Below, piece after piece: positions 1 to 64,000 of a stretch of DNA of 64,000 bases. The notes under the pieces are model-generated. The model had not been told where the DNA came from, ran no database searches, and was given only the letters and a program-made list of their open reading frames with translations. The DNA comes from Alphaproteobacteria bacterium (GTDB lineage: Bacteria > Pseudomonadota > Alphaproteobacteria > MPNO01), in NCBI GenBank assembly GCA_965202905.1, contig OZ241868.1, forward strand, positions 516,879 to 580,878, written 5' to 3'. The translations under genes were made by a program, and so were the position numbers. Numbering within the stretch: the stretch's first letter is position 1; every line of letters begins with the position of its first letter.

Positions 1-229
1 TGTGGCCGCGCTGATCGAGGAGATCGCCTCCGACGCCCGCGCGCTAGGTTGCGAGGCCGAGACGCACCGCGCGCTTGCCATCGTCCGCGAGGGCACCGGT
101 GCCGACCGGCAGGTCGATCTCTTCCGCCTGCGCCGCCTGGAGGGGGACAGCCATGAGGAAGCGCTCCGCCGGGTAGTCGACCTGGTGCTCGCCGAGACCC
201 GGGAAGGGATCGGGGACGCGCCCGGCTGA
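1..229 (+). CDS. 3' end of an unidentified upstream gene (partial at window edge)
   Basis: ORF runs in from position 1-2 and stops at 229; GC3-rich codon usage like neighbours; product not recognised. Confidence 0.4.
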   Translation, partial: VAALIEEIASDARALGCEAETHRALAIVREGTGADRQVDLFRLRRLEGDSHEEALRRVVDLVLAETREGIGDAPG

Positions 230-411
230 GGCGACCGCAGCCCGGACCGCCGGCGACCGTAAGCCTTTTCGAACTTCGTCAGTCTCAGCCCCTGTGCCCG
301 CTCCGTCCGATGTATCCCAACCCTCCAAAGCCGGGAGGCGTTCCAAAACCGGACGGATCATCTGGTACGGGAGCTGGACACAATGCTTGTTAGCGACAGC
401 AACAATCCGGG

Positions 412-440
412 TTGACGAGGTAATTGGCCGTCACTATGTT
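412..440 (+). promoter_or_regulatory. sigma70-like promoter of the str operon (TTGACG-N17-TATGTT)
   Basis: hexamers read directly, 17-nt spacer, about 160 nt upstream of the rpsL start; 370-nt leader contains the perfect hairpin GGCGCC-TTCC-GGCGCC (about 519-536). Confidence 0.45.
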
Positions 441-598
441 GTCCCTCTCATTGCGGGGCTGGCGGTAGGACGGCTTCCTAGACGCAGCGCCGTCTTGAGT
501 TGGGGTTAAAACATGCAGCGGCGCCTTCCGGCGCCAAATCAGTCGCGGAGCGCTTCGCGCCCGCGCTTTTGCTGCAGTTCAAGCGAAGGAATATCCGG

Positions 599-1482
<884 letters not shown>

Positions 1483-1508
1483 AGTCCTTTTCGGAAAGCA
1501 ATCGAGAC

Positions 1509-3584
1509 ATGGCCCGCAAGACCCCAATCTCCCGATACCGAAATATCGGCATCATGGCCCACATTGATGCCGGCAAGACCACGACTACCGAGCGGATCCT
1601 GTACTACACCGGCCGATCCTACAAGATCGGCGAAGTCCATGACGGCACTGCGACCATGGACTGGATGGAGCAGGAGCAGGAACGCGGCATCACCATCACC
1701 TCGGCCGCGACGACCTGCTTCTGGCACGACTTTCGCATCAACATCATCGACACCCCCGGCCATGTAGACTTCACCATTGAGGTTGAGCGCAGCCTGCGCG
1801 TCCTCGACGGGGCGGTGACGGTCTTCGACAGCGTCGCCGGCGTTGAGCCTCAGTCCGAGACGGTCTGGCGTCAGGCGGATAGGTACGGCGTGCCGCGGAT
1901 CTGCTTCGTCAACAAGATGGACCGCATCGGCGCGGACTTCTTCCGCTGCGTAGACATGATCAGGGACCGGCTGGGCGCGACCCCGATGGTCATGCAGTTG
2001 CCGATCGGATCGGAGGCCGGGTACCGCGGCGTGGTCGACGTGCTGACGATGAAGGCGGTCGTCTGGAAGGACGAATCGCTGGGCGCGGGGTATTGCGACG
2101 CCGAGATTCCGGACGACCTCCTCGACCAAGCCAAGTCGTATCACGACGTGCTGGTCGAGCTAGCGGTCGAGCAGGACGACGCGGCAATGGAAATCTGGAT
2201 GGACGGCAAGCGCCCGGACATCGACACGCTTAAGGCCTGTATCCGCAAGGGGACCGTCTCGGGAGCCTTCATCCCGGTCTTCAACGGCGCCGCCTTCAAG
2301 AACAAGGGGGTCCAGCCGCTGCTCGATGCGGTGGTCGACTACCTGCCCTCGCCGGCCGAGGCCGCGGCCATTCGCGGCGTCAAGATGGGCAGCGAGGAGG
2401 AAATCACCCGCACCAACAGCGACGAGGAGCCGTTCGCCGCGCTCGCCTTCAAGATCATGACCGATCCGTTCGTCGGCTCGCTGTCGTTCGTCAGGATCTA
2501 TTCCGGGGTACTGAAGAGCGGCGACGGCATCCTCAACAGCGTCAAAGACAAGCGCGAGCGGGTCGGCCGGATGCTTCTGATGCACGCCAACTCGCGCGAG
2601 GAGGTCAGCGAGGCGTATGCCGGCGACATCGTCGCGCTGGCCGGGCTCAAGGACACCACGACCGGCGAGACGCTGTGCGATCCGCGCCACGCGGTGGTGC
2701 TGGAGAAGATCGAGTTCCCCGACCCGGTGATCGAGATCGCCATCGAGCCAAAGACCAAGTCCGACCAGGACAAGATGGCTCAGGCGCTGAGCCGGCTCGC
2801 GCAGGAGGATCCGAGCTTCCGGGTGTCGGTCGATGCCGAGAGCGGCCAGACCGTGCTCAAGGGCATGGGCGAACTGCACCTGGAAATTCTGGTCGATCGC
2901 ATGCGCCGCGAGTTCCGGGTCGATGCCAATATCGGCGCGCCGCAAGTCGCCTATCGCGAGACCATCACCAAGCCGGTCACGGTCGAATACACCCATCGCA
3001 AGCAGACCGGCGGGGCGGGGCAGTACGCCAAGGTGAAGTTCCACTTCGAGCCTGCCGAGCCGGGCGAAGGCGTGTCCTTCGAAAGCTCGGTGGTGGGCGG
3101 CGCGGTGCCAAGGGAGTTCCTGCCCGCGGTCGCAAAGGGAATCAAGGGCGCCAGCGAGGTCGGTGTCCTGGCCGGCTTCCCGGTCGTTGACGTCAAGGCG
3201 AGTCTGATCGACGGCGACAGCCACGAGGTCGATTCCTCGGCCGTGGCCTTCGAGATCGCTGCCCGCGCGGTGTTCCGCGAGGGCATCGCCAAGGCCGCGC
3301 CCAAGCTGCTCGAGCCGGTGATGCGGCTGGAGGTGGTCACTCCGGAGGACTATCTCGGCGACATCATCGGCGACCTGCAGAGCCGGCGCGGCCAGATCAG
3401 CGCGATGGACACCCGCGGTAACGCGCGGACGGTCGCCGCGATCGCGCCGCTGGCCAACATGTTCGGCTATGTCAACAACCTGCGCTCGATGAGCCAGGGC
3501 CGCGCGCAGTTCACCATGCATTTCGACCACTACGAGCAGGTGCCCCAGGGCATTGCTGAGGAAGTCCGCGCCAAGATGGCGTAG
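1509..3584 (+). CDS. fusA: elongation factor G
   Basis: 691 aa; [20 protein letters not shown]-domain; listed ORF trimmed to the [18 protein letters not shown] start. Confidence 0.95.
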
Positions 3585-3622
3585 CGGGCGCTAGTCCGGA
3601 ACAGGGTTCAGGAAAGAGATCG

Positions 3623-4813
<1,191 letters not shown>

Positions 4814-4841
4814 GCGGAAGCGGCCGGCCGGAGGGCAGACA

Positions 4842-5146
<305 letters not shown>

Positions 5147-5150
<4 letters not shown>

Positions 5151-5899
5151 GGACAGGCCTGATTGCCCGGAAACTCGGTATGACCCGCGTCTTCGAGGAC
5201 GACGGCCGCCACGTCCCGGTCACCGTGCTCAAGGTCGACGATTGCCGGGTCGTGGCCGTCAAGACCGGCGCGCGGGACGGCTATACCGCCCTGCAGCTCG
5301 GCGTCGGCGCCGCCAAGGTCAAGAATGTCTCCAAGCCGATGCGCGGCCATTTCGGCGCCGCCAAGGTCGAGCCCAAGCGCAAGCTGGCCGAGTTCCGGAT
5401 TTCTGAGGACGCGGTGATCGATGTCGGCTCCGAACTCACCGCCGATCATTTCGTGGCCGGTCAGCATGTCGATGTCGTCGGCGCCAGCATCGGCAAGGGC
5501 TTCGCCGGCGCGATGAAGCGTCACAACTTCGGTGGGCTGGAGGCGTCCCACGGCGTTTCGATCTCGCATCGCGCCCACGGCTCGACCGGCCACAGCCAGG
5601 ACCCGGGCAAGGTCTTCAAGGGCAAGAAGATGGCCGGACACCTGGGCGCGGAGCGGGTAACAATCCAGAACCTGAAGGTCGTCTCGACCGATGCCGGGCG
5701 CGGGCTGATCCTGGTCGGCGGCGCGGTGCCCGGCGCGAAGGGCGGCTATGTGCTGCTGTCGGATGCCAAGAAGCGGGCGATGCCCGATGGCCTGCCGTTC
5801 CCCGGCGCCATCCGCGGCGACGGCGCCCCGGCCGAGGCCGACTCCGAAGACGCCGTCGAGACGGCCGAAGAGACCCCCGGGAGCGGCGATGAAGATTGA
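5147..5899 (+). CDS. rplC: 50S ribosomal protein L3
   Basis: [20 protein letters not shown]...; ATGA overlap with rpsJ; C-terminal acidic extension. Confidence 0.93.
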
Positions 5900-6509
5900 C
5901 GTCGTGACGATCGACAACGAGCAGGCCGGCTCGATCGAGCTTGCCGATCCGATCTTCGCTGCGCCCGTGCGCCGCGATATTCTGGCCCGGATGGTTAACT
6001 GGCAGCGCGCCAGGCGCCGCGCCGGCAACCACAAAACCAAGGGGGTGAGCGAGGTCAGCGGCACCACCGCCAAGCCCTACAAGCAGAAGGGCACCGGCCG
6101 GGCCCGTCACGGCAGCCGGCGCTCGCCGCAGTTTCGCGGCGGCGCGGTGATCTTCGGCCCCAAACTGCGGGATCACGCCCACAAGCTGCCCAAGAAGGTG
6201 CGCCGGATGGCGCTTCGGTCGGCCCTGTCGAGCAAGGCCGAAGACGGCGCGCTGATCGTGCTCGATGCGGCCAGGCTGGAGGACTACAAGACTGCTGCGC
6301 TGGCCAGGCGTCTGGACGCGCTCGGCTGGGGCCGCGTCCTGATCATCGACGGCCCGGAGATCGACGGGAACTTCGCCCGCGCGGCGGCCAACATTCCTAA
6401 TGTCGACGTACTGCCGCAGCAGGGCGCGAACGTTTACGACATCCTGCGCTGCGGCAAGCTGGTTCTGACCCGCGAGGCGGTCAAGCATCTGGAGGAACGG
6501 CTGGTATGA
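5889..6509 (+). CDS. rplD: 50S ribosomal protein L4
   Basis: 206 aa from internal ATG of the listed ORF; [14 protein letters not shown]...[12 protein letters not shown]. Confidence 0.9.
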
Positions 6510-6823
6510 GGCGGCCCGGGAAAGTGTGGGTCTCCGACAACCGGGCGTGCGAACTGATCCGCGCGCCGGTGGTCACCGAGAAATCGACGCTGGGCAACGA
6601 GCACAACCAAGTCACCTTCCGGGTGCCGGTCGATGCCACCAAGCCCGAGATCCGGGCCGCAGTCGAAAAGCTGTTCGACGTCAAGGTCAAGGCGGTCAAT
6701 ACCATCCGCCAGAAGGGCAAGATCAAACGGTTCCGCGGCCGTATCGGCAGGCGACCGGACACCAAGAAGGCGATCGTTTCCCTGGCCGAGGGGTCTTCGA
6801 TCGATGTGACGACGGGGATCTAG
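6506..6823 (+). CDS. rplW: 50S ribosomal protein L23
   Basis: [13 protein letters not shown]...[24 protein letters not shown]. Confidence 0.9.
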
Positions 6824-6826
6824 GCC

Positions 6827-7657
6827 ATGGCGCTGAAGCAATACAAACCCGTCACGTCCTCCCAGCGCGGCTTGGTGTTGGTCGACCGGTCCGAGCTGTG
6901 GAAGGGTAAGCCCGTCAAGGCGCTGACCGAGGGCCTGTCGAAAAAGGGCGGGCGTAACAACGCCGGGCGCATCACCGCGCGGCGGCGCGGCGGCGGCCAC
7001 AAGCGGCTCTACCGCAAGATTGACTTCAAGCGGCGCAAGTTCGACGTGCCCGCCCGGGTCGAGCGGCTGGAATACGACCCCAACCGGTCCGCCTTCATCG
7101 CGCTCCTGAAATACGAAGACGGCGAGCAGAGCTACATCATCGCCCCGCAACGGCTCAAGATCGGCGATACGGTTATCGCCGGCGCCTCGGTTGACGTGAA
7201 GCCGGGCAACGCGATGCCGATGGAGAACATCCCTGTCGGTACGATCGTCCACAATATCGAGATGCGGCCGGGCAAGGGTGCCCAGATCGCCCGCGCCGCC
7301 GGCACATATGCCCAGCTTGTCGGCAAGGACTCCGGCTATGCCCAGCTCCGGCTGACCTCGGGCGAGTCCCGCATGGTGCCGGCAGCCTGCATCGCGACCG
7401 TCGGCGCGGTCTCGAACTCCGATAACCAGAACGTCAAGAAGGCCAAGGCCGGACGCAACCGCTGGCTCGGCCATCGCCCCAAGGTGCGTGGCGTGGCCAT
7501 GAACCCGGTCGATCATCCCCACGGCGGCGGCGAGGGCCGGACATCGGGCGGCCGCCATCCGGTCACGCCCTGGGGCGTGCCTACCAAGGGCAAGCGCACA
7601 CGCGGCAAGAAGAAGAGTGATTCGCTCATCATGCGCCGGCGGCACAGGAACAGGTAG
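6827..7657 (+). CDS. rplB: 50S ribosomal protein L2
   Basis: 276 aa; [15 protein letters not shown] motifs. Confidence 0.95.
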
Positions 7658-7667
7658 GGGGCGCGAG

Positions 7668-7946
7668 ATGTCTCGTTCGGTCTGGAAAGGTCCCTTCGTG
7701 GACGGCTACCTCCTCAAGAAGGCGGACAAGGTTCGCGAGTCCGGGCGCAAGGAGATCATCCGCACATGGTCGCGGCGCTCGACCATCCTGCCGCAGTTCG
7801 TCGGCCTGACCTTCGGCGTCCACAACGGCCATAAGTTCCTGCCCGTCCTGGTGACCGAGGACATGGTCGGCCACAAATTCGGTGAGTTCTCCGGCACGCG
7901 GATTTATCAGGGCCACGCCGCGGACAAGCGCTCGAGGCGCGGCTGA
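7668..7946 (+). CDS. rpsS: 30S ribosomal protein S19
   Basis: 92 aa, [18 protein letters not shown]; listed ORF trimmed. Confidence 0.93.
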
Positions 7947-7947
7947 G

Positions 7948-8337
7948 ATGGGCAAGCCGTCCAACCCGCCGCGGCTTGCGGAGAACGAGGCCAAGGCTTA
8001 TGTGCATGCGATCCGCACCAGCCCGCGCAAGCTCAACCTCGTCGCCCAGTCGATCCGCGGGCTCGACGCGGAGCGGGCGCTCAACGCGCTGTCGTTCTCG
8101 CGCCGGCGCATCGCCCAGGACGTCAAGAAGGTCCTGCAATCCGCGATCGCCAACGCCGAGAACAACCACATGCTTGATGTCGACCGCCTGATGGTCGCCG
8201 AGGCCACCGTCGGGCGGACGTTCGTGATCAAACGCTTTCGGGCGCGCGCACGCGGCCGGATCGGACGGCTGGAAAAGCCGTTCAGCAACCTGACGGTGAT
8301 CGTGCGCGAGCGCGAAGAGGTAGAGGAAGACGTCTGA
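7948..8337 (+). CDS. rplV: 50S ribosomal protein L22
   Basis: 129 aa, [30 protein letters not shown]; trimmed. Confidence 0.92.
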
Positions 8338-9014
8338 TGGGTCAGAAGGTCAATCCGGTCGGCCTGCGCGTTGGCATCAACCGGACCTGGGATTCCAGGT
8401 GGTACGCCGACGGTCACTACGCCGATTTGCTGCACGAGGATTTGGCGCTGCGCGACTACTTGTTCAGGCGCCTGTCGCAGGCCAGCGTCAGCCGCATCGT
8501 GATCGAGCGGCCGGCGAAGAAGGCCCGCGTGACCATCCATTCGGCCCGTCCGGGCGTGGTGATCGGCAAGAAGGGCGCTGACATCGAGAAGCTGCGCGCC
8601 GACGTTTCGCGGATGACCAGCTCCGATGTCCACATGAACATCGTGGAGATCCGCAAGCCCGAGATCGACGCCAAGCTCGTGGCCGAGAATATCGCCCAGC
8701 AGCTCGAGCGCCGGGTGGCGTTCCGCCGGGCGATGAAGCGGGCCGTCCAGTCGGCGATGCGGCTGGGCGCCGAGGGCATCCGGATCAACTGCGGCGGCCG
8801 GCTCGGCGGAGCGGAAATCGCCCGGGTCGAATGGTATCGCGAGGGCCGGGTGCCGCTGCACACGCTGCGCGCCGATGTCGACTACGGCGTGGCGACCGCG
8901 CGCACCACATACGGCACCTGCGGCGTCAAGGTCTGGGTGTTCAAGGGCGAGATCATGGCCCATGACCCGATGGCCCTGGACAAGCGCAGCCAGGAACAGC
9001 GGGTCGGGCGCTAA
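8337..9014 (+). CDS. rpsC: 30S ribosomal protein S3
   Basis: [24 protein letters not shown]; KH domain motifs. Confidence 0.95.
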
Positions 9015-9046
9015 GGCCGACGGGCGGGACGAACCGGTAGAGAGCG

Positions 9047-9466
9047 ATGCTGAGCCCCAAGAGAACCAAATACCGCAAGGCCCACAAGGGCCGGATCCAC
9101 GGCCACGCCAAGGCCGGCACATCGCTCAATTTCGGCTCCTACGGGTTGAAGGCCGTCGAGCCCGGCCGGGTGACCGCACGCCAGATCGAGGCCTCGCGGC
9201 GGGCGATAACCCGTGCGATGAAGCGCGCCGGCCGGGTGTGGATCCGGATCTTCCCCGACGTTCCGGTCTCGCAGAAGCCGGCCGAGGTGCGCCAGGGCAA
9301 GGGCAAGGGCTCGCCAGAATACTGGGCCTGCCGGGTGAAGCCGGGCCGGATCATGTTCGAGGTCGACGGTGTTCCGGTTGAGGTCGCGCAAGACGCGCTG
9401 GAGCTGGCCGCGGCCAAGCTGCCGATCCAGGTCCGCTTCGTCCGCCGCCTCGCGAGCGGAGGCTAG
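9047..9466 (+). CDS. rplP: 50S ribosomal protein L16
   Basis: [16 protein letters not shown]. Confidence 0.95.
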
Positions 9467-9470
9467 TCGG

Positions 9471-9674
9471 ATGAGGGTGGCCGACATCAGGCAGAAGACG
9501 CCGGACGAGCTCGCCGAGCAGCTCCGCGGGCTGCGCCGGGAGGCGCTCAATCTGCGCTTCCAGCGCGCCAGCGGGCAGCTTGAGGCGACATCGCGGGTGC
9601 GCGAGATCCGCCGTGACATCGCGCGGATACAGACCGTCATCAACGAGCGCGGCAAAGCCGGGGCGGAGGGCTAG
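9471..9674 (+). CDS. rpmC: 50S ribosomal protein L29
   Basis: 67 aa, MRVADIRQKTPDELAEQLRGLRREALNLRFQ; trimmed. Confidence 0.9.
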   Translation: MRVADIRQKTPDELAEQLRGLRREALNLRFQRASGQLEATSRVREIRRDIARIQTVINERGKAGAEG

Positions 9675-9677
9675 ACG

Positions 9678-9941
9678 ATGCCGAAACGCGTGCTTCAAGG
9701 GATCGTCGTCAGCGACAAGATGGACAAGACCATTGTTGTGCGCGTCGAGCGCCGGGTGCGGCATCCGGTCTACAAGAAGATCATCCGGCGTTCACGCAAA
9801 TTCACCGCGCACGACCCGGAGAACATGTGCAAGGTCGGCGATACGGTACGCATCTGCGAATGCCGCCCGCTGTCGAAGTCAAAGCGCTGGGAGGTCATCG
9901 CCGACGGGCCTGTCGCCGCGACCGCGCCGGCGGCAAGCTGA
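9678..9941 (+). CDS. rpsQ: 30S ribosomal protein S17
   Basis: [26 protein letters not shown]. Confidence 0.93.
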
Positions 9942-9953
9942 GGGCGGATCGAG

Positions 9954-10322
9954 ATGATACAGGCCGAAAGCAACCTTGACGTCGCCGACAATTCCGGCGC
10001 AAGACGGGTGCAATGCATCCGCGTGCTGGGCGGCGCGCGTCGGCGCTGGGCCTCGGTGGGCGATGTGATCGTGGTCTCGGTCAAGGAGGCGATCCCACGC
10101 GGCCGGGTCAAGAAGGGCGACATCCACAAGGCCGTCGTGGTGCGCACCGCCAAGGAGATCCGCCGGACCGACGGGACCGCGATCCGCTTCGACCGCAACG
10201 CGGCCGTGCTGATCAACGCTGCCGGCGAGCCGATCGGCACCCGCATCTTCGGGCCGGTCACCCGCGAGCTGCGCGCCAAGCAGTACATGAAGATCATCTC
10301 GCTCGCACCGGAGGTGCTCTGA
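9954..10322 (+). CDS. rplN: 50S ribosomal protein L14
   Basis: [27 protein letters not shown]. Confidence 0.95.
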
Positions 10323-10323
10323 C

Positions 10324-10665
10324 ATGGGACAGCCGAGACGCTCCGGCGGCCGGATCAAGAAAATCCGCAAGGGCGACACGGTCATCGTTTTGACCGGACG
10401 CGACAAGGGCAAGCGCGGTAATGTGCTCAAGGTCATGCCCAAGGACGAGAAGCTGATTGTCCAGGGCGTCAACATGGTCAAGCGCCACACCAGACAGACC
10501 CAGACCCAGGCCGGCGGCATCGTCGAGAAAGAGGCGACGATCCACGTTTCCAACGTCGCGCTGGCCGATCCCTCATCGGACAAGGCGACCAGGGTCGGAT
10601 TCAGGACGCTTGAGGACTCGCGCAAGGTTCGCTTCGCCAAGGCGTCCGGCGAAGTGATCGACTGA
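10324..10665 (+). CDS. rplX: 50S ribosomal protein L24
   Basis: [23 protein letters not shown] motif. Confidence 0.9.
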
Positions 10666-10676
10666 GGATCCAGAAG

Positions 10677-11219
10677 ATGACAGCACGTCTTCAGGAGTGC
10701 TACGAGCAGGTCGTCCGCGGCGATTTGCAGTCGCGGTTCAACTATGCCAACCCAATGCAGATCCCCCGGCTCGACAAGGTCGTGCTCAACATGGGCGTGG
10801 GCGAGGCGGTCGGCGATTCCAAGAAGATCGACGCCGCGGCCCGCGAAATGACCGCGATCTCAGGTCAGAAGCCGATCACCATCCGCGCGCGCAAGTCGGT
10901 CGCTCAATTCAAGCTGCGCGAGGGCATGACGGTCGGCGTCAAGGTCACGTTGCGGCGCGAAAGGATGTACGAGTTCATCGACCGGCTCATCACCATCGCG
11001 CTGCCGCGGGTGCGCGATTTTCGCGGCCTTTCGCCCAGGAGCTTCGACGGCAAGGGCAACTACGCGATGGGGCTGAAGGAGCAGATCGTCTTCCCGGAGA
11101 TCGACTACGACGCGGTCGATCAGATGCGCGGCATGGACATCGTGGTGGTCACCACCGCGCGGACCGACGATGAAGCGAGGACACTTCTGGCGGGCTTTCA
11201 ATTCCCGTTCGTGAACTGA
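10677..11219 (+). CDS. rplE: 50S ribosomal protein L5
   Basis: 180 aa; [20 protein letters not shown]. Confidence 0.95.
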
Positions 11220-11247
11220 CCGGCAAGAGGCAATCAGGAGTTCTTTT

Positions 11248-11553
11248 ATGGCCAAAAAAAGCGCCATCGAAAGAAACAAGAAACGGCAGCGGCTCAGCGC
11301 GCGCGATCGGGTCAAGCGCGATGCGCTCAAGGCGATCGCGACCGACCGGTCGCTACCGATGGAAGAACGGTTCGGCGCGCGGCTGAAGCTCGCCAGGCTG
11401 CCGCGCAACGGCGCCGCGGTGCGCGTGCGCAATCGGTGCAGCCTGTCGGGCCGCTCGCGCGGCTTCTACCGCAAGTTCCGTATCTCACGAATAGCGCTGC
11501 GCGAGCTTGCGTCCGCCGGGCTGATCCCCGGCATGGTCAAGTCGAGCTGGTAG
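11248..11553 (+). CDS. rpsN: 30S ribosomal protein S14
   Basis: 101 aa, [16 protein letters not shown]...[25 protein letters not shown]. Confidence 0.93.
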
Positions 11554-11563
11554 GGTCCGGCCC

Positions 11564-11962
11564 ATGACAATGAGCGATCCGTTGGGCGACATGCTGACGC
11601 GCATCCGCAATGGACAGCGCGCACAGAAGGAGGCGATCGTCGCGCCCGCCTCGCAGTTGCGCGCGAACGTGCTGGAAGTGTTGCAGCGTGAGGGATTCAT
11701 CCGCGGCTACAGCGAGAGCCAGTTGCGCAAGGGCATCGCCGAGTTGCGCATCGAGCTGAAATACCACGAGGGCGAACCGGTTATCCGGGAGATCCGGCGC
11801 GTTTCCAAGCCCGGCCGGCGAGTCTATTCCCGGATCAAGGACCTGCCGCGGGTCTATAACGGGCTCGGCATCTCGATCCTGTCGACGCCGCGCGGCGTCC
11901 TGTCGGACAGCGAGGCCCGCACCGCCAATGTCGGCGGCGAGGTCCTGTGCATGGTGTTCTGA
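11564..11962 (+). CDS. rpsH: 30S ribosomal protein S8
   Basis: [20 protein letters not shown]. Confidence 0.95.
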
Positions 11963-11971
11963 GGAGCGTTC

Positions 11972-12505
11972 ATGTCGAGAGTGGGACAGATGCCGGTCAC
12001 GCTGCCTACGGGTGTCGAGGTGGCGATTGCAGGCCGCGAGGTGACTGCCACGGGCGGACGCGGAACGCTGAGCCTGCAGATTGTCGACGAGGTCGAGGTC
12101 GTCCAGGGCGACGGCGCGCTCACCGTCGCGCCGCGCGATGAGACCAAGCGCGCTCGCGCGCTGTGGGGGACCACCCGCAGCCTGTTGCAGAACATCGTCA
12201 TCGGAGTCAGCGAGGGCTTCACAAGGCAGCTCGCGATTACCGGCGTCGGCTACCGCGCCGCCGTGGTCGACAACGAGCTCGTCCTGCAGCTCGGCTACAG
12301 CCACGAGGTGCGCTACCCGATTCCTGAAGACATCACGATCGCCTGCGAGCGTCCGACCCAGATCGCGATCTCCGGGATCGACCGCCAGCGTGTCGGCCAG
12401 GTTGCCGCGGAGATCCGCGCCTGGCGCAGGCCCGAGCCCTACAAGGGCAAGGGAATCCGCTATTCCGACGAGGTTATCCTGCGCAAAGAAGGCAAGAAGA
12501 AGTAG
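11972..12505 (+). CDS. rplF: 50S ribosomal protein L6
   Basis: MSRVGQMPVTLPTGVEV; 177 aa. Confidence 0.95.
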   Translation: MSRVGQMPVTLPTGVEVAIAGREVTATGGRGTLSLQIVDEVEVVQGDGALTVAPRDETKRARALWGTTRSLLQNIVIGVSEGFTRQLAITGVGYRAAVVDNELVLQLGYSHEVRYPIPEDITIACERPTQIAISGIDRQRVGQVAAEIRAWRRPEPYKGKGIRYSDEVILRKEGKKK

Positions 12506-12514
12506 GAGCCGGAT

Positions 12515-12877
12515 ATGGCAAATACGACCAACCTCAGGTCGGCGCGCCGCGATCGGGTGCGGCGCCGGCTTCGCCGCTGCAATACCGGCCGGCCGCGGCT
12601 GTCGGTGTTCCGCTCGGCAAAGAACATCTATGCTCAGGTGATCGACGATTCCCAGGGCCGGACGCTGGCCGCGGCCTCCAGCATCGAGGCGGAACTGCGG
12701 GAGAGCCTGAAAACCGGCGGCGACAAGGAAGCCGCCGCCCGGGTGGGCAGGCTCCTGGCCGAGCGCGCGCTGGCCAACGGGGTCGAAGAGGTGACGTTCG
12801 ACCGCGGGTCGTACATGTATCACGGCCGGGTGAAGGCCTTGGCCGAGGCCGCCCGCGAAGGCGGGCTGACGTTCTGA
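12515..12877 (+). CDS. rplR: 50S ribosomal protein L18
   Basis: [20 protein letters not shown]. Confidence 0.93.
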
Positions 12878-12887
12878 GGACATAGGT

Positions 12888-13463
12888 ATGGCACGGCGTC
12901 CGAGATCCGATCGCAACCAGCGCTCCGATGATTCGCCCGAGCAGAACGATCTGGTCGACAAGCTGGTCAGCATCAACCGCGTCGCCAAGGTGGTCAAAGG
13001 CGGGCGGCGGTTCGGCTTTGCGGCCCTGGTGGTGGTCGGCGACGCCAAGGGCCGGGTCGGCTACGGCAGTGGCAAGGCGCGCGAGGTGCCCGAGGCCATC
13101 CGCAAGGCGACCGAGCAGGCCAAGCGGTCGATGATCCGCGTGCCGCTGCGCGAAGGGCGCACCCTGCACCACGATATCAACGGCCGGTTCGGCGCCGGGC
13201 GGGTGGTGCTGCGCGCGGCGCCCACCGGCACCGGCATCATCGCCGGCGGACCGATGCGCGCGGTCTTCGAGACGCTGGGCGTGCACGATGTCGTCGCCAA
13301 GTCGATCGGCACGGCCAATCCCTACAACATGGTCAAGGCGACATTCGATGCGCTGTCGCGGCTCAACTCGCCGCGCTCTGTCGCCGCCCGGCGCGGCAGG
13401 AAGGTCAGCGACATCATCGGCCGCCGCCCGGTCGAAGAGCAAAGGGTCCAGGCCGATGGTTAG
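12888..13463 (+). CDS. rpsE: 30S ribosomal protein S5
   Basis: [24 protein letters not shown]. Confidence 0.95.
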
Positions 13464-13656
13464 GGCGCCCGGGACGGAGACCGTCACCGTCACCCAGATC
13501 AAGAGCCCGATCGGCCGGCCGAAGGACCAACGGGCCACCCTGATCGGGCTGGGGCTGAACAAGCTGCATCGCGCCCGGGAGTTGGAAGACACCCCGGCGG
13601 TGCGCGGCATGATCAACAAGGTCTCTCACCTGGTCTCGGTCCGCGACGCCGAGTAG
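13456..13656 (+). CDS. rpmD: 50S ribosomal protein L30
   Basis: 66 aa; [29 protein letters not shown]; overlaps rpsE end by 8 nt. Confidence 0.88.
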
Positions 13657-13665
13657 GAGCAAGCG

Positions 13666-14229
13666 ATGCGACTCAACGAGCTGCGGGACAATCCCGGCGC
13701 CAGGCGCCCGCGCAAGCGGGTCGGCCGCGGCATCGCCTCGGGCACCGGCAAGACCAGCGGCAAGGGCCAGAAGGGCCAGAAGTCGCGCAGCGGCGTTTCG
13801 CTGCTGGGGTTCGAGGGCGGCCAGATGCCGCTCTACCGCCGCCTGCCCAAGCGCGGCTTCAAGAACCTCTTCCGCAAGGATTTCCGGGTGGTCAACCTCG
13901 ACCGCCTGCAGGCCGCGATCGATGCGGGTAAGATCGACTCGAGCGCGCCGATCACCGAAGATGTCCTGGTCGCGGCCGGACTGTTCAAATCCCGCGCCGA
14001 CGGCATCCGCGTCCTTGCAAAGGGCGAGATCAAGGCAAATATCACCCTCCGGGTGACCGGCGCCTCGCAGGCCGCGATCGCCGCGGTCGAGAAGGCCGGC
14101 GGAACGGTTACGCTGGTTGCTTCCGCCCCGAAGGCCAAGGCCGCCGAGGTGGGCACGACGACCGGGGAGGCGGGCGAGCCTCCGGCGCCGCCGGAGGATG
14201 ATGGGGACCACGCCCCGTCCGGAGAATAG
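13666..14229 (+). CDS. rplO: 50S ribosomal protein L15
   Basis: [34 protein letters not shown]; long C-terminal tail. Confidence 0.93.
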
Positions 14230-14232
14230 GCT

Positions 14233-15572
<1,340 letters not shown>

Positions 15573-15576
<4 letters not shown>

Positions 15577-16235
15577 ATCTGATCCTTCTGGGCCCCCCCG
15601 GCGCGGGCAAGGGCACGCAGGCGCAACGCCTGCAGGACGCGCATGGTCTGATGCAGCTCTCGACCGGCGACATGCTGCGCGCGGCGGTCGCCTCGGGCAG
15701 CGAACTCGGCAAGACGGCCCAGGCAATCATGGCGGCGGGCAAGCTGGTCCCCGACGACGTGATGGTCGCGATGATCCAACACCGGGTCGACGAGCCGGGT
15801 TGCGCCGGTGGGTTCGTCCTGGACGGCTTTCCCCGCACCGTCGCCCAGGCGGAGGCGCTTGACGACATGCTCGCGCGTAAGCGCAGGCGGCTGGATGCGG
15901 CGGTCGAGATGACGGTCGACGATGCCGCCTTGGTCCGGCGGATCGCCGGACGGTTCTCCTGCGTCCATTGTGGGGCGGGCTATCACGACGAGTTTCGGCC
16001 CACCGAGGTAGCCGACGTCTGCGACCGGTGCGGGCGGACCGAGTTCAAGCGCCGGGCGGACGACAACGAGGAAACCGTCCGCACCCGGCTTGCGGCCTAT
16101 CACGAGCAGACGGCGCCGCTTCTGCCCTACTACCGCGCGAAGGGCACGCTGCGGAGCGTCGACGGCATGGCGGAGATCGATGAAGTCACCCGGCAGATTG
16201 GGGCGCTGGTCAGCGCGCTGGAGACGGTTGACTAG
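15573..16235 (+). CDS. adk: adenylate kinase (with Cys4 zinc lid)
   Basis: MNLILLGPPGAGKGTQAQ P-loop; lid CVHCG...CDRCG; ATGA overlap with secY; listed ORF trimmed. Confidence 0.93.
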
Positions 16236-16255
16236 CCGATGCGAGCCCCTATAAT
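16228..16255 (+). promoter_or_regulatory. sigma70-like promoter of the alpha operon (TTGACT-N16-TATAAT)
   Basis: near-consensus hexamers straddling the adk stop, about 70 nt upstream of rpsM; coordinates +/-1. Confidence 0.45.
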
Positions 16256-16323
16256 CCGCCGACCCCGACTGGGCCCCAGCACTCCGAAATTCCGCCCCTG
16301 GACTGTCAGCAGGAGGACGCGCC

Positions 16324-16686
16324 GTGGCGCGCATAGCCGGCGTTAATTTGCCGAACAAGCCGATCGAGATCGCGCTGACCTATATCTTCGGGATCGGCCG
16401 CACCAGCGGACGCGAGATCTGCCGGAAGGCCGGCGTGACCTTGATCACGAGGGCCAACGACCTGGGCGACGACGAGCTGGTCCGCATCCGCGACATCATC
16501 GACCGGGACTACAAGATCGAAGGCGATCTGCGGCGCGAGACCGCAATGAACATCAAGCGGCTGATGGACCTGGGCTGCTACCGCGGCCTCAGGCACCGGC
16601 GCAACCTGCCGGTGCGGGGCCAGCGCACCCATACGAATGCGCGCACCCGCAAGGGCCGCGCGCGGCCGATCGCCGGCAAGAAGTAG
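16324..16686 (+). CDS. rpsM: 30S ribosomal protein S13
   Basis: [25 protein letters not shown]. Confidence 0.95.
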
Positions 16687-16713
16687 CGCGCGCCGCCGCA
16701 AATAGGGAACAAG

Positions 16714-17106
16714 ATGGCACGAGCAACCACCACGCGGGTCCGTCGTCGCGAGCGCAAGAATATCACCTCGGGCGTTGCCCATGTGAACGCCTCGTTCAAC
16801 AACACCAAGATCACCATCACCGACGCCCAGGGCAACGCGATCTCCTGGTCCTCCTCCGGCTCGCAAGGGTTCAAGGGCTCACGGAAATCGACGCCCTATG
16901 CCGCCCAGATCGCCGCGGAGGACGCCGGCCGCAAGGCGCAGGAGCACGGGGTGAAGACCCTGGAGGTTCGGGTCAAGGGGCCCGGATCGGGGCGCGAGTC
17001 TGCGCTGCGCGCCCTGCAGGCGGTCGGTTTCAGCATCACTTCCATACGCGACGTCACGCCGATACCCCATAACGGCTGCCGTCCGCGCAAGCGTCGCCGG
17101 GTCTGA
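16714..17106 (+). CDS. rpsK: 30S ribosomal protein S11
   Basis: [18 protein letters not shown]... Confidence 0.95.
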
Positions 17107-17170
17107 CTTCGGCCGGGCCCCGGCCGCGGAGACGCCGCCGACCGAAACTCGTCGTCGAGGATCGCAACAG

Positions 17171-18193
17171 ATGTCGATAGTTCAAAAGAACTGGCAGGAA
17201 CTGATCAAGCCGAACAAGCTCGAGATCCTGCCGGGTACCGATTCGAGCCGGTTTGCAACCATCGTCGCCGAACCGCTCGAGCGCGGTTTCGGTGTCACGC
17301 TCGGCAACGCCCTGCGCCGGGTGCTGCTGTCCTCGCTGCAGGGCGCGGCCTGCACCGCCATCCAGATCGACGGCGTCTTGCATGAGTTCTCGTCCATCCC
17401 CGGGATCCGCGAGGACGTGACCGACATCGTGCTCAACATCAAGTCGCTGGCGCTGCGCATGCACGGTGACGGGCCCAAGCGGATGTTCCTCAACGGCGCC
17501 GGACCCGGCGAGATCACCGCCGGGATGATCGAAGCCGGACACGACATCGAGATCGTCGAGCCGGACATCGTGATCTGCACGCTGGACGAGGGCGCGAAGA
17601 TCTCCATGGAGCTCACCGTGGACAGCGGCAAGGGCTACGTCCCGGCGACACAGAACCGCGCCGAAGATGCGCCGATCGGCCTGGTGCCGATCGATGCGGT
17701 GTTCAGCCCGGTCCGCAAGGTCGCCTTCCGCGTCGAGAATACCCGCGTCGGCCAGGTGACCGATTACGACAAGCTGTCGCTCGATATCGAGACAAACGGG
17801 GTGATCTTGCCCGAGGACGCGGTGGCGTTGGCCGCACGTATCCTTCAGGACCAGCTCCAGCTTTTCATCAACTTCGAAGAGCTCTCGACCCGTTCGGAGG
17901 ACATCCAGCCGAGCGAGCCGACGCTCAACAAGAACCTGCTGCGCAAAGTCGATGAGCTCGAGCTGTCGGTCCGTTCGGCGAACTGCCTGAAGAACGACAA
18001 CATCATCTACATCGGCGATCTGGTGCGGCAATCTGAGCAGGATATGCTGCGCACGCCCAATTTCGGGCGCAAGTCGCTCAATGAGATCAAGGAAGTGCTG
18101 GCCACGATGGGGCTGTCGCTCGGTATGGAGATCACCAGTTGGCCGCCCGAGAACATCGAGGATCTGGCCAGGCGTCTGGACGAGCCCTACTAG
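17171..18193 (+). CDS. rpoA: DNA-directed RNA polymerase subunit alpha
   Basis: 340 aa; N-terminal domain plus CTD ([22 protein letters not shown]). Confidence 0.96.
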
Positions 18194-18227
18194 ACCGGGC
18201 CGCCGTCGTTCATCGGGGAGAAGGGCA

Positions 18228-18674
18228 ATGCGTCACAGGGTTAGCGGCCGCAAGCTCAACCGGAGCAGCGCTCACCGCACGGCGCTGTTCCGCAACATGG
18301 CCGCTGCGCTGGTCAAGCACGAGCAGATCAAGACTACCCTGCCCAAGGCGAAGGAGCTACGCCCGATCGTCGACCGGCTGATCACGCTTGGTAAGCGCGG
18401 CAGCGGCGACCTACATGCAAGGCGGCAGGCGATCCGCCGCCTGGGCGGCGACGCGAAGCTTGCCGACAAGCTGTTCACCACACTCGCCGCGCGCTACGCC
18501 GAGCGCCGGGGCGGCTACACCCGGGTGCTGCGGGCTGGCTTCCGCTACGGCGATTCGGCGCCGATGGCGGTCATCGAGCTGGTCGACCGCGACCCGGAGG
18601 CGAAGGGGGTCGATTCCGGCCCGGTCCAGGTTGCCGAGACGGCCGAAACCGAAGAGGCCATCGTCGGGGCCTGA
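18228..18674 (+). CDS. rplQ: 50S ribosomal protein L17
   Basis: 148 aa, [25 protein letters not shown]; GGGAGAAGGG RBS; trimmed. Confidence 0.93.
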
Positions 18675-18721
18675 GCCGCCGCCCCTTTATCAATCGGCCG
18701 CAGGCGCGGCATGGTGCGCCG

Positions 18722-20134
<1,413 letters not shown>

Positions 20135-20137
20135 GCG

Positions 20138-21439
20138 GTGGCCGCGGACCCGAGCCTCGGCCTGTTCGATGTCCAGACGCCGCGGCCGCTCGCCGATCGC
20201 CTGCGCCCCACCGGCCTTGCCGAGGTTCTCGGCCAGGATCATCTGCTCGGCTCCGACGGCCCGATCGGGCGGATGCTGGCGGAGAAAAAGCTCGTATCGA
20301 TGATCCTCTGGGGGCCGCCGGGCTCGGGAAAGACCACCGTCGCGCGGCTGCTGGCAAGTGCGACCGCGCTGCACTTCGAGCCGCTATCGGCGGTGTTTTC
20401 CGGCGTCGCGGACCTGCGCCGCGTCTTCGAGCAGGCGCGCGGCCGCCGCGCGGCGGGGCAGGGCACGCTCCTGTTCGTCGATGAGATCCACCGGTTCAAC
20501 CGCGCCCAGCAGGACGGATTCCTGCCATATGTCGAAGACGGCACGGTCACGCTGATTGGTGCGACCACGGAGAACCCCTCCTTCGAGCTCAACGGGGCCT
20601 TGCTCTCGCGCTGTCAGGTCCTCGTGCTCGCGCGGCTCGACACGGCCGCGCTGGAAGCGCTGCTCTGCCGCGCCGAGGCGGAGACGGGCCGCGCCTTGCC
20701 GGTCGAGCCCGAGGCTCGCGTCGCCTTGTGCGCGATGGCCGACGGTGATGGACGCTTCGTGCTCAACCTTGCCGAGACGGTCTTCGGCCAGCCCGCGGAT
20801 CAGGCCCTTGACGTCGCCGCGCTGTCCGCCCTGGTCCAGCGCCGCGCGCCGCTCTACGACAAGGCGCAGGACGGCCACTACAACCTGATCAGCGCGCTGC
20901 ACAAGTCGATCCGTGGCTCCGATGTCGATGCGTCGCTCTACTGGTTCGCCCGCATGCTCGAAGGTGGCGAGGATCCGCGCTACATCGCCCGTCGGCTGAC
21001 CCGTCTCGCGGCAGAGGATATCGGCCTTGCCGACCCCAACGCGCTGGTTCAGACGCTCGCCGGCTGGCAGACCTACGAGCGCCTGGGCTCGCCCGAGGGC
21101 GAGTTGGCGATTGCCCAGTCGGTGATCTATCTCGCCGCCGCGCCCAAATCCAACGCGCTCTACCGGGCGTTCGGGGCGGCGGGCGAGGCGGCCCGGCGCA
21201 CCGGCTCCCTGATGCCGCCGGCCCATATTCTCAACGCGCCCACCGCGCTGATGAAGGATCTCGGCTACGGCGCCGGCTACACCTACGACCACGACACGCC
21301 CGAGGGGTTCTCCGGCGACAACTATTTCCCCGACGGGATGTCGCCCGAAACCTATTTCGAGCCGACCGGGCGCGGCCAGGAGGCCGAGGTCGCGAAGCGG
21401 CTGAAGGCCTGGGCGGAACGCCGCAAAGAGCCGCGATGA
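20138..21439 (+). CDS. rarA: replication-associated recombination protein A (AAA+ ATPase)
   Basis: GPPGSGKTT Walker A, DEIHRFNRAQQD Walker B/sensor; 433 aa. Confidence 0.88.
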   Translation: MAADPSLGLFDVQTPRPLADRLRPTGLAEVLGQDHLLGSDGPIGRMLAEKKLVSMILWGPPGSGKTTVARLLASATALHFEPLSAVFSGVADLRRVFEQARGRRAAGQGTLLFVDEIHRFNRAQQDGFLPYVEDGTVTLIGATTENPSFELNGALLSRCQVLVLARLDTAALEALLCRAEAETGRALPVEPEARVALCAMADGDGRFVLNLAETVFGQPADQALDVAALSALVQRRAPLYDKAQDGHYNLISALHKSIRGSDVDASLYWFARMLEGGEDPRYIARRLTRLAAEDIGLADPNALVQTLAGWQTYERLGSPEGELAIAQSVIYLAAAPKSNALYRAFGAAGEAARRTGSLMPPAHILNAPTALMKDLGYGAGYTYDHDTPEGFSGDNYFPDGMSPETYFEPTGRGQEAEVAKRLKAWAERRKEPR

Positions 21440-21816
21440 AACTCCTGGCCGCAATTGCGCTCGGTGGCGCTGTCGGCGCGCTTGCCCGCCACCTCGTGAC
21501 CCAACAGATGGGACACTGGCTGGGCCTCGGCTTTCCGTGGGGGACGTTCACGGTCAACATCATGGGCTCGTTCGTGCTCGGCGCGCTGGCCGAGATGCTC
21601 GCCCTGGCGGCGGACGAAGCGCCCATGCTGCGGGCGGTCCTGATCGTTGGCGTTCTCGGGAGCTTCACCACATTCTCGACCTTCTCGCTCGATGCGGTGC
21701 TGCTGTCCCAGCGCGGCCGGCCTGACCTTGCCGCGGTTTACGTCGCGGCCTCGGTCGTCCTGGCGGTTCTCGGGCTGATCGCCGGGCTGCGGCTTGCGCG
21801 CGCGGTGCTGGCATGA
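21436..21816 (+). CDS. crcB: fluoride ion channel CrcB/FluC
   Basis: 126 aa, 4 TM; GTFTVNIMGSFVLG and GSFTTFSTFSLD motifs; ATGA overlap with rarA. Confidence 0.85.
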   Translation: MKLLAAIALGGAVGALARHLVTQQMGHWLGLGFPWGTFTVNIMGSFVLGALAEMLALAADEAPMLRAVLIVGVLGSFTTFSTFSLDAVLLSQRGRPDLAAVYVAASVVLAVLGLIAGLRLARAVLA

Positions 21817-22802
21817 GCCGGGCGCGCACGATCGCCGTCACGGCCGCGGACGCCGAGATCCGGCTGGACCGCTGGTTCAAGCGACACTACCCGGCGCTGG
21901 GTCACGGGCGGCTGGAAAAGCTGCTGCGCACCGGCCAGGTGCGCCTGGACGGCGGGCGGGCGAAGGCCTCCGCGCGCCTTGCCCCCGGCCAGCGGATCCG
22001 GCTCTCACCGGGCATCCTGGAGCCGCCGGCGCGCGGCGAACGGCTGGAGACGGCGGACCGGGAGTTCATCCGCAGCCTTGTGCTCTACCGCGACGATCGC
22101 ATCATCGCCATCGACAAGCCGGCCGGCCTTGCCGTCCAGGGCGGCACCAAGGTCGCAATTTCGGTCGACGCCTTGCTGGATGGACTCCGCTTCGGGTCCG
22201 TGGAACGCCCCCGCCTGGTCCACCGGCTGGACAAGGCGACCAGCGGCGTCCTGGTGCTCGCCCGCAGCCGCAAGGCCGCCTCGGCCCTGGTCGACGCCTT
22301 CCGCGACGGCGGGATCGTCAAGGAATACTGGGCGCTCGTCGCCGGGGCGCCGCGGCCCGAGCGGGGCAGGATCGATCTGGCGCTCGCCAAGAAACCCGTC
22401 GATCCCGCGGGACGGGAGCAGGTCACCGCCGATGAGCACGACGGCAAACCGGCGCGCACTGAATATGCGGTTGTCGAGTCGGCCGGGCAGGCAGTGTCGT
22501 GGCTGTTGCTGATCCCTCGAACGGGAAGGACCCATCAGCTCCGCGTGCATTGCCGGGCGCTGGGCGCGCCGATCCTCGGCGACCGGAAATACGGGGGCTT
22601 CGCCGCCGCCGAGGACGGCCGGCTGGCGGTGGAGCGACTCATGCTGCACGCCAGGCGCCTGCGCATTCCTCGCGAAGCCGGCGGGCCGCTCGACGTGACC
22701 GCGCCGCTCGACACGGCGATGGCTGCGCAATGGTCGTTCTACGGCTTCGCCGGGGACTCCGGCCGCGCTATAGAATCGTTTACGGCTGACAGGCCGAGAT
22801 AA
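21813..22802 (+). CDS. RluA-family 23S rRNA pseudouridine synthase (RluC/D-like) with S4 domain
   Basis: HRLDKATSGVLVLA catalytic Asp motif, GRTHQLRVH, N-terminal S4-like region. Confidence 0.82.
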   Translation: MSRARTIAVTAADAEIRLDRWFKRHYPALGHGRLEKLLRTGQVRLDGGRAKASARLAPGQRIRLSPGILEPPARGERLETADREFIRSLVLYRDDRIIAIDKPAGLAVQGGTKVAISVDALLDGLRFGSVERPRLVHRLDKATSGVLVLARSRKAASALVDAFRDGGIVKEYWALVAGAPRPERGRIDLALAKKPVDPAGREQVTADEHDGKPARTEYAVVESAGQAVSWLLLIPRTGRTHQLRVHCRALGAPILGDRKYGGFAAAEDGRLAVERLMLHARRLRIPREAGGPLDVTAPLDTAMAAQWSFYGFAGDSGRAIESFTADRPR

Positions 22803-22817
22803 ACCAAATCGTGCCGG

Positions 22818-23507
22818 GTGATCATGTCCAGCGCTCGAAATATTCGTTTTGCCGCCTTCGACCTCGACGGAACGCTGCTCGACAGCGCGGCCTCGATCGT
22901 CGAGGGCGTAAGCGCGTGCTGGGAGGCCTGCGGATTTCCCGCCCCGCAGGCCGATGCGGTCCGGCGGATCATCGGGCTGCCGTGGGAGGAAAGCGTGATC
23001 GCTCTGTTGCCCGACGCGGGACGCAGGGAGTTCGAGCGGATTCGCGCCTATCACGAAGACGTACGACTGGGCCGTCGGAGCCGTCCAGCGCGGCGAGAGG
23101 CGCTCTTTCCCGGTGCGCGCGCGACGTTGCGCGCCCTGGAGGAGGACGACTACGTGCTCGGCATCGTCACCAGCCGGTCGGGCAACCGGTTGAACGAACT
23201 CCTCGAGGCGCACGAAATCGGCGAGCATTTCTTCGTGATCAAGACCGCCGACATGGGCCCCGGCAAGCCCGCGCCCCATCTGCTCCTCCAGGCGATGGCC
23301 GATATCGGCGCGGTGGCGTCCGACACGGTGATGATCGGCGATACGACCTTCGATATCGAGATGGCGATCAACGCGGGCGCCCGCGCGGTCGGCGTGAGCT
23401 GGGGCGTGCACGAGGTCGGCGAGCTCGAGGCCGCCGGCGCCCATCGGATCGTCGCCTCCTTCACTGAAATCCGACCGGCCGTCATCGCGATGACCGATGA
23501 CGACTGA
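22818..23507 (+). CDS. HAD-superfamily hydrolase (phosphoglycolate phosphatase-like)
   Basis: FDLDGTLLDS motif I, GDTTFDIEMAINAG motif IV. Confidence 0.8.
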   Translation: MIMSSARNIRFAAFDLDGTLLDSAASIVEGVSACWEACGFPAPQADAVRRIIGLPWEESVIALLPDAGRREFERIRAYHEDVRLGRRSRPARREALFPGARATLRALEEDDYVLGIVTSRSGNRLNELLEAHEIGEHFFVIKTADMGPGKPAPHLLLQAMADIGAVASDTVMIGDTTFDIEMAINAGARAVGVSWGVHEVGELEAAGAHRIVASFTEIRPAVIAMTDDD

Positions 23508-23667
23508 TGCGGCGCCGGGTCGGGCCTCGCCGGATTCATTTCCCGGCGATCGGCTTCGACGGGTCCGCGCGCGGCAAGCGCGGCCCCAGGACCGGCTGAC
23601 CGGTCCGCCGGCCGATGGCCCGCTTGGGCCGATTTGTGCAGCCTTGGCAGGATAATCCCGAGACCTC

Positions 23668-24363
23668 ATGGCGCGTCGGTTCTATGAACGGGTCGGTGTC
23701 GAGCCCGTGGCAGGCGGGTTCGCGGTGCTGCTCGACGCCAAGCCGCTGCTCAGCCCCGGCAAGCGGGCGCTGACGCTGCCGGTCGAGGCGCTGGCTCGCG
23801 CGGTCGCGGCGGAATGGCAAAGCCAGGGCGAGCGCATCGAGCCGGCGAGCATGCCGCTCACCCGCCTGGCCAACACCGCGCTCGATACCGTGACCGGGCG
23901 GCGCGGCGCTGTGGTCGAAGAGATCGCCGGATACGCACAGACCGATCTGGTGTGCTATCGCGTCGCCCGGCCTGAGGCCCTGCGGCGGCGCCAAGCCGAA
24001 GCCTGGGATCCGCTGGTCCTTTGGATGGAACGGGTCCACGGCGTCGGGCTTGCCGCGACCGCGGGGCTGTTGCCGGCGGTCCAGCCCGAGGCCGCGCTCG
24101 TTGCGGTGCGCGACGCGGTCGAAGGCTTCGGCGACTTCGGACTGACGGCGCTGCATGCGGCGACCGGCGCGCTGGGATCGGTGGTGATCGCGCTGGCGAT
24201 GGCCGGCGGGCGGATCTCGGCGCAGCAGGCCTTCGAGGCTTCGCTGATCGAAGAGAGCTTCCAGATCGAACGCTGGGGCGAGGACGCCGAGGCCGAAACG
24301 CGTCGGGCAAGGCTACGCGAAGACCTCGCGGCGGCCGACCGGTTCCTGGGCCTGTGCCGGTGA
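23668..24363 (+). CDS. ATP12-family F1-ATPase assembly chaperone
   Basis: [13 protein letters not shown]...[10 protein letters not shown], typical alphaproteobacterial ATP12 homologue. Confidence 0.7.
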
Positions 24364-24635
24364 GAGCCGTCCGGGTCCGGATTACCGGGCGGGTCCAGGG
24401 CGTTTGGTTCCGCGCCTGGACCGAGGCCGAGGCGCGTGAGCGCGCGCTCGACGGCTGGGTGCGCAACCGCCGCGACGGCTCGGTCGAGGCATTGTTCCAC
24501 GGCCCCGAGGATGTTGTCGATCGGATGCTCGCGGCCTGCCGGGTCGGTCCGCCCGCCGCTCGGGTGGCGGATGTCGCGGCGGTCGAGGCCGAGGCTCCGG
24601 AGGTCGCGGGTTTCACTGTGCGTCCGTCGGTATGA
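24360..24635 (+). CDS. acyP: acylphosphatase
   Basis: 91 aa from GTG overlapping upstream stop; [26 protein letters not shown] motifs. Confidence 0.8.
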
Positions 24636-25263
24636 GTGCGGTCTCGAAAGTGTCCGCGAACGTCCGGCGCAGTACCGCGTCGATGTCTTCCATCGACACC
24701 GCGAACCCAAGTGTGGCAAGAGAGGTGACGCCGTGTGCGCTGATCCCGCAGGGCACGATGCCGTCATAGTGGCCGAGGTCGGGATCGACGTTCAGCGATA
24801 TGCCGTGGTAGCTCACCCAGCGACGCAGACGCAGCCCGACGGCTGCGATCTTGTCCTCGCCGCCGGGCCGGGCGACCCAGATACCGACCCGGCCTTCGCG
24901 CCGCTCGCCGGCGACGCCGAAGGCCGCCAGCGTGGCGATCAGCCAAGCCTCGACCGCGCGCACGAACCGGCGGATGTCGCGGCCGCGCCGGCCGACGTCG
25001 AGCATCAGATAGGCCACTCTCTGGCCCGGGCCGTGATAGGTGAACTCGCCGCCGCGCCCGGTGCGGTGAACGGGAAACCGGTCGGGCGCCAGCAGGTCCT
25101 GCGGCCTGGCCGAGGTCCCGGCGGTATAGAGCGGCGGGTGCTCGACCAGCCACACGAGTTCCGGTGCGGCGCCTTCGCGGATGGCCTCGACGCGCGCTTC
25201 CATCGCCGCGACCGCGGGCTCGTAAGGCTGAAGCCCGGGCTGGACGAGCCATTCGACCTGCAT
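24613..25263 (-). CDS. lipB: lipoyl(octanoyl) transferase LipB
   Basis: 216 aa; [35 protein letters not shown]. Confidence 0.88.
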
Positions 25264-25365
25264 GGTCGAAGCTTAGCACGTTTGCGGACCTTGCGGTTGT
25301 GCCGCCATTTTGGTATCTCCGCCCATCGTGAGCGGGCGCGTGTGGTGAGCGGGTCCAGCGAAGTT

Positions 25366-25452
25366 GCGGTCGTGGCGGAATTGGTAGACGCGCAGCGTTG
25401 AGGTCGCTGTGGGAGAAATCCCGTGGAAGTTCGAGTCTTCTCGACCGCACCA
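25366..25452 (+). tRNA. tRNA-Leu (anticodon GAG)
   Basis: GCGGTCGTGGCGGAATTGGTAGACGCG...TCGACCGCACCA; anticodon stem CAGCG/CGCTG, loop TTGAGGT; long variable arm; CCA encoded. Confidence 0.85.
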
Positions 25453-25550
25453 ATTCATCGGGCCCGCCCACCCCGGAGCGGGCCCGATCCTGATTCCGCG
25501 AGGACCGGCGGTTGGGCCCGGCGGGCCGGCGCCAATAGTCTCGATATGGG

Positions 25551-26934
25551 ATGCGAGGAATGGCGGGTCACGACCGCAGCGCGTCGGCCGCCGACCCGAT
25601 CGACATGATCCCCGACATCGCGATCTCGGTCGGCGATGCGATCGAGGCCGCTCAGCCCACGCGCGTGGTCGGGCTGACCTCGGCGCTGCACTACGCCGAG
25701 CTGGCGGACCTGCTCGAGCAGCTCAACCCGGACCAGCGCGCGCGTCTGGTCGAGATCCTGGCGCCGGGCTTCGCGCCGGAGATCCTGCCCGAGCTCGACG
25801 AGGCGGTGCGTGAAGAGGTGGCCGGGCATCTCGGCGCCCAGCTCCTGGCCGGCGCCATTGTCCGCCTGGAGTCCGATGATGCGCTGGTGCTGCTCTCCTC
25901 GCTGAAAGAGGCCCGGCAGCGTCAGGTGATGCAGGCGATCCCGATGGCCCTGCGCGACTCGCTCGAGCAGGGACTCGCCTATCCTGAGGACAGCGCCGGG
26001 CGGCTGATGCAGCGCGACCTGGTCGCGGTGCCCATGTTCTGGACGGTCGGCGAGACCATCGACTACCTGCGCCAGGCGGACAGCCTGCCCAGCGACTTCT
26101 ACGACATCTTCGTCGTCGATCCCGGTCACCGGCCGGTCGGCGCCGTGTCGCTAGCCATGTGCTGCGCGCCCGCCGCCCGGCGCCGATGCAGGACTTGGCG
26201 CGCCGTGAGGTCGTCGCGGTCCCGGTCATCATGGACCAGGAGGAGGTCGCCTTCATCTTCGCCCGGAAGGATCTGGTCTCGGCGCCGGTCGTCGATGACG
26301 GCGGCCGGCTGATTGGCGTGATCACCGTCGATGATGTCGTCGACGTTATCCATGAGGAGGCCGAGGAAGTCTTGATGCGCCTGGGCGGCGTCTCCGAGAC
26401 CGATATCTACCAGGCGGTGCTCGATACCGGCAAGGCGCGGTTCTCCTGGCTGTTCGTCAACCTTGTGACGACCGTTCTGGCCTCCATCGTCATCTGGCTC
26501 TTCCAGGGGACGATCGAGCAGATCGTCGTGCTTGCCGTCCTGATGCCGATCGCGGCCTCGATGGGCGGCAATGCCGGCGCCCAGTCGCTAACCGTCGCGG
26601 TCCGCGCGATTGCGATGCGTGACCTGACGCCGGCCAACGCCTTCAGGATGCTGTCCAAGGAGTGCCTGGTGGGACTGTTCAACGGGCTGTGCTTCGCCGC
26701 GATCATTGGCGCGATCGCCTGGGTCTGGTCAGGCGAGTCCTCAATCGGCGCGGTCATGGCGGCGGCCATGACGGTCACGATGTTCATCGCCGGGCTCGCC
26801 GGCGCCGCCATCCCGTTCGGGCTGTCCCGGACAGGGATCGATCCGGCGATCGCCTCGGGGTGCTGCTGACCACGGTCACCGACGTGATCGCGTTCCTCGC
26901 CTTCCTCGGCCTCGCCGCCTGGTTTCTGATCTGA
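25551..26934 (+). pseudogene. mgtE: Mg2+ transporter MgtE, disrupted by two frameshifts
   Basis: MgtE N-domain, CBS pair and TM domain read across three frames (25551.., 26159.., 26662..); shifts near 26152 and 26858. Confidence 0.7.
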
Positions 26935-26956
26935 GCAAGGAGCGCCCGCACCCGCC

Positions 26957-27637
26957 ATGGCCACTGTCCTGATAACCGGAAGCAACCGCGGGATTGGTCT
27001 CGCGCTGGCCGACAAATATGCCGCGCGCGGCGACCGGGTGATTGCGACCTGCCGCGACCCAGGCACGGCCGCCGCACTGGCCGGCATATCCGGCGACATC
27101 GCGGTCGAACCGATGGATGTTGCCGATCACGCCAGCGTCGATGCGCTGGCCGCCAGATTGTCCGGGGTGTCGCTCGATCTCGTGATCAACAATGCCGGCG
27201 TCGCCGGCGGCTCGCATCAGGTCTTCGGCGACATGGATTACGCGATCTGGGCGGAGACGTTTCGCATCAACACCATGGGGCCGATGAAGGTCGCCGAGGC
27301 CTTTCGTGCCGGGCTCTCGTCCGGCGGGCGCGGCGTGCTGGCCTGTCTCACCTCGCAGATGGGCTCGATCGCGCAGGCCGGCGGCGGGTGCTACGCCTAC
27401 CGATCCAGCAAGGCGGCGCTGAACATGGTCGGCCGCAACCTGGCCGGCGAAATGTCCCGGCAAGGGATCGTCGTCGTGCTGGTCCATCCCGGGTGGGTTC
27501 GGACCGAAATGGGCGGCGCCGCTGCTCCGCTGACCGCCGAGGCCAGCGCCAAGGACCTCGCCGCGCTATTCGACCGCCTCACTCCTGCCGATAGCGGCCG
27601 GTTCTTCGATCACACCGGCGGCAGCCTGGCCTGGTAG
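26957..27637 (+). CDS. SDR-family oxidoreductase
   Basis: TGSNRGIGLALA glycine-rich NAD(P) motif, NNAG, YAYRSSK catalytic Tyr-Lys. Confidence 0.82.
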   Translation: MATVLITGSNRGIGLALADKYAARGDRVIATCRDPGTAAALAGISGDIAVEPMDVADHASVDALAARLSGVSLDLVINNAGVAGGSHQVFGDMDYAIWAETFRINTMGPMKVAEAFRAGLSSGGRGVLACLTSQMGSIAQAGGGCYAYRSSKAALNMVGRNLAGEMSRQGIVVVLVHPGWVRTEMGGAAAPLTAEASAKDLAALFDRLTPADSGRFFDHTGGSLAW

Positions 27638-27762
27638 CGCGTCTGTTAACTCAAGATCGAGAGCGCGCCGATTCCGTTTCCTGGAAGCGGTGGCCATGAC
27701 CGACAGGCGGCACCGGCCGTGGATCGTCGCCCGGAGGCGGCCTGCCATGCTATCTTGCGGTC

Positions 27763-28200
27763 ATGTCGTTGCACCTGCTCAAGATGGCTGTCGGCGCCCA
27801 CGGGTTCGAAGATCTGACGAGGCGTCAGGCCGACCGTCTGGCGAATCTGCGTGCGGCCGGCGAGCCTGCCGTGCTGCGCCATCTGACCCGGAGCACGCCG
27901 CGCCGGGCCGAGGAAGTGCTCGATGGCGGCTCGATCTACTGGGTGATGGCCGGCGCGATCCGCGCCCGCCAACCGATCATGGCGCTGGAGCCCGCAGTCG
28001 GCCGCAGCGGCCGACCGCGCTGCGCGATCGTCCTTGATCCGACGCTGGCCGCGACCGAGCCGATGCCCTACCGGGCTTTCCAGGGCTGGCGCTATTTGAA
28101 CGACGAGAATGCGCCGGCGGATCGCGCCTCGGGCGCCGATGGCCTCGACGACTTGCCGGTAAGTATGCGGGCCGAGCTGCGCCGGTTGGGACTGGTCTGA
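27763..28200 (+). CDS. DUF1489-family conserved hypothetical protein
   Basis: MSLHLLKMAVGAHGFEDL...GGSIYWVMAGAIRARQ...FQGWRYL pattern recalled from the alphaproteobacterial DUF1489 family. Confidence 0.55.
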   Translation: MSLHLLKMAVGAHGFEDLTRRQADRLANLRAAGEPAVLRHLTRSTPRRAEEVLDGGSIYWVMAGAIRARQPIMALEPAVGRSGRPRCAIVLDPTLAATEPMPYRAFQGWRYLNDENAPADRASGADGLDDLPVSMRAELRRLGLV

Positions 28201-28439
28201 ACGGGTCCGCATCCGGCCGCGCGGGCGCCGGGAAATCGATGGAACTCCGAGCGTGACGTTCATCGCCAGGTTTTCGGTCTCCGACCCGCGGCGGCGCACG
28301 GCAGGGAGTCGATCGGCGGCGATGCGCGGGCACAGATCCCGGGATCGCCGGCCGAAACGATGGAATTGGCGACTGCGCGCTCGCCAAGGGCGCGTCCGGC
28401 TGATCCGATGCCGCCCAGGCCGATCGTCCGCAGGGCTGA

Positions 28440-28637
28440 TGGAGCGCGATCCCCCCGATCGGCGCTGCGCTGCACGATCCGCGCGCGATCGCCTGTTTGC
28501 TGCGGCCGGACCTGTTCACCGGCGCGCCGGCCAGGGTGGCCGTGGCGAGCGCGGAGTCGGTCGAGATCGGCCGCACCGTCGTCGACTTCGATGCGGATGG
28601 GATCTTCGGAGTGATCGGGGAGCGACTCAGCCCTTGA
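28440..28637 (+). pseudogene. C-terminal remnant of an inosine-uridine-preferring nucleoside hydrolase
   Basis: frame lacking a start, reads ...LHDPRAIACLLRPDLFTGAPARVAVASAESVEIGRTVVDFDADGIFGVIGERLSP*, like IUNH C-termini; in-frame stop just upstream at 28437. Confidence 0.4.
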
Positions 28638-29853
28638 GCAGGGCCTGGAGCTTGACCACGGGATCGGCGAGCGCTGTCGGGTCGAGCGCCTTGCCGGCCT
28701 GCATCAGCCGCTTGGCGAAACGGATGTCGCGCGGGTTGTTGATCGCCGCGGCGCCCTCGATACGGCCGTCCTTGAGATAGAACTCGATGAACCGGTTCTT
28801 CTGGCGCTCGCCGCGGATGACGGTCTCATCCCACTCGACCGGCAGTCCGATGAGCTGGATGTTGAGATCGTACTGGTCCGACCAGAACCAGGGGATCTCC
28901 TCGTAAGGGGCCTCGCCGCCCAGCATCGCCTTGGCCGCGGCGATTGCCTGGTTCTGGGCGTTCTCCCAGGACTCCAGCCGGATCCGCCGGCCGAGCAGCC
29001 CGTTCGGGTGGTTGGTGACGTCGCCCGCAGCATAGATATCCGGGTCCGAAGTCCGGCCGAACGCGTCGACGATAACGCCGTTGTCGACCTCGAGCCCCGC
29101 CGCGGCGGCGAGCTCGACATTGGGGATCAGCCCGATGCCGATCACCACGACCGAGGCCGGCAGCACCGTTCCGTCGGGCAGGCGCACGCCGCTTACCCGG
29201 TCGTCGCCGAGAATCGCCTCGATCGAGGCGCCCAGGCGCACGTCGATCCCGCGTTCGCGATGGATCTCGTGCAGGCAAGCTGCGAAATCGGGCGTCAACG
29301 CCCGCCCGCAAAGCTGGTCCAGCGCCTCCAGGACGATCACATCGGCCCCCAACATGCGCCCGGCCGCGGCGACCTCGAGCCCGATCCAGCCGCCGCCGAC
29401 CACGACCAGCTTTGCGCCCTCGGAGATGTCGGCCCGGATCGCTGCGCTGTCGGGGATGTCGCGCAGGTAGTGCACGCCGACAAGCTCGTTGCCTTCGATC
29501 GGCAGCGTGCGGACCCGCCCGCCTGTCGCCAGCATCAGCTTGTCGTATGCGACCGCTTCGCCACCCGCCAGAATCACCGTTTTGGTCCCGCGGTCGATCG
29601 CGGTCGCCGCCGTCCCGGTGCGCAGCTCGATCCGCTGTTTATCAAAAGCACCTTCGGGCCACAGATAGCTCGATTCCGCCGGCTCCTTGCCCAGGAGCAC
29701 TTCCTTGGAGAGCGGCGGGCGCTCATAGGGCGGATAGGCCTCTTCGCCGATCAGGACGATCCGGCCTTCGAAGTCTTCGTCGCGCAACGTCTTGGCGGTC
29801 CAGCCGCCGGCCTGGCCGGCGCCGACGACCACGATCGTTCCGATGGCGTCCAT
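28627..29853 (-). CDS. FAD-dependent ferredoxin--NAD(P)+ reductase (Rieske-oxygenase reductase component)
   Basis: 408 aa; VVVGAGQAG and VVGGGWIGLE dinucleotide folds; CamA/BphA4-type. Confidence 0.85.
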   Translation of the reverse strand: MDAIGTIVVVGAGQAGGWTAKTLRDEDFEGRIVLIGEEAYPPYERPPLSKEVLLGKEPAESSYLWPEGAFDKQRIELRTGTAATAIDRGTKTVILAGGEAVAYDKLMLATGGRVRTLPIEGNELVGVHYLRDIPDSAAIRADISEGAKLVVVGGGWIGLEVAAAGRMLGADVIVLEALDQLCGRALTPDFAACLHEIHRERGIDVRLGASIEAILGDDRVSGVRLPDGTVLPASVVVIGIGLIPNVELAAAAGLEVDNGVIVDAFGRTSDPDIYAAGDVTNHPNGLLGRRIRLESWENAQNQAIAAAKAMLGGEAPYEEIPWFWSDQYDLNIQLIGLPVEWDETVIRGERQKNRFIEFYLKDGRIEGAAAINNPRDIRFAKRLMQAGKALDPTALADPVVKLQALLKG

Positions 29854-29874
29854 CGCAGGTTCGGGCCGCCGGGA

Positions 29875-30195
29875 TCAGCCCGGTACGCCGACCATGATGT
29901 CGTCGCCGTCGATCTTGATCTCGTAGGTTTTCAGGTCCTCGGTCACAGGCGGGGTCATCGCCTTGCCCGATTTGATGTCGAAGCACCCGCCATGCAGCGG
30001 GCACTCGATCAACGCGCCTTCGATGTAGCCATCCGCCAGCGAGGCATAGGCGTGGGTGCAGATGTCGTCGGTCGCGTAGAACTCGCCCTCGAGGTTGTAG
30101 ATCGCGATTTCTTTCTTGCCGATCACGACCTGCAAGGCTTCGCCGTCGTCGAGATCGCCCGTCTTTGCGACCGCGTGGAACTCGATATCGCTCAT
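29875..30195 (-). CDS. Rieske [2Fe-2S] ferredoxin
   Basis: 106 aa from MSDIEFHAV; CTHAYASL...CPLHGGCF; GGAG RBS; listed ORF trimmed. Confidence 0.85.
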   Translation of the reverse strand: MSDIEFHAVAKTGDLDDGEALQVVIGKKEIAIYNLEGEFYATDDICTHAYASLADGYIEGALIECPLHGGCFDIKSGKAMTPPVTEDLKTYEIKIDGDDIMVGVPG

Positions 30196-30427
30196 TATGC
30201 GCTGTGTCTCCGTGTTGTCCGATCCCGCGCGGAAACCGGCCTTTGGATCCGGGCCGAACCGCGCAATCCGGGCAACGCGCCCGCTTGGCTCGGTCGGGCG
30301 GAGTGTACACAGCCCCCCGGAACGTGCCAACCGGTATCGCCCGCGATGGCCAGCGCGCCGGGCCGCCGGTATAGTCCGCCGGATCGTCGAATGCGCAACG
30401 TCGAACGCGCAACAGGGAACCGACAGC

Positions 30428-31669
30428 TTGCCCGAGAACGATGCCCCGCTGGTCTGGCCGCAGGAGGGCGTGAGCCGCGTCCCCTACCGGGTCTATTCCG
30501 AGCCCGGGATCTACGAAGCTGAACAGCGCAAAATCTTTCGCGGCGATGTCTGGCATTTCCTGTTGATGGACCAGGAGATCCCCGAGCCCGGCGACTACCG
30601 CACCGTCGAGGTCGGCGAGACTCCGGTGATCGTGCTGCGCGATGAGACCGGCGCGATCAACGCGATGGTCAACCGCTGCGCCCATCGCGGCAACATGGTG
30701 TGCATAAACAAGGTCGGCCGCGCCGATGGCCGCTTGACTTGCGTCTACCACAACTGGACCTACGACCTGAAGGGACGGCTGGAGGCGGTCGCCTTTCAGC
30801 ACGGCATCGCGCGCCGCGGCGGCATGCCCGAGGATTTCACGATCGCCGATCACGCGCTGGAACGGCTGCGCGTTGACAGCTATTGCGGGCTGGTGTTCGG
30901 AAGCTTCTCGCCATCCGTTGCGCCACTGGCCGACTATCTGGGCGCGGAGATGCGCGCCAACATCGACCGCGTGCTCGGCCGCGAGATGGTGCTGCTGGGC
31001 GCCTACAGCCAGTTCATGCCCAACAACTGGAAGCTTTACATGGAGAACGTGCGGGACTCCTATCACGCGAGCCTGCTGCACGTCTTCTTCACCACCTTCC
31101 GGTTGAACCGGCTGTCGATGGACGGCGGCATTAAGCTCAGCCCGCGCGGCTGGCACCATATCAGCTATTCGATCGCCGCGACCGACCGCGAGGAGGCGCA
31201 GTACGATCCGGACAAGCTGCGCGCGGTCGAAGACGGCTATCGCCTGGCCGATCCGCGGGTGATCGGCGGCTGGCCGGAGTTTGCGTGCGGCACGACGCTG
31301 GCGATCCAGTCGATCTTTCCGAACTTCATAATCCAGCAGACCCGGAACTCGATCGCGCTGCGGGTGTGCATGCCAAAGGGAGCGACCGGCTGCGAACTAT
31401 CCTGGCGCATCCTGGGCGCCGGCGAGGACACCGAAGATCAACGCGCCGCGCGAATCCACCAGTCCAACCTGATCGGGCCCGGCGGGCTGATCTCGATGGA
31501 GGACGGGGTCGTCGGCGGCTGGGTCCAGCGGGGCGCCAAGGCGGACCCGGACCGCGTCTCGCTTCTGGAGATGGGCGGGCGCGATGTCGCGCCCAGCCCG
31601 GGATCGCGTGCGACCGAGGTTTCGGTGCGCGGGTTCTGGAACGGCTTTCGCGATCTGATGGGTGTCTGA
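30428..31669 (+). CDS. Rieske non-heme-iron ring-hydroxylating oxygenase, alpha subunit
   Basis: CAHRGNMVC...CVYHNWTY Rieske motif; DSYHASLLH iron site; TTG start after AGGGA RBS; longer listed ORF overlaps divergent gene. Confidence 0.75.
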   Translation: MPENDAPLVWPQEGVSRVPYRVYSEPGIYEAEQRKIFRGDVWHFLLMDQEIPEPGDYRTVEVGETPVIVLRDETGAINAMVNRCAHRGNMVCINKVGRADGRLTCVYHNWTYDLKGRLEAVAFQHGIARRGGMPEDFTIADHALERLRVDSYCGLVFGSFSPSVAPLADYLGAEMRANIDRVLGREMVLLGAYSQFMPNNWKLYMENVRDSYHASLLHVFFTTFRLNRLSMDGGIKLSPRGWHHISYSIAATDREEAQYDPDKLRAVEDGYRLADPRVIGGWPEFACGTTLAIQSIFPNFIIQQTRNSIALRVCMPKGATGCELSWRILGAGEDTEDQRAARIHQSNLIGPGGLISMEDGVVGGWVQRGAKADPDRVSLLEMGGRDVAPSPGSRATEVSVRGFWNGFRDLMGV

Positions 31670-31696
31670 GGCGATGATTGAGGGGAGGTTTGGCCC

Positions 31697-32554
31697 GTGA
31701 AACTTGTTACCTTCGAGGCTGGCGGCAAGATGTCGTTCGGCGCGGTGACCGAGGCCGGGGTGATCGACCTCGCGCCGCGCCTGAACGGCGTCGGCGGGCT
31801 GATCGACCTGCTTGATGCGGAGGCCTGGTCGCGGGCCGCGGCGGCGGCCAAGGGCGCGCCGGCGGATTACCGGATCAACGAGATCGCCTGTCGCCGGCCC
31901 ATCGGGCAGCCGGAGAAGATCGTCTGCATCGGCGTGAACTACGCCAACCGGAACCTGGAATACGACGACAGCTCGCTGCCGGACTACCCCAGCGTCTTCA
32001 TGCGGGTGCCCGAGACCCTGGTCGGGCACGGCCAGTCTCTGGTGCGCCCGCCCGAATCGGTCCAACTCGATTACGAGGGCGAAATCGCGATCGTCATCGG
32101 CGAGGGCGGCCGGCGGATCCCGCGCGAACGGGCGCTGTCGCACATCGCGGCGCTGACCTGCCTGAACGAGGGCTGCATCCGCGACTGGATGCGCCACGGC
32201 AAGTTCAACGTCACCCAGGGCAAGAACTTCGATCGCTGCGGCGCGGTCGGGCCGTGGTTGGTGACCGCCGATGAGTTCGCCGGCGGCTACGGCGACTTGC
32301 GGGTGACCTGCCGGGTAAACGGCGAGGTGCGCCAGGACGACACCACCGCCAACCTGATCTTCGATTTCGCCGATCTGGTGAGCTACGTCTCGACCTGGGC
32401 GAGCCTGAAGCGCGGCGACATCATCTCCACCGGGACTCCGATCGGCGCCGGCGTCCGGTTCGATCCGCCCAAATGGCTGGTCCCGGGAGATGTCGTCGAG
32501 GTCGAGGTCTCCGGTATCGGGACGCTGTCCAACCCGGTCGTCGACGAGGCTTAG
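31697..32554 (+). CDS. FAH-family hydrolase (fumarylpyruvate hydrolase-like)
   Basis: 285 aa GTG start; FAH-domain motifs (GVNYANRN, EGEIAIVIG, GDIISTGTPIG). Confidence 0.8.
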   Translation: MKLVTFEAGGKMSFGAVTEAGVIDLAPRLNGVGGLIDLLDAEAWSRAAAAAKGAPADYRINEIACRRPIGQPEKIVCIGVNYANRNLEYDDSSLPDYPSVFMRVPETLVGHGQSLVRPPESVQLDYEGEIAIVIGEGGRRIPRERALSHIAALTCLNEGCIRDWMRHGKFNVTQGKNFDRCGAVGPWLVTADEFAGGYGDLRVTCRVNGEVRQDDTTANLIFDFADLVSYVSTWASLKRGDIISTGTPIGAGVRFDPPKWLVPGDVVEVEVSGIGTLSNPVVDEA

Positions 32555-32612
32555 GCGGCGCTATTCGTCTTCCGGACCGCCCGAAGCCGGCCGGGTTGCG
32601 CGGTTCCGCTAG

Positions 32613-32695
32613 TGGATCAACCGAGACATTTGAATCCCCCGGCCGATGATGATCTGGCGACCATAACGCATTCAAATGTCTCGATAAGTTGATCC
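32613..32695. repeat. imperfect inverted repeat (23/27-nt arms, 33-nt spacer) in an AT-rich intergenic region
   Basis: TGGATCAACCGAGACATTTGAAT ... ATTCAAATGTCTCGATAAGTTGATCCA. Confidence 0.6.
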
Positions 32696-32708
32696 ATCAA
32701 CATAAAAA

Positions 32709-32742
32709 CCAGTGGTTCGAAGCGAAATATTCGAACCACTGG
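32709..32742. repeat. perfect 13-nt-arm palindrome CCAGTGGTTCGAA-N8-TTCGAACCACTGG
   Basis: read directly; convergent FAH/GST intergenic; no T-tract. Confidence 0.6.
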
Positions 32743-32824
32743 ACTATCGCGCGGCGGTGAACTCCCCGTTCCGCGTCTGTGACTATGCGAACGCTGCGTG
32801 CCGATAATTTTCGGCGGTTGTCGT

Positions 32825-33532
32825 TCAGTTGCGTGGTGGTTGATTGAGGCCTCGTTGGACGGCGGCGCGATCGAGGCATCGGTCGAGATATGAGACGACA
32901 TTGGGATAGCCCGGCAGGTCGAGCGCATCGGCCGCTTCGTAGAATCCACCAAGCACCCGCACCCAGGGGAAGGTCGCGATGTCGGCGATGGTGTAGTCCT
33001 CGCCCATCAGATACGGCCTTCCGTCCAGACGGCCCTCGAGCACGGCGAGCAGCCGCCTGGTCTCATCCCGGTAGCGGTCGGTCGCGTAGGTGTCAGTCGT
33101 CTTGTCGGCGGCAAATTTGAAAAAGTGTCCGAACTGGCCGAACATCGGCCCGACGCCGCCCATCTGGAACATCAGCCATTGGATGCATTCGTAACGGGCG
33201 GCGGGGTCGGCCGGCAGCAGCTTTGCGGTCTTCTCGGCGAGATAGAGCAGGATCGCCCCGCTCTCGAACAGCGGCAGGGGCTCGCCGCCGGGGCCGTCCG
33301 GGTCGATGATCGCCGGGATCTTGTTGTTGGGGTTGAGCGAGAGGAACTCCGGGGTGAGTTGATCGTCGTTGCCGAAGGAGACCAGATGGGCCTCGTAGGG
33401 CAGCGCCATTTCCTCGAGCGCGATCGAGGCCTTGACCCCATTGGGGGTGGGCAGGGAAAAGAGCTGGACGCGGTCCGGGTGTTTGGCCGGCCAGCGTCTG
33501 GCGATGGGAAAATCGGACAGAGCGGTCATCAC
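32825..33532 (-). CDS. Nu-class glutathione S-transferase (YfcG/YghU-like); possible maleylpyruvate isomerase role
   Basis: LFSLPTPNGVK...NPNNKIPAIIDPDGPGGEPLPLFESGAILLYLAEKT closely resembles E. coli YfcG. Confidence 0.8.
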   Translation of the reverse strand: MMTALSDFPIARRWPAKHPDRVQLFSLPTPNGVKASIALEEMALPYEAHLVSFGNDDQLTPEFLSLNPNNKIPAIIDPDGPGGEPLPLFESGAILLYLAEKTAKLLPADPAARYECIQWLMFQMGGVGPMFGQFGHFFKFAADKTTDTYATDRYRDETRRLLAVLEGRLDGRPYLMGEDYTIADIATFPWVRVLGGFYEAADALDLPGYPNVVSYLDRCLDRAAVQRGLNQPPRN

Positions 33533-33546
33533 GGATCCTGTGCTGG

Positions 33547-34725
33547 TTAGTCGAGATCGACGACCGCGCCGCTATCGGTCTTTCCCTGCGCCCGGTAGTG
33601 GCCGAGCTTGGAGATCAGCGGCAGGTCGGTATAGCTGTAGAGGATGGCGTCGCCGGTCCCGGTGTTGACCAATCGGCGCCAGCGGTGATTGGGCACGACG
33701 AAGAAGTCGTTGCGCGCCCATTCCAGGGGCTCGCCGTCGACCTCGGTACGGCCCTGGCCGTCCATCACCCAGTAGACGGTCGAGGCGGTGTGGCGGAACG
33801 GCTGGGTCGCCTCGCCCGGGCGCAGGAGCTGGGCGCGGTAGGAGATGGTCGTGAAAACCGGCGTGCCGTCCTCCGGGTTGACCAGCTCGACGATCACGCC
33901 CTCATGGGGGTCGCCGTCGTAGCCGGACAGGTCGTCGAGCGCGGACCGGATGTCGACGCCCGAATAGAGGAACATCGGCGTCACGCCGCACCCGGAACCG
34001 CGGTGATGGGCTTCGAACAGCGGCCGGATCCCGCCGTGCCCGTAAAAGCGCTTGGAGAAGTTCTCCACCGGCTCGCCGTGATCGATCGCGTTCTTGGAGT
34101 CGTTTCGCGCCCAGGCGCATCCCAGGAAATCGATCAGCGGCCAGTCCAGCGTGTCCGCCCAGATCACCGGCGTGTCGTCGTCGTTGCCGTGGGCGTGCCA
34201 AGTGCCGTTGGGCGTGAACACCAGATCGCCGCGTTGGGGCAGGATCTTCTCGCCCTCGACGACGGTGTAGCCGCCGCCATCGGAGATGATCGTCCGGCTG
34301 GCGTTGGGCGCGTGCATGTGCGATTCGGCATCGTCGCCGCGCTTGTAGATCGAGATCGCGATGCGCATCGTGTTGGTGACTTTGATCCCCTTGGTCCCGA
34401 AGGCTGGGTTGGTCAGCAGCACGGACTGGCGCTCGGTGAGCTCGAGCGGGCAGAGCTCGGCGAGCTTGAGCAGGTTGGGCTCGATGTCGGACCATTTCCA
34501 GACATGCGGGGCGGGCGCGGGGTACTCGACCGTCAGGCTGTGCGGGCCGGGCTGGGGCCGGTCCGCACTTCCCAGATGCCAGGCGGTCTGGTTGGGCAGG
34601 TTCCAGCGCGTCCTGATCCAGATGTGGCGCTCGCGCACCTGCTGATTGAGCTCTTCGAGTTCGTTTACGATCAGTTCGAGCTCATGCGCACGGTCGCGCC
34701 GAGCCGATTCCGTGACGGTCGCCAT
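33547..34725 (-). CDS. gentisate 1,2-dioxygenase (bicupin)
   Basis: 392 aa; two cupin modules with His motifs (HAHGND...; HRHTAS). Confidence 0.8.
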   Translation of the reverse strand: MATVTESARRDRAHELELIVNELEELNQQVRERHIWIRTRWNLPNQTAWHLGSADRPQPGPHSLTVEYPAPAPHVWKWSDIEPNLLKLAELCPLELTERQSVLLTNPAFGTKGIKVTNTMRIAISIYKRGDDAESHMHAPNASRTIISDGGGYTVVEGEKILPQRGDLVFTPNGTWHAHGNDDDTPVIWADTLDWPLIDFLGCAWARNDSKNAIDHGEPVENFSKRFYGHGGIRPLFEAHHRGSGCGVTPMFLYSGVDIRSALDDLSGYDGDPHEGVIVELVNPEDGTPVFTTISYRAQLLRPGEATQPFRHTASTVYWVMDGQGRTEVDGEPLEWARNDFFVVPNHRWRRLVNTGTGDAILYSYTDLPLISKLGHYRAQGKTDSGAVVDLD

Positions 34726-34839
34726 ATCGCATCTCCAGAGGTTCGCGCGCCAGTCTTCGCCGCGAAGCGTTGCCGGTCAAGGGCCATATGAGCCATCCCG
34801 GGGTGCATCGCCGGCCCTTGGCGCGTAGGATGCCGGTCC

Positions 34840-35313
34840 ATGCACTCCAGGGACGCGGAACGGGCGATCGAGGCGCTGATCCACGACTATGCCCATGCGA
34901 TCGACGACGGCCGGCTGGAAGAATGGCCGGACTTCTTCACCGAGGATTGCCTCTACCGCGTGATCTCCAGGGAGAGCCACGAGCAGGGCCAGCCCGTCGG
35001 GATCATGTCCTGCGAGGGGATCGGCATGATGCGCGACCGCATCCTGGCGCTTCGCGTGGCCAACATCTATGAGCCGCACGTCTATCGACACCTGATCAGC
35101 GCCATCCGCATCGAAGACGGCGTCGCGGAACCCTATCGGGTGCGGACCGGATTTGCCGTCATCCGCACCATGCAAAGCGGCGAAATCAGTGTCTTTCTGT
35201 CGGGCAAGTATCTGGATTCCATCGTTTTCGAGGCCGGGATGGCGAAGTTCCGAGAGCGCATCGTGGTCTGCGACTCCGGCCGTATCGACACGCTGATCGT
35301 CATACCGCCGTGA
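34840..35313 (+). CDS. ring-hydroxylating dioxygenase beta subunit (NTF2-like)
   Basis: 157 aa; DYAHAIDDGRLEEWPDFFTEDCLYRV typical of RHO small subunits. Confidence 0.75.
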   Translation: MHSRDAERAIEALIHDYAHAIDDGRLEEWPDFFTEDCLYRVISRESHEQGQPVGIMSCEGIGMMRDRILALRVANIYEPHVYRHLISAIRIEDGVAEPYRVRTGFAVIRTMQSGEISVFLSGKYLDSIVFEAGMAKFRERIVVCDSGRIDTLIVIPP

Positions 35314-35499
35314 CCGGCCCAAAGGTCCCTATGACGCCGGATTCGGCGGGTTCGGCAGGTTCACCATCCAGGCCCTGAACCATACGACCAAAACGTGTGA
35401 TGCCGATTTTACTCTGGATTCTCTAGAGGATGCTAAGGTATGATGGTCAAGAAACTTCGATAATGTCGTAAGGCCATGCGACGGAGGCCACTCTGACTA

Positions 35500-35706
35500 A
35501 TGGCAGACACGAGACGAACTTCCAGAAAGCCTGCTGGCAGACGCCCTGGGGCAAACCGGCCCGTCCCAATTTCGGCGTTTCACGGCAAAGACGAGATCAT
35601 GCCTGGCTCAGAGCGCCTGCAAACGGGCCTGCAACGTCAATCACCGGAGGGAATGGAATTGTATCTATATCGAATGTCCCCGTTACTGTCCCTCGTGGAG
35701 TTTTAA
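35500..35706 (+). CDS. hypothetical small basic protein (68 aa), translationally coupled to the helicase
   Basis: GGAGG 12 nt upstream; stop 4 nt before helicase ATG; R/K-rich N-terminus; low-GC codon usage like the helicase. Confidence 0.35.
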   Translation: MADTRRTSRKPAGRRPGANRPVPISAFHGKDEIMPGSERLQTGLQRQSPEGMELYLYRMSPLLSLVEF

Positions 35707-35709
35707 ATA

Positions 35710-38304
35710 ATGTCGGCTCACATGTTGGACGTTTTCGAGGCCGAGCTGGCAACCCAGAAGCTCACCGTCATCGAACGGCTTGAGCTTCCAGCGCGCGAAG
35801 AGAGAACGACGCCGGTTCCCGACGCATATCGGATCGGACCCGTTGGCAAAAGGCTGCTCTCGGACGGCACCTTGAAGGGAAACCTGTGGTTGCATCAGGC
35901 GCTCGCCCTCCAGGAATTTGCGACCGGCAACAACGTGGTGCTTTCGACGGGAACCGCATCCGGCAAATCCTTGGTGTTCCAGGCGGCCGCCATCAAGACG
36001 CTTCAGAATGACGACGAAGCAAAGGTTCTGGTGTTCTATCCCCTGAAGGCACTGGCGGCGGACCAGCGTGAGAGTTGGCGCCGCGCTCTCGAATTGGCGG
36101 GGATGCCGGAAGACTGGATTGGGATTGTCACGGGCGACGTGTCGAGGCCGGAACGCAAGACGACCCTCGAAAAAGCCCGGATCATTGTCGCGACGCCGGA
36201 TGTCTGTCATGCTTGGCTCATGCGGGGACTGTCCAGTAGTGCTTCCAAGCGCTTTCTCGCAAGCCTCGATCTCCTTATTATCGATGAAGCGCATACTCTC
36301 GAGGCTGTGTTCGGTAGCAATGTCGCCTTTCTGTTCCGGCGGCTCCAGGCTGCCGCACGGATATGTCGAGCGAAAAAGCGGGATGATCGCAGCTTCTCGG
36401 TCATCGCTGCGAGCGCCACGATTGCGAATCCGGGCGAACACCTCCACACGCTGACAGGCCTCGACTTCGCTGTCATCGACGGGAATCAGGACGGATCGCC
36501 TCAGCATGCCCGTTCGCTGCTGCACCTGGCCTGCGGCCCGGATGAGACACAGAGCATAATTTCGGACCTTCAAAGAGAGCTCATCGAGCATTCCGATTCG
36601 GGCAGCTTCATCACCTTCGTTGACTCGCGACAAGGTGTCGAACGGCTTGCTGCGCAGACCGAGCACGATCTCGTAAAGCCGTACCGGAGCGGCTACGAGG
36701 CCGAAGACCGCGCTGAGATCGAGGAGGCGCTGCGGTCCGGCAGGCTGCGCGGTGTCGTCGCAACATCAGCCCTCGAGCTTGGTATCGATATTCGTCACTT
36801 CGCAGTTGGTCTGAACCTCGAACTACCAACATCGCGGAAAGCATTCCGGCAGCGGTTGGGGCGCGTTGGCAGGTCCACGCCTGGCGCATTTGCTGTCGTG
36901 GCGCAGCCCAACGCCTTCCGACGCTACGGTTCATCACTTGAGGATTACTACCGGGGTTCAGTCGAGCCATCCCATCTTTACCTCGACAACCGCTTCGTCC
37001 ATTTCGCTCACGCGAAATGTCTCGCGGATGAACTCGATATGTTGGGAGTGAAAGGGCGATCAGTTCCGCAGGACGATATCGACTGGCCTTCCGGTTTCGT
37101 GGATGTCTACGAGTTCGCAAGAGTCGGCGGAACCAGGGCGCGTCCGAAGGAGTTCGATCATATTGCCGGTATCGGTGGCGACAATCCTCATTATAACTAT
37201 CCGCTACGCAACATAGGCGAGGAGAGCTTCCAGATCTCTCAGGGCCAGTTGCAGCCAATTGGTAAGCTGAATTTGCAGCAGGCCATTCGTGAAGCCTATC
37301 CCGGCGCTATCTACATGCACATGGGACGCCGCTGGCGAGTCCACGAATGGCGGAGTACAGCTCTGGAGCGCACGATCAAAGTGTCGTCGTGGAAGGCGCC
37401 GATCAACACGCGACCGCTGATCAGGACATTCGTCAACCTGAGTGTCGAGCGCGATGGAGTGGTCGCCAGCAATTTCTGCAAGGGGCCGCACGGGTTCCTG
37501 GCAGAGTGCCAACTCCAGATCACGGAGCGAGTCGAAGGATATCAAGAGCGCGGCGACCGAAAGCTCTATAGCGATCTGCGTCAGAATAATCCGCACATGT
37601 CTCCCAAGACCCGCGATTTCCGAACGACAGGCGTCGTACTCAAGATCGAGACCCAATGGATGGGAGAGGATAGCAAAAGACGACTCGCGGACGCGTTGCG
37701 CGATCTCATGGTTCGCGAGCACAGCATTTCACCGCAAGATGTCGGCGGTGCAGCCACCAATATCGCGATGGTCGTGGATGGCTCGCGCCATTCCGTGAGC
37801 GACGCGATCGTCATCTATGATGCGACCTATGGCAGCCTTCGACTGACGGAACCCGTATTCAACGAACTCGGCACCCTGATCGCCCGGCTCGAGCGGTCCA
37901 GCGAGCTGTCGCCGAGTGACGATGCGTTGGTGCCGGAGCAAATCGCATCGGGGTTACACGACTGGTTCGAGGAGCTCGGATCCGCAGATCCGGATGATTT
38001 TTCGAGCCTCGTGGATGGTAGAGGCGAGACAACGACAGATGGGCTGTTGTGGGTACTGGCGCCTGGAAGCATCGTAGCGAAGCGCGATAGCCAAGGCGTG
38101 CTACGCGACATCGAGATCGTGGCTCCGGAGATCGTGTCTCTCGACGGTCCACCGAAGCTTTTCTACCGCTACAGGGTTGATGGACCTGGAACCGCGATGG
38201 TGTCGGCGGATGCTATCAAACCGATCGGTGACGAATATCGGCACCAGAAATGGAATCCCCAGACGTCCGAGTACGTCGAGAGCGGCGAGGGTGATCTTCG
38301 CTGA
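35710..38304 (+). CDS. SF2 DEAD/DEAH-box helicase of the COG1205 / MrfA(YprA)-like family with divergent C-terminal domain lacking Cys4
   Basis: 864 aa; motif I TGTASGKSL, II IIDEAHTLE, III SAT, VI QRLGRVGR; post-helicase region resembles DUF1998 but has only 3 Cys; acidic C-terminus; gene visibly lower in GC. Confidence 0.8.
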   Translation: MSAHMLDVFEAELATQKLTVIERLELPAREERTTPVPDAYRIGPVGKRLLSDGTLKGNLWLHQALALQEFATGNNVVLSTGTASGKSLVFQAAAIKTLQNDDEAKVLVFYPLKALAADQRESWRRALELAGMPEDWIGIVTGDVSRPERKTTLEKARIIVATPDVCHAWLMRGLSSSASKRFLASLDLLIIDEAHTLEAVFGSNVAFLFRRLQAAARICRAKKRDDRSFSVIAASATIANPGEHLHTLTGLDFAVIDGNQDGSPQHARSLLHLACGPDETQSIISDLQRELIEHSDSGSFITFVDSRQGVERLAAQTEHDLVKPYRSGYEAEDRAEIEEALRSGRLRGVVATSALELGIDIRHFAVGLNLELPTSRKAFRQRLGRVGRSTPGAFAVVAQPNAFRRYGSSLEDYYRGSVEPSHLYLDNRFVHFAHAKCLADELDMLGVKGRSVPQDDIDWPSGFVDVYEFARVGGTRARPKEFDHIAGIGGDNPHYNYPLRNIGEESFQISQGQLQPIGKLNLQQAIREAYPGAIYMHMGRRWRVHEWRSTALERTIKVSSWKAPINTRPLIRTFVNLSVERDGVVASNFCKGPHGFLAECQLQITERVEGYQERGDRKLYSDLRQNNPHMSPKTRDFRTTGVVLKIETQWMGEDSKRRLADALRDLMVREHSISPQDVGGAATNIAMVVDGSRHSVSDAIVIYDATYGSLRLTEPVFNELGTLIARLERSSELSPSDDALVPEQIASGLHDWFEELGSADPDDFSSLVDGRGETTTDGLLWVLAPGSIVAKRDSQGVLRDIEIVAPEIVSLDGPPKLFYRYRVDGPGTAMVSADAIKPIGDEYRHQKWNPQTSEYVESGEGDLR

Positions 38305-38743
38305 TGATCAAGAACGGCGAAAACAGTAGGTCAGACTCCCACATCCGATGAGCGCCAGCAGCCGGACGGCGGTGATAGCCTTGGGACATTGGGCTCCGCT
38401 GTCATCGGGCGTGCGCCCGAGCGGGCCAACTCGTCCGTATCGAGAAACCGGGTGATGTGGTTCCTCGGGTGCTTGGAGATGCCGAGACGGGGATTGCTGT
38501 CGCGCAAGCCCCATTCCTCGGCCCGGAACATCATCGAGCGCATCGGGGAGATGAGTGCATGTCCGGGCAACGCGCGAGACGCCACCGCGGCGATCTGCGC
38601 GACCCGTTGATACAGGCGGCGCGCGAGGCCTGCGCGATCATCGGCGATGCCGTCGCCCGGCGCTCGTTGCAGCCCGGCGCCGCCACGATCGATCCGAAGC
38701 TTGCGACAGCGGCCGGGCGCTGTGCCGTCGAATCCGACCGCGG

Positions 38744-39511
38744 TTACGGATTGACCGAGAAGCTGACCGAGCCGATGTGCTGGACGGTGTTGCGCACGTA
38801 GTCGCCGACGCTGAGCGCCTCGGCGGCGGTAGCCCCGCCGGCCATGACGATCCAGCCCGCCTCCAGCTTCTCGCCGGCCTCGGTCGACAGGCGGGCCGCC
38901 GAGACCAGGGACCGGATCGGGTTGCCCAGGATCGCCGCCGAGGAACCGATCTGGCGCGGCCGTCCGTTGAGTTCCAGGATCATGCCGAGATTCGCCAAGT
39001 CGCACTCCGCGCCCTGCCAGGCGCCGACGACGATGCCGGACGATGAGCAGTTGTCGGCCACGACATCGGCCAGCGAGAACTTGAAGTTGCGGTAACGCGA
39101 ATCGATGATCTCGATCGCTGGCGCCACCGCCTCGATGGCCGCCATCGCCTCCGCCGCGGTGACGGGGGCGGCGAGCGGCTTTTTCAGCAGGAAGGCCACT
39201 TCGGGCTCAACCCTGGGGTGGACGTAGTCGGCCATCGAGATCGCATCGCCGTCTTCGACGATCATCCCGTCGGTGAGCCGGCCCCAGATCATGTCGTCGA
39301 TGCCCATCTGGACCATCTTCGCGCGGCTGGTGAAGCCCATCTTCACGCCGATGCGCTTCTCGCCGCGCGCCAGCCGGCGGGCGATCGAGGCGGCCTGGAC
39401 GGCATAGCCCTCCTCGGGGGTGATCGCGGCGGCATCGGAGATCTGCGCGATCGCCTCGGCGCTCGCGGCCGCATCGTCGAGGGATTGCGCCAGCGCTGCA
39501 ATATCGGTCAT
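38744..39511 (-). CDS. 2-keto-4-pentenoate (2-oxopent-4-enoate) hydratase
   Basis: 255 aa MhpD/BphH/XylJ-like; last gene of the minus-strand meta-pathway operon. Confidence 0.8.
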   Translation of the reverse strand: MTDIAALAQSLDDAAASAEAIAQISDAAAITPEEGYAVQAASIARRLARGEKRIGVKMGFTSRAKMVQMGIDDMIWGRLTDGMIVEDGDAISMADYVHPRVEPEVAFLLKKPLAAPVTAAEAMAAIEAVAPAIEIIDSRYRNFKFSLADVVADNCSSSGIVVGAWQGAECDLANLGMILELNGRPRQIGSSAAILGNPIRSLVSAARLSTEAGEKLEAGWIVMAGGATAAEALSVGDYVRNTVQHIGSVSFSVNP

Positions 39512-39514
39512 GGC

Positions 39515-40558
39515 TCAGGCCTCCTTCCCGTCCGCCTCGGCGCGCCTGGCGAGGTCCAGCGCGACGTCGACGATCATATCTTCCTGTCCGCCGACCATGC
39601 GCCGGTGTCCGAGCTCGACCAGGATGTCGCGGGTGTCGATCCCGTAGGTCTCCGAGGCCGTCTCGGCATGGCGCAGGAAGCTCGAATAGGATCCGGTATA
39701 GCCGAGCGACAGCGTCTCGCGATCGACCCGCACGGGACGGTCCTGAAGCGGGCGGACCAGCTCCTCGGCGGCATCCATCAGCGCCCACAGGTCGCATCCG
39801 TGGTTGAGGCCGGCCCGGTCGGCAACGGCGATGAACACCTCCAGCGGTGTGTTGCCGGCGCCCGCACCCATGCCCGCGAGCGAGGCATCGACGCGCGTCA
39901 CGCCGTATTCGAGCGCGATGATGGCGTTGGCCACCCCGAGGCCGAGGTTGTGATGGGCATGAATGCCGAGCTCGGTCTCCGGCTTCAGCCCGTCGCGGAA
40001 GGCGGCGAAGCGGTCGGCGGTGTCGCCCATCAGCAGCGCGCCGCCGGAATCGGTGACGTAGATGCAGTGCGCGCCGTAAGACTCCATCAGCTTGGCCTGG
40101 GCGACCAGTTCATCGGCCGGGATCATGTGGGCCATCATCAAGAACCCCGCGACGTCCATGCCGATCTCGCGGGCGTACTCGATGTGCTGCCTGGCGATGT
40201 CGGCCTCGGTGCAGTGCGTGGCGACGCGGACCGAGCGCGCGCCGGCGTCATAGGCGTTCTTCAGGTCGTGAATGGCGCCGATGCCGGGGATCAGAAGCGT
40301 CGCCAGCCGAGCGTGCTCGATCACGCTCGCCGCGGCCTCGATGTATTCGAGATCCGAATGCGCGGCGAAGCCGTAGTTGAACGACATTCCGGCCAACCCG
40401 TCGCCGTGGCAGACCTCGATCGCATCGACATGGGCGGCATCGAGCGCCTTGCAGATCGCCACCACATGGTCGAGACCGTATTGGTGCCGGATCGCATGCA
40501 TGCCGTCGCGCAGGGTGACGTCCTGAATGTAGATCTTCCTGGACTTGTCGAGGGCCAT
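39515..40558 (-). CDS. 4-hydroxy-2-oxovalerate aldolase
   Basis: 347 aa; [17 protein letters not shown], DmpG/MhpE/BphI motifs. Confidence 0.88.
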
Positions 40559-40572
40559 CGTCCGCTCTCCGG

Positions 40573-41499
40573 TCAGGCCGCGGCCGTCCGCCCGACCAGC
40601 CGTTCGGCGGTCTTGAGCGCGGCCGAGGTCATGATATCGAGGTTGCCGGCGTAGGTCGGCAGGTAGTGCCCCGCGCCCTCGACCTCGAGGAAGACAGAGG
40701 ATTTGATCCCGGTGAACTCGCCGAGTCCCGGGATGTGCAGGGGGTTGTTGGAGCCGAAACGCTCGAACTGCACGTCCTGCTTGAGGCGGTAGCCGGGCAC
40801 GTAAGACTGCACCTCGGCGATCATCGCCTCGACCGAGTGCGCGATCGCGCCGGTGTCGCTCTCATCGGACAGCGTGTAGATCGTATCGCGCATCAGGAGC
40901 GGCGGATCGGCTGGGTTGAGCACGATGATGGCCTTGCCGCGCCCGGCGCCGCCGACGACCTCGATCCCTTTTGCGGTGGTCTCGGTGAACTCGTCGATGT
41001 TGGCCCGTGTACCGGGTCCCGCCGACCGGCTGGAGATCGAGGCGACGATCTCGGCGTAGTGCACGGTCGCGATGCGGTCGACCGCATGGACGATCGGGAT
41101 CGTCGCCTGGCCGCCGCAGGAGACCATGTTGATGTTGGGCGCGCCCAGATGCTCGTCCATGTTGACCGCCGGCACGACATAGGGGCCGATCGCCGCCGGC
41201 GTCAGGTCGATGATGGTCTTGACGTGACCGGCGCAGATCCTGGCGTTGCGCGCATGCGCCTTGGCCGAGGTCGCATCGAAGACGATGCCGATGCCGGCCC
41301 ATTCGTCCATCGCGGTCAGGCCGTCCAGCCCTTCATGGGTGGTCGCGACGCCGAGCGTGCGGGCCCGCGCGAGCCCGTCGGATTCGGGGTCGATACCGAC
41401 CAGGGCGCCCATTTCCAGGATCTCGGAGGTCTCGATGATCTTGATCATCAGATCGGTGCCGATGTTGCCCGAGCCGATGATCGCAACGCGCGTTTTCAT
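40573..41499 (-). CDS. acetaldehyde dehydrogenase (acetylating)
   Basis: 308 aa from [17 protein letters not shown]; DmpF/MhpF family; trimmed. Confidence 0.88.
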
Positions 41500-41538
41500 G
41501 GTTCTTTGTCCCTGTCTCCGTCCCTGCCTCCGCAATTC

Positions 41539-42327
41539 TCAAGACTCGAAGGCCGCGCGGACCGAGCCGAGCCCTTCGATCCGCGCCTCCATCACGTCGC
41601 CCGGCATCACCGGCGCCATCGGGCCGAGCGCGCCGGTCATGATCACGTCGCCCGCATGCAGCGGCGTTCCTACCTCGACCATCTTGCGGGCAAGCCAGAG
41701 GGCGGCGTTCAACGGGTTGCCCAGGCACGCCACGCCGGCCCCGACCGAGACCTGATCCCCCTTGTTCTCCATCACCATGCCGCATTCGCGCAGGTCGAGG
41801 TCCTCGATCGCGACCGGCCGCGCGCCCAGGACGAACAGCCCCGAAGACGCGTTGTCGGCGATGGTGTCGACGATCTTGATGTCCCACTTGGCGATGCGCG
41901 AGCCAACCACCTCGATCGCCGGCAGGGCGTAGGCAACCGCATCGATCAGGTCGATCGGCGTGAGCTGCCCATCGTAGAGATCGTACTCCAGCACCAGCGC
42001 GACCTCGGCCTCGCAGCGCGGCTGGAGGACCCGGCTGACCGGGATCTCCTCGCCGTCGGCCAGGCACATGTCGGCGAACAGCATACCGTAATCAGGTTGG
42101 TCGACGCCGAGCTGGGTCTGAACGGCCTTGGCGGTCAGCCCGATCTTGCGTCCGACCAGCCGGCGGCCCTCCTTCTCGATCCAGTGGTCGGTGTTCAGCT
42201 TCTGGACCTGGTAGGCGGCGTCGACATCGTTCGCAGGCAGGGACTCGCGGACCGGCTCGATCGGCTTTCCCCTGGACCAGGCGCCGCGGATGCGGCTGGC
42301 CGCTTTCTTGATCGCGTCTTGGCTCAT
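41539..42327 (-). CDS. 4-oxalocrotonate decarboxylase / 2-oxopent-4-enoate hydratase family protein
   Basis: 262 aa from [11 protein letters not shown]; XylI/XylJ fold, paralogue of 38744..39511; GAGGGG RBS; trimmed. Confidence 0.8.
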
Positions 42328-42343
42328 CGGCTGCGGTTGCCCC

Positions 42344-43855
42344 TCAAAGCTTGATGCAGATGTTCTTCTGCTCGGAATAGAAGTTGAGCGCGTGCTGGCC
42401 GCCCTCGCGCCCGATGCCGGACAGCCCGATGCCGCCGAACGGCGTGCGCAGATCGCGCAGGAACCAGCAATTGACCCAGTTGATGCCCGCCTCCATCGCT
42501 TGGCTGACCCGATGGCCGCGCGACAGATCGGTGGTCCACACGACCGAGGCCAGGCCGTAATCGGTGTCGTTGGCCATCGCGATCGCCTCGTCCTCGGTAT
42601 CGAAGGGGGTGACGTGGCAGACCGGCCCGAAGATCTCCTCCTTCTGGATCCGCGTGTCCTCGCCAAGCCCGGTGAAGACGGTCGGCTCGACGAAGGCGCC
42701 GGCATCGCGGCCGTCGCCGAACGCGGGGATGCCGCCGCCGGTCACGATTTCGGCGCCGAGCCCGGCCGCCAGCTTGTAGTAGGACATCACCTTGTCGCGG
42801 TGCCCGTGGGAGATCAGCGAGCCCATCTGGGTCGAAGTATCCTCCGGCCGGCCGATGACCATAGCCTCCGCCCGGCCCTTCAGCGCATCCACGAAGCGCT
42901 CGTGGATCGAACGCTCGACATAGACCCGCTCGGAGCTCAGGCAGACCTGCCCCGTATTGGCGAAGACCGAACGGGACGTGCCGTCGAGCGCGGCGTCGAA
43001 GTCAGCGTCGGCGAAGACGATTGCCGGGTTTTTGCCGCCGAGCTCGAAGGACAGCGCCTTGATGTTGACCGAGGCCGCTTTCATGATCTCGCGCCCGGTC
43101 GCGGTCTCGCCGGTGAAGGTGATCGCATCGATGCCGGTGTGACGGGTAATGAACTCGCCGGCCGAGCCGGGCCCGAAGCCGTGGACGACGTTGAACGCGC
43201 CGGCCGGAACGCCGGCTTCGTGCATCACCTCGGCCAACAGCGTCGCCGTCGTCGGGGTCTCCTCGGACGGCTTCAGGATCACCGCGTTGCCGCAGGCCAT
43301 CGCCGGCGCGAGCTTCCAGGTCGACAGCAACAGCGGCAGGTTCCAGGGCGAGATCACGCCCACCACGCCGTGCGGCTGCCGCACCGCGTAGTTGATCGCG
43401 CCGCGCCCGTCGGGCGTCTCCTGCATATAGGCCTCGGTGCCGACCGACTTCACCAAATCGGCGAAGACCCGGAAATTGGCCGCCCCGCGCGGGATGTCGA
43501 GGTGGCTGGCCAGCGACTTCGGCTTGCCGGTATCGGCGCATTCGGCATCGACGAACTCGTCGAAGCGTCTCTCGACGCCCTCGGCCACCGCGTAGAGCAA
43601 ATTGCAGCGCGCCTCGGCGGTCAGCGTGCCCCACGCGCCGTGATAGGCTTTTCGCGCGGCATCGACCGCTTGGTCGACCACCTCGCGGCTCGCCTCATGG
43701 ACGACCGAGATCAGCGTGCCGTCGACCGGCGTGATGTTCTCGAACGTGCCTGCGCCGGCGACGAACTCTCCGCCGACATAGTTTCTCAATTCGCGAACGT
43801 TGCCTTGCGCCTCGGTCGCCACCTCGCGTCTCCCCTGGCATCGATTGCCGCGCAC
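42344..43855 (-). CDS. NAD+-dependent 2-hydroxy(or 2-amino)muconic semialdehyde dehydrogenase
   Basis: ALDH catalytic Cys and Glu motifs ([15 protein letters not shown]); XylG/DmpC/AmnC-like; true start may be the in-frame TTG at 43789. Confidence 0.82.
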
Positions 43856-44088
43856 AATACGGGGATTCGCCGGTCCCTGGAACCGCGCAGTGCGACAATT
43901 CGCAACTTAAGCAGGCAAGACGGCCCATCCGGTCCGAAGTGCGTATCGTTCGATTCGGCGCGCATCTCGCCGACATCGCGAAACTATTCTAAAATGGACC
44001 GACACATCCAGGAAAGCGAGCGAAGCGCCGCGCGAACGACGCAGATCGGCATTGGGACGGCGATCAAATCGGTGAGGGGAGACGCAGA

Positions 44089-45375
44089 ATGCTTCGCAAA
44101 GAAGTAAACGACCTGCTGACGCAGACGGACAAAGGAACGCCCATGGGCGAGCTGTTTCGCCGGTATTGGATCCCGGCGCTGCTTGCAAGCGAGTTGCCCG
44201 AAAATGATTGCCCGCCGGTGCGCGTCGCGCTCCTGGGCGAACCGATGATCGCGTTTCGCGACAGCCACGGCCGCTACGGACTGATGGAGGAGTTCTGTGC
44301 GCATCGCCGGGTCTCGCTGTGGTTCGGCCGCAACGAGAACGGCGGGCTGCGCTGTCCCTATCACGGCTGGAAGTACGACGTGACGGGCCAGTGCGTCGAG
44401 ATACCGTCGGAGCCTGAGGAAAGCGACTTCTACAAATCGATCAAGCTCGACGCCTATCCCTTGCTCAAGGTCGGCGATGTGCTCTGGACCCATATGGGCG
44501 ATGCCGGAAACCGCCCGCCCGAACCGGCGTGGGAGTTTGCGACCGTCGCGCCCGAGTGGACCGTCACGACCAAGCGCCTCCAGGAGTGCAACTGGCTGCA
44601 GGCCCTCGAAGGCGGCATCGATTCGAGCCATGTTTCGTTCCTTCATGCGAACGAACTCGAACGGGATCCGCTGTTCAAGGGCGCCAAGGCCAACCAGTAC
44701 AACCTGAACGACACCAAGCCGGTGTTCAATGTCGCTCAATCTGAAGGCGGGCTCTATATCGGCGTCCGCCGCAACATCGAGGGCGATCGGTATTACTGGC
44801 GGATCACCCAGTGGGTCATGCCCTGCTTCACCATGATTCCACCCCGCGCCGACCACCCGCAGCACGGCCATTTCTGGGTGCCGATCGACGACAGGAATTG
44901 CTGGACCTGGAGCTACGACTACCATCCGGAACGTCCGCTGACTGCCGGGGAGCGCCAAGCCTGCCTCGACGGCAAGGGCGTCCACAGCGAGAACATTCCG
45001 GGCACGTTCCGTCCGGTCCAGAACAAGGACAACGACTACCTGATGGACCGGGAGGCGCAGAAGCGCGGCGAAACCTATTCGGGCATAGCGGGTTTCGCGA
45101 TGCAGGATTCCAGCCTTCAGGAATCCATGGGGCCGGTTATCGATCGGACCCGGGAAAACCTAGTCGGCACCGACTACGGGATCGTGATGATGCGCAACCG
45201 TCTGCGCAAGGCGGTCGCGGACATGCGCGAAAAGGGCATCGAGCCGCCGGGCCGGGATGTCGAGCACCAGAAAGTGCGCTCGGTGTCGGTCGTTCTGGAC
45301 CCTGAACTGAACTACGCGGCGGCCTGCCGGGACGCCTTCATCGCCGGGCACGGCAAGCCGCGAACCACGGTGTAG
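44089..45375 (+). CDS. Rieske oxygenase of the phthalate-dioxygenase-like (alpha-only) class
   Basis: 428 aa; CAHRRVSLWFG...CPYHGWKYD Rieske; SHVSFLH iron site. Confidence 0.8.
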   Translation: MLRKEVNDLLTQTDKGTPMGELFRRYWIPALLASELPENDCPPVRVALLGEPMIAFRDSHGRYGLMEEFCAHRRVSLWFGRNENGGLRCPYHGWKYDVTGQCVEIPSEPEESDFYKSIKLDAYPLLKVGDVLWTHMGDAGNRPPEPAWEFATVAPEWTVTTKRLQECNWLQALEGGIDSSHVSFLHANELERDPLFKGAKANQYNLNDTKPVFNVAQSEGGLYIGVRRNIEGDRYYWRITQWVMPCFTMIPPRADHPQHGHFWVPIDDRNCWTWSYDYHPERPLTAGERQACLDGKGVHSENIPGTFRPVQNKDNDYLMDREAQKRGETYSGIAGFAMQDSSLQESMGPVIDRTRENLVGTDYGIVMMRNRLRKAVADMREKGIEPPGRDVEHQKVRSVSVVLDPELNYAAACRDAFIAGHGKPRTTV

Positions 45376-45408
45376 GGCGCGCGCAAGCGTTTATGAAGCG
45401 AGGACGGG

Positions 45409-46398
45409 ATGACGCCGCTCAAGTTGAGTATCGCGACGACCGACTACGATCATTTCCGCGATTTCCGCACCGGCGCCGTCCGGGCCGAGGGGATCGACCA
45501 GACGTGGTCGATGCTGGGGCATCACGAAGTGTTCGCGCGCTTCACCGCGAACCGGGAATGGGACGTAGCCGAGCTGAGCTTCGCCAAGTTCTGCGCGCAG
45601 ATCACCCGGGACGAATGCGACATCGTCGGCCTGCCGGTCGTCTGTTCCAGGCTGTTTCGGTTTTCATCGTTTTATGTGAATAAGAACGCCGGAATCCAGG
45701 CGGTGGGAGACCTCAAAGGCAAGCGCATCGGCTCGCCCGAATGGGCGCACTCGGCGGCGGTCTACATGCGCGGCTGGATGCACAATGAGTGCGGCGTGAC
45801 GCTCTCGGACGTGCACTGGTTTCAGGCAGGCGCCAACGCGCCCGGCCGCGTCGAGAAGGTGGAACTCAACCTGCCGGCCAATGTCGAGCTTTCGCGCGTC
45901 GCCCACACCTCGCTCTCGGACATGCTGGCGTCCGGCGAGATCGACTGCGCCATTATCGCGCGGCCGCCGACATGCTTCCTCGAAGGCCATACGGACGTCG
46001 TCCGGCTGTTTCCCGACTACCTCGAGATGGAAGAAGAATATTTCGCACGGACCGGAGTCTGGCCCATCATGCACATCGTTGCGATGCAGAGGCGTATTCT
46101 GGACGAGAATCCCTGGGTCGCGCGCAATCTCTATAACGCGTTCAACGAATCCAAGCGGCGCAGTGTCGAGCGTATGCTCGATCCCGCGGTCTCCCGCTAT
46201 CCGCTGGCGTGGGCGCCAGCCTACGCCGCCAGGATGCGGGAGACGTTCGGCGGCGATCCCTTCCCCTTCGGCATCGAAGAGAACCGCCCCACCTGGGAGC
46301 AGATGCTACTCTACACCCACCAGCAGGGCATCGCACACAGGCATATGACGCCAGAAGATATTTTTCCGCAAGGGATCATGACCAAGGTCGTGGTGTAG
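45409..46398 (+). CDS. NMT1/THI5-fold protein resembling 4,5-dihydroxyphthalate decarboxylase (PhtD/Pht5-like)
   Basis: 329 aa; MTPLKLSIATTDYDHFRD... pattern recalled from Pht5-type decarboxylases. Confidence 0.55.
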   Translation: MTPLKLSIATTDYDHFRDFRTGAVRAEGIDQTWSMLGHHEVFARFTANREWDVAELSFAKFCAQITRDECDIVGLPVVCSRLFRFSSFYVNKNAGIQAVGDLKGKRIGSPEWAHSAAVYMRGWMHNECGVTLSDVHWFQAGANAPGRVEKVELNLPANVELSRVAHTSLSDMLASGEIDCAIIARPPTCFLEGHTDVVRLFPDYLEMEEEYFARTGVWPIMHIVAMQRRILDENPWVARNLYNAFNESKRRSVERMLDPAVSRYPLAWAPAYAARMRETFGGDPFPFGIEENRPTWEQMLLYTHQQGIAHRHMTPEDIFPQGIMTKVVV

Positions 46399-46481
46399 CG
46401 AACAGTCGTCCCCCGGTCGCTCATGAACCCGGCATCCGACGGGACAATCGAGGCGAGGGCCGCCGTAGACGGATCGGCCGC

Positions 46482-47333
46482 TCACGCGTCGGCGATGCTG
46501 CGCTCCATCGTCTCCCGCAGGCCCGCGGTGACTTCCGGCTGGACGCCGAACCACATCTTCCAGGCGGGCGGCCCCTGGTGCAGAAGCATGCCGAGGCCGT
46601 TCAAGGTGCGATTACCCCGTTCGCGGGCGGCGGCCAGGAAGGGCGTTTCCAGCGGCGTGTAGATGATGTCGGCGGCCAAGGCCGATTGCGGCAGCTTGTC
46701 GAGCCTGAGATCCAGCGCCGGCTGGCCGGCCATGCCCTGACTGGTGACGTTGATCGCCGTCGCCGCGCCCTCCAGCATGTCGTGACGGTCCTCCCAGGGC
46801 GCGACCTCGATCGTGCCGCCGAACTCCGCGGCGATGGCCTCGGCCTTCGCTTGCGTGCGGTTGACCAGCCGAATCTCCGTGGCGCCCAGATGCAACAGTG
46901 CATGGCAGACCGCGCGGCCGCCGCCGCCGGCCCCGATTACGGCGACCGGACCCGCATCGGCGCGCCAGTCCGGCCGGTTCTGCTGCACGTTGCCGACGAA
47001 GCCCAGCCAGTCGTTATTGGCGCCGAACAGCGATCCGTCGTCCCGCACGACCACGCAGCTTATTGCACCGATCCTGTTCGCCGCCTCGTCCACCTCGTCG
47101 ACGATGGTCATGGCGTCCAGCTTGTGGGGGATCGTGAGGTTGCAGCCAGAAAAGCCCAACGGGTGCAACGCTCTAAGGGCCGGCGCCAAAATGCCCGGCT
47201 TGATGGCCAGGAAGACATAGGCGCCCGCCAAGCCCTCCTGCTCCATCCAATAGTTGTGCATGAGAGGCGAGCGCGAATGCATCACCGGCCAGCCCATCAC
47301 GCCGGCCATCAGGAATCGATCCGGGTGCGTCAA
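46482..47333 (-). CDS. shikimate/quinate dehydrogenase (AroE family)
   Basis: HSRSPLMHN substrate motif, GAGGGGRAV NAD(P) fold. Confidence 0.8.
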   Translation of the reverse strand: MTHPDRFLMAGVMGWPVMHSRSPLMHNYWMEQEGLAGAYVFLAIKPGILAPALRALHPLGFSGCNLTIPHKLDAMTIVDEVDEAANRIGAISCVVVRDDGSLFGANNDWLGFVGNVQQNRPDWRADAGPVAVIGAGGGGRAVCHALLHLGATEIRLVNRTQAKAEAIAAEFGGTIEVAPWEDRHDMLEGAATAINVTSQGMAGQPALDLRLDKLPQSALAADIIYTPLETPFLAAARERGNRTLNGLGMLLHQGPPAWKMWFGVQPEVTAGLRETMERSIADA

Positions 47334-47391
47334 TGTGAAAATCCCACAGAAAGTTCGACGTCAGGCTGACGGAAGCCGCCCCTTCGTTGGC

Positions 47392-48075
47392 CTACGGGCG
47401 ACCATCGAGCTTGGCGCTGAAATGATCCCAGGTGCGTTTAAACAGAGTCGGGTTCCACAGCTTCTCCCGGCACGCCTCGACCTCTTCGTCGCTGAAGGCG
47501 TAGGGCTTGCCGATTTGCGCCGACATGTACTGGCGGCAGGCATTTTCTTCGAGATAGTTCATCAGCACGAAGGCATCGACGATGCTCTTGCCCGTGGTCG
47601 CCGCGCCATGCGCCTTCATCAGCACCGCCGGCCTGTCGCCGAGTTCGTCCGCAAGCCGCCCGGCCATCTCCGGGGTGTTGATGGAGTCCGGGGAGTCGAG
47701 CACCGGCATCGGATAGACCAGCGATCCCTGCGCGTAGACCGGCAGATATTCCTGGCCGGCGGTCGTAAGAATGGTCGACCAGTTGGGATGGGCATGGATG
47801 ACGGCATCGACATCGGGCCGCGCCTTGTAGATGCCGGCGTGGAGGTGGAACTCCAGCGGCGGCCTGCCGTCGCCCTCTATCAGATTGCCGTCGAAATCGA
47901 TGGTGCAGATGTCGTCGACCGTCAGTCGGGCCCGCTGGCGCGAACCGATATTGATCAACATGCGCCGGCCGCCGGCGCGGACGCTCGCATGGCCATTGTA
48001 GTCGATGATGTCCGACCGCTCGAGCATGCGGATGCAGTGGACGATCTGTTCCTTCATCTCGAGCGTCTCGCTCAT
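47392..48075 (-). CDS. class II aldolase/adducin-family protein (possibly a decarboxylase, cf. 3,4-dihydroxyphthalate decarboxylase)
   Basis: 227 aa from MSETLEMKEQIVHC; His metal-ligand pattern; trimmed. Confidence 0.7.
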   Translation of the reverse strand: MSETLEMKEQIVHCIRMLERSDIIDYNGHASVRAGGRRMLINIGSRQRARLTVDDICTIDFDGNLIEGDGRPPLEFHLHAGIYKARPDVDAVIHAHPNWSTILTTAGQEYLPVYAQGSLVYPMPVLDSPDSINTPEMAGRLADELGDRPAVLMKAHGAATTGKSIVDAFVLMNYLEENACRQYMSAQIGKPYAFSDEEVEACREKLWNPTLFKRTWDHFSAKLDGRP

Positions 48076-48097
48076 GTCGCGCTTTCTTTCCCGTTTC

Positions 48098-48880
48098 TCA
48101 CCAGCCGGCTTGCTCGCGCACGCCGCGGCGCCACAGCTCCCAGGCCCGCATACTTGCCCCCTTGTTGGGGACGTCCGCCAGGAGGCCTTCTTCCTCATCG
48201 AGCGACGCCACGGTCCCTGCGCCGCCGAGCGCTACGGTCCAGTGCTGAACGCGCGCGTTAACCTCCGTATAGACGGCGCGGAACACCGCGGTCTGCAGGG
48301 TCGGGCCACAGGCGACCGATCCATGCGCACGCATGAGCGCGACGTTCTTGTCGCCCAGACATGCCGCAAAGGCGACGCCTTTGGGACAATCGCTGACCAG
48401 CATGTCGGTGGCGCCAAATTCTTCGCTGATATCGAAGACCGGCGCGCCCGCGGCCAGAAAGGCCGCGTTGTGGAACATCGCCTCCATCTTCCTATCGACC
48501 AAGCCGAACGGAATGACCGACGGCGAGTGGCTGTGCGCGACCGCATTGATATCGGGCCGGGCCTTATAGACTTCCCCGTGGATGAAGCGTTCGAGGAAAC
48601 TTCCGCGCCCGTTTGCGTCGCAGGGTTCGCTTTCCAGGCTGTATTCAATAATGTCCTCCGGAGTCGCCATGGCGGGCGCCATGGCGCGCGACATGAAGTA
48701 ACGATCGGGTGAATCGGGGTGGCGATGCGAAATGTGGCCAAACGCGTCGACGACGCCCCGCTCGGCCAAGATGCGGCTCGCCGCGGCCAGATCCGCTTTG
48801 AAGTCGGCCGAAACCGGACCGCCGGAGATCGGATCGTCGCTCAATATTCGCTCTGTGCCTCGGGATGCGCCAATGGCCAT
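48098..48880 (-). CDS. class II aldolase/adducin-family protein (paralogue)
   Basis: start chosen at the ATG preceded by AAGGAGGG; an in-frame upstream ATG would extend to 48913. Confidence 0.65.
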   Translation of the reverse strand: MAIGASRGTERILSDDPISGGPVSADFKADLAAASRILAERGVVDAFGHISHRHPDSPDRYFMSRAMAPAMATPEDIIEYSLESEPCDANGRGSFLERFIHGEVYKARPDINAVAHSHSPSVIPFGLVDRKMEAMFHNAAFLAAGAPVFDISEEFGATDMLVSDCPKGVAFAACLGDKNVALMRAHGSVACGPTLQTAVFRAVYTEVNARVQHWTVALGGAGTVASLDEEEGLLADVPNKGASMRAWELWRRGVREQAGW

Positions 48881-49004
48881 GTCACTGTCGCTCCCTCCTT
48901 CGGACGCGCTCATTTTTCACGACGGCTCTCCAAATTCGCGTGGACGATGAAATCCTATGGAGCGGCCCACAGGGAGTCCATCGAACCGTAATGTCCGGAT
49001 CGGG

Positions 49005-49496
49005 TCAGGCCTCGACCTCGAAGATGGCCTCGATTTCCATCGGGAAGCCGCGGGGAAGCTCGGCCATGCCGACGGCGCTGCGCGCGTGTTGGCCGGCTTC
49101 GGGGCCGAACAGCGCAAGGAAGAGGTCCGAGGCGCCGTCGATGACGGCGAACTGGCGCTCGTAGCCCGGCGAGGAATTGACCATGCCGGTGACCTTGACC
49201 ACCTGGACGATCTTGTCCAGCGAGCCGATCTGCTGCTTGACCGAGGCGAGGATATTGAGCGCGACCTTGCGCGCGGTATCGACCGCGTCGGCCTCGGGGA
49301 TTTCGGCATCGACCTTGCCGCGCATTACCGCGTCGGGTTCGGCCGGCGGCGGATGGCCCGAGGTGTAGAGTAGCCGGCCGACCTGGACGCACCCTGTGCG
49401 GTTGGCGCTCGGGTACTTGAAGGGAGCGGGCAGCGCCAAGCCCATCTTGGCCAGGCGCGTTTCGATCCTGCTGGCGGCCGGTTCGGGTCTTCCCAT
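49005..49496 (-). CDS. RidA/YjgF-family protein (enamine/imine deaminase; cf. 2-aminomuconate deaminase)
   Basis: C-terminal RidA core (GFPMEIEAIFEV) with N-terminal extension. Confidence 0.75.
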   Translation of the reverse strand: MGRPEPAASRIETRLAKMGLALPAPFKYPSANRTGCVQVGRLLYTSGHPPPAEPDAVMRGKVDAEIPEADAVDTARKVALNILASVKQQIGSLDKIVQVVKVTGMVNSSPGYERQFAVIDGASDLFLALFGPEAGQHARSAVGMAELPRGFPMEIEAIFEVEA

Positions 49497-49505
49497 CTCG
49501 GGTTC

Positions 49506-51665
49506 TCAGTGTGCCGGCTCGGGGATCGGCGGGTCTGCACCTTCGGGAAGCGGCCGCAGCCGGCAGGGTAGGCCGCGCGTGTCCGCCGAGCCGGTGATCG
49601 GGTCCCACGGCCCTCCATAGGATATGGCCGCGTTGATGTTGACGGTGAGCGCGCCGTGCTCGGGGCCCGGCGCCTCGGGCAGCCACCAGCCCATGCCGGT
49701 GCGCACGACCCCGGGCGCGGTCTCTTCGGTGAGGCTGAGCCGGAGCGCGCACACGCCGTCGCCGGCCGGGGTCTCGACCTCGACCCAGTCATCGGCCGCG
49801 AGCCCCAGCCCGGCGGCGGTTCCGGGATGGATCTGAAGCAGGGGAAAGGGCGAGATTTTGCGCGCCCAAGCCTGATCACGATAGCGCGAATGATGGTAGG
49901 TCTTCTCGCGCGCGCCGGTCAGCAGCACCAGCGGGTAGTCCGCGCGCACCGCCGGGGTCTCGCGCTCGATCCTGGGCGCGATGTGGACCGGCAGCGGCTT
50001 GAGGCCGAGCGCGGCGAGCGTTTCGGAAAAGAGTTCGATCTTGCCGGTGGGTGTGCGGAAGCCAGCGATCTCGAAATCGCCCATCCGAAACGGATAGCGG
50101 GCGTAGCCGGTCCGCTCAAGCTCTTCGAAGGCGATCTCGTTTTCGCCCAGGAGCATCGCGTTGAATTCCCGCTTGCTGCGCCAGGGGATGAACCGGCGCG
50201 CCGCGACGCCGCGGGTCTCCAGCCGGTCGGCGAGGTCGGCGGCGATCTCGAAATCCGAGCGCGCCTGCCCGCGCGGGGCGAGCACGGGCCGGGTGTAGCT
50301 GACGCACGGCGCCGCGGGATCGAGCGAGATCTCTTCTTCCTCCAACCCCGTGGTCTTGGGCAGCACGATGTCGGCGAGCGCGGCCGTCGGCGTCATCGAA
50401 TGGCTCACCGCCACGAAGAAGTCGAGCGAACGCAATGCCGCCAGCGTTTGGCGTGTGTCCGGATAGGTGACCGCGATGTTGACGCCGCTCAGATACATCG
50501 CCCGCACTGGGTAGGGCTCGCCCGTCAGGATCGCCCGGAGAACCGAAGGGTTATGGCAGGCGGTCTGCCAGCCGTCCGGTCCAGCCCAGAGTGGGAAGGC
50601 GTCCGCGCCGATCGTCTTGGCCTCGATGTCGGGCTCCAGCCGGTAGGCCGGGTCATGGAGCAGGTCGATGTAGTTACGGAGGCCCTTGGGCCGCTTGGTC
50701 CGTCGGTTGCCGCCGACGCGATCCAGGTTGCCGGTGATCGCGACCAGGATATGGAACGCGCGAAAGGTCTGGACGCCGTTGGAGAATGCATCGATTCCGT
50801 GTCCGCTGACGAAGGTCGAGGGGCGCGCGGCATAGAGCCGGGCGGCGCGGACGATGCGCTCGGCCGGGACGCCGCTCAGCTGCGCGGCCCAGTCGGGCGT
50901 CAGGGCCGCGACGTGGTCCGCCAGCGCCTCGAAGCCGTGGCACCAACGCGCGGTGAAGTCCCGGTCGTAGAGGTCTTCCGCGACGATCACATGGATCATC
51001 GCCAGCGCGATCGCCGCATCGGCGCCGGGCCTGGGCTGGAGCCACAGATCGGCCATCGCCGCGGCCGGCGTCCGCGCGGGGTCGATGACCACGATCTTCG
51101 CCCCCCTGGCTTTGGCCCGCCTGAGCGCCATCCACTGGGCCGGATCGGCCGCGGACGGATTACGCCCGACGATCAACGCGCAGGCGGTTTCGTCGATGTC
51201 CTCGCCCCCGATGCATGAAAGCCCGGTGATCCTGTCCGACAGCGCCCGGCAGCCGCCGCATAGATCCTGGTTCATCATCCAGTTGGGCGAGCCCAGGGCG
51301 CGCATCAACAGGGCCACCATCGCGCCCCGGCTGAAGAAAGCCGACGAGACCGCTCCCACCAGCGACAGCGGCCCGTGGGTCTGGCGCGTCGCGATCAGCC
51401 CGTCGGCGACCTCATCGAGCGCGGTATCCCAGCCGATCGGCTCCCAGTCGCCGGACCCGCGCGGCCCGCACCGGCGCAGCGGCCGGATCAGCCGGTCGGG
51501 ATGCCCGGTCAGCTCCTTGACGCCGCGGATTCCCTTGACGCAGAAGGCGCCTCTGGAGCCGGGATGGTCGGGGTTGGGGTCGATCCGGGCGATGCGGCCG
51601 TCCTCGACGCTCACCAGCGCGCCGCAGCGGGTGCTGCATTCCCAGCAGGTCGTCGGTACTTGCAT
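49506..51665 (-). CDS. molybdopterin (Mo-bisPGD) oxidoreductase, stand-alone catalytic subunit with N-terminal [4Fe-4S] motif
   Basis: 719 aa from MQVPTTCWECSTRCG...C (C-x2-C-x3-C...C); no Tat signal; trimmed. Confidence 0.8.
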   Translation of the reverse strand: MQVPTTCWECSTRCGALVSVEDGRIARIDPNPDHPGSRGAFCVKGIRGVKELTGHPDRLIRPLRRCGPRGSGDWEPIGWDTALDEVADGLIATRQTHGPLSLVGAVSSAFFSRGAMVALLMRALGSPNWMMNQDLCGGCRALSDRITGLSCIGGEDIDETACALIVGRNPSAADPAQWMALRRAKARGAKIVVIDPARTPAAAMADLWLQPRPGADAAIALAMIHVIVAEDLYDRDFTARWCHGFEALADHVAALTPDWAAQLSGVPAERIVRAARLYAARPSTFVSGHGIDAFSNGVQTFRAFHILVAITGNLDRVGGNRRTKRPKGLRNYIDLLHDPAYRLEPDIEAKTIGADAFPLWAGPDGWQTACHNPSVLRAILTGEPYPVRAMYLSGVNIAVTYPDTRQTLAALRSLDFFVAVSHSMTPTAALADIVLPKTTGLEEEEISLDPAAPCVSYTRPVLAPRGQARSDFEIAADLADRLETRGVAARRFIPWRSKREFNAMLLGENEIAFEELERTGYARYPFRMGDFEIAGFRTPTGKIELFSETLAALGLKPLPVHIAPRIERETPAVRADYPLVLLTGAREKTYHHSRYRDQAWARKISPFPLLQIHPGTAAGLGLAADDWVEVETPAGDGVCALRLSLTEETAPGVVRTGMGWWLPEAPGPEHGALTVNINAAISYGGPWDPITGSADTRGLPCRLRPLPEGADPPIPEPAH

Positions 51666-52214
51666 CGTTCGCTTTCCCCAGCTCCCACGATCTCCCGATC
51701 TTATCATGCAGCGCCTCGCCCGGCATGTCTGCGGGCCAGAAGGCCGGAAAAAGGCACTGTATCATCGCCGGCGCGGGCGATGTCGTTCATGCAGGCCCTG
51801 GCGGGCACGAAAGAGATCCGATCCGTGACGAGGCTCACGACCGCGACGTCCGCCAAACTGCGGCGGGGAGGCTCATGCACCGCGCGGCCTGCCTAAAGGA
51901 AGGGAGTGTCATGACAGACGAGAAGACTTCGATCCCATCGTGCCCACCGCCGGATCTGAACCCCGATCGGCTGCGCTTTTCAGTGCCTCAGGGTGCGTGC
52001 GATGCCCATCTCGATGCCGGTCATGCCGGCGGCGAGCCAGATCGGCACATTGGTCTTGCTGAAGATCACTGTGCCCGCCTTGCGCCAGCGCTCGACGCGC
52101 GCGAGATAGTGCTCCAGGATTTCCACGCAGCCTATCTTGCGGCGGCGGGGCCCGCCAGCCGCTCGGCCGACTGAAACACGATATCGCTCATCCCCGCCCC
52201 GCGCGCTGTCATCT

Positions 52215-53116
52215 GCTGAGGAAATTAGTACTTCGCGGCCGATGCCTTGGGCATCTCGAAGACGCGCTTGACCTCGGGGAGGTTCGCGACCACGGTCTCG
52301 CCCACGGTGAGGAGCCGCTTGCGCATACTCTCGCGCTCTTCCGGCGTCAGGTCGTAGATCCGGCCGCCGTTTTCCTTCCACGCCCCCTCATTCCTGGCGA
52401 GGAATTCCTCTCTGTAGGCGAGTGTCTCCCAATCGGTGTTCTGGCCTTCCTCGATCAGAACCTGACGGATGTCGCCGGGTAGTTTTTTTCATCTTGGCGA
52501 TGGCCTCCACCAGGATCGTCGATTCGTTGGTCCGGGTGAGATTCCTGGTCACCGACCAGTATTTGAAGGTCACGAAGATCGACAGCCTGCTTTTCATGCC
52601 ATCCACCGTGCCGCGCTGCAGGGCCTGGAGCGCTTCCAGCAGCGGGATCGGGGCCGGCGAGGCGCCAAGCCGACGCATGGTCTCGCGTTCGATGTCGCTG
52701 GCGAAAACCCGGATCTTTTTGCCCCCGAAATCGGCCAGACGCTTGATCGGCGCGCGCGAGACGTAATGCGCGAGATCTCCTGCATAGATGCCGATCCCGG
52801 TGATGCTCTTGCGATCGCCCATCGAGAAGAACATCTTTTTGAAGTCCGGGTCGTGCAGCGCGTTCTGGGCATGGCGCAGGTCGTGGAACAGGCCCGGCGC
52901 TGAGGTGACCATGAAGCGCTTGTCGATGCCGACGAAGAAATCCGGCGGAAACAGCGCCATTTCCTGGGTTCCAAGCTGGACGCCTTCGATCTGACGGGGA
53001 ATTCCGCCAAGCTGGCCCGCCGGGAAGACGCAGACATCGACCCGATTGCTGATGCGGCGCTCGACATTCTTCTCGAAGTTGAGCATCCACTGATGCACGG
53101 TGTCCTTGATGGTCAC
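52215..53116 (-). pseudogene. TRAP-transporter DctP-family solute-binding protein, frameshifted and N-terminally truncated
   Basis: DctP-like translation in two frames joined at T7 run 52483..52489; no signal peptide or first ~60 residues; no dctQM nearby. Confidence 0.6.
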
Positions 53117-53137
53117 CGAGCCGATCTTGGAGGGGTG

Positions 53138-54376
53138 ATGGCGGAAATGACGGGCGCGCTGGCGGGCGTGCGGGTGGTCGACCTGACTCGGGTTCTGGCT
53201 GGGCCCTATTGCACCCAGCTTCTGGGCGATCTCGGTGCCGACGTGATCAAGATCGAACGCCCGGGGAGCGGCGACGATACGCGGAAATTCGCGCCGCCCT
53301 TCCTCAAGGACGAAGACGGCAGCGACACCGCCGAGAGCGCCTATTTCATGTCGGCCAACCGCAACAAGCGCTCCGTCGCCCTCGATATCTCAAAGCCGCA
53401 AGGCCAGGATGTCGTGCGCGCGCTAATCCGCAAGGCGGATGCGGTTGTCGAGAATTTCAAGACCGGCAATCTCGCGCGCTACGGCCTCGACTACGACACG
53501 GTGAAGGTGGACAACCCGAAGCTGGTCTACTGTTCGATCACCGGCTTCGGCCAGACTGGGCCCTATGCAAAGCGGCCGGGATACGACTTTCTGATCCAGG
53601 CGATGGGCGGGATCATGTCGCTGACCGGGGAGGTCCAGGGCGAGCCGCAGAAGGTCGGCGTGCCGATCGCCGACATCATGTCGGGCATGTTCGCATCCGT
53701 GGCGGTGAGCGCGGCGCTGCGCCACGCCGCGCTCACCGGCCGGGGTCAGTACATCGACATCGGCATGCTCGACACCCAGGTCGCCTGGCTGGTCAACGCC
53801 GGGATGAATTTCCTGCACGCGGACGATCTCGGCCGGCTGGGCAACGCGCACCCCAACATCGTGCCCTATCAGGTCTTTGCCACCGCCGACGGCCATATTG
53901 TCGTAGCGATCGGCAACGATTCCCAGTTCCGCCGGTTCTGCGACTCGATTGACCGCGCCGATCTCTGCGAAGATGCGCGGTTCGCAACCAACGACGCGCG
54001 GGTGCGCAACCGAGAGAGCTGCATCGCGGCTCTCCGGCCGGTCTTCGAGTTGCGACCGTCGGCCGACTGGCTCGCCGATCTCGAGGCGCAAGGCATCGGC
54101 TGCGGGCCGATCAACAATCTGGCGCAGGTCTTCGAGGACCCGCACGTGCGCGCCCGCGGCATGATCGCCGAGGTGCCGCATCCGGCGATTGACGGCCGGC
54201 CGGCGCGGCTGATCGCGAGCCCCCTACGGCTGTCCGCGACGCCGGTCGAGACCCGCCGCGCCCCGCCGCTCCTGGGACAGCACACCGAAGAAGTGCTGGA
54301 AGAGGTGCTGGGCATGGACGATGCGGCCCGCGCGGGGCTGCGCGAGGCTGGGATCATCGGGCCGGCTCTGTCATAG
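53138..54376 (+). CDS. CaiB/BaiF family (class III) CoA-transferase
   Basis: GVRVVDLTRVLAGPYCTQLLGDLGADVIKIERP... Confidence 0.85.
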   Translation: MAEMTGALAGVRVVDLTRVLAGPYCTQLLGDLGADVIKIERPGSGDDTRKFAPPFLKDEDGSDTAESAYFMSANRNKRSVALDISKPQGQDVVRALIRKADAVVENFKTGNLARYGLDYDTVKVDNPKLVYCSITGFGQTGPYAKRPGYDFLIQAMGGIMSLTGEVQGEPQKVGVPIADIMSGMFASVAVSAALRHAALTGRGQYIDIGMLDTQVAWLVNAGMNFLHADDLGRLGNAHPNIVPYQVFATADGHIVVAIGNDSQFRRFCDSIDRADLCEDARFATNDARVRNRESCIAALRPVFELRPSADWLADLEAQGIGCGPINNLAQVFEDPHVRARGMIAEVPHPAIDGRPARLIASPLRLSATPVETRRAPPLLGQHTEEVLEEVLGMDDAARAGLREAGIIGPALS

Positions 54377-54403
54377 TCGGGCCGGTAATCCGGGGAGGGC
54401 AAG

Positions 54404-55219
54404 ATGACCGAAATCGGCCACATCAATTACGACGAAATTGAGGTCGAAAACTCCGCGACCTATGACAGCCTGAAGGACAGGGTGGTGATCGTCACCGGCG
54501 GCGGCCAGGGTATCGGCCGCGGCTATGCTCACTACTTCGCGGCCCAGGGCGCGATCCCGGTGATCGCCGAGCTCGACGCCGACGCTGGCGAGCGGGTGGC
54601 CGACGAGGTCCGGGCGAAGCAGGGCAAGGCGCTGGCGGTCCAGACCGATGTCGCCGACCTCGATTCGGCGACCAACATGGCCGAGAAGACGCTGGCCGAG
54701 TTCGGCCGCATCGACTGCCTGATCAACAACGCTGCGGTCTTCTCCAGGATCACGATGGCGCCGTTCTGGGAGCTCCCGGTGGACGAGTGGAAGGCGGCGA
54801 TGGACGTCAACATCACCGGATCCTTCTTCTGCGCCCGCGCAGTGGTGCCGGCGATGCAGAAGGCGCGCTGGGGCCGCATCGTCAACGTCTCCTCGGCCAC
54901 CTTCGTGATGGGCCTGCCCAACTACCTCCATTACATCACTTCAAAATCGGCCATGGTCGGCATGACCCGGTCGATGGCGCGCGAGCTCGGCGGGTGGAAC
55001 ATTACCGTCAACACCTTCTGGCCGGGCGTGATGCAGACCGAAATCGAGCGCTCCTCGGTGCCGCGCGAGCGGTTCAAGGAATACACCGACCGCCAGTCGA
55101 TCAAGCGGCAGGGAACGATCCACGACCTCGCCAAGGCGATGCTGTTCCTGTGCTCGGAGGAGGCGAGCTACATATCGGGCCAGAACCTGCAGCCCGACGG
55201 CGGTCTCACGTTCCTCTGA
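54404..55219 (+). CDS. SDR-family oxidoreductase (FabG-like)
   Basis: TGGGQGIGRG, NNAA, Y-x3-K (YITSKSAM). Confidence 0.85.
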   Translation: MTEIGHINYDEIEVENSATYDSLKDRVVIVTGGGQGIGRGYAHYFAAQGAIPVIAELDADAGERVADEVRAKQGKALAVQTDVADLDSATNMAEKTLAEFGRIDCLINNAAVFSRITMAPFWELPVDEWKAAMDVNITGSFFCARAVVPAMQKARWGRIVNVSSATFVMGLPNYLHYITSKSAMVGMTRSMARELGGWNITVNTFWPGVMQTEIERSSVPRERFKEYTDRQSIKRQGTIHDLAKAMLFLCSEEASYISGQNLQPDGGLTFL

Positions 55220-55229
55220 GGGCGCGGCA

Positions 55230-57992
55230 ATGGCGGGGCGCGTCCGCAAGATCGCCGAGAGGCGCAAGGTCCCGGTTTACTGCTATCAATGCGTGGCTGG
55301 GCCCGACCTGATGAAGGTCGAGGTCGAGGACGGCGTCGCCGCGCGGATCGAATCCAACTACGACATCGCGGACCACCATCCGGGCGGCGGCCGGGTGTGC
55401 GTGAAGGCCTACGGGCTGATCCAGAAGACCTACAACCCCAACCGCGTCGCCCGGCCGATGAAGCGGACCAACCCGAAGAAGGGCCGGGACGAGGATCCGG
55501 GGTTCGTGCCGATCTCCTGGGACGAGGCGCTGGACATCGTGGCGGCGAAAATGCGCGAGATCCGCGCCAAAGGGCTGCGCGACGACGAGGGCTATCCCCG
55601 CCTTGCGGCGAGCTTCGGCGGCGGCGGGACGCCGACTCAGTACATGGGGACCTTCCCGGCACTGCTGTCGGCTTGGGGCGCGGTCGATCTCGGCTTCGGC
55701 GGCGGGCAGGGGGTGAAGTGCTATCACTCCGAGCATCTGTATGGCGAGCTGTGGCACCGCGCGTTCATCGTCTCGCCCGATACGCCGTATACCAACTACG
55801 TCATCAACTGCGGCAACAATGTCGAGGCCTCGGGCGGGGTGGCCGGAGTCTGGCGCCAGGCCGATGCGCGGGTGCGCGGCCTCAAGCGGGTTCAGGTCGA
55901 GCCGCATTTGTCGGTCACCGGCGCCGTGTCCGCCGAATGGGTGCCGATCAAGCCCAAGACCGATGCCGCCTTCCTGTTCGGTCTGATCCACCGGATCCTG
56001 ATCGAGCGCAATTGGCGGGAGGTATGCGATGTCCGGTCCATCGCGCACGACACGACCTCGCCCTATCTGATCGGGCCGAACGGCTACTACCTGCGCGATC
56101 CGGAGACCCGCAAGCCGCTGATCTTCGATCTCGCCTGCGGCGGCGCCAGGCCGTTCGATGCCGGGATCGCCGATCCCGCGCTCGACGGCGCCCACCGCGT
56201 TGCCGGAATCGAAATCGGCCCGGACGAGACGGTCTGGCGGCACGATGCGGGTACGGATGCGGCGCCGGCCTTCCGGAAACTGCTCGATCATGTCCGGCCA
56301 TTCACGCCCGAATGGGCCGAGGCGCAGTGCGACGTGCCGGCCGAGCGCATACGCACCATCGCCGACGAATACCTGGCGCATGCCATGATCGGCGAGACCG
56401 TCGAGATCGAGGGCCGGACGCTTCCCTTCCGCCCGGTCGCAGTGATGCTGGGCAAGGGGGTCAATAACGGCTGGGGCGGCTACCAGACCTGTTGGGCGCG
56501 CACGCTGCTGGCCGTCCTGGTCGGCGCGCTGGAAGTCCCGGGCGGCACGCTGGGCACCGCGGTGAAGCTCAACCGGCCCGCCGACAGCCGGCAAAAGACC
56601 GTGCGGTCGGTCGCCGACGGCATCATGGATTATCCCTTCAACCCGACCAGCCGCGAGGAGTGGAACGCCAGGCCGCATATCCGCAACGCCTACAAGACCC
56701 TGGTGCCGCTGGCCGCCGACTCGGCCTGGTCGCCGGCGCTCGGCCCTGCCCATCTGCCCTGGCTGTTCCAGAAAAAGCCGCCCGATCGCTGGCCCACCCA
56801 GACGAAGCCGGAGATGTGGATCAACTACCGCACGAATCCAGCGATCTCCTCGTGGAACGCACCGGAAGTGGCCGAGCGCATCGCCGAGTTTCCGTTTACG
56901 GTCTCTTTCGCCTATACGCGCGATGAGACCAACCATATGGCCGATGTGCTGCTGCCCGAGGCGACCGACCTCGAAAGCCTGCAGCTCATCCAGATCGGCT
57001 CGACCAAGTTCACCGAGCAGTTCTGGAAGCATCAGGGCTGGGCGGTGCGCCAGCCGGTGGCCGATCCGGTGGTCGATACGATGGACATCTCCGACATCGC
57101 CACCGCGCTGGCCGGGCGGGTGGGCCTTCTGGAGGACTACAACGCCGCCATCAACCGGGGCGCGGCGGGCTGCCGGCTGACCGACGATGCCGCCGGCTAC
57201 GACTACGGGCTCGATCCGGCGACCGCCCATGAATCGGAAGAGATCTGGAATGCCGTCGCCAAGGCGGCGAGCCACACGCTGTCCGACGGCGAGGAGGTTC
57301 ACGACATCGCCTGGTTCAAGGAGAACGGCTTCATGCTGCGGCCGTTCCCGCAGCTCGACTGGTATCTCTACCCGACGCTGAAAGATCGGGGCCTGCGCTT
57401 CGAGATGCCCTATCAGGAGCGCCTGATGCGCCGGGGCGCCGAGCTTGCCGAGCGGCTGCACGAGACCGGCGTGAACTGGTGGGACCGCCAGCTCGAGGAA
57501 TACGAGCCGCTGCCGGGCTACAAGCCCTTCCCCGACATCTGGATCAACTACGCCGCGGAGATGGGCCACGATCCGGACGAGTTCCCGCTCTGGGCGCTCA
57601 CCGCGCGCTCGATGCAGTATGCCTGGGGCGCCAATGTCGGCATCCCGCTGATCAACGAGGTAGCCGGGAACATCGCCGGCCACAAGGGTGTGATCGTCAA
57701 CCGCAAGACCGGCCGCGAGATGGGGCTTTCGGACGGCGATCCGATCGTCGTCGAATCGGTGAGCGGGATCACCCGCGGCCGGGCCGTGCTGCGGGAGGGC
57801 ATCCGGCCCGACACGATCCTGATGATCGGCCAATTCGACCACTGGGCGACGCCGTTCGCCAAGGACCTCGGTCTGGCCAGCCTGAACTCGGTGACCTCAC
57901 TGTCGCTCAGCTTGACCGACGCGACGGGAAGCGGCGCCGACCTCGCCCGGGTGCGCATCCGGCGCGATGACGGCAAAGGCCCCCGGCCGTGA
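55230..57992 (+). CDS. molybdopterin (Mo-bisPGD) oxidoreductase catalytic subunit, 920 aa, no Tat signal
   Basis: N-terminal Cys cluster CYQCVAGPD...C; MopB-type domains; C-terminal barrel region. Confidence 0.78.
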   Translation: MAGRVRKIAERRKVPVYCYQCVAGPDLMKVEVEDGVAARIESNYDIADHHPGGGRVCVKAYGLIQKTYNPNRVARPMKRTNPKKGRDEDPGFVPISWDEALDIVAAKMREIRAKGLRDDEGYPRLAASFGGGGTPTQYMGTFPALLSAWGAVDLGFGGGQGVKCYHSEHLYGELWHRAFIVSPDTPYTNYVINCGNNVEASGGVAGVWRQADARVRGLKRVQVEPHLSVTGAVSAEWVPIKPKTDAAFLFGLIHRILIERNWREVCDVRSIAHDTTSPYLIGPNGYYLRDPETRKPLIFDLACGGARPFDAGIADPALDGAHRVAGIEIGPDETVWRHDAGTDAAPAFRKLLDHVRPFTPEWAEAQCDVPAERIRTIADEYLAHAMIGETVEIEGRTLPFRPVAVMLGKGVNNGWGGYQTCWARTLLAVLVGALEVPGGTLGTAVKLNRPADSRQKTVRSVADGIMDYPFNPTSREEWNARPHIRNAYKTLVPLAADSAWSPALGPAHLPWLFQKKPPDRWPTQTKPEMWINYRTNPAISSWNAPEVAERIAEFPFTVSFAYTRDETNHMADVLLPEATDLESLQLIQIGSTKFTEQFWKHQGWAVRQPVADPVVDTMDISDIATALAGRVGLLEDYNAAINRGAAGCRLTDDAAGYDYGLDPATAHESEEIWNAVAKAASHTLSDGEEVHDIAWFKENGFMLRPFPQLDWYLYPTLKDRGLRFEMPYQERLMRRGAELAERLHETGVNWWDRQLEEYEPLPGYKPFPDIWINYAAEMGHDPDEFPLWALTARSMQYAWGANVGIPLINEVAGNIAGHKGVIVNRKTGREMGLSDGDPIVVESVSGITRGRAVLREGIRPDTILMIGQFDHWATPFAKDLGLASLNSVTSLSLSLTDATGSGADLARVRIRRDDGKGPRP

Positions 57993-59626
57993 GCGCCCCG
58001 CGCTGGGGCATGGTCGTCGACCTCAACCGCTGCGTCGGCTGCCAGACCTGCACCATTGCCTGCAAGCACGCCAACGACACACCGCCCGGGGTGCAATGGC
58101 GTCAGGTTCTGGACGTCGAACGCGGCACCTATCCGGATGTGGAGCGCCTGTTCCTGGTGACCGGCTGCCAGCACTGCGCCGAGCCGCCCTGCGTGCCGGT
58201 CTGCCCGACCGGCGCGACCCGCCAGCGCGCCGACGGGCTGGTCACGATGGACTACGAAACCTGCATCGGCTGCGGCTACTGCGCGGTCGCCTGCCCGTAC
58301 CAGGCGCGCACGATCGTCCACGATCGGGAGTGGTATTACGGCGGCGCGCCGACCGCCCAGGAGAGCCACGCCGCGCACGAAGAGCGGATCGGCGTGGCCA
58401 ACAAATGCACGTTCTGCGTCGAGCGGATCGACGAAGCGGCCGATCTTGGCCTCACGCCGGGGATCGATCTCGAATACACGCCCGCCTGCTCGTCGGCCTG
58501 CATCGCCCAGGCGATCCATTTCGGCGATTTCGCCGATCCGTCCAGCAACGTCAGCCGGCTCACTGCCGGGAACGCCAGCTTTCAGATGCACGCCGAACTC
58601 GGTACCGATCCGCAGATCCGCTACCTCTACGAGGTGCCGGAGACCATGCCGGGCCGTTCGGCAGATGCCGGCGACCTCGACGACGCCGCAATGGGCGATC
58701 CGAGGAACCCGCTGGTCGGCCCCCGCCAGACCTTCTGGGATGCCCGCGCGGCGATGAACTTCATCATGGGGGGCATGGCCTCGGGCCTGATGGTCGCGGC
58801 CTGTACCGCTTGGCTTGCCGGAATCGTCGCCGATGTGCCGATGCTTCTGGCCGTCTACGTCGCGGCCGGCGTGTTCATGGCGATCGGCCTGTTCTTCGTC
58901 CTTCTCGAGATCGGGCGGAAGGCGCGCTTCCTCCGTGTCCTGCTACGGCCGCAAAGCTCGTGGATGACGCGGGAGACCTATGCGGTGGCGACGATCTACC
59001 CGGCGCTGCTGCTCGACCTCTTCCTGCCGCACCCGGCACTTCACGCCCTGATCGCCCTCAGCGCGGCGGTCTTCCTGTATTGCCAAGCTAAGATCCTTTA
59101 CGCCGGCAAGGGCATTCCGGCGTGGCGGGCGCCGCTGATCCCGGCAATGCTGGTCGCGACGGGGTTGTTCGAGGGGGTGGGCCTGCTGGCGGCGTTCCTG
59201 GCGGTCATCGGGACGGGCGGATTGCCGGCCGGGTCGGTCGTGCCGGTCGGCATCGCCATCGTCGTCCTTGCCGGGCTCAACGCGGCGCTGTGGCGGCGCT
59301 ATCGCTCGACCGCGGCGTCGGTCGGAATCGGACCGCTCGCTCGCGCCGATCTGGCGGCGGCGAGCCCGTTCGTGATCGGGGTCGGGCACGTTGCACCGAT
59401 CCTCCTTTGCCTTGTGGCGCTCGTCCTGGCCGGGCCGGCGACGGCGTTCTGGCTCGCCGCGGCGGCCGGGGTGACGGCCTTTGCCGGCGGGGCGGTATGG
59501 AAGTTCACTCTCATCACCCGGGCCTGCCATCAGCAGGGGTTCGCCATTCCGGCGATGCCCCGGCGCGGGTCCGGCGCCCGCGCCGCGCCGGCGCGCCTGT
59601 CGCCGACCGCCGCCAAGCTTGTTTAG
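57989..59626 (+). CDS. fusion of a 4x[4Fe-4S] ferredoxin subunit (DmsB-like) and an 8-TM DmsC/NrfD-like membrane anchor
   Basis: four CxxCxxCxxxCP-type clusters in the first ~240 aa, then ~8 hydrophobic helices; ATGA overlap with the catalytic subunit. Confidence 0.78.
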   Translation: MSAPRWGMVVDLNRCVGCQTCTIACKHANDTPPGVQWRQVLDVERGTYPDVERLFLVTGCQHCAEPPCVPVCPTGATRQRADGLVTMDYETCIGCGYCAVACPYQARTIVHDREWYYGGAPTAQESHAAHEERIGVANKCTFCVERIDEAADLGLTPGIDLEYTPACSSACIAQAIHFGDFADPSSNVSRLTAGNASFQMHAELGTDPQIRYLYEVPETMPGRSADAGDLDDAAMGDPRNPLVGPRQTFWDARAAMNFIMGGMASGLMVAACTAWLAGIVADVPMLLAVYVAAGVFMAIGLFFVLLEIGRKARFLRVLLRPQSSWMTRETYAVATIYPALLLDLFLPHPALHALIALSAAVFLYCQAKILYAGKGIPAWRAPLIPAMLVATGLFEGVGLLAAFLAVIGTGGLPAGSVVPVGIAIVVLAGLNAALWRRYRSTAASVGIGPLARADLAAASPFVIGVGHVAPILLCLVALVLAGPATAFWLAAAAGVTAFAGGAVWKFTLITRACHQQGFAIPAMPRRGSGARAAPARLSPTAAKLV

Positions 59627-59733
59627 ACCGCGGCCCTTCGGGCGACTCATCCCCGGCAGCTTGTTGCGGGTGGCTTGTTCCGGTGTCGCGGATCTCTATG
59701 GTCGCGCGCGGAAACTGGCGGCGGGAGGCGACG

Positions 59734-62067
59734 ATGGGCGAGTTCGGGGTTGGGCAATCGGTCCCCAGGCTTGAGGACGAGGCGCTGCTGACCGGGCGGG
59801 GCTTGTTCAGCGACGACGATGGCGGCGCCGGCGTGTTGCGCGGCCATGTGCTCCGCGCGCCGCACGCCCACGCCAGGATCCTGTCGATCGACATTGCGGA
59901 CGCCGCGCGGTTTCCCGGCGTCTCGGCTGTCCTGGTCGGCGCCGACTATCGCGCCGACGGGCTGGGGCCGATCCCCCATATCGGGCCGCCGGTTCGGCGT
60001 CGCGGCGGCGGCGAGATCGACGCGCCGCCCTATTTTCCGCTCGCCGCAGAGCGTGTGCGCCATGTCGGCGAGGGCGTCGCCTTCGTGCTCGCCGACACGC
60101 TGGAGCAGGCGAAGGATGCCGCCGAGCGCGTCGAGGTCGACTACGAGCCGCTGCCGGCGGTCAGCGCGACCGCGGAGGCCCTGGACCCCGGTCGCCCGCT
60201 GGTCTGGCCGGGCAGTCCCGGCAACGAGGTCTTCCTCCACGAGATCGGCGACCGGGCGGCGACCGACGCGGCCTTCGCCAAGGCCGATCGCGCGGTCCGC
60301 CGCAGGCTGGACATCTCGCGGGTGCTGGCCAACGCGATGGAGCCCCGCGGATGCCTGGCGCGCTACGACCCGCGGCGCGGTACCTGCTGGCTGCGGGCGC
60401 CGGTCCAACACCCCTTCGTCGTGCGCGGCGTCCTGGCCCGCCGGATTCTCGGCATCGACGAGCGGCAGGTCCATGTCGAGGTCGACGATGTCGGCGGCAG
60501 CTTCGGGATCAAGGCCAACATCTATCCCGAATACCTGCTGGCGATCTGGGCGGCGCGGCGTCTCGGCCGGGCGGTCAAGTGGACCGGCGAGCGCAGCGAG
60601 GGATTCCTTGCCGACTTCCACGGCCGGGACAATTTGACCGAAGCCGAGCTCGCGCTCGATTCGGCAGGCCGGTTCCTCGGCCTTCGCGTGCGCACGATCG
60701 TCAATATCGGCGCATACCTGTCGCCGCTCGGGGCGGGGCCGGCAGTCAACAATCTCGGGACCCTGGCCGGGGTCTACCGGACGCCCGCGGCGCATGTCGA
60801 GGTGCGCGGCGCCTTGAGCCACACCCAGCCGACGGCACCCTATCGCGGCGCCGGCCGTCCGGAGGCGGCCTATGTCATCGAGCGGCTGATCGATGCGGCG
60901 GCGGCCGAGTTGCAGGTCGATCGGATCGAGCTGCGGCGGCGCAACACGATCGCGCCCGACGAGCTGCCCTTCGCGACGCCCCTGGGCTTCACATACGATT
61001 CCGGCGATTTCGAGGCCAACATGGACCGGGCCCTGGCGGTCGCCGACGCCGAGGGGTTCCAGGCGCGCCGCGAAGGGGCGGCGGAGCGTGGCAAGCTGCG
61101 CGGGCTGGGCCTTGCCAACGCGATCGAACGGGCCGCGCCGCCGGGGCTGGAATATGCCGAGATCCGCTTCGATCCCTCGGGCGCGGCGACCGTGCTCTGC
61201 GGCGCGACATCCCAGGGCCAGGGCCATATGACGACCTTCGCCCAGGTCATCGCAGACCGGCTGGGGCTTCCGGCGGACTCGCTGCGCTTCATCCAGGGCG
61301 ATACCGAGCGGCTCGCCTTCGGGTTCGGCTCCGGCGGCTCGCGGATATCGGCGCTGGGCACGGCGGCGGTGTTGCTCGCCGCCGACAGGATCGTCGCCAA
61401 GGCGCGGATCATCGCCGCCCACGCGCTCGAGGCCGCCGAAGCAGATCTGGAGTTCGCCGATAGCCGGTTCGTGATCGCCGGCACCGACCGGTCGATCACC
61501 TTGACCGATGTCGCAAAGCGGGCCTTCCAGCCGGCCATGCTTCCGCCCGGCGTCGACCCCGGGCTCTACGAAAGCGGCACCTATCGGGCGAGCGTTGCGT
61601 CCTATCCCAATGGCTGCCATGTCTGCGAGGTCGAGATCGACCGGGAGACCGGCGCCGTGGAGATCGTCCGCTACGTTGTGGTCGATGATTTCGGCATCCT
61701 GATCAATCCACTCCTGGTCAAGGGCCAGGTGCATGGCGGGGTCGCCCAAGGCGCCGGTCAGGCGCTCATGGAGGCGATGGTCTTCGACAGCGTCAGCGGC
61801 CAGGTCCTTGCCGGCTCGTTCATGGACTACGCCATGCCGCGCGGTTCCGACCTGTGCGCGATCGAAGTCGAGAGCAATCCGGCGCCCACGGCGACCAACC
61901 CGCTGGGCGTCAAGGGCGCGGGCGAGGCCGGGAATGTCGGGGCGCTGCCTGTGGTCATCAGCGCGGTCGAGGACGCGCTGTCGCCGTTGGGGATCGGCGA
62001 CTTCGCCATGCCGGCGACGCCGGAACGGGTCTGGCGTGCCATCCGGGGCGCCGGCGCTACGTCGTGA
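59734..62067 (+). CDS. xanthine dehydrogenase/CO dehydrogenase-family molybdopterin-binding large subunit (CoxL-like)
   Basis: 777 aa from MGEFGVGQSVPRLEDEALLTGRG (GGGAGG RBS); no CoxM/CoxS genes adjacent; listed ORF trimmed. Confidence 0.8.
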   Translation: MGEFGVGQSVPRLEDEALLTGRGLFSDDDGGAGVLRGHVLRAPHAHARILSIDIADAARFPGVSAVLVGADYRADGLGPIPHIGPPVRRRGGGEIDAPPYFPLAAERVRHVGEGVAFVLADTLEQAKDAAERVEVDYEPLPAVSATAEALDPGRPLVWPGSPGNEVFLHEIGDRAATDAAFAKADRAVRRRLDISRVLANAMEPRGCLARYDPRRGTCWLRAPVQHPFVVRGVLARRILGIDERQVHVEVDDVGGSFGIKANIYPEYLLAIWAARRLGRAVKWTGERSEGFLADFHGRDNLTEAELALDSAGRFLGLRVRTIVNIGAYLSPLGAGPAVNNLGTLAGVYRTPAAHVEVRGALSHTQPTAPYRGAGRPEAAYVIERLIDAAAAELQVDRIELRRRNTIAPDELPFATPLGFTYDSGDFEANMDRALAVADAEGFQARREGAAERGKLRGLGLANAIERAAPPGLEYAEIRFDPSGAATVLCGATSQGQGHMTTFAQVIADRLGLPADSLRFIQGDTERLAFGFGSGGSRISALGTAAVLLAADRIVAKARIIAAHALEAAEADLEFADSRFVIAGTDRSITLTDVAKRAFQPAMLPPGVDPGLYESGTYRASVASYPNGCHVCEVEIDRETGAVEIVRYVVVDDFGILINPLLVKGQVHGGVAQGAGQALMEAMVFDSVSGQVLAGSFMDYAMPRGSDLCAIEVESNPAPTATNPLGVKGAGEAGNVGALPVVISAVEDALSPLGIGDFAMPATPERVWRAIRGAGATS

Positions 62068-62120
62068 TGTAAGGTTGTCCTACCGGATCATGTGGCCGGC
62101 GCCGTCGGTGCGGGGAAAGC

Positions 62121-62194
62121 TGGAGCGGGCAGCGGGAATCGAACCCGCACGAGCAGCTTGGGAAGCTGCCAGGCTACCGTTACATCATGCCCGC
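62121..62194 (-). tRNA. tRNA-Gly (anticodon CCC)
   Basis: minus-strand GCGGGCA...GCAGC-TTCCCAA-GCTGC...GCGGG-TTCGATT-CCCGC-TGCCCGC-T-CCA; D-arm pairing irregular. Confidence 0.7.
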
Positions 62195-62365
62195 GCCGGG
62201 CCGCCATTCTATCGCCCGGGATGGGCATAACAAGCGCCAAGTTTCGCTGGACCCGCCGCGCGGGCGATGTCATTACTGAAGCTGAAGCCGATGAGCGGGC
62301 CCGGTGGAACGGGGTGGAACGCTGCCGATTGGCGGCCGGCCGGTCGGGGGAGGGCGACGCCGGCC

Positions 62366-62761
62366 ATGAAAGCAGCACTGCTCGGACGCTTGGCCAGCGG
62401 TATCGGACAGGGTCGCCACTTCACCCGGCTCGACTGGGCGCGCACCCAGTTCATCGACAAGCTCGGCATCGATCCCTATCCGGGCACCGTCAACATCATC
62501 GTCGACGACCCTGACGCGACGCCGGTCTGGGTGCGGCTCAAGCGCACCGCCGGCGTCCGCATCGAGAACCCCAATGACGGCCCGCACGACTGCGATGCCC
62601 GGTGCTATCGCGTCTCGATCCAGGGCCGGATCGATGCGGCGATCGTGCTGCCCGAGATCGAGGGCTACCCGCCGGCCCAGGTCGAGATGGTCGCTGCGGC
62701 GAACGTCCGCGATGCGCTCGCGATCGAAGACGGCGACCCGGTACGGATCGAGATCCGATGA
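62366..62761 (+). CDS. DUF120 / CTP-dependent riboflavin kinase-like domain protein
   Basis: 131 aa; GRLASGIGQGRHFTRLDWA...GIDPYPGTVNI... resembles archaeal-type RibK. Confidence 0.55.
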   Translation: MKAALLGRLASGIGQGRHFTRLDWARTQFIDKLGIDPYPGTVNIIVDDPDATPVWVRLKRTAGVRIENPNDGPHDCDARCYRVSIQGRIDAAIVLPEIEGYPPAQVEMVAAANVRDALAIEDGDPVRIEIR

Positions 62762-62828
62762 GAGCGGGACGGGGTTCGGCGACACGCCGGGCGCGGGTGG
62801 AGTTTCCAGGCAAGGAGCAAGGCACGCC

Positions 62829-63683
62829 ATGAAGCTTGCCCGCTACAACGCCGACAAGCTCGGCCTGGTGAGGAACGATCAGCTCATCGACGTTACCGAG
62901 GCGATTGGGGCGGCCGGGACGGCAAGCTGGCCCGTGCCGCCGGGCGACCGGCTCGTCGCGTCCCTTGATGCGGTGCGCGCAAGCGTCGAGGAGTGGCGCA
63001 AGAAGGGCTTCGTCCAGCTCCATGAGAGCGTCAGCCTCAAGAGCCCGGTGGCCAACCCGACCAAGGTGATCGGCGCGCCGGCCAACTACCGCGCACATAT
63101 CGAGGAGGCGAACGTCGATTCCGGCATCACCTTCGGGACCACGACGACGACGATCGAAGATTACGGGCTGTTCCTGAAAAACCCCGTCCCGGTGGGTCCG
63201 GGCGAGGGGATCGTTTTGCCGTTTCCGGACCGCCGCACCGACCACGAGGTCGAGCTCGCGATCGTCATCGGCCGGACCGTAAAGGATGTCGCCGAGGCCG
63301 ATGCGCTCGGCTGCGTTGCCGGTTACGCCATCGGCCTCGACATGACCGTGCGCGGCCGGGAGGAGCGCAGCCTCAGGAAGGCCGTCGACGGCTTCTCCGT
63401 GATCGGCCCGTGGTTGGTCACCGCCGACGAGATCCCCGCCCCCGATGCGCTGGCGCTCAGGCTCAGCGTCAATGGCGGGCTGCGCCAGGAGTCCTCGACT
63501 GCGATGCAGATCTTCGATTGCCGGCGCCTGATCGCCTACGCCTCGCGGTTCTACACGCTCTATCCCGGCGATGTGATCATGACCGGCACGCCCGAGGGCG
63601 TCGGCCCGGTGGTCCCCGGCGACGTCATGACCTGTGAGATCGAGGGCATAGGCGCGATGGAGGTCGCGGTCCGCGCCGCCTGA
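62829..63683 (+). CDS. FAH-family hydrolase/hydratase (second copy)
   Basis: 284 aa from MKLARYNADKLGLV; AAGGAG RBS; GDVIMTGTPEGVG. Confidence 0.8.
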   Translation: MKLARYNADKLGLVRNDQLIDVTEAIGAAGTASWPVPPGDRLVASLDAVRASVEEWRKKGFVQLHESVSLKSPVANPTKVIGAPANYRAHIEEANVDSGITFGTTTTTIEDYGLFLKNPVPVGPGEGIVLPFPDRRTDHEVELAIVIGRTVKDVAEADALGCVAGYAIGLDMTVRGREERSLRKAVDGFSVIGPWLVTADEIPAPDALALRLSVNGGLRQESSTAMQIFDCRRLIAYASRFYTLYPGDVIMTGTPEGVGPVVPGDVMTCEIEGIGAMEVAVRAA

Positions 63684-63692
63684 TCTCTCTCC

Positions 63693-64000
63693 CTACTTCT
63701 CCAGATCGAAGATCCGCTTGGCGTTGAGGCCGAGGATGTTGCGCTTGGCCTCCTCGTCGAGGAACGGGAGGTCCCAGATCACCGCCGGCGGGTCGAAGTC
63801 CCAGTGCGGCCAGTCCGAGGCGTAGAGCAGTTGTGTGCCAGCGTTGACCATCTCGAAGGTCAGTTCCAGCGCCTTGGCGTGATCGGTCTCCAGCGGCTGG
63901 CTGGTGTAGTACATCTCGGCCATGTATTCCGACGGCCGGCGCTTCAGGAGCGGCGCCTCGGAAGTCCGCATCATGTAGGTGTGGTCGAGCCGCTGCATCA
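63693..64000 (-). CDS. amidohydrolase-2 family decarboxylase (ACMSD/LigW-like), C-terminal part; gene continues beyond window
   Basis: ...LLYASDWPHWDFDPP...EAKRNILGLNAKRIFDL. Confidence 0.7.
   Translation of the reverse strand, partial: MQRLDHTYMMRTSEAPLLKRRPSEYMAEMYYTSQPLETDHAKALELTFEMVNAGTQLLYASDWPHWDFDPPAVIWDLPFLDEEAKRNILGLNAKRIFDLEK

Follow-up and report, generated by a model that had tools for sequence, protein, structure and literature searches.

A compact YprA/MrfA-lineage helicase with a putative Tudor-like tail and a deleted zinc knuckle in a compositionally foreign segment of an alphaproteobacterial catabolic cluster

The window (the whole 64,000-nt stretch of alphaproteobacterial DNA analyzed here) contained a compositionally foreign gene encoding an SF2 helicase of the YprA/MrfA (COG1205) lineage. 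The segment of about 3.1 kb that carries it (35314 to ~38400) is probably a horizontally acquired single-gene cargo, which occupies a slot between two aromatic-catabolism operons beside an integrase stump, and we give this best explanation as a whole a probability of about 0.6. In the encoded protein, the four-cysteine (Cys4) zinc knuckle is deleted from an otherwise conserved C-terminal canopy, which is followed by a predicted Tudor-like barrel. The pairing of Cys4 loss with such a tail defines a rare and apparently undescribed branch of the family.

Table 1. Features of the helicase segment (positions in the window; borders of the protein regions are approximate).
Feature	Position	Strand	Basis or remark
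Upstream spacer, 396 nt	35314..35709		Lowest GC of region (0.54); sequence, six-frame translation, GC
68-aa ORF	35500-35706	+	ATG-started, ends 4 nt before helicase start
Intact helicase gene, 864 aa	35710..38304	+	ORF call
N-terminal strand region, RecA1 and RecA2, aa ~1-420	35710..36969	+	Pfam, motifs, invariant columns, secondary structure
Winged-helix-like helical region, aa ~421-497, then beta-rich OB/CON, aa ~498-650	36970..37659	+
MZB-like domain without zinc site, aa ~651-755	37660..37974	+	Alignment, Pfam controls, Cys positions
Flexible linker, aa ~756-778	37975..38043	+	Low pLDDT, variable columns
Putative Tudor/chromo/SH3-like beta-barrel, aa ~779-857, and short charged tail, aa 858-864	38044..38301	+
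Putative tyrosine integrase remnant, N-terminal (core-binding) part, frameshifted, truncated	~38338..38612	-	Translation, tblastn

The helicase ORF begins with ATG and is preceded by a GGAG ribosome-binding site at 35697-35700. Its GC content was 0.588, compared with 0.664 in the whole window and 0.65-0.70 in the flanks, and its GC3 was 0.68, compared with 0.82-0.91 in the neighbouring genes. These values support a foreign composition and agree with the lower G+C and different codon usage that an earlier note on this DNA had described; the GC profile differed from that of the flanks. The upstream spacer showed no Rfam match, no plus-strand sigma-70-like promoter in a simple scan, and no DNA similarity to other family loci by blastn.

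The same note had allowed for a two-gene module in which the small ORF of this spacer would join the helicase. The start codon of that ORF and its position immediately 5' of the helicase (Table 1) would fit such a unit, but the ORF had no Pfam match and, in tblastn against the fetched family loci, nothing better than E=0.76. In addition, no conserved neighbour was present in 17 loci, and the closest loci shared DNA with the window only within the helicase ORF. Since neither the ORF nor either flank is kept in any other locus, the module was rejected on conservation and is extremely improbable, and we judged the ORF to be spurious.

Genes of aromatic catabolism lie on both sides of the segment, in line with the interrupted cluster reported earlier. 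The left flank encodes a Rieske alpha subunit, an FAA hydrolase, a GST, a bicupin dioxygenase, and a SnoaL_4/beta-subunit-like protein, and the right flank encodes DmpH/G/F-like proteins, a hydratase, and an aldehyde dehydrogenase. In three syntenic metagenome contigs, a PdxA-family gene was found in place of the helicase between the beta-subunit gene and dmpH. The helicase was therefore missing in all three syntenic catabolic clusters examined, which does not fit a housekeeping helicase kept at this locus in all relatives. Because identity between the flanking proteins of these contigs and their counterparts in the window was only 60-80%, the contigs indicate that another gene holds the slot there, but do not amount to an empty site at strain level. 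The helicase of locus L001 was 82% identical to the window protein, whereas the adjoining beta-subunit genes of the two loci were 27% identical.

Downstream, convergent with the helicase gene, lies a stretch with a host-like GC of 0.69, whose six-frame translation reads MRSMMFRAEEWGLRDSNPRLGISKHPRNHITRFLDTDELARSGA and, past a frameshift, PKAITAVRLLALIGCG. In tblastn, it matched three annotated tyrosine recombinase/site-specific integrase genes and one unannotated stretch (35-47% identity, E ~1e-4). Since Pfam did not detect it, its assignment as a tyrosine-integrase remnant is of moderate confidence. Of the two stretches of about 400 nt described earlier as non-coding or degraded, the upstream spacer stands as such, and the downstream one is instead this frameshifted, host-like remnant. 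No intact integrase was found to bound an island, only the frameshifted N-terminal stump; there were no meaningful att-type repeats around the segment and no adjacent tRNA gene (the nearest lie ~10 and 24 kb away). The segment is thus at most the remnant of a decayed island.

The motor domains of the helicase appeared complete. Motifs I (TGTASGKSL, aa 80-88), II (DEAH, 192-195), III (SAT, 235-237), and VI (QRLGRVGR, 381-388) were all present as the earlier note had read them, and the catalytic motifs were invariant in an alignment of 75 homologues. Pfam identified DEAD (aa 62-239, 2.5e-26) and Helicase_C (aa 286-389, 3.3e-15) and no other domain, and neither Pfam nor PADLOC detected an effector domain (nuclease or toxin) in the protein. 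The best NCBIfam match was TIGR03817 (1.4e-69, aa 25-651), at 235 bits far below the equivalog cut-off of 874. The best PDB sequence match by phmmer was YprA/MrfA chain 6znp_A (1.9e-42, aa 20-546), and the next PDB match reached 8.5e-17. The AlphaFold2 model of the whole protein had a mean pLDDT of 86.3, and Foldseek matched it to MrfA 6znp/6znq with an E-value of 2e-43 and a target-normalised TM of 0.76-0.79, covering the full target. Identity was 21% to MrfA in the Foldseek alignment and 27-33% to generic bacterial relatives. These results support membership in the YprA/MrfA lineage, as had been proposed for this solitary helicase.

Because the predicted structure superposes on MrfA over the whole length of MrfA, the WH-OB-CON-MZB canopy seems to be retained. 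According to the model, residues 420-755 are this canonical canopy minus its zinc knuckle, a view that draws on TIGR03817 (to aa 651), the YprA phmmer match (to aa 546), Foldseek, and DSSP. In the MZB domain, the first half keeps its conserved sequence, with LRDL..SPQDVGG and IVIYDATYGSLRLTE, which matches the canonical FIYDGxPGGxGLT. In place of the CxCxxGCPxC..C knuckle, the protein has a nine-residue coil, SSELSPSDD, between helices 720-733 and 743-754, and an alignment with nine Cys4-bearing relatives placed a gap of ~16 residues exactly at the Cys cluster. The Pfam MZB/DUF1998 model (PF09369) gave no match in the helicase even at E<=1, and as a positive control it scored 1e-14 to 1e-23 in six generic relatives. 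On this evidence, the zinc knuckle is deleted, with the rest of the canopy kept according to the model; the search recovered no complete Cys4 DUF1998, as expected from the missing zinc ribbon noted earlier. The last 300 residues are nevertheless not free of cysteine, as had been claimed: they contain C590 and C600, the latter invariant across the family, and no cysteine follows residue 600. Structure prediction for aa 420-864 also narrowed the supposedly atypical C-terminal domain, since an MrfA-like canopy takes up most of it and only aa ~756-864 are new, as linker, barrel, and tail.

In the full model, the pLDDT of the linker fell below 50 at aa 771-776, and a separate model of the C-terminus showed the same dip there; the length and sequence of the linker varied in the family alignments. 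The barrel that follows is predicted to adopt a Tudor/SH3-like fold and to be specific to the clade. In searches, matches to the tail domain were confined to the C-termini of clade proteins or of shorter proteins that look like fragments, except for a few weak ones, in several stretches, to long repetitive proteins. The acidic tail of the earlier description holds for most homologues, which have D/E-rich ends, but is mild in the window protein (six D/E versus four K/R in the last 30 residues).

Nor is the protein unique, as it had first seemed: it belongs to a conserved clade of more than 120 full-length homologues with 52-82% identity. Among 77 YprA-type proteins of representative genomes, 58 had the Cys4 signature and no tail, 11 had the tail and no Cys4, and none had both; the remaining eight, which had neither, were truncated, fragmented, or distant-cousin copies. 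The Cys4 signature was thus absent in all 11 clade members, and given its loss we class the window protein as divergent within the family rather than canonical. Its carriers are scattered over Latescibacterota, Paracoccus, Pseudomonas, Sphingomonas, Dehalococcoidia, Bryobacterales, and Entotheonella. In 17 of 20 loci, the family gene had a lower GC than its flanks, with a mean difference of 6.7 points. Searches of 72,556 plasmids, 50,697 phages, and 2.9 million viral contigs yielded no member of the family.

Across 17 loci, the helicase gene had no conserved neighbour, and DNA similarity to the closest loci ended at the ends of the helicase ORF. Its usual surroundings were integrases, transposases, an ICE, a prophage edge, or restriction, Ssp, or TIR genes. 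Individual loci carried a Type ISP restriction enzyme with IS66, a P4-type integrase with SNF2 and PLD genes, or a position at a prophage edge, and TIR pairs with ISL3/IS66, MmeI with HicB, and transposases with SspB were also found beside the gene. Pseudomonas sp. GM48 had a P4-type integrase near it, and Paracoccus a Mutator transposase. In L002, the helicase lies inside an ICE that also carries E1/E2/JAB and nSTAND genes.

By analogy with MrfA and SftH, the protein is probably a DNA-dependent ATPase with 3'-to-5' helicase activity. It would load on single-stranded DNA, translocate 3' to 5' at the expense of ATP, and unwind duplexes, while the canopy would close over the loading strand. The tethered barrel may serve in docking or regulation and direct the motor to a target or a partner protein, as in PcrA/UvrD on RNA polymerase, and the acidic tail may cover a surface where DNA or a partner binds.

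From the gene neighbourhoods we infer a role in defence or repair. We tentatively favour, at slightly below even odds, a stand-alone role in conflict with invading DNA (phage or mobile-element defence), because the gene moves without partners, has a foreign composition in most hosts, and is generally located in integrase/transposase islands, next to restriction, Ssp, TIR, and toxin-antitoxin genes. Against this stand the lack of a detectable effector domain in the protein, the empty plasmid, phage, and viral-contig collections, the lack of att repeats and of an adjacent tRNA, and one family locus with purely housekeeping neighbours. To our knowledge, every known single-gene helicase defence carries an effector domain (nuclease or toxin). 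A more specific and unlikely version of the conflict role is a single-protein, nuclease-free immune helicase. Its barrel would sense or dock on an invader cue (a phage protein, a stalled RNA polymerase, or SSB-coated replication intermediates) and thereby relieve masking by the acidic tail. The motor alone would then defeat the invader by stripping proteins from, or unwinding, phage or plasmid replication or recombination intermediates, and the knuckle might have been lost because its part in structure or partner binding passed to the C-terminal module.

Also against the conflict role, the closest relatives are not DISARM or Druantia proteins but members of the repair branch (MrfA, the SftH-like TIGR03817, and MrfA-MrfB-type fusions with C-terminal exonuclease domains). 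An accessory "YprA-only" DNA-repair helicase, which would work at damaged DNA and pass its substrate to host nucleases and ligases, its place in islands reflecting ordinary horizontal spread, is possible but rather unlikely. MrfA offers a precedent in the repair of mitomycin C adducts; the model is collinear with MrfA and lacks the BrxA-like insert and extra zinc modules of the defence branch (10.1101/2025.09.15.676423), and Tudor domains couple the repair helicases PcrA/UvrD to RNA polymerase (PMC5397179, PMC8318588). In L083, the gene lies directly upstream of a Lactamase_B_2 (metallo-beta-lactamase-fold) gene and an ATP-dependent DNA ligase gene, a locus that also counts against the conflict role, and in L089 and L090 it lies ~4 kb from mfd. 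However, repair genes adjoin the helicase in only one of ~13 annotated contexts, and integrase/transposase islands with genes of the restriction type make up most of the neighbourhoods. The sporadic spread across phyla, the foreign composition in most loci, and the lack of an adjacent or fused MrfB-like partner argue in the same direction. A function for the carrier element itself (ICE or island replication, processing of transfer DNA, or countering of host defences), of which the window would hold a leftover from a decayed element, is very unlikely. It would accommodate the ICE of L002, where a coupling-protein gene lies ~3 kb from the helicase and F-type T4SS genes a few kb away, the integrase or recombinase genes within a few kb in L007, L085, and L087, the remnant in the window, and the SSB and HU genes near the helicase of L084. 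It is opposed by the absence from plasmid, phage, and viral-contig collections and by the lack of conserved linkage to transfer, replication, or integration genes. Moreover, two related genomes keep the gene in the same chromosomal slot, one of them without any element genes, and the ORF and motifs in the window are intact despite the dead integrase.

The YprA/MrfA family is a current focus in bacterial immunity (DISARM, Druantia, Dpd, and ARMADA) and in the repair of antibiotic damage, and its four-cysteine zinc site is treated as a hallmark whose loss has been reported for Dpd only. The clade represents a second, independent Cys4 loss. This loss is matched one-to-one by the acquisition of a tethered Tudor-like domain, and the compact protein moves alone between distant phyla and into islands often holding known defence genes. 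If it acts in defence, it would be a minimal system consisting of the helicase alone and would serve as a clean model of the isolated YprA motor; if it acts in repair, it would be a horizontally traded accessory helicase with a possible docking domain of the RNA-polymerase type. Under either role, the clade provides a natural experiment on the purpose of the MZB zinc site, and it is testable since carriers such as Pseudomonas sp. GM48 and Paracoccus spongiarum are cultured. For the window genome, the results suggest a rearranged catabolic cluster, in which foreign DNA fills the slot of the PdxA-family dehydrogenase of related clusters.

Compared with known systems, the helicase shares its SF2 motor motifs with MrfA/YprA of B. 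subtilis (6ZNP, 6ZNQ, and 6ZNS) and SftH of Mycobacterium smegmatis, for which the structure of MrfA and the 3'-to-5' polarity of SftH have been reported (PMC7797055). The order of N-terminal strand, RecA1, RecA2, WH, OB, CON, and MZB is that of MrfA, the whole chain superposes in the predicted structure, and the first half of the MZB domain is kept in sequence. Unlike MrfA, it lacks the Cys4 knuckle, carries the linker, putative barrel, and charged tail, and is island-borne and compositionally foreign. It also lacks MrfB: no MrfB-type (RNase H-fold/DEDD) exonuclease was fused or adjacent, and Pfam found RNase_H_2 or DNA_pol_A_exo1 in the fused relatives. "YprA-only" members (Bell et al. 2025) likewise have no conserved genomic partner.

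The helicases of DISARM (DrmA), Druantia (DruE), ARMADA, BRIGADE, and TALON belong to the same family and have a location in defence islands and on mobile elements in common with the clade. They lie in conserved multi-gene operons and carry BrxA-like, MarR-like, and multiple zinc-module insertions, or a split canopy (DrmB) (10.1101/2025.09.15.676423), whereas the helicase here is solitary, compact (864 aa), and free of zinc modules. PADLOC models of DrmA and DruE matched the motor core only (1e-11 to 1e-13). No DrmB/DrmC, DruH or other Dru, or BrxHII-like and PglX-like partners were found among the catabolic neighbours in the window, and the 17 loci shared no neighbour. The ligase-associated Lhr-core helicase (TIGR04121) was rejected as an identity, with 97 bits against a cut-off of 850 and a ligase adjacent in L083 only.

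The YprA-like helicases of Dpd systems are the only YprA lineage reported without the Cys4 cluster (10.1101/2025.09.15.676423), and they share this loss with the clade, a precedent that the zinc site is dispensable in a functional family member. They differ in their N-terminal MukF-like wHTH, helical insertions in the canopy, and C-terminal ALBA-like domain, all absent here, and their gene sits in a 7-deazaguanine modification cluster; no dpd genes lie near the window helicase. PADLOC and NCBIfam matches to DpdJ/DpdF were weak and confined to the motor core, and either identity was rejected (NCBIfam DpdF, 66 bits versus a cut-off of 550; DpdJ, 29 versus 800). The closest parallel to the tail is found in PcrA/UvrD, in which a small Tudor-type barrel is likewise held on a flexible linker at the C-terminus of a bacterial DNA helicase and binds RNA polymerase (PMC5397179, PMC8318588).

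The helicase gene, which has an ATG start preceded by GGAG 9 nt upstream, is the sole long open reading frame (ORF) of its segment and encodes an intact motor under purifying selection; the protein has a canopy of the MrfA type and a Tudor-like barrel on a tether, and it lacks the zinc site. The low-GC segment described in the earlier note is compositionally distinct: the 396-nt spacer that precedes the gene has a GC content of 0.54 and the gene itself 0.588, compared with 0.65-0.70 in both flanks (0.664 in the whole window), and GC3 of the gene was 0.68 versus 0.82-0.91 in every neighbouring gene. The four helicase motifs quoted there were all located in the one 864-aa protein (residues 80, 192, 235, and 381). 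Its statement that the last ~300 residues contain no cysteine is wrong; C590 and C600, the latter invariant across the helicase family, are present, and the cysteine-free part comprises the last 264 residues. The end of the window protein, described there as an acidic tail, is only mildly acidic; most homologues end in D/E-rich stretches. Overall, the observation held with small corrections, and the interpretation in part only. An Rfam scan of the spacers at gathering thresholds found no RNA element, and promoter and terminator counts differed by less than 2 sd from those expected from shuffled sequence; the same promoter scan gave no plus-strand promoter 5' of the helicase gene.

Pfam detected only DEAD and Helicase_C in the window protein, and its C-terminal 470 residues had no match even at E ≤ 1; as the earlier note had expected, DUF1998 was not recovered (Pfam, E ≤ 1). 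The best NCBIfam match was TIGR03817 (YprA/SftH-type DEAH helicase; 1.4e-69, aa 25-651), far under the equivalog cut-off, and the best PDB match by sequence was Bacillus subtilis YprA/MrfA (1.9e-42, aa 20-546), with the runner-up 25 orders of magnitude weaker. The PADLOC models SngC, BrxHI, DrmA, DruE, and DpdJ/F matched in the motor core only. An AlphaFold2 model built with 75 homologues (mean pLDDT 86.3, pTM 0.80) was superposed by Foldseek on MrfA crystal structures over the whole MrfA chain (E 2e-43, target-normalised TM 0.76-0.79). Therefore, residues 420-755, which had been regarded as an atypical domain, are not exotic and form the canopy of winged-helix, OB, connector, and MZB domains described for MrfA (PMC7797055). 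The protein clearly descends from the YprA/MrfA helicase family and, by analogy, may work like its members, but it is not a canonical member because the signature feature of the family, the four-cysteine zinc site (Cys4), is missing. It lies outside MrfAB, DISARM, Druantia, ARMADA, Dpd, and the ligase-associated Lhr-core group.

The loss of the zinc knuckle was located in an alignment that combined the window protein, its relatives, and Cys4-bearing YprA proteins from representative genomes. Sequence is conserved in the first half of the MZB domain, where LRDL..SPQDVGG aligns to the canonical H..EH....P....D..D.GG and a second stretch, IVIYDATYGSLRLTE, corresponds to the canonical FIYDGxPGGxGLT. 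In place of the knuckle itself (CxCxxGCPxCxxSPKCG), the window protein has a 9-residue coil, SSELSPSDD, which connects two helices; the net loss is ~16 residues. The Pfam MZB model scored 1e-14 to 1e-23 on six Cys4-bearing relatives used as a positive control and matched neither the window protein nor four distant cousins of ~880 aa. In the structural model, the MZB region is followed by a linker with pLDDT <50 at residues 771-776, a small seven-stranded barrel (aa ~779-857) without a Pfam family, and a short charged tail. When a profile of the C-terminal 149 residues was searched against 1.84 billion representative proteins, 141 matches were obtained, nearly all of them at the C-terminal end of ~843-874-aa proteins or of shorter ones, which were taken to be fragments; the exceptions were a few long repetitive proteins, matched weakly and in several stretches.

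These features delimit a clade. More than 120 full-length homologues (52-82% identity, all ~865 aa) were found in a large protein database, none with a Pfam domain besides the motor, and invariant positions include the motor motifs and the C-terminal TRDFRTTG, YDAxxGSLRLTE, W752, G796, and Y819. Among 77 YprA-type proteins from one-genome-per-species contigs, 58 had Cys4 without the tail domain, 11 had the tail domain without Cys4, and none had both; the other eight were truncated or fragmented copies (L014, L015, L021, and L022) and the four distant cousins (L016, L017, L019, and L020). Profile scores of YprA-type proteins fell into three separate tiers (≥911, 445-473, and ≤322 bits). The cousins (~30% identity) likewise lack Cys4 as well as Pfam matches to MZB and WHD_HRQ1. 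Their C-terminus, although it scores below the profile threshold, aligns as a homologous beta-rich region with a similar N/D-x-x-T/S-G/M-E ending, and they may represent the deep base of the clade. Carriers are scattered over Latescibacterota, Oceanicaulis, Sphingomonas, Paracoccus, Pseudomonas, Dehalococcoidia, Bryobacterales, and Entotheonella. No family member was found among PLSDB plasmids, INPHARED phages, or IMG/VR viral contigs, which yielded distant relatives only (a Thermomicrobium match of 35% identity ending at aa 714, and four of 29-32% identity in viral contigs), and BFVD matched the motor core only.

In the window, the helicase gene lies within an aromatic-catabolism cluster (table below). 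Three metagenome contigs carry the ferredoxin reductase, FAA hydrolase, Rieske alpha and beta, and the whole lower operon at 60-80% protein identity to the window, without the GST and bicupin genes. In these contigs, the beta-subunit gene and dmpH are ~1 kb apart with a PdxA-family dehydrogenase gene between them; that gene is absent from the entire window, where the slot holds the spacer, the helicase gene, and an integrase stump instead. The catabolic cluster of the window is rearranged and may be incomplete. The stump translates as ..MRSMMFRAEEWGLRDSNPRLGISKHPRNHITRFLDTDELARSGA.. and, past the frameshift, PKAITAVRLLALIGCG, and by tblastn it matched three annotated tyrosine-recombinase/integrase genes and one unannotated stretch (E ~1e-4). 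We consider it, with moderate confidence only because Pfam does not detect it, a probable tyrosine-integrase remnant.

Coordinates of features in the window and in other loci carrying the helicase gene
Locus	Feature	Position	Strand	Description
Window	tRNA-Leu	25366-25452
Window	mgtE, first ORF	25551-26312	+	MgtE_N alone
Window	mgtE, second ORF	26159-26869	+	CBS and MgtE transporter domain
Window	left flank			ferredoxin reductase, Rieske alpha subunit, FAA hydrolase, GST, bicupin dioxygenase, beta-subunit-like gene
Window	Rieske alpha	30116-31669
Window	beta-subunit-like gene	34840-35313
Window	helicase gene	35710-38304	+	864 aa
Window	putative tyrosine-integrase stump	~38338-38612	-	N-terminal, frameshifted; host-like GC 0.69; convergent with helicase, directly downstream of dmpH-like gene
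Window	right flank			lower meta-cleavage operon
L002 (ICE)	E2/E1/JAB gene	15058-17319		single 753-aa gene with Prok-E2, ThiF (E1), and JAB domains
L002 (ICE)	nSTAND3-AAA gene, then S8 peptidase	19451-22598
L007 (Pseudomonas sp. GM48)	two ORFs 5' of helicase	71-7947		1173 and 1452 aa, no Pfam match
L083	helicase gene directly 5' of Lactamase_B_2 and ligase genes	8001-13275		metallo-beta-lactamase fold; ATP-dependent DNA ligase
L089	helicase gene	8001-10619
L090	helicase gene	8001-10610

Two further observations concern the surroundings. The Rieske alpha and beta-subunit-like genes are ~3.2 kb apart, separated by the genes for FAA hydrolase, GST, and the bicupin dioxygenase, and the alpha and beta genes are adjacent in at least 20 related metagenome contigs. 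Just 3' of the tRNA-Leu gene, mgtE seems to be divided between two ORFs that overlap in different frames, which suggests a frameshift, either a pseudogene or a sequencing error.

The helicase gene is solitary and moves horizontally. No conserved neighbour emerged when all ORFs lying up to 7 kb from the gene at 17 loci were compared all-versus-all, and DNA similarity between the window and the two closest loci (~81-83%) begins and ends at the helicase ORF. In 17 of 20 loci, the gene was poorer in GC than the flanking DNA; the mean deficit was 6.7 points and the largest 17. The earlier note's option of a two-gene module with the upstream 68-aa ORF was dropped because that ORF, which has no Pfam match, and both spacers match nothing in other family loci. 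Synteny with L001, where a helicase 82% identical to that of the window also follows a ring-hydroxylating beta-subunit gene, was likewise discarded; the beta subunits are 27% identical and the DNA similarity ends at the ORF. Searches around the segment for att sites, terminal or flanking repeats, and an adjacent tRNA target found none. The element that delivered the gene has decayed.

In other genomes, the helicase gene occurs inside an ICE (L002), adjoining an M78 peptidase, the E2/E1/JAB gene, and the nSTAND-S8 pair. It borders a Type ISP restriction enzyme and IS66 at one locus, has two TIR genes and ISL3/IS66 nearby at another, and is surrounded by transposases and an SspB gene at a third. 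One copy lies at the edge of a prophage, adjacent to a serine recombinase. Two P4-type-integrase islands carry the gene, one together with SNF2 and PLD genes and the other in Pseudomonas sp. GM48, and in Paracoccus it adjoins a Mutator transposase. The E2/E1/JAB gene and the nSTAND3-AAA/S8 pair of the ICE look like defence cargo, and in the GM48 island a DUF3427 fragment lies 3' of the helicase gene. Two related genomes, L089 and L090, carry the helicase in a common slot between ccm genes and pgm-pdxA-surA-mfd. This slot behaves like a defence-gene hotspot because in one of them (L089) an MmeI-type restriction enzyme and two HicB genes, along with several small ORFs, have been added beside the helicase; L090 is an exception with housekeeping neighbours only. 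At another exceptional locus, L083, the helicase gene precedes metallo-beta-lactamase-fold and ligase genes, a position that belongs to the Lhr-core helicase in the "ligase-associated DNA damage response" cluster, and this is possibly a case of helicase replacement.

We compared 142 neighbouring ORFs from 20 family loci with 124 ORFs that surround the genes of Cys4-bearing relatives at another 20 loci. Among the 25 best-populated Pfam families, transposase, ResIII, and Uma2 headed the family-locus set, whereas prephenate dehydratase and response regulators topped the control set. The neighbours matched 138 PADLOC models versus 74 in the controls; among the models listed, the former included strong Type IIG, Type I/ISP, SspB, and DinG matches, and the 25 of the latter were filled by GajB models matching two UvrD-type proteins. 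Drawn in each case from the 25 families with most members, the comparison as a whole is suggestive and does not amount to a statistic.

Judged by these gene neighbourhoods, our leading reading, at a probability of about 45%, is that the protein acts on its own in conflicts with phages or mobile DNA. Against it, the window protein has no effector domain, and its sequence affinity is to the repair branch of the YprA family, not to DISARM or Druantia. The fullest survey of the family distinguishes a repair branch, consisting of "YprA only" proteins without conserved context and MrfAB, from a defence branch of DISARM, Dpd, Druantia, ARMADA, BRIGADE, and TALON (Bell et al. 2025, 10.1101/2025.09.15.676423). 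An accessory role in DNA repair, likewise judged from gene neighbourhood, is a serious though somewhat less favoured candidate, and an element-serving or other role, to which the remainder falls, appears unlikely. The clade is a well-defined, testable candidate and no surprise in itself.

In the same survey, the Cys4 cluster is said to characterise the whole YprA family and to be lost in Dpd, and Tudor or SH3 domains are not mentioned (10.1101/2025.09.15.676423). In the literature covered, our search found no account of a zinc-less, Tudor-tailed clade, which is absence of evidence and not proof. By comparison with MrfA and SftH, the motor would load on single-stranded DNA, translocate 3' to 5', and unwind, and its canopy would close over the loading strand (PMC7797055). 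In PcrA/UvrD, a C-terminal Tudor domain docks on RNA polymerase (PMC5397179, PMC8318588). The barrel of the window protein is tethered at the C-terminus in the same manner, and by this analogy it may target or regulate the motor through protein contact.

Follow-up and report, generated by a model that had tools for sequence, protein, structure and literature searches.

In the 64,000-nucleotide stretch of DNA analysed here (the window), four closely packed plus-strand genes encode a CoA-transferase, a short-chain dehydrogenase/reductase (SDR), a Mo-bisPGD subunit and a 545-aa protein that joins a ferredoxin domain to a membrane anchor. We assign a probability of about 75% to the reading that these genes constitute a PadBCD-type acyl-CoA:quinone oxidoreductase module together with enzymes handling its substrate. 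By sequence, the closest characterised system is PadBCD, the phenylacetyl-CoA:acceptor (quinone) oxidoreductase (EC 1.17.5.1) known from Thauera aromatica, Aromatoleum evansii and A. aromaticum EbN1, which oxidises phenylacetyl-CoA in a four-electron reaction to phenylglyoxylyl-CoA with an oxygen atom taken from water. By analogy, the window enzyme most likely performs the water-dependent α-oxidation of an acyl-CoA and passes the electrons to quinone. An earlier sequence-only reading, which proposed oxidation or hydroxylation of a CoA-activated acid feeding electrons to the quinone pool, had thus arrived at what is the reaction of the closest characterised homologue. Fusion of the iron-sulfur (FeS) and anchor subunits is the rule in a large proteobacterial clade that public databases already contain, and is not peculiar to this genome.

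Genes of the unit and their products

The unit comprises a family III (CaiB/BaiF-type) CoA-transferase (53093..54376, plus strand; PF02515, E 1e-133; an alternative ATG start lies at 53138, the coordinate used before), a classical SDR oxidoreductase of 271 aa (54404..55219, plus strand; PF13561/PF00106), a PadB-like Mo-bisPGD catalytic subunit of 920 aa (55230..57992, plus strand; PF00384, PF01568) and the fused FeS-anchor protein (57989..59626, plus strand). The genes, which are found as the sequence-only reading had placed them, are separated by 27 nt and 10 nt, and the last two share a 4-nt GTGA start/stop overlap. Abutting the operon start on the minus strand is a remnant of a TRAP-type DctP solute-binding protein gene (52388..53116), which covers only positions 8–204 of the 286 in the Pfam DctP profile; its ORF cannot be extended to a signal peptide, and the C-terminal part is absent from the next ORF. 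Downstream, 107 nt after the fused gene, the large subunit of a xanthine-dehydrogenase (XDH)-family Mo enzyme (MoCoBD; 59734..62067, plus strand; PF01315, PF02738, PF20256) starts with an ATG at 59734 preceded by GGGAGG, and is possibly, though not necessarily, cotranscribed with the four genes. It matches CO-dehydrogenase-like and glyceraldehyde-dehydrogenase-like NCBIfam models, in every case below cut-off, and large subunits of this family recur near the Mo/FeS-anchor gene pair in the related loci L017, L044, L046, L060, L064 and L073.

For the CoA-transferase, the top NCBIfam model is succinate-glutarate CoA-transferase (475 bits, under the 750-bit cut-off), and the closest solved structures are 4ed9 and SUGCT 9br7; orthologues with 74–79% identity occupy the same position in the related loci L001, L002 and L008. 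The SDR reaches no equivalog cut-off in NCBIfam and passes only the broad subfamily model 'glucose 1-dehydrogenase' (219.8 bits vs 215), its closest solved structures being FabG-like enzymes, a (3R)-hydroxyacyl-CoA dehydrogenase and (S)-1-phenylethanol dehydrogenase. Orthologues of the SDR are encoded immediately upstream of the Mo gene in the same three loci (83–92% identity) and in L005 and L010 (72%).

The ORF of the catalytic subunit contains no Tat signal, as had been claimed, and cannot be extended upstream because the SDR gene ends just before it. The Cys motif begins at residue 18 and reads C18-x2-C21...C57, with three Cys only and G-P-D in place of the usual third one; the predicted Mo ligand, Cys164, falls in the alignment on the Cys of the PsrA (2vpw_A) 'slC' stretch, and C18, C21, C57 and C164 are invariant among 120 homologues. 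In the PDB, the closest solved structures are ArrA and PsrA (82 bits for the latter). The sequence-only reading had looked instead to the pyrogallol transhydroxylase, ethylbenzene dehydrogenase and resorcinol hydroxylase clades and had missed PadBCD. Relatedness of the catalytic subunit to the type II hydroxylases of the DMSO-reductase family or to pyrogallol transhydroxylase was not borne out: the NCBIfam EbdA model gives 27 bits where the cut-off is 2000, the ethylbenzene dehydrogenase α subunit (2ivf_A) matches at E 9.4e-7, and the 15 PDB matches at E ≤ 0.001 include none with the name pyrogallol transhydroxylase.

Architecture, topology and distribution of the fused subunit

The 545-aa protein consists of a PadC-like ferredoxin domain with four [4Fe-4S] cluster motifs (aa 1–215; 57989..58633), an acidic linker (about aa 216–245; 58634..58723) lying between the ends of the PadC and PadD alignments, and a PadD-like anchor of NrfD/PsrC fold with eight transmembrane helices (aa ~246–545; 58724..59626), all on the plus strand. 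The ferredoxin domain, whose first Cys cluster starts at residue 15, has 16 Cys in four CxxCxxCxxxC-type groups that are invariant in 54 homologues, and its top NCBIfam models are DsrO, QrcC, ArrB, NrfC and DmsB. An AF2 model exhibits eight helices in the membrane domain (pLDDT > 90) and is of low confidence for the FeS domain. Foldseek retrieves PsrC (2vpw_C) as best match of the membrane domain (E 8.9e-6; TM-score 0.67 on the target; 22% identity in the structural alignment), followed by ActC and ActF of ACIII, and PsrC is likewise the sole match (E 6.6e-4) when the family profile is compared with PDB sequences. Pfam NrfD (PF03916) is recognised in 17 of the 18 family members compared (E ≤ 0.01; best 1.3e-9) and DmsC (PF04976) in 11, the window's own membrane domain scoring 18.6–18.8 bits, below the 25.8-bit gathering score. 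Anchors of the NrfD/PsrC/DmsC family have eight transmembrane helices arranged as two four-helix bundles, carry no redox cofactors and dock an FeS protein with four clusters. Judged by the predicted eight-helix structure, the membrane domain belongs to this family, and the description of the protein as a four-cluster ferredoxin joined to an anchor of about eight helices was accurate.

Lys and Arg residues are distributed very unevenly across the membrane domain (14.3 on the FeS side vs 0.2 on the opposite side), and the 27-residue stretch preceding TM1 (aa 225–251, overlapping the linker) contains on average 7.4 Asp and Glu and 1.9 Lys and Arg in the family. The charge distribution predicts that the FeS domain, and the catalytic subunit with it, lies on the cytoplasmic face; both ends of the anchor domain, with the presumed quinone site, are then presumably cytoplasmic as well. 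Relative to PsrC, whose two termini sit on the P-side in a complex oriented towards the periplasm (PMC8076601), the anchor is therefore predicted to be inverted, an arrangement that has already been proposed for SoeC.

Two alternative readings are already contradicted by the data. In the Thauera padBCD locus, the FeS gene (12751–13398) and the membrane gene (13398–14303) abut, and one indel could fuse them; a frameshift or assembly artefact joining two adjacent genes, an eventuality named by the sequence-only reading, has nevertheless practically no probability left. A total of 1546 homologues of the 545-aa protein were found; the best 120 of these are 522–606 aa long, and all except one of them cover 96–100% of the query. 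Single-frame tblastn matches extend across both domains, directly after the catalytic gene, in 70 of 80 related loci from different genomes, and nine of the ten loci without such a match are on contigs that break off about 1 kb or less from the catalytic gene. The linker and the residues flanking it are conserved (e.g., P241, G244, Q247, W250 and D251), and the fused architecture is common to more than 1500 protein clusters originating from independent assemblies. At least 595 species-level genomes encode relatives of the catalytic subunit. Of the 80 loci listed, 76 belong to metagenome-assembled genomes, which carry the label Alpha-, Beta- or Gammaproteobacteria or that of a lower rank inside these classes. 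The fusion is hence real, as had been suspected, but it is not the oddity for which it had been taken. Extremely unlikely, too, is a periplasmic respiratory reductase of DmsABC/PsrABC/PhsABC type whose export signal was missed. The top NCBIfam and PDB matches of the catalytic subunit are indeed named PhsA, ArrA and PsrA, yet all of them score far under the family cut-offs (PhsA 147 bits vs 694; dmsA_ynfE 99 vs 778). Neither a Tat motif nor the orthology to DmsABC that the earlier reading had allowed for was found. Neither the catalytic subunit nor the 545-aa protein carries an export signal or has room for a signal peptide, the charge bias argues for the opposite orientation, and RRxF Tat motifs occur in more distant relatives of the catalytic subunit that are only 39–42% identical.

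Gene context and proposed reaction

Gene neighbourhoods were compared for the 67 related loci having at least 2.5 kb of upstream sequence, with gene calls from a crude ORF picker, so that the counts are approximate. Genes for an AMP-forming ligase (25 of 67) and an FlK-type thioesterase (23 of 67; PF22636, E 2.4e-30) are the commonest immediate neighbours of the Mo/FeS-anchor pair, while a PaaK-like ligase and a CaiB-type CoA-transferase are each found in five loci and IorAB-like 2-oxoacid oxidoreductase genes in four. The CoA-transferase never occurs together with the ligase or the thioesterase. Another 25 loci have neither a CoA-activating enzyme nor a thioesterase over a range of 6 kb, and there the pair often stands alone. 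In the closest relatives, L001 and L002, the genes for LysR, CoA-transferase, SDR, PadB and PadCD are kept together; L008 has the latter four, with no LysR gene identified. In the sub-clade of the window, CoA-transferase and SDR stand where many other loci have ligase and thioesterase.

In the mechanism that we propose, the family III CoA-transferase would convert a carboxylic acid into its CoA thioester, and the Mo-bisPGD centre with Cys164 as ligand would oxidise the methylene group next to the thioester carbonyl, with oxygen coming from water. Electrons would pass to a quinone site, which the inversion of the anchor with respect to PsrC would put on the cytoplasmic side, and the quinol would feed the respiratory chain. 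More speculatively, and on the basis of gene adjacency, the SDR might interconvert 2-hydroxy- and 2-oxo-acyl-CoA intermediates and the CoA-transferase might hand CoA from the product to fresh substrate, thereby taking over from the two enzymes whose genes flank the pair in many other genomes, the ATP-consuming ligase and the FlK-type thioesterase. We do not assume phenylacetyl-CoA to be the substrate, since the gene context differs from that of the phenylacetate (pad) cluster. A bolder and rather doubtful extension would regard the entire fused clade as oxygen-independent, quinone-linked α-oxidases of non-phenylacetyl acyl-CoAs, the window's sub-clade using a dicarboxylate-type CoA-transferase and the SDR in an ATP-free cycle. 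An acid would there be converted via its acyl-CoA into the 2-hydroxy- and 2-oxo-acyl-CoA, and the 2-oxoacid would be released as CoA passes to fresh substrate; the conversion of glutarate into 2-oxoglutarate is a possible example.

Alternatively, the enzyme might be a true phenylacetyl-CoA dehydrogenase sharing the substrate of Thauera and Aromatoleum and differing only by the PadC-PadD fusion, which we consider unlikely. It would agree with the 58% identity to the Thauera PadB homologue, with the KEGG-based JGI names of clade members, with PaaK-type phenylacetate-CoA ligase genes adjoining some of these, and with the abundance of aromatic-catabolism genes in the window region. However, substrate specificity is not secure at 58% identity, and neither padJ/paaK nor padEFGHI/IorAB nor PaaX is present among the window ORFs scanned (18.7–64 kb). 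Furthermore, the operon conserves an SDR foreign to the pad pathway, and the nearest characterised relatives (SUGCT, succinate-glutarate CoA-transferase) of the CaiB-type transferase encoded here act on dicarboxylates. Considerably less probable is a cytoplasm-facing oxidoreductase resembling SoeABC that acts on an inorganic substrate such as sulfite, with CoA-transferase and SDR as unrelated neighbours. SoeABC has the same overall build (PMC8076601), a gene for a TauE/SafE-family exporter is located near the operon in L008, and many clade members have no CoA-related neighbours; yet none of the 240 listed clade proteins is named Soe by any source, the names given being PadB or PadC, the closest named relatives are Pad proteins of Rhodocyclales encoded beside a PaaX regulator gene, and the ligase and thioesterase genes prevail among the immediate neighbours.

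A PadBCD-type module acting on an acyl-CoA would extend a known enzyme type and would not overturn current understanding. To our knowledge, biochemical characterisation of the PadBCD type is limited to a single enzyme, and PadBCD is regarded as a specialised step of anaerobic phenylalanine/phenylacetate degradation in denitrifiers. The genomes and clusters counted above reveal a much larger sister clade with varied gene contexts: a ligase may be accompanied by an FlK-type thioesterase, PaaK by genes of the XDH family, or a CoA-transferase by an SDR, and IorAB also occurs. If its members do oxidise a range of acyl-CoAs with water as oxygen donor and quinone as acceptor, they would represent an under-appreciated oxygen-independent route of α-oxidation in Proteobacteria known largely from metagenome-assembled genomes. 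The single FeS-anchor polypeptide also offers a fixed 1:1 construct that is handy for studying how an inverted NrfD-type anchor couples a cytoplasmic redox module to quinone.

Comparison with PadBCD and other systems

Our PadBCD reference is the Thauera padBCD locus (L082), which comes from a metagenome-assembled genome and not from the strain of the purified enzyme. Genes for XdhC, a MobA-like protein and FdhD precede those for Mo (917 aa), FeS (215 aa) and membrane (301 aa) subunits, a PaaX regulator gene is divergent, and padEFGHI and padJ are absent within 10 kb. The window's catalytic subunit is 58% identical to the Thauera Mo subunit over 908 residues; the fused protein matches the Thauera FeS subunit with 59% identity in residues 5–215 and the Thauera anchor with 36% in residues 235–540, the identity of the anchor domain to A. 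evansii PadD (Q8L3B4) being 37%. Among representatives of clusters at 50% identity, the best match to the catalytic subunit is Thauera P0241 (59% identity), named phenylacetyl-CoA:acceptor oxidoreductase by JGI, whose KEGG-based naming extends to proteins of the window clade. The Thauera membrane subunit groups with proteins of Aromatoleum, Azoarcus and Thauera, including UniRef Q8L3B4 and the JGI entries '26-kDa subunit' and 'subunit 2'.

Both catalytic subunits share the N-terminal CxxC-VAGPD motif and the VKC-HSEH stretch with the putative Mo-ligand Cys, and both lack a Tat signal, the Thauera PadB homologue aligning from residue 10 without an N-terminal extension. Also shared are the DmsC/NrfD-like anchor, the predicted cytoplasmic orientation, which a CoA-thioester substrate requires, and, by analogy, probably the acyl-CoA substrate class. 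PadBCD differs in being associated with the PadJ ligase, the PadEFGHI phenylglyoxylate oxidoreductase and the PaaX regulator instead of CoA-transferase and SDR, and in having PadC and PadD encoded by separate genes in Thauera. PadBCD, as Rhee and Fuchs reportedly described it in 1999, is made up of three polypeptides of about 93, 27 and 26 kDa. The best 120 relatives of Thauera PadD are all separate proteins of ~300 aa, from Rhodocyclales wherever the source names the organism, and padC and padD of A. aromaticum are likewise separate (EbA5395 and EbA5396; PMC5109826).

The combination of a Tat-less catalytic subunit with an NrfD-type anchor, considered unusual by the sequence-only reading, is uncommon but has precedents in the Thauera padBCD locus and in the sulfite:quinone oxidoreductase SoeABC, where the Mo-bisPGD and four-cluster FeS subunits are cytoplasmic, the NrfD-like anchor is inverted and the quinone site is near the N-side (PMC8076601). 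By description, SoeABC resembles the window enzyme in all three components; it differs in having three separate subunits and an inorganic substrate. PsrABC/PhsABC (2vpw) provides the nearest solved anchor and one of the two nearest catalytic subunits, along with a four-cluster FeS subunit, but is Tat-exported, periplasmic, reductive in direction and composed of separate subunits acting on inorganic substrates, and its similarity in sequence to the window proteins is low. PadB-like enzymes of Thermodesulfobacteriota/Syntrophales (45–49% identity), with an AMP-ligase or UbiD gene nearby, likewise possess a Mo subunit that lacks a Tat signal, and the gene after it encodes a four-cluster FeS protein. 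They differ from the window enzyme in their subunits: in L084 an FeS protein of 230 aa and an NrfD protein of 320 aa are encoded separately, and in L085 a pyridine-nucleotide-disulfide oxidoreductase takes the place of the anchor, which suggests a soluble enzyme.

The four-gene unit and its Pad-type relatives

All four ORFs of the unit lie one after another on the plus strand of a window of ~66% G+C, show the G+C bias across codon positions expected of real genes, and code for a family III CoA-transferase (53093, or ATG at 53138, to 54376; 427 or 412 aa; Pfam CoA_transf_3, E 1e-133), an SDR (54404-55219; 271 aa; adh_short and adh_short_C2), a Mo-bisPGD subunit (55230-57992; 920 aa; Molybdopterin and Molydop_binding) and a 545-aa protein (57989-59626) whose N-terminal 215 residues match the 4Fe-4S dicluster families of Pfam and have DsrO, QrcC, ArrB, NrfC, TtrB and DmsB as nearest NCBIfam models. 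Successive genes are separated by gaps of 27 and 10 nt and then joined by a 4-nt GTGA start/stop overlap. A promoter and terminator scan of 52.3-64 kb gave matches at or below chance expectation and did not deliver operon boundaries. The sequence-only reading had described a Mo subunit devoid of a Tat signal paired with an FeS-anchor fusion, and this observation is correct: the catalytic ORF begins 10 nt past the SDR stop with its Cys motif starting at residue 18, and the first CxxCxxCxxxC group of the 545-aa protein starts at residue 15, so that ORF limits and Cys positions leave no room for a signal peptide on either protein. For the CoA-transferase, the best NCBIfam model is succinate-glutarate CoA-transferase (475 bits versus a cut-off of 750 bits) and SUGCT is among the nearest solved structures; its nearest characterised relatives are thus dicarboxylate enzymes. 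The SDR has no informative close relative among NCBIfam models and solved structures.

Among 1.84 billion 50%-identity representatives, the best match of the catalytic subunit by a wide margin is P0241 (917 aa, 59% identity), and the next full-length relatives follow at 49%, 46%, 45%, 42% and lower. Thauera proteins make up most of the P0241 cluster, and JGI names several of them phenylacetyl-CoA:acceptor oxidoreductase, that is, the enzyme encoded by padBCD (PMC4453571). The core genes of the Thauera reference locus encode a 917-aa Mo subunit, a 215-aa FeS protein and a 301-aa membrane protein; XdhC, MobA-like and FdhD genes lie upstream, and a gene for a PaaX-family regulator is divergently oriented. 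Our 920-aa subunit is 58% identical to the Thauera Mo subunit, residues 5-215 of the fused protein are 59% identical to the FeS protein, and residues 235-540 are 36% identical to the membrane protein. The 120 best relatives of the latter are nearly all separate proteins of ~300 aa (range 294-346) and, where the organism is named, come from Rhodocyclales (Aromatoleum, Azoarcus, Thauera, Sulfuritalea); among them are Q8L3B4 (UniRef) of Aromatoleum evansii, which is 37% identical to the membrane domain of the window protein, and JGI entries named ‘26-kDa subunit’ and ‘subunit 2’. These comparisons with PadC and PadD of Thauera and other Rhodocyclales argue that the 545-aa protein is PadC joined to PadD via an acidic linker of ~25-30 residues (‘PadCD’).

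Spread, fold and orientation of the fusion

Looking for the same fusion in other genomes, as the sequence-only reading had proposed, we retrieved 1546 homologues of the 545-aa protein from 5.8 billion protein clusters. Apart from an identical database copy, the best 120 of these are 522-606 aa long and 61-84% identical, with a query coverage of 96-100% in all but one. Relatives of the catalytic subunit were found in at least 595 genomes (one genome per species scanned); 76 of the 80 listed loci are from metagenome-assembled genomes, with labels at or below the level of Alpha-, Beta- or Gammaproteobacteria, and the closest listed relatives (84-85% identical) belong to an uncultured alphaproteobacterium and a Defluviicoccus metagenome-assembled genome. 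The fusion is encoded after the catalytic gene in 70 of the 80 fetched loci, as a single-frame tblastn match across both domains. In nine of the ten loci lacking such a match the contig stops within ~1 kb of the catalytic gene, and in locus L064 an XDH-family gene takes the place of the fusion. All 16 FeS Cys, along with many linker and membrane residues, are invariant among 54 homologues of the 545-aa protein. A tblastn search of a plasmid collection gave no match closer than 29% identity; the family is hence not carried on the plasmids of that collection. Judged from these sequences, the FeS-anchor fusion is real and is the normal build of a large proteobacterial clade, members of which are already labelled as Pad subunits by annotation pipelines. 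Literature searches on PadBCD, on phenylglyoxylyl-CoA and on NrfD with phenylacetyl-CoA returned only genome papers listing padBCD and neither a fused PadCD nor a characterisation of the clade, and we thus consider the fused clade to be new, that is, undescribed and uncharacterised in the literature searched.

On its own, the segment 245-545 stays below the Pfam NrfD cut-off of 25.8 bits, at 18.6 bits; NrfD matches 17 of 18 family members (best E 1.3e-9) and DmsC matches 11 of 18. A profile of the membrane domain matched a single PDB sequence, namely PsrC (2vpw_C; E 6.6e-4). The AlphaFold2 model exhibits eight transmembrane helices with pLDDT mostly >90, and PsrC ranks first among its Foldseek matches (E 8.9e-6; TM-score 0.67 on the target; 22% identity), with the alternative complex III subunits ActC and ActF within the top seven. 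The domain is thus predicted to adopt the NrfD/PsrC fold, in agreement with the DmsC/PsrC-like anchor of about eight helices read earlier from the sequence. The FeS domain has pLDDT <50 in the model, and we therefore do not infer how the two domains dock. With helix boundaries taken from the model, Lys and Arg number on average 14.3 in the loops and tails on the side of the FeS domain versus 0.2 on the opposite side, a bias which, under the positive-inside rule, predicts a cytoplasmic location for the FeS domain and for both anchor ends. In PsrC, both termini and the quinone site are located on the P-side (PMC8076601). Comparison of the two arrangements indicates that the orientation of the anchor relative to its FeS partner would be conserved and that the whole module would be flipped across the membrane relative to PsrC; SoeC is the one NrfD-family member for which such an inversion is expected (NrfD review, PMC8076601).

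Gene context in related loci and in the window

We grouped the ORFs of the 80 loci into clusters, annotated the representatives, and counted neighbours within 6 kb for the 67 loci with at least 2.5 kb of upstream sequence; the ORF picker was crude and the counts are approximate. An AMP-forming acyl-CoA ligase was found in 25 of the 67 loci, a FlK-type hotdog thioesterase of ~136 aa (PF22636, E 2.4e-30) in 23, a PaaK-like ligase and a CaiB-type CoA-transferase in five each, and an IorAB-like 2-oxoacid:ferredoxin oxidoreductase in four. Where present, the thioesterase gene is usually located directly 5' of the catalytic gene, often with the ligase gene before it. By analogy, this ligase/thioesterase context reproduces the logic of the Pad pathway, in which activation, alpha-oxidation, thioester hydrolysis and oxidative decarboxylation of the 2-oxoacid would follow one another; in that pathway the product phenylglyoxylyl-CoA is hydrolysed to phenylglyoxylate (PMC9765128). 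None of the listed neighbours is present in 25 of the 67 loci, where the two-gene pair often stands alone, which limits the context as a guide to function.

The CoA-transferase does not co-occur with ligase or thioesterase in the 67 loci, and only the window and its closest relatives L001, L002 and L008 have the order CoA-transferase, SDR, PadB, PadCD, which a LysR regulator gene precedes in L001 and L002. It is thus tempting to suggest that the CoA-transferase would replace both ligase and thioesterase, and that the SDR would act on a 2-hydroxy or 2-oxo intermediate. Taken together, the gene contexts of the clade imply several substrates, and the pairing of CoA-transferase and SDR suggests a distinct acid substrate for this sub-clade. 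XDH/CODH-family Mo-hydroxylase genes recur beside the PadB/PadCD pair, in the window and, downstream, in L017, L044 and L046, where genes for a PaaK-like ligase, a 2Fe-2S subunit, a Mo subunit and a protein of ~330 aa follow in this order, a set which resembles the enzymes of anaerobic 4-hydroxyphenylacetate degradation, including 4-hydroxybenzoyl-CoA reductase.

In the window, the gene for an XDH-family Mo-binding large subunit (59734-62067; only the large subunit gene is present) starts 107 nt downstream of the fusion gene and is followed by tRNA-Gly(ccc) (62121-62194, minus strand) and, just past it, a 164-aa ORF with a CTP-dependent riboflavin kinase/DUF120 domain (62267-62761, plus strand; PF01982, E 4.6e-29), a family that is mostly archaeal. 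On the other side, a TRAP-type DctP solute-binding protein gene (52388-53116, minus strand) covers positions 8-204 of 286 of the Pfam model and encodes no signal peptide; its C-terminal part was not found in the next ORF, which marks the gene as a remnant. Its 5' end abuts or overlaps the start of the CoA-transferase gene, and ~680 nt beyond it (51707-52388) hold no convincing gene; the operon may have been inserted into an older transporter locus or positioned beside it. Farther upstream, a second, cytoplasmic Mo-bisPGD enzyme (49506-51707, minus strand; 733 aa) with a canonical N-terminal Fe4S4 domain is followed by a YjgF/RidA-family gene (49005-49496, minus strand). This enzyme has neither a signal peptide nor an adjacent gene for an FeS partner, and falls below every NCBIfam cut-off (best PhsA, 265 bits, and Fdh-alpha, 258 bits). 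L008 has a 73%-identical copy adjacent to the four-gene unit, and the enzyme may thus be functionally linked to the unit.

Beyond these genes, the window encodes two class II aldolase-like proteins, a shikimate dehydrogenase and a LigXa-like Rieske oxygenase and, at 28.6-43.9 kb, a ring-hydroxylating dioxygenase system, a bicupin, GST, FAH and DmpFG-like meta-cleavage enzymes; with such neighbours, the setting is an aromatic-acid catabolic region. Pad-pathway-specific genes were not found among the window ORFs scanned (18.7-64 kb). tRNA-Leu(gag) (25366-25452, plus strand) and the above tRNA-Gly(ccc) flank a ~36.7-kb block which, from ~28.6 kb on, is dominated by genes for aromatic- and organic-acid catabolism: Rieske dioxygenase components, a ferredoxin reductase, the bicupin, GST, several FAH-family proteins, a DmpFG-like aldolase/dehydrogenase pair, an aldehyde dehydrogenase, the LigXa-like oxygenase and the PadBCD-like operon. 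Amid the catabolic genes, an ORF for an 864-aa DEAD/DEAH-box helicase (35710-38304, plus strand) lies in a stretch with a G+C content of 0.59-0.62, versus ~0.66 elsewhere, and this stretch may be foreign or mobile DNA.

The catalytic subunit and comparison with known enzymes

Cys164 of the catalytic subunit, located in the invariant stretch GVKCYHSEH and conserved in 120 of 120 homologues, aligns to the Cys of the ‘slC’ stretch of PsrA, which is the Mo ligand Cys173. The N-terminal cluster motif C18-x2-C21...C57 (residues 18-57; window 55281-55400) has three Cys only throughout the PadB clade, and a conserved G-P-D stands where the third Cys is usual, both in the window protein and in Thauera PadB. 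The canonical CxxCxxxC persists in relatives at ~35% identity, and the replacement raises the question of whether the cluster of the PadB clade is a [3Fe-4S] or an Asp-ligated [4Fe-4S] cluster. Six marine Rhodospirillales-type loci (L022, L025, L031, L033, L038, L048) carry selB and selA, which serve selenocysteine incorporation, on the opposite strand directly past the PadCD-like gene, on its downstream side (at ~12.4-15.9 kb in L022, L031 and L033). Five of the six catalytic ORFs run at full length without interruption, that of L025 having been miscalled by the ORF picker, and a Sec ligand was therefore set aside.

Among solved structures, the catalytic subunit comes closest to ArrA (101 bits) and PsrA (82 bits); the alpha subunit of ethylbenzene dehydrogenase gives E 9.4e-7, and no structure under the name of pyrogallol transhydroxylase matches at E ≤ 0.001. 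The clades of pyrogallol transhydroxylase, ethylbenzene dehydrogenase and resorcinol hydroxylase, which had been put forward as possible placements, are ruled out on sequence grounds by the NCBIfam and solved-structure comparisons. The accompanying proposal, that a CoA-activated acid is oxidised with electrons passing to quinone, essentially describes the known PadBCD, although that enzyme was not named. The phenylacetyl-CoA:acceptor oxidoreductase of Thauera aromatica (EC 1.17.5.1) is reportedly membrane-bound with subunits of ~93, 27 and 26 kDa, and is said to depend on water as oxygen donor and to reduce quinones.

More distant relatives are built differently. In L084 (catalytic relatives at 45-49% identity), FeS and NrfD genes are separate and lie beside an AMP-ligase gene. 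In a Syntrophales locus with a 49% identical catalytic subunit (L085, 5694-7647), the FeS gene is followed by a pyridine-nucleotide-disulfide oxidoreductase gene, with no anchor gene, an arrangement that points to a soluble enzyme linked to NAD(P) or ferredoxin; a UbiD-family gene lies upstream. Catalytic relatives at 39-42% identity carry RRxF Tat motifs. The sequence-only reading had regarded both the Tat-less topology and the fusion as unusual. Both traits are present, but the former has precedent in SoeABC, whose cytoplasmic module likewise lacks a Tat signal and sits on an NrfD-type anchor, and in the Thauera padBCD locus, which is built alike, and the latter is standard within its own large clade. 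What distinguishes this clade from PadBCD of Thauera and of A. aromaticum, where padC and padD are separate genes (EbA5395 and EbA5396; PMC5109826), is that the FeS and membrane subunits, separate in those systems, form a single polypeptide in the window.
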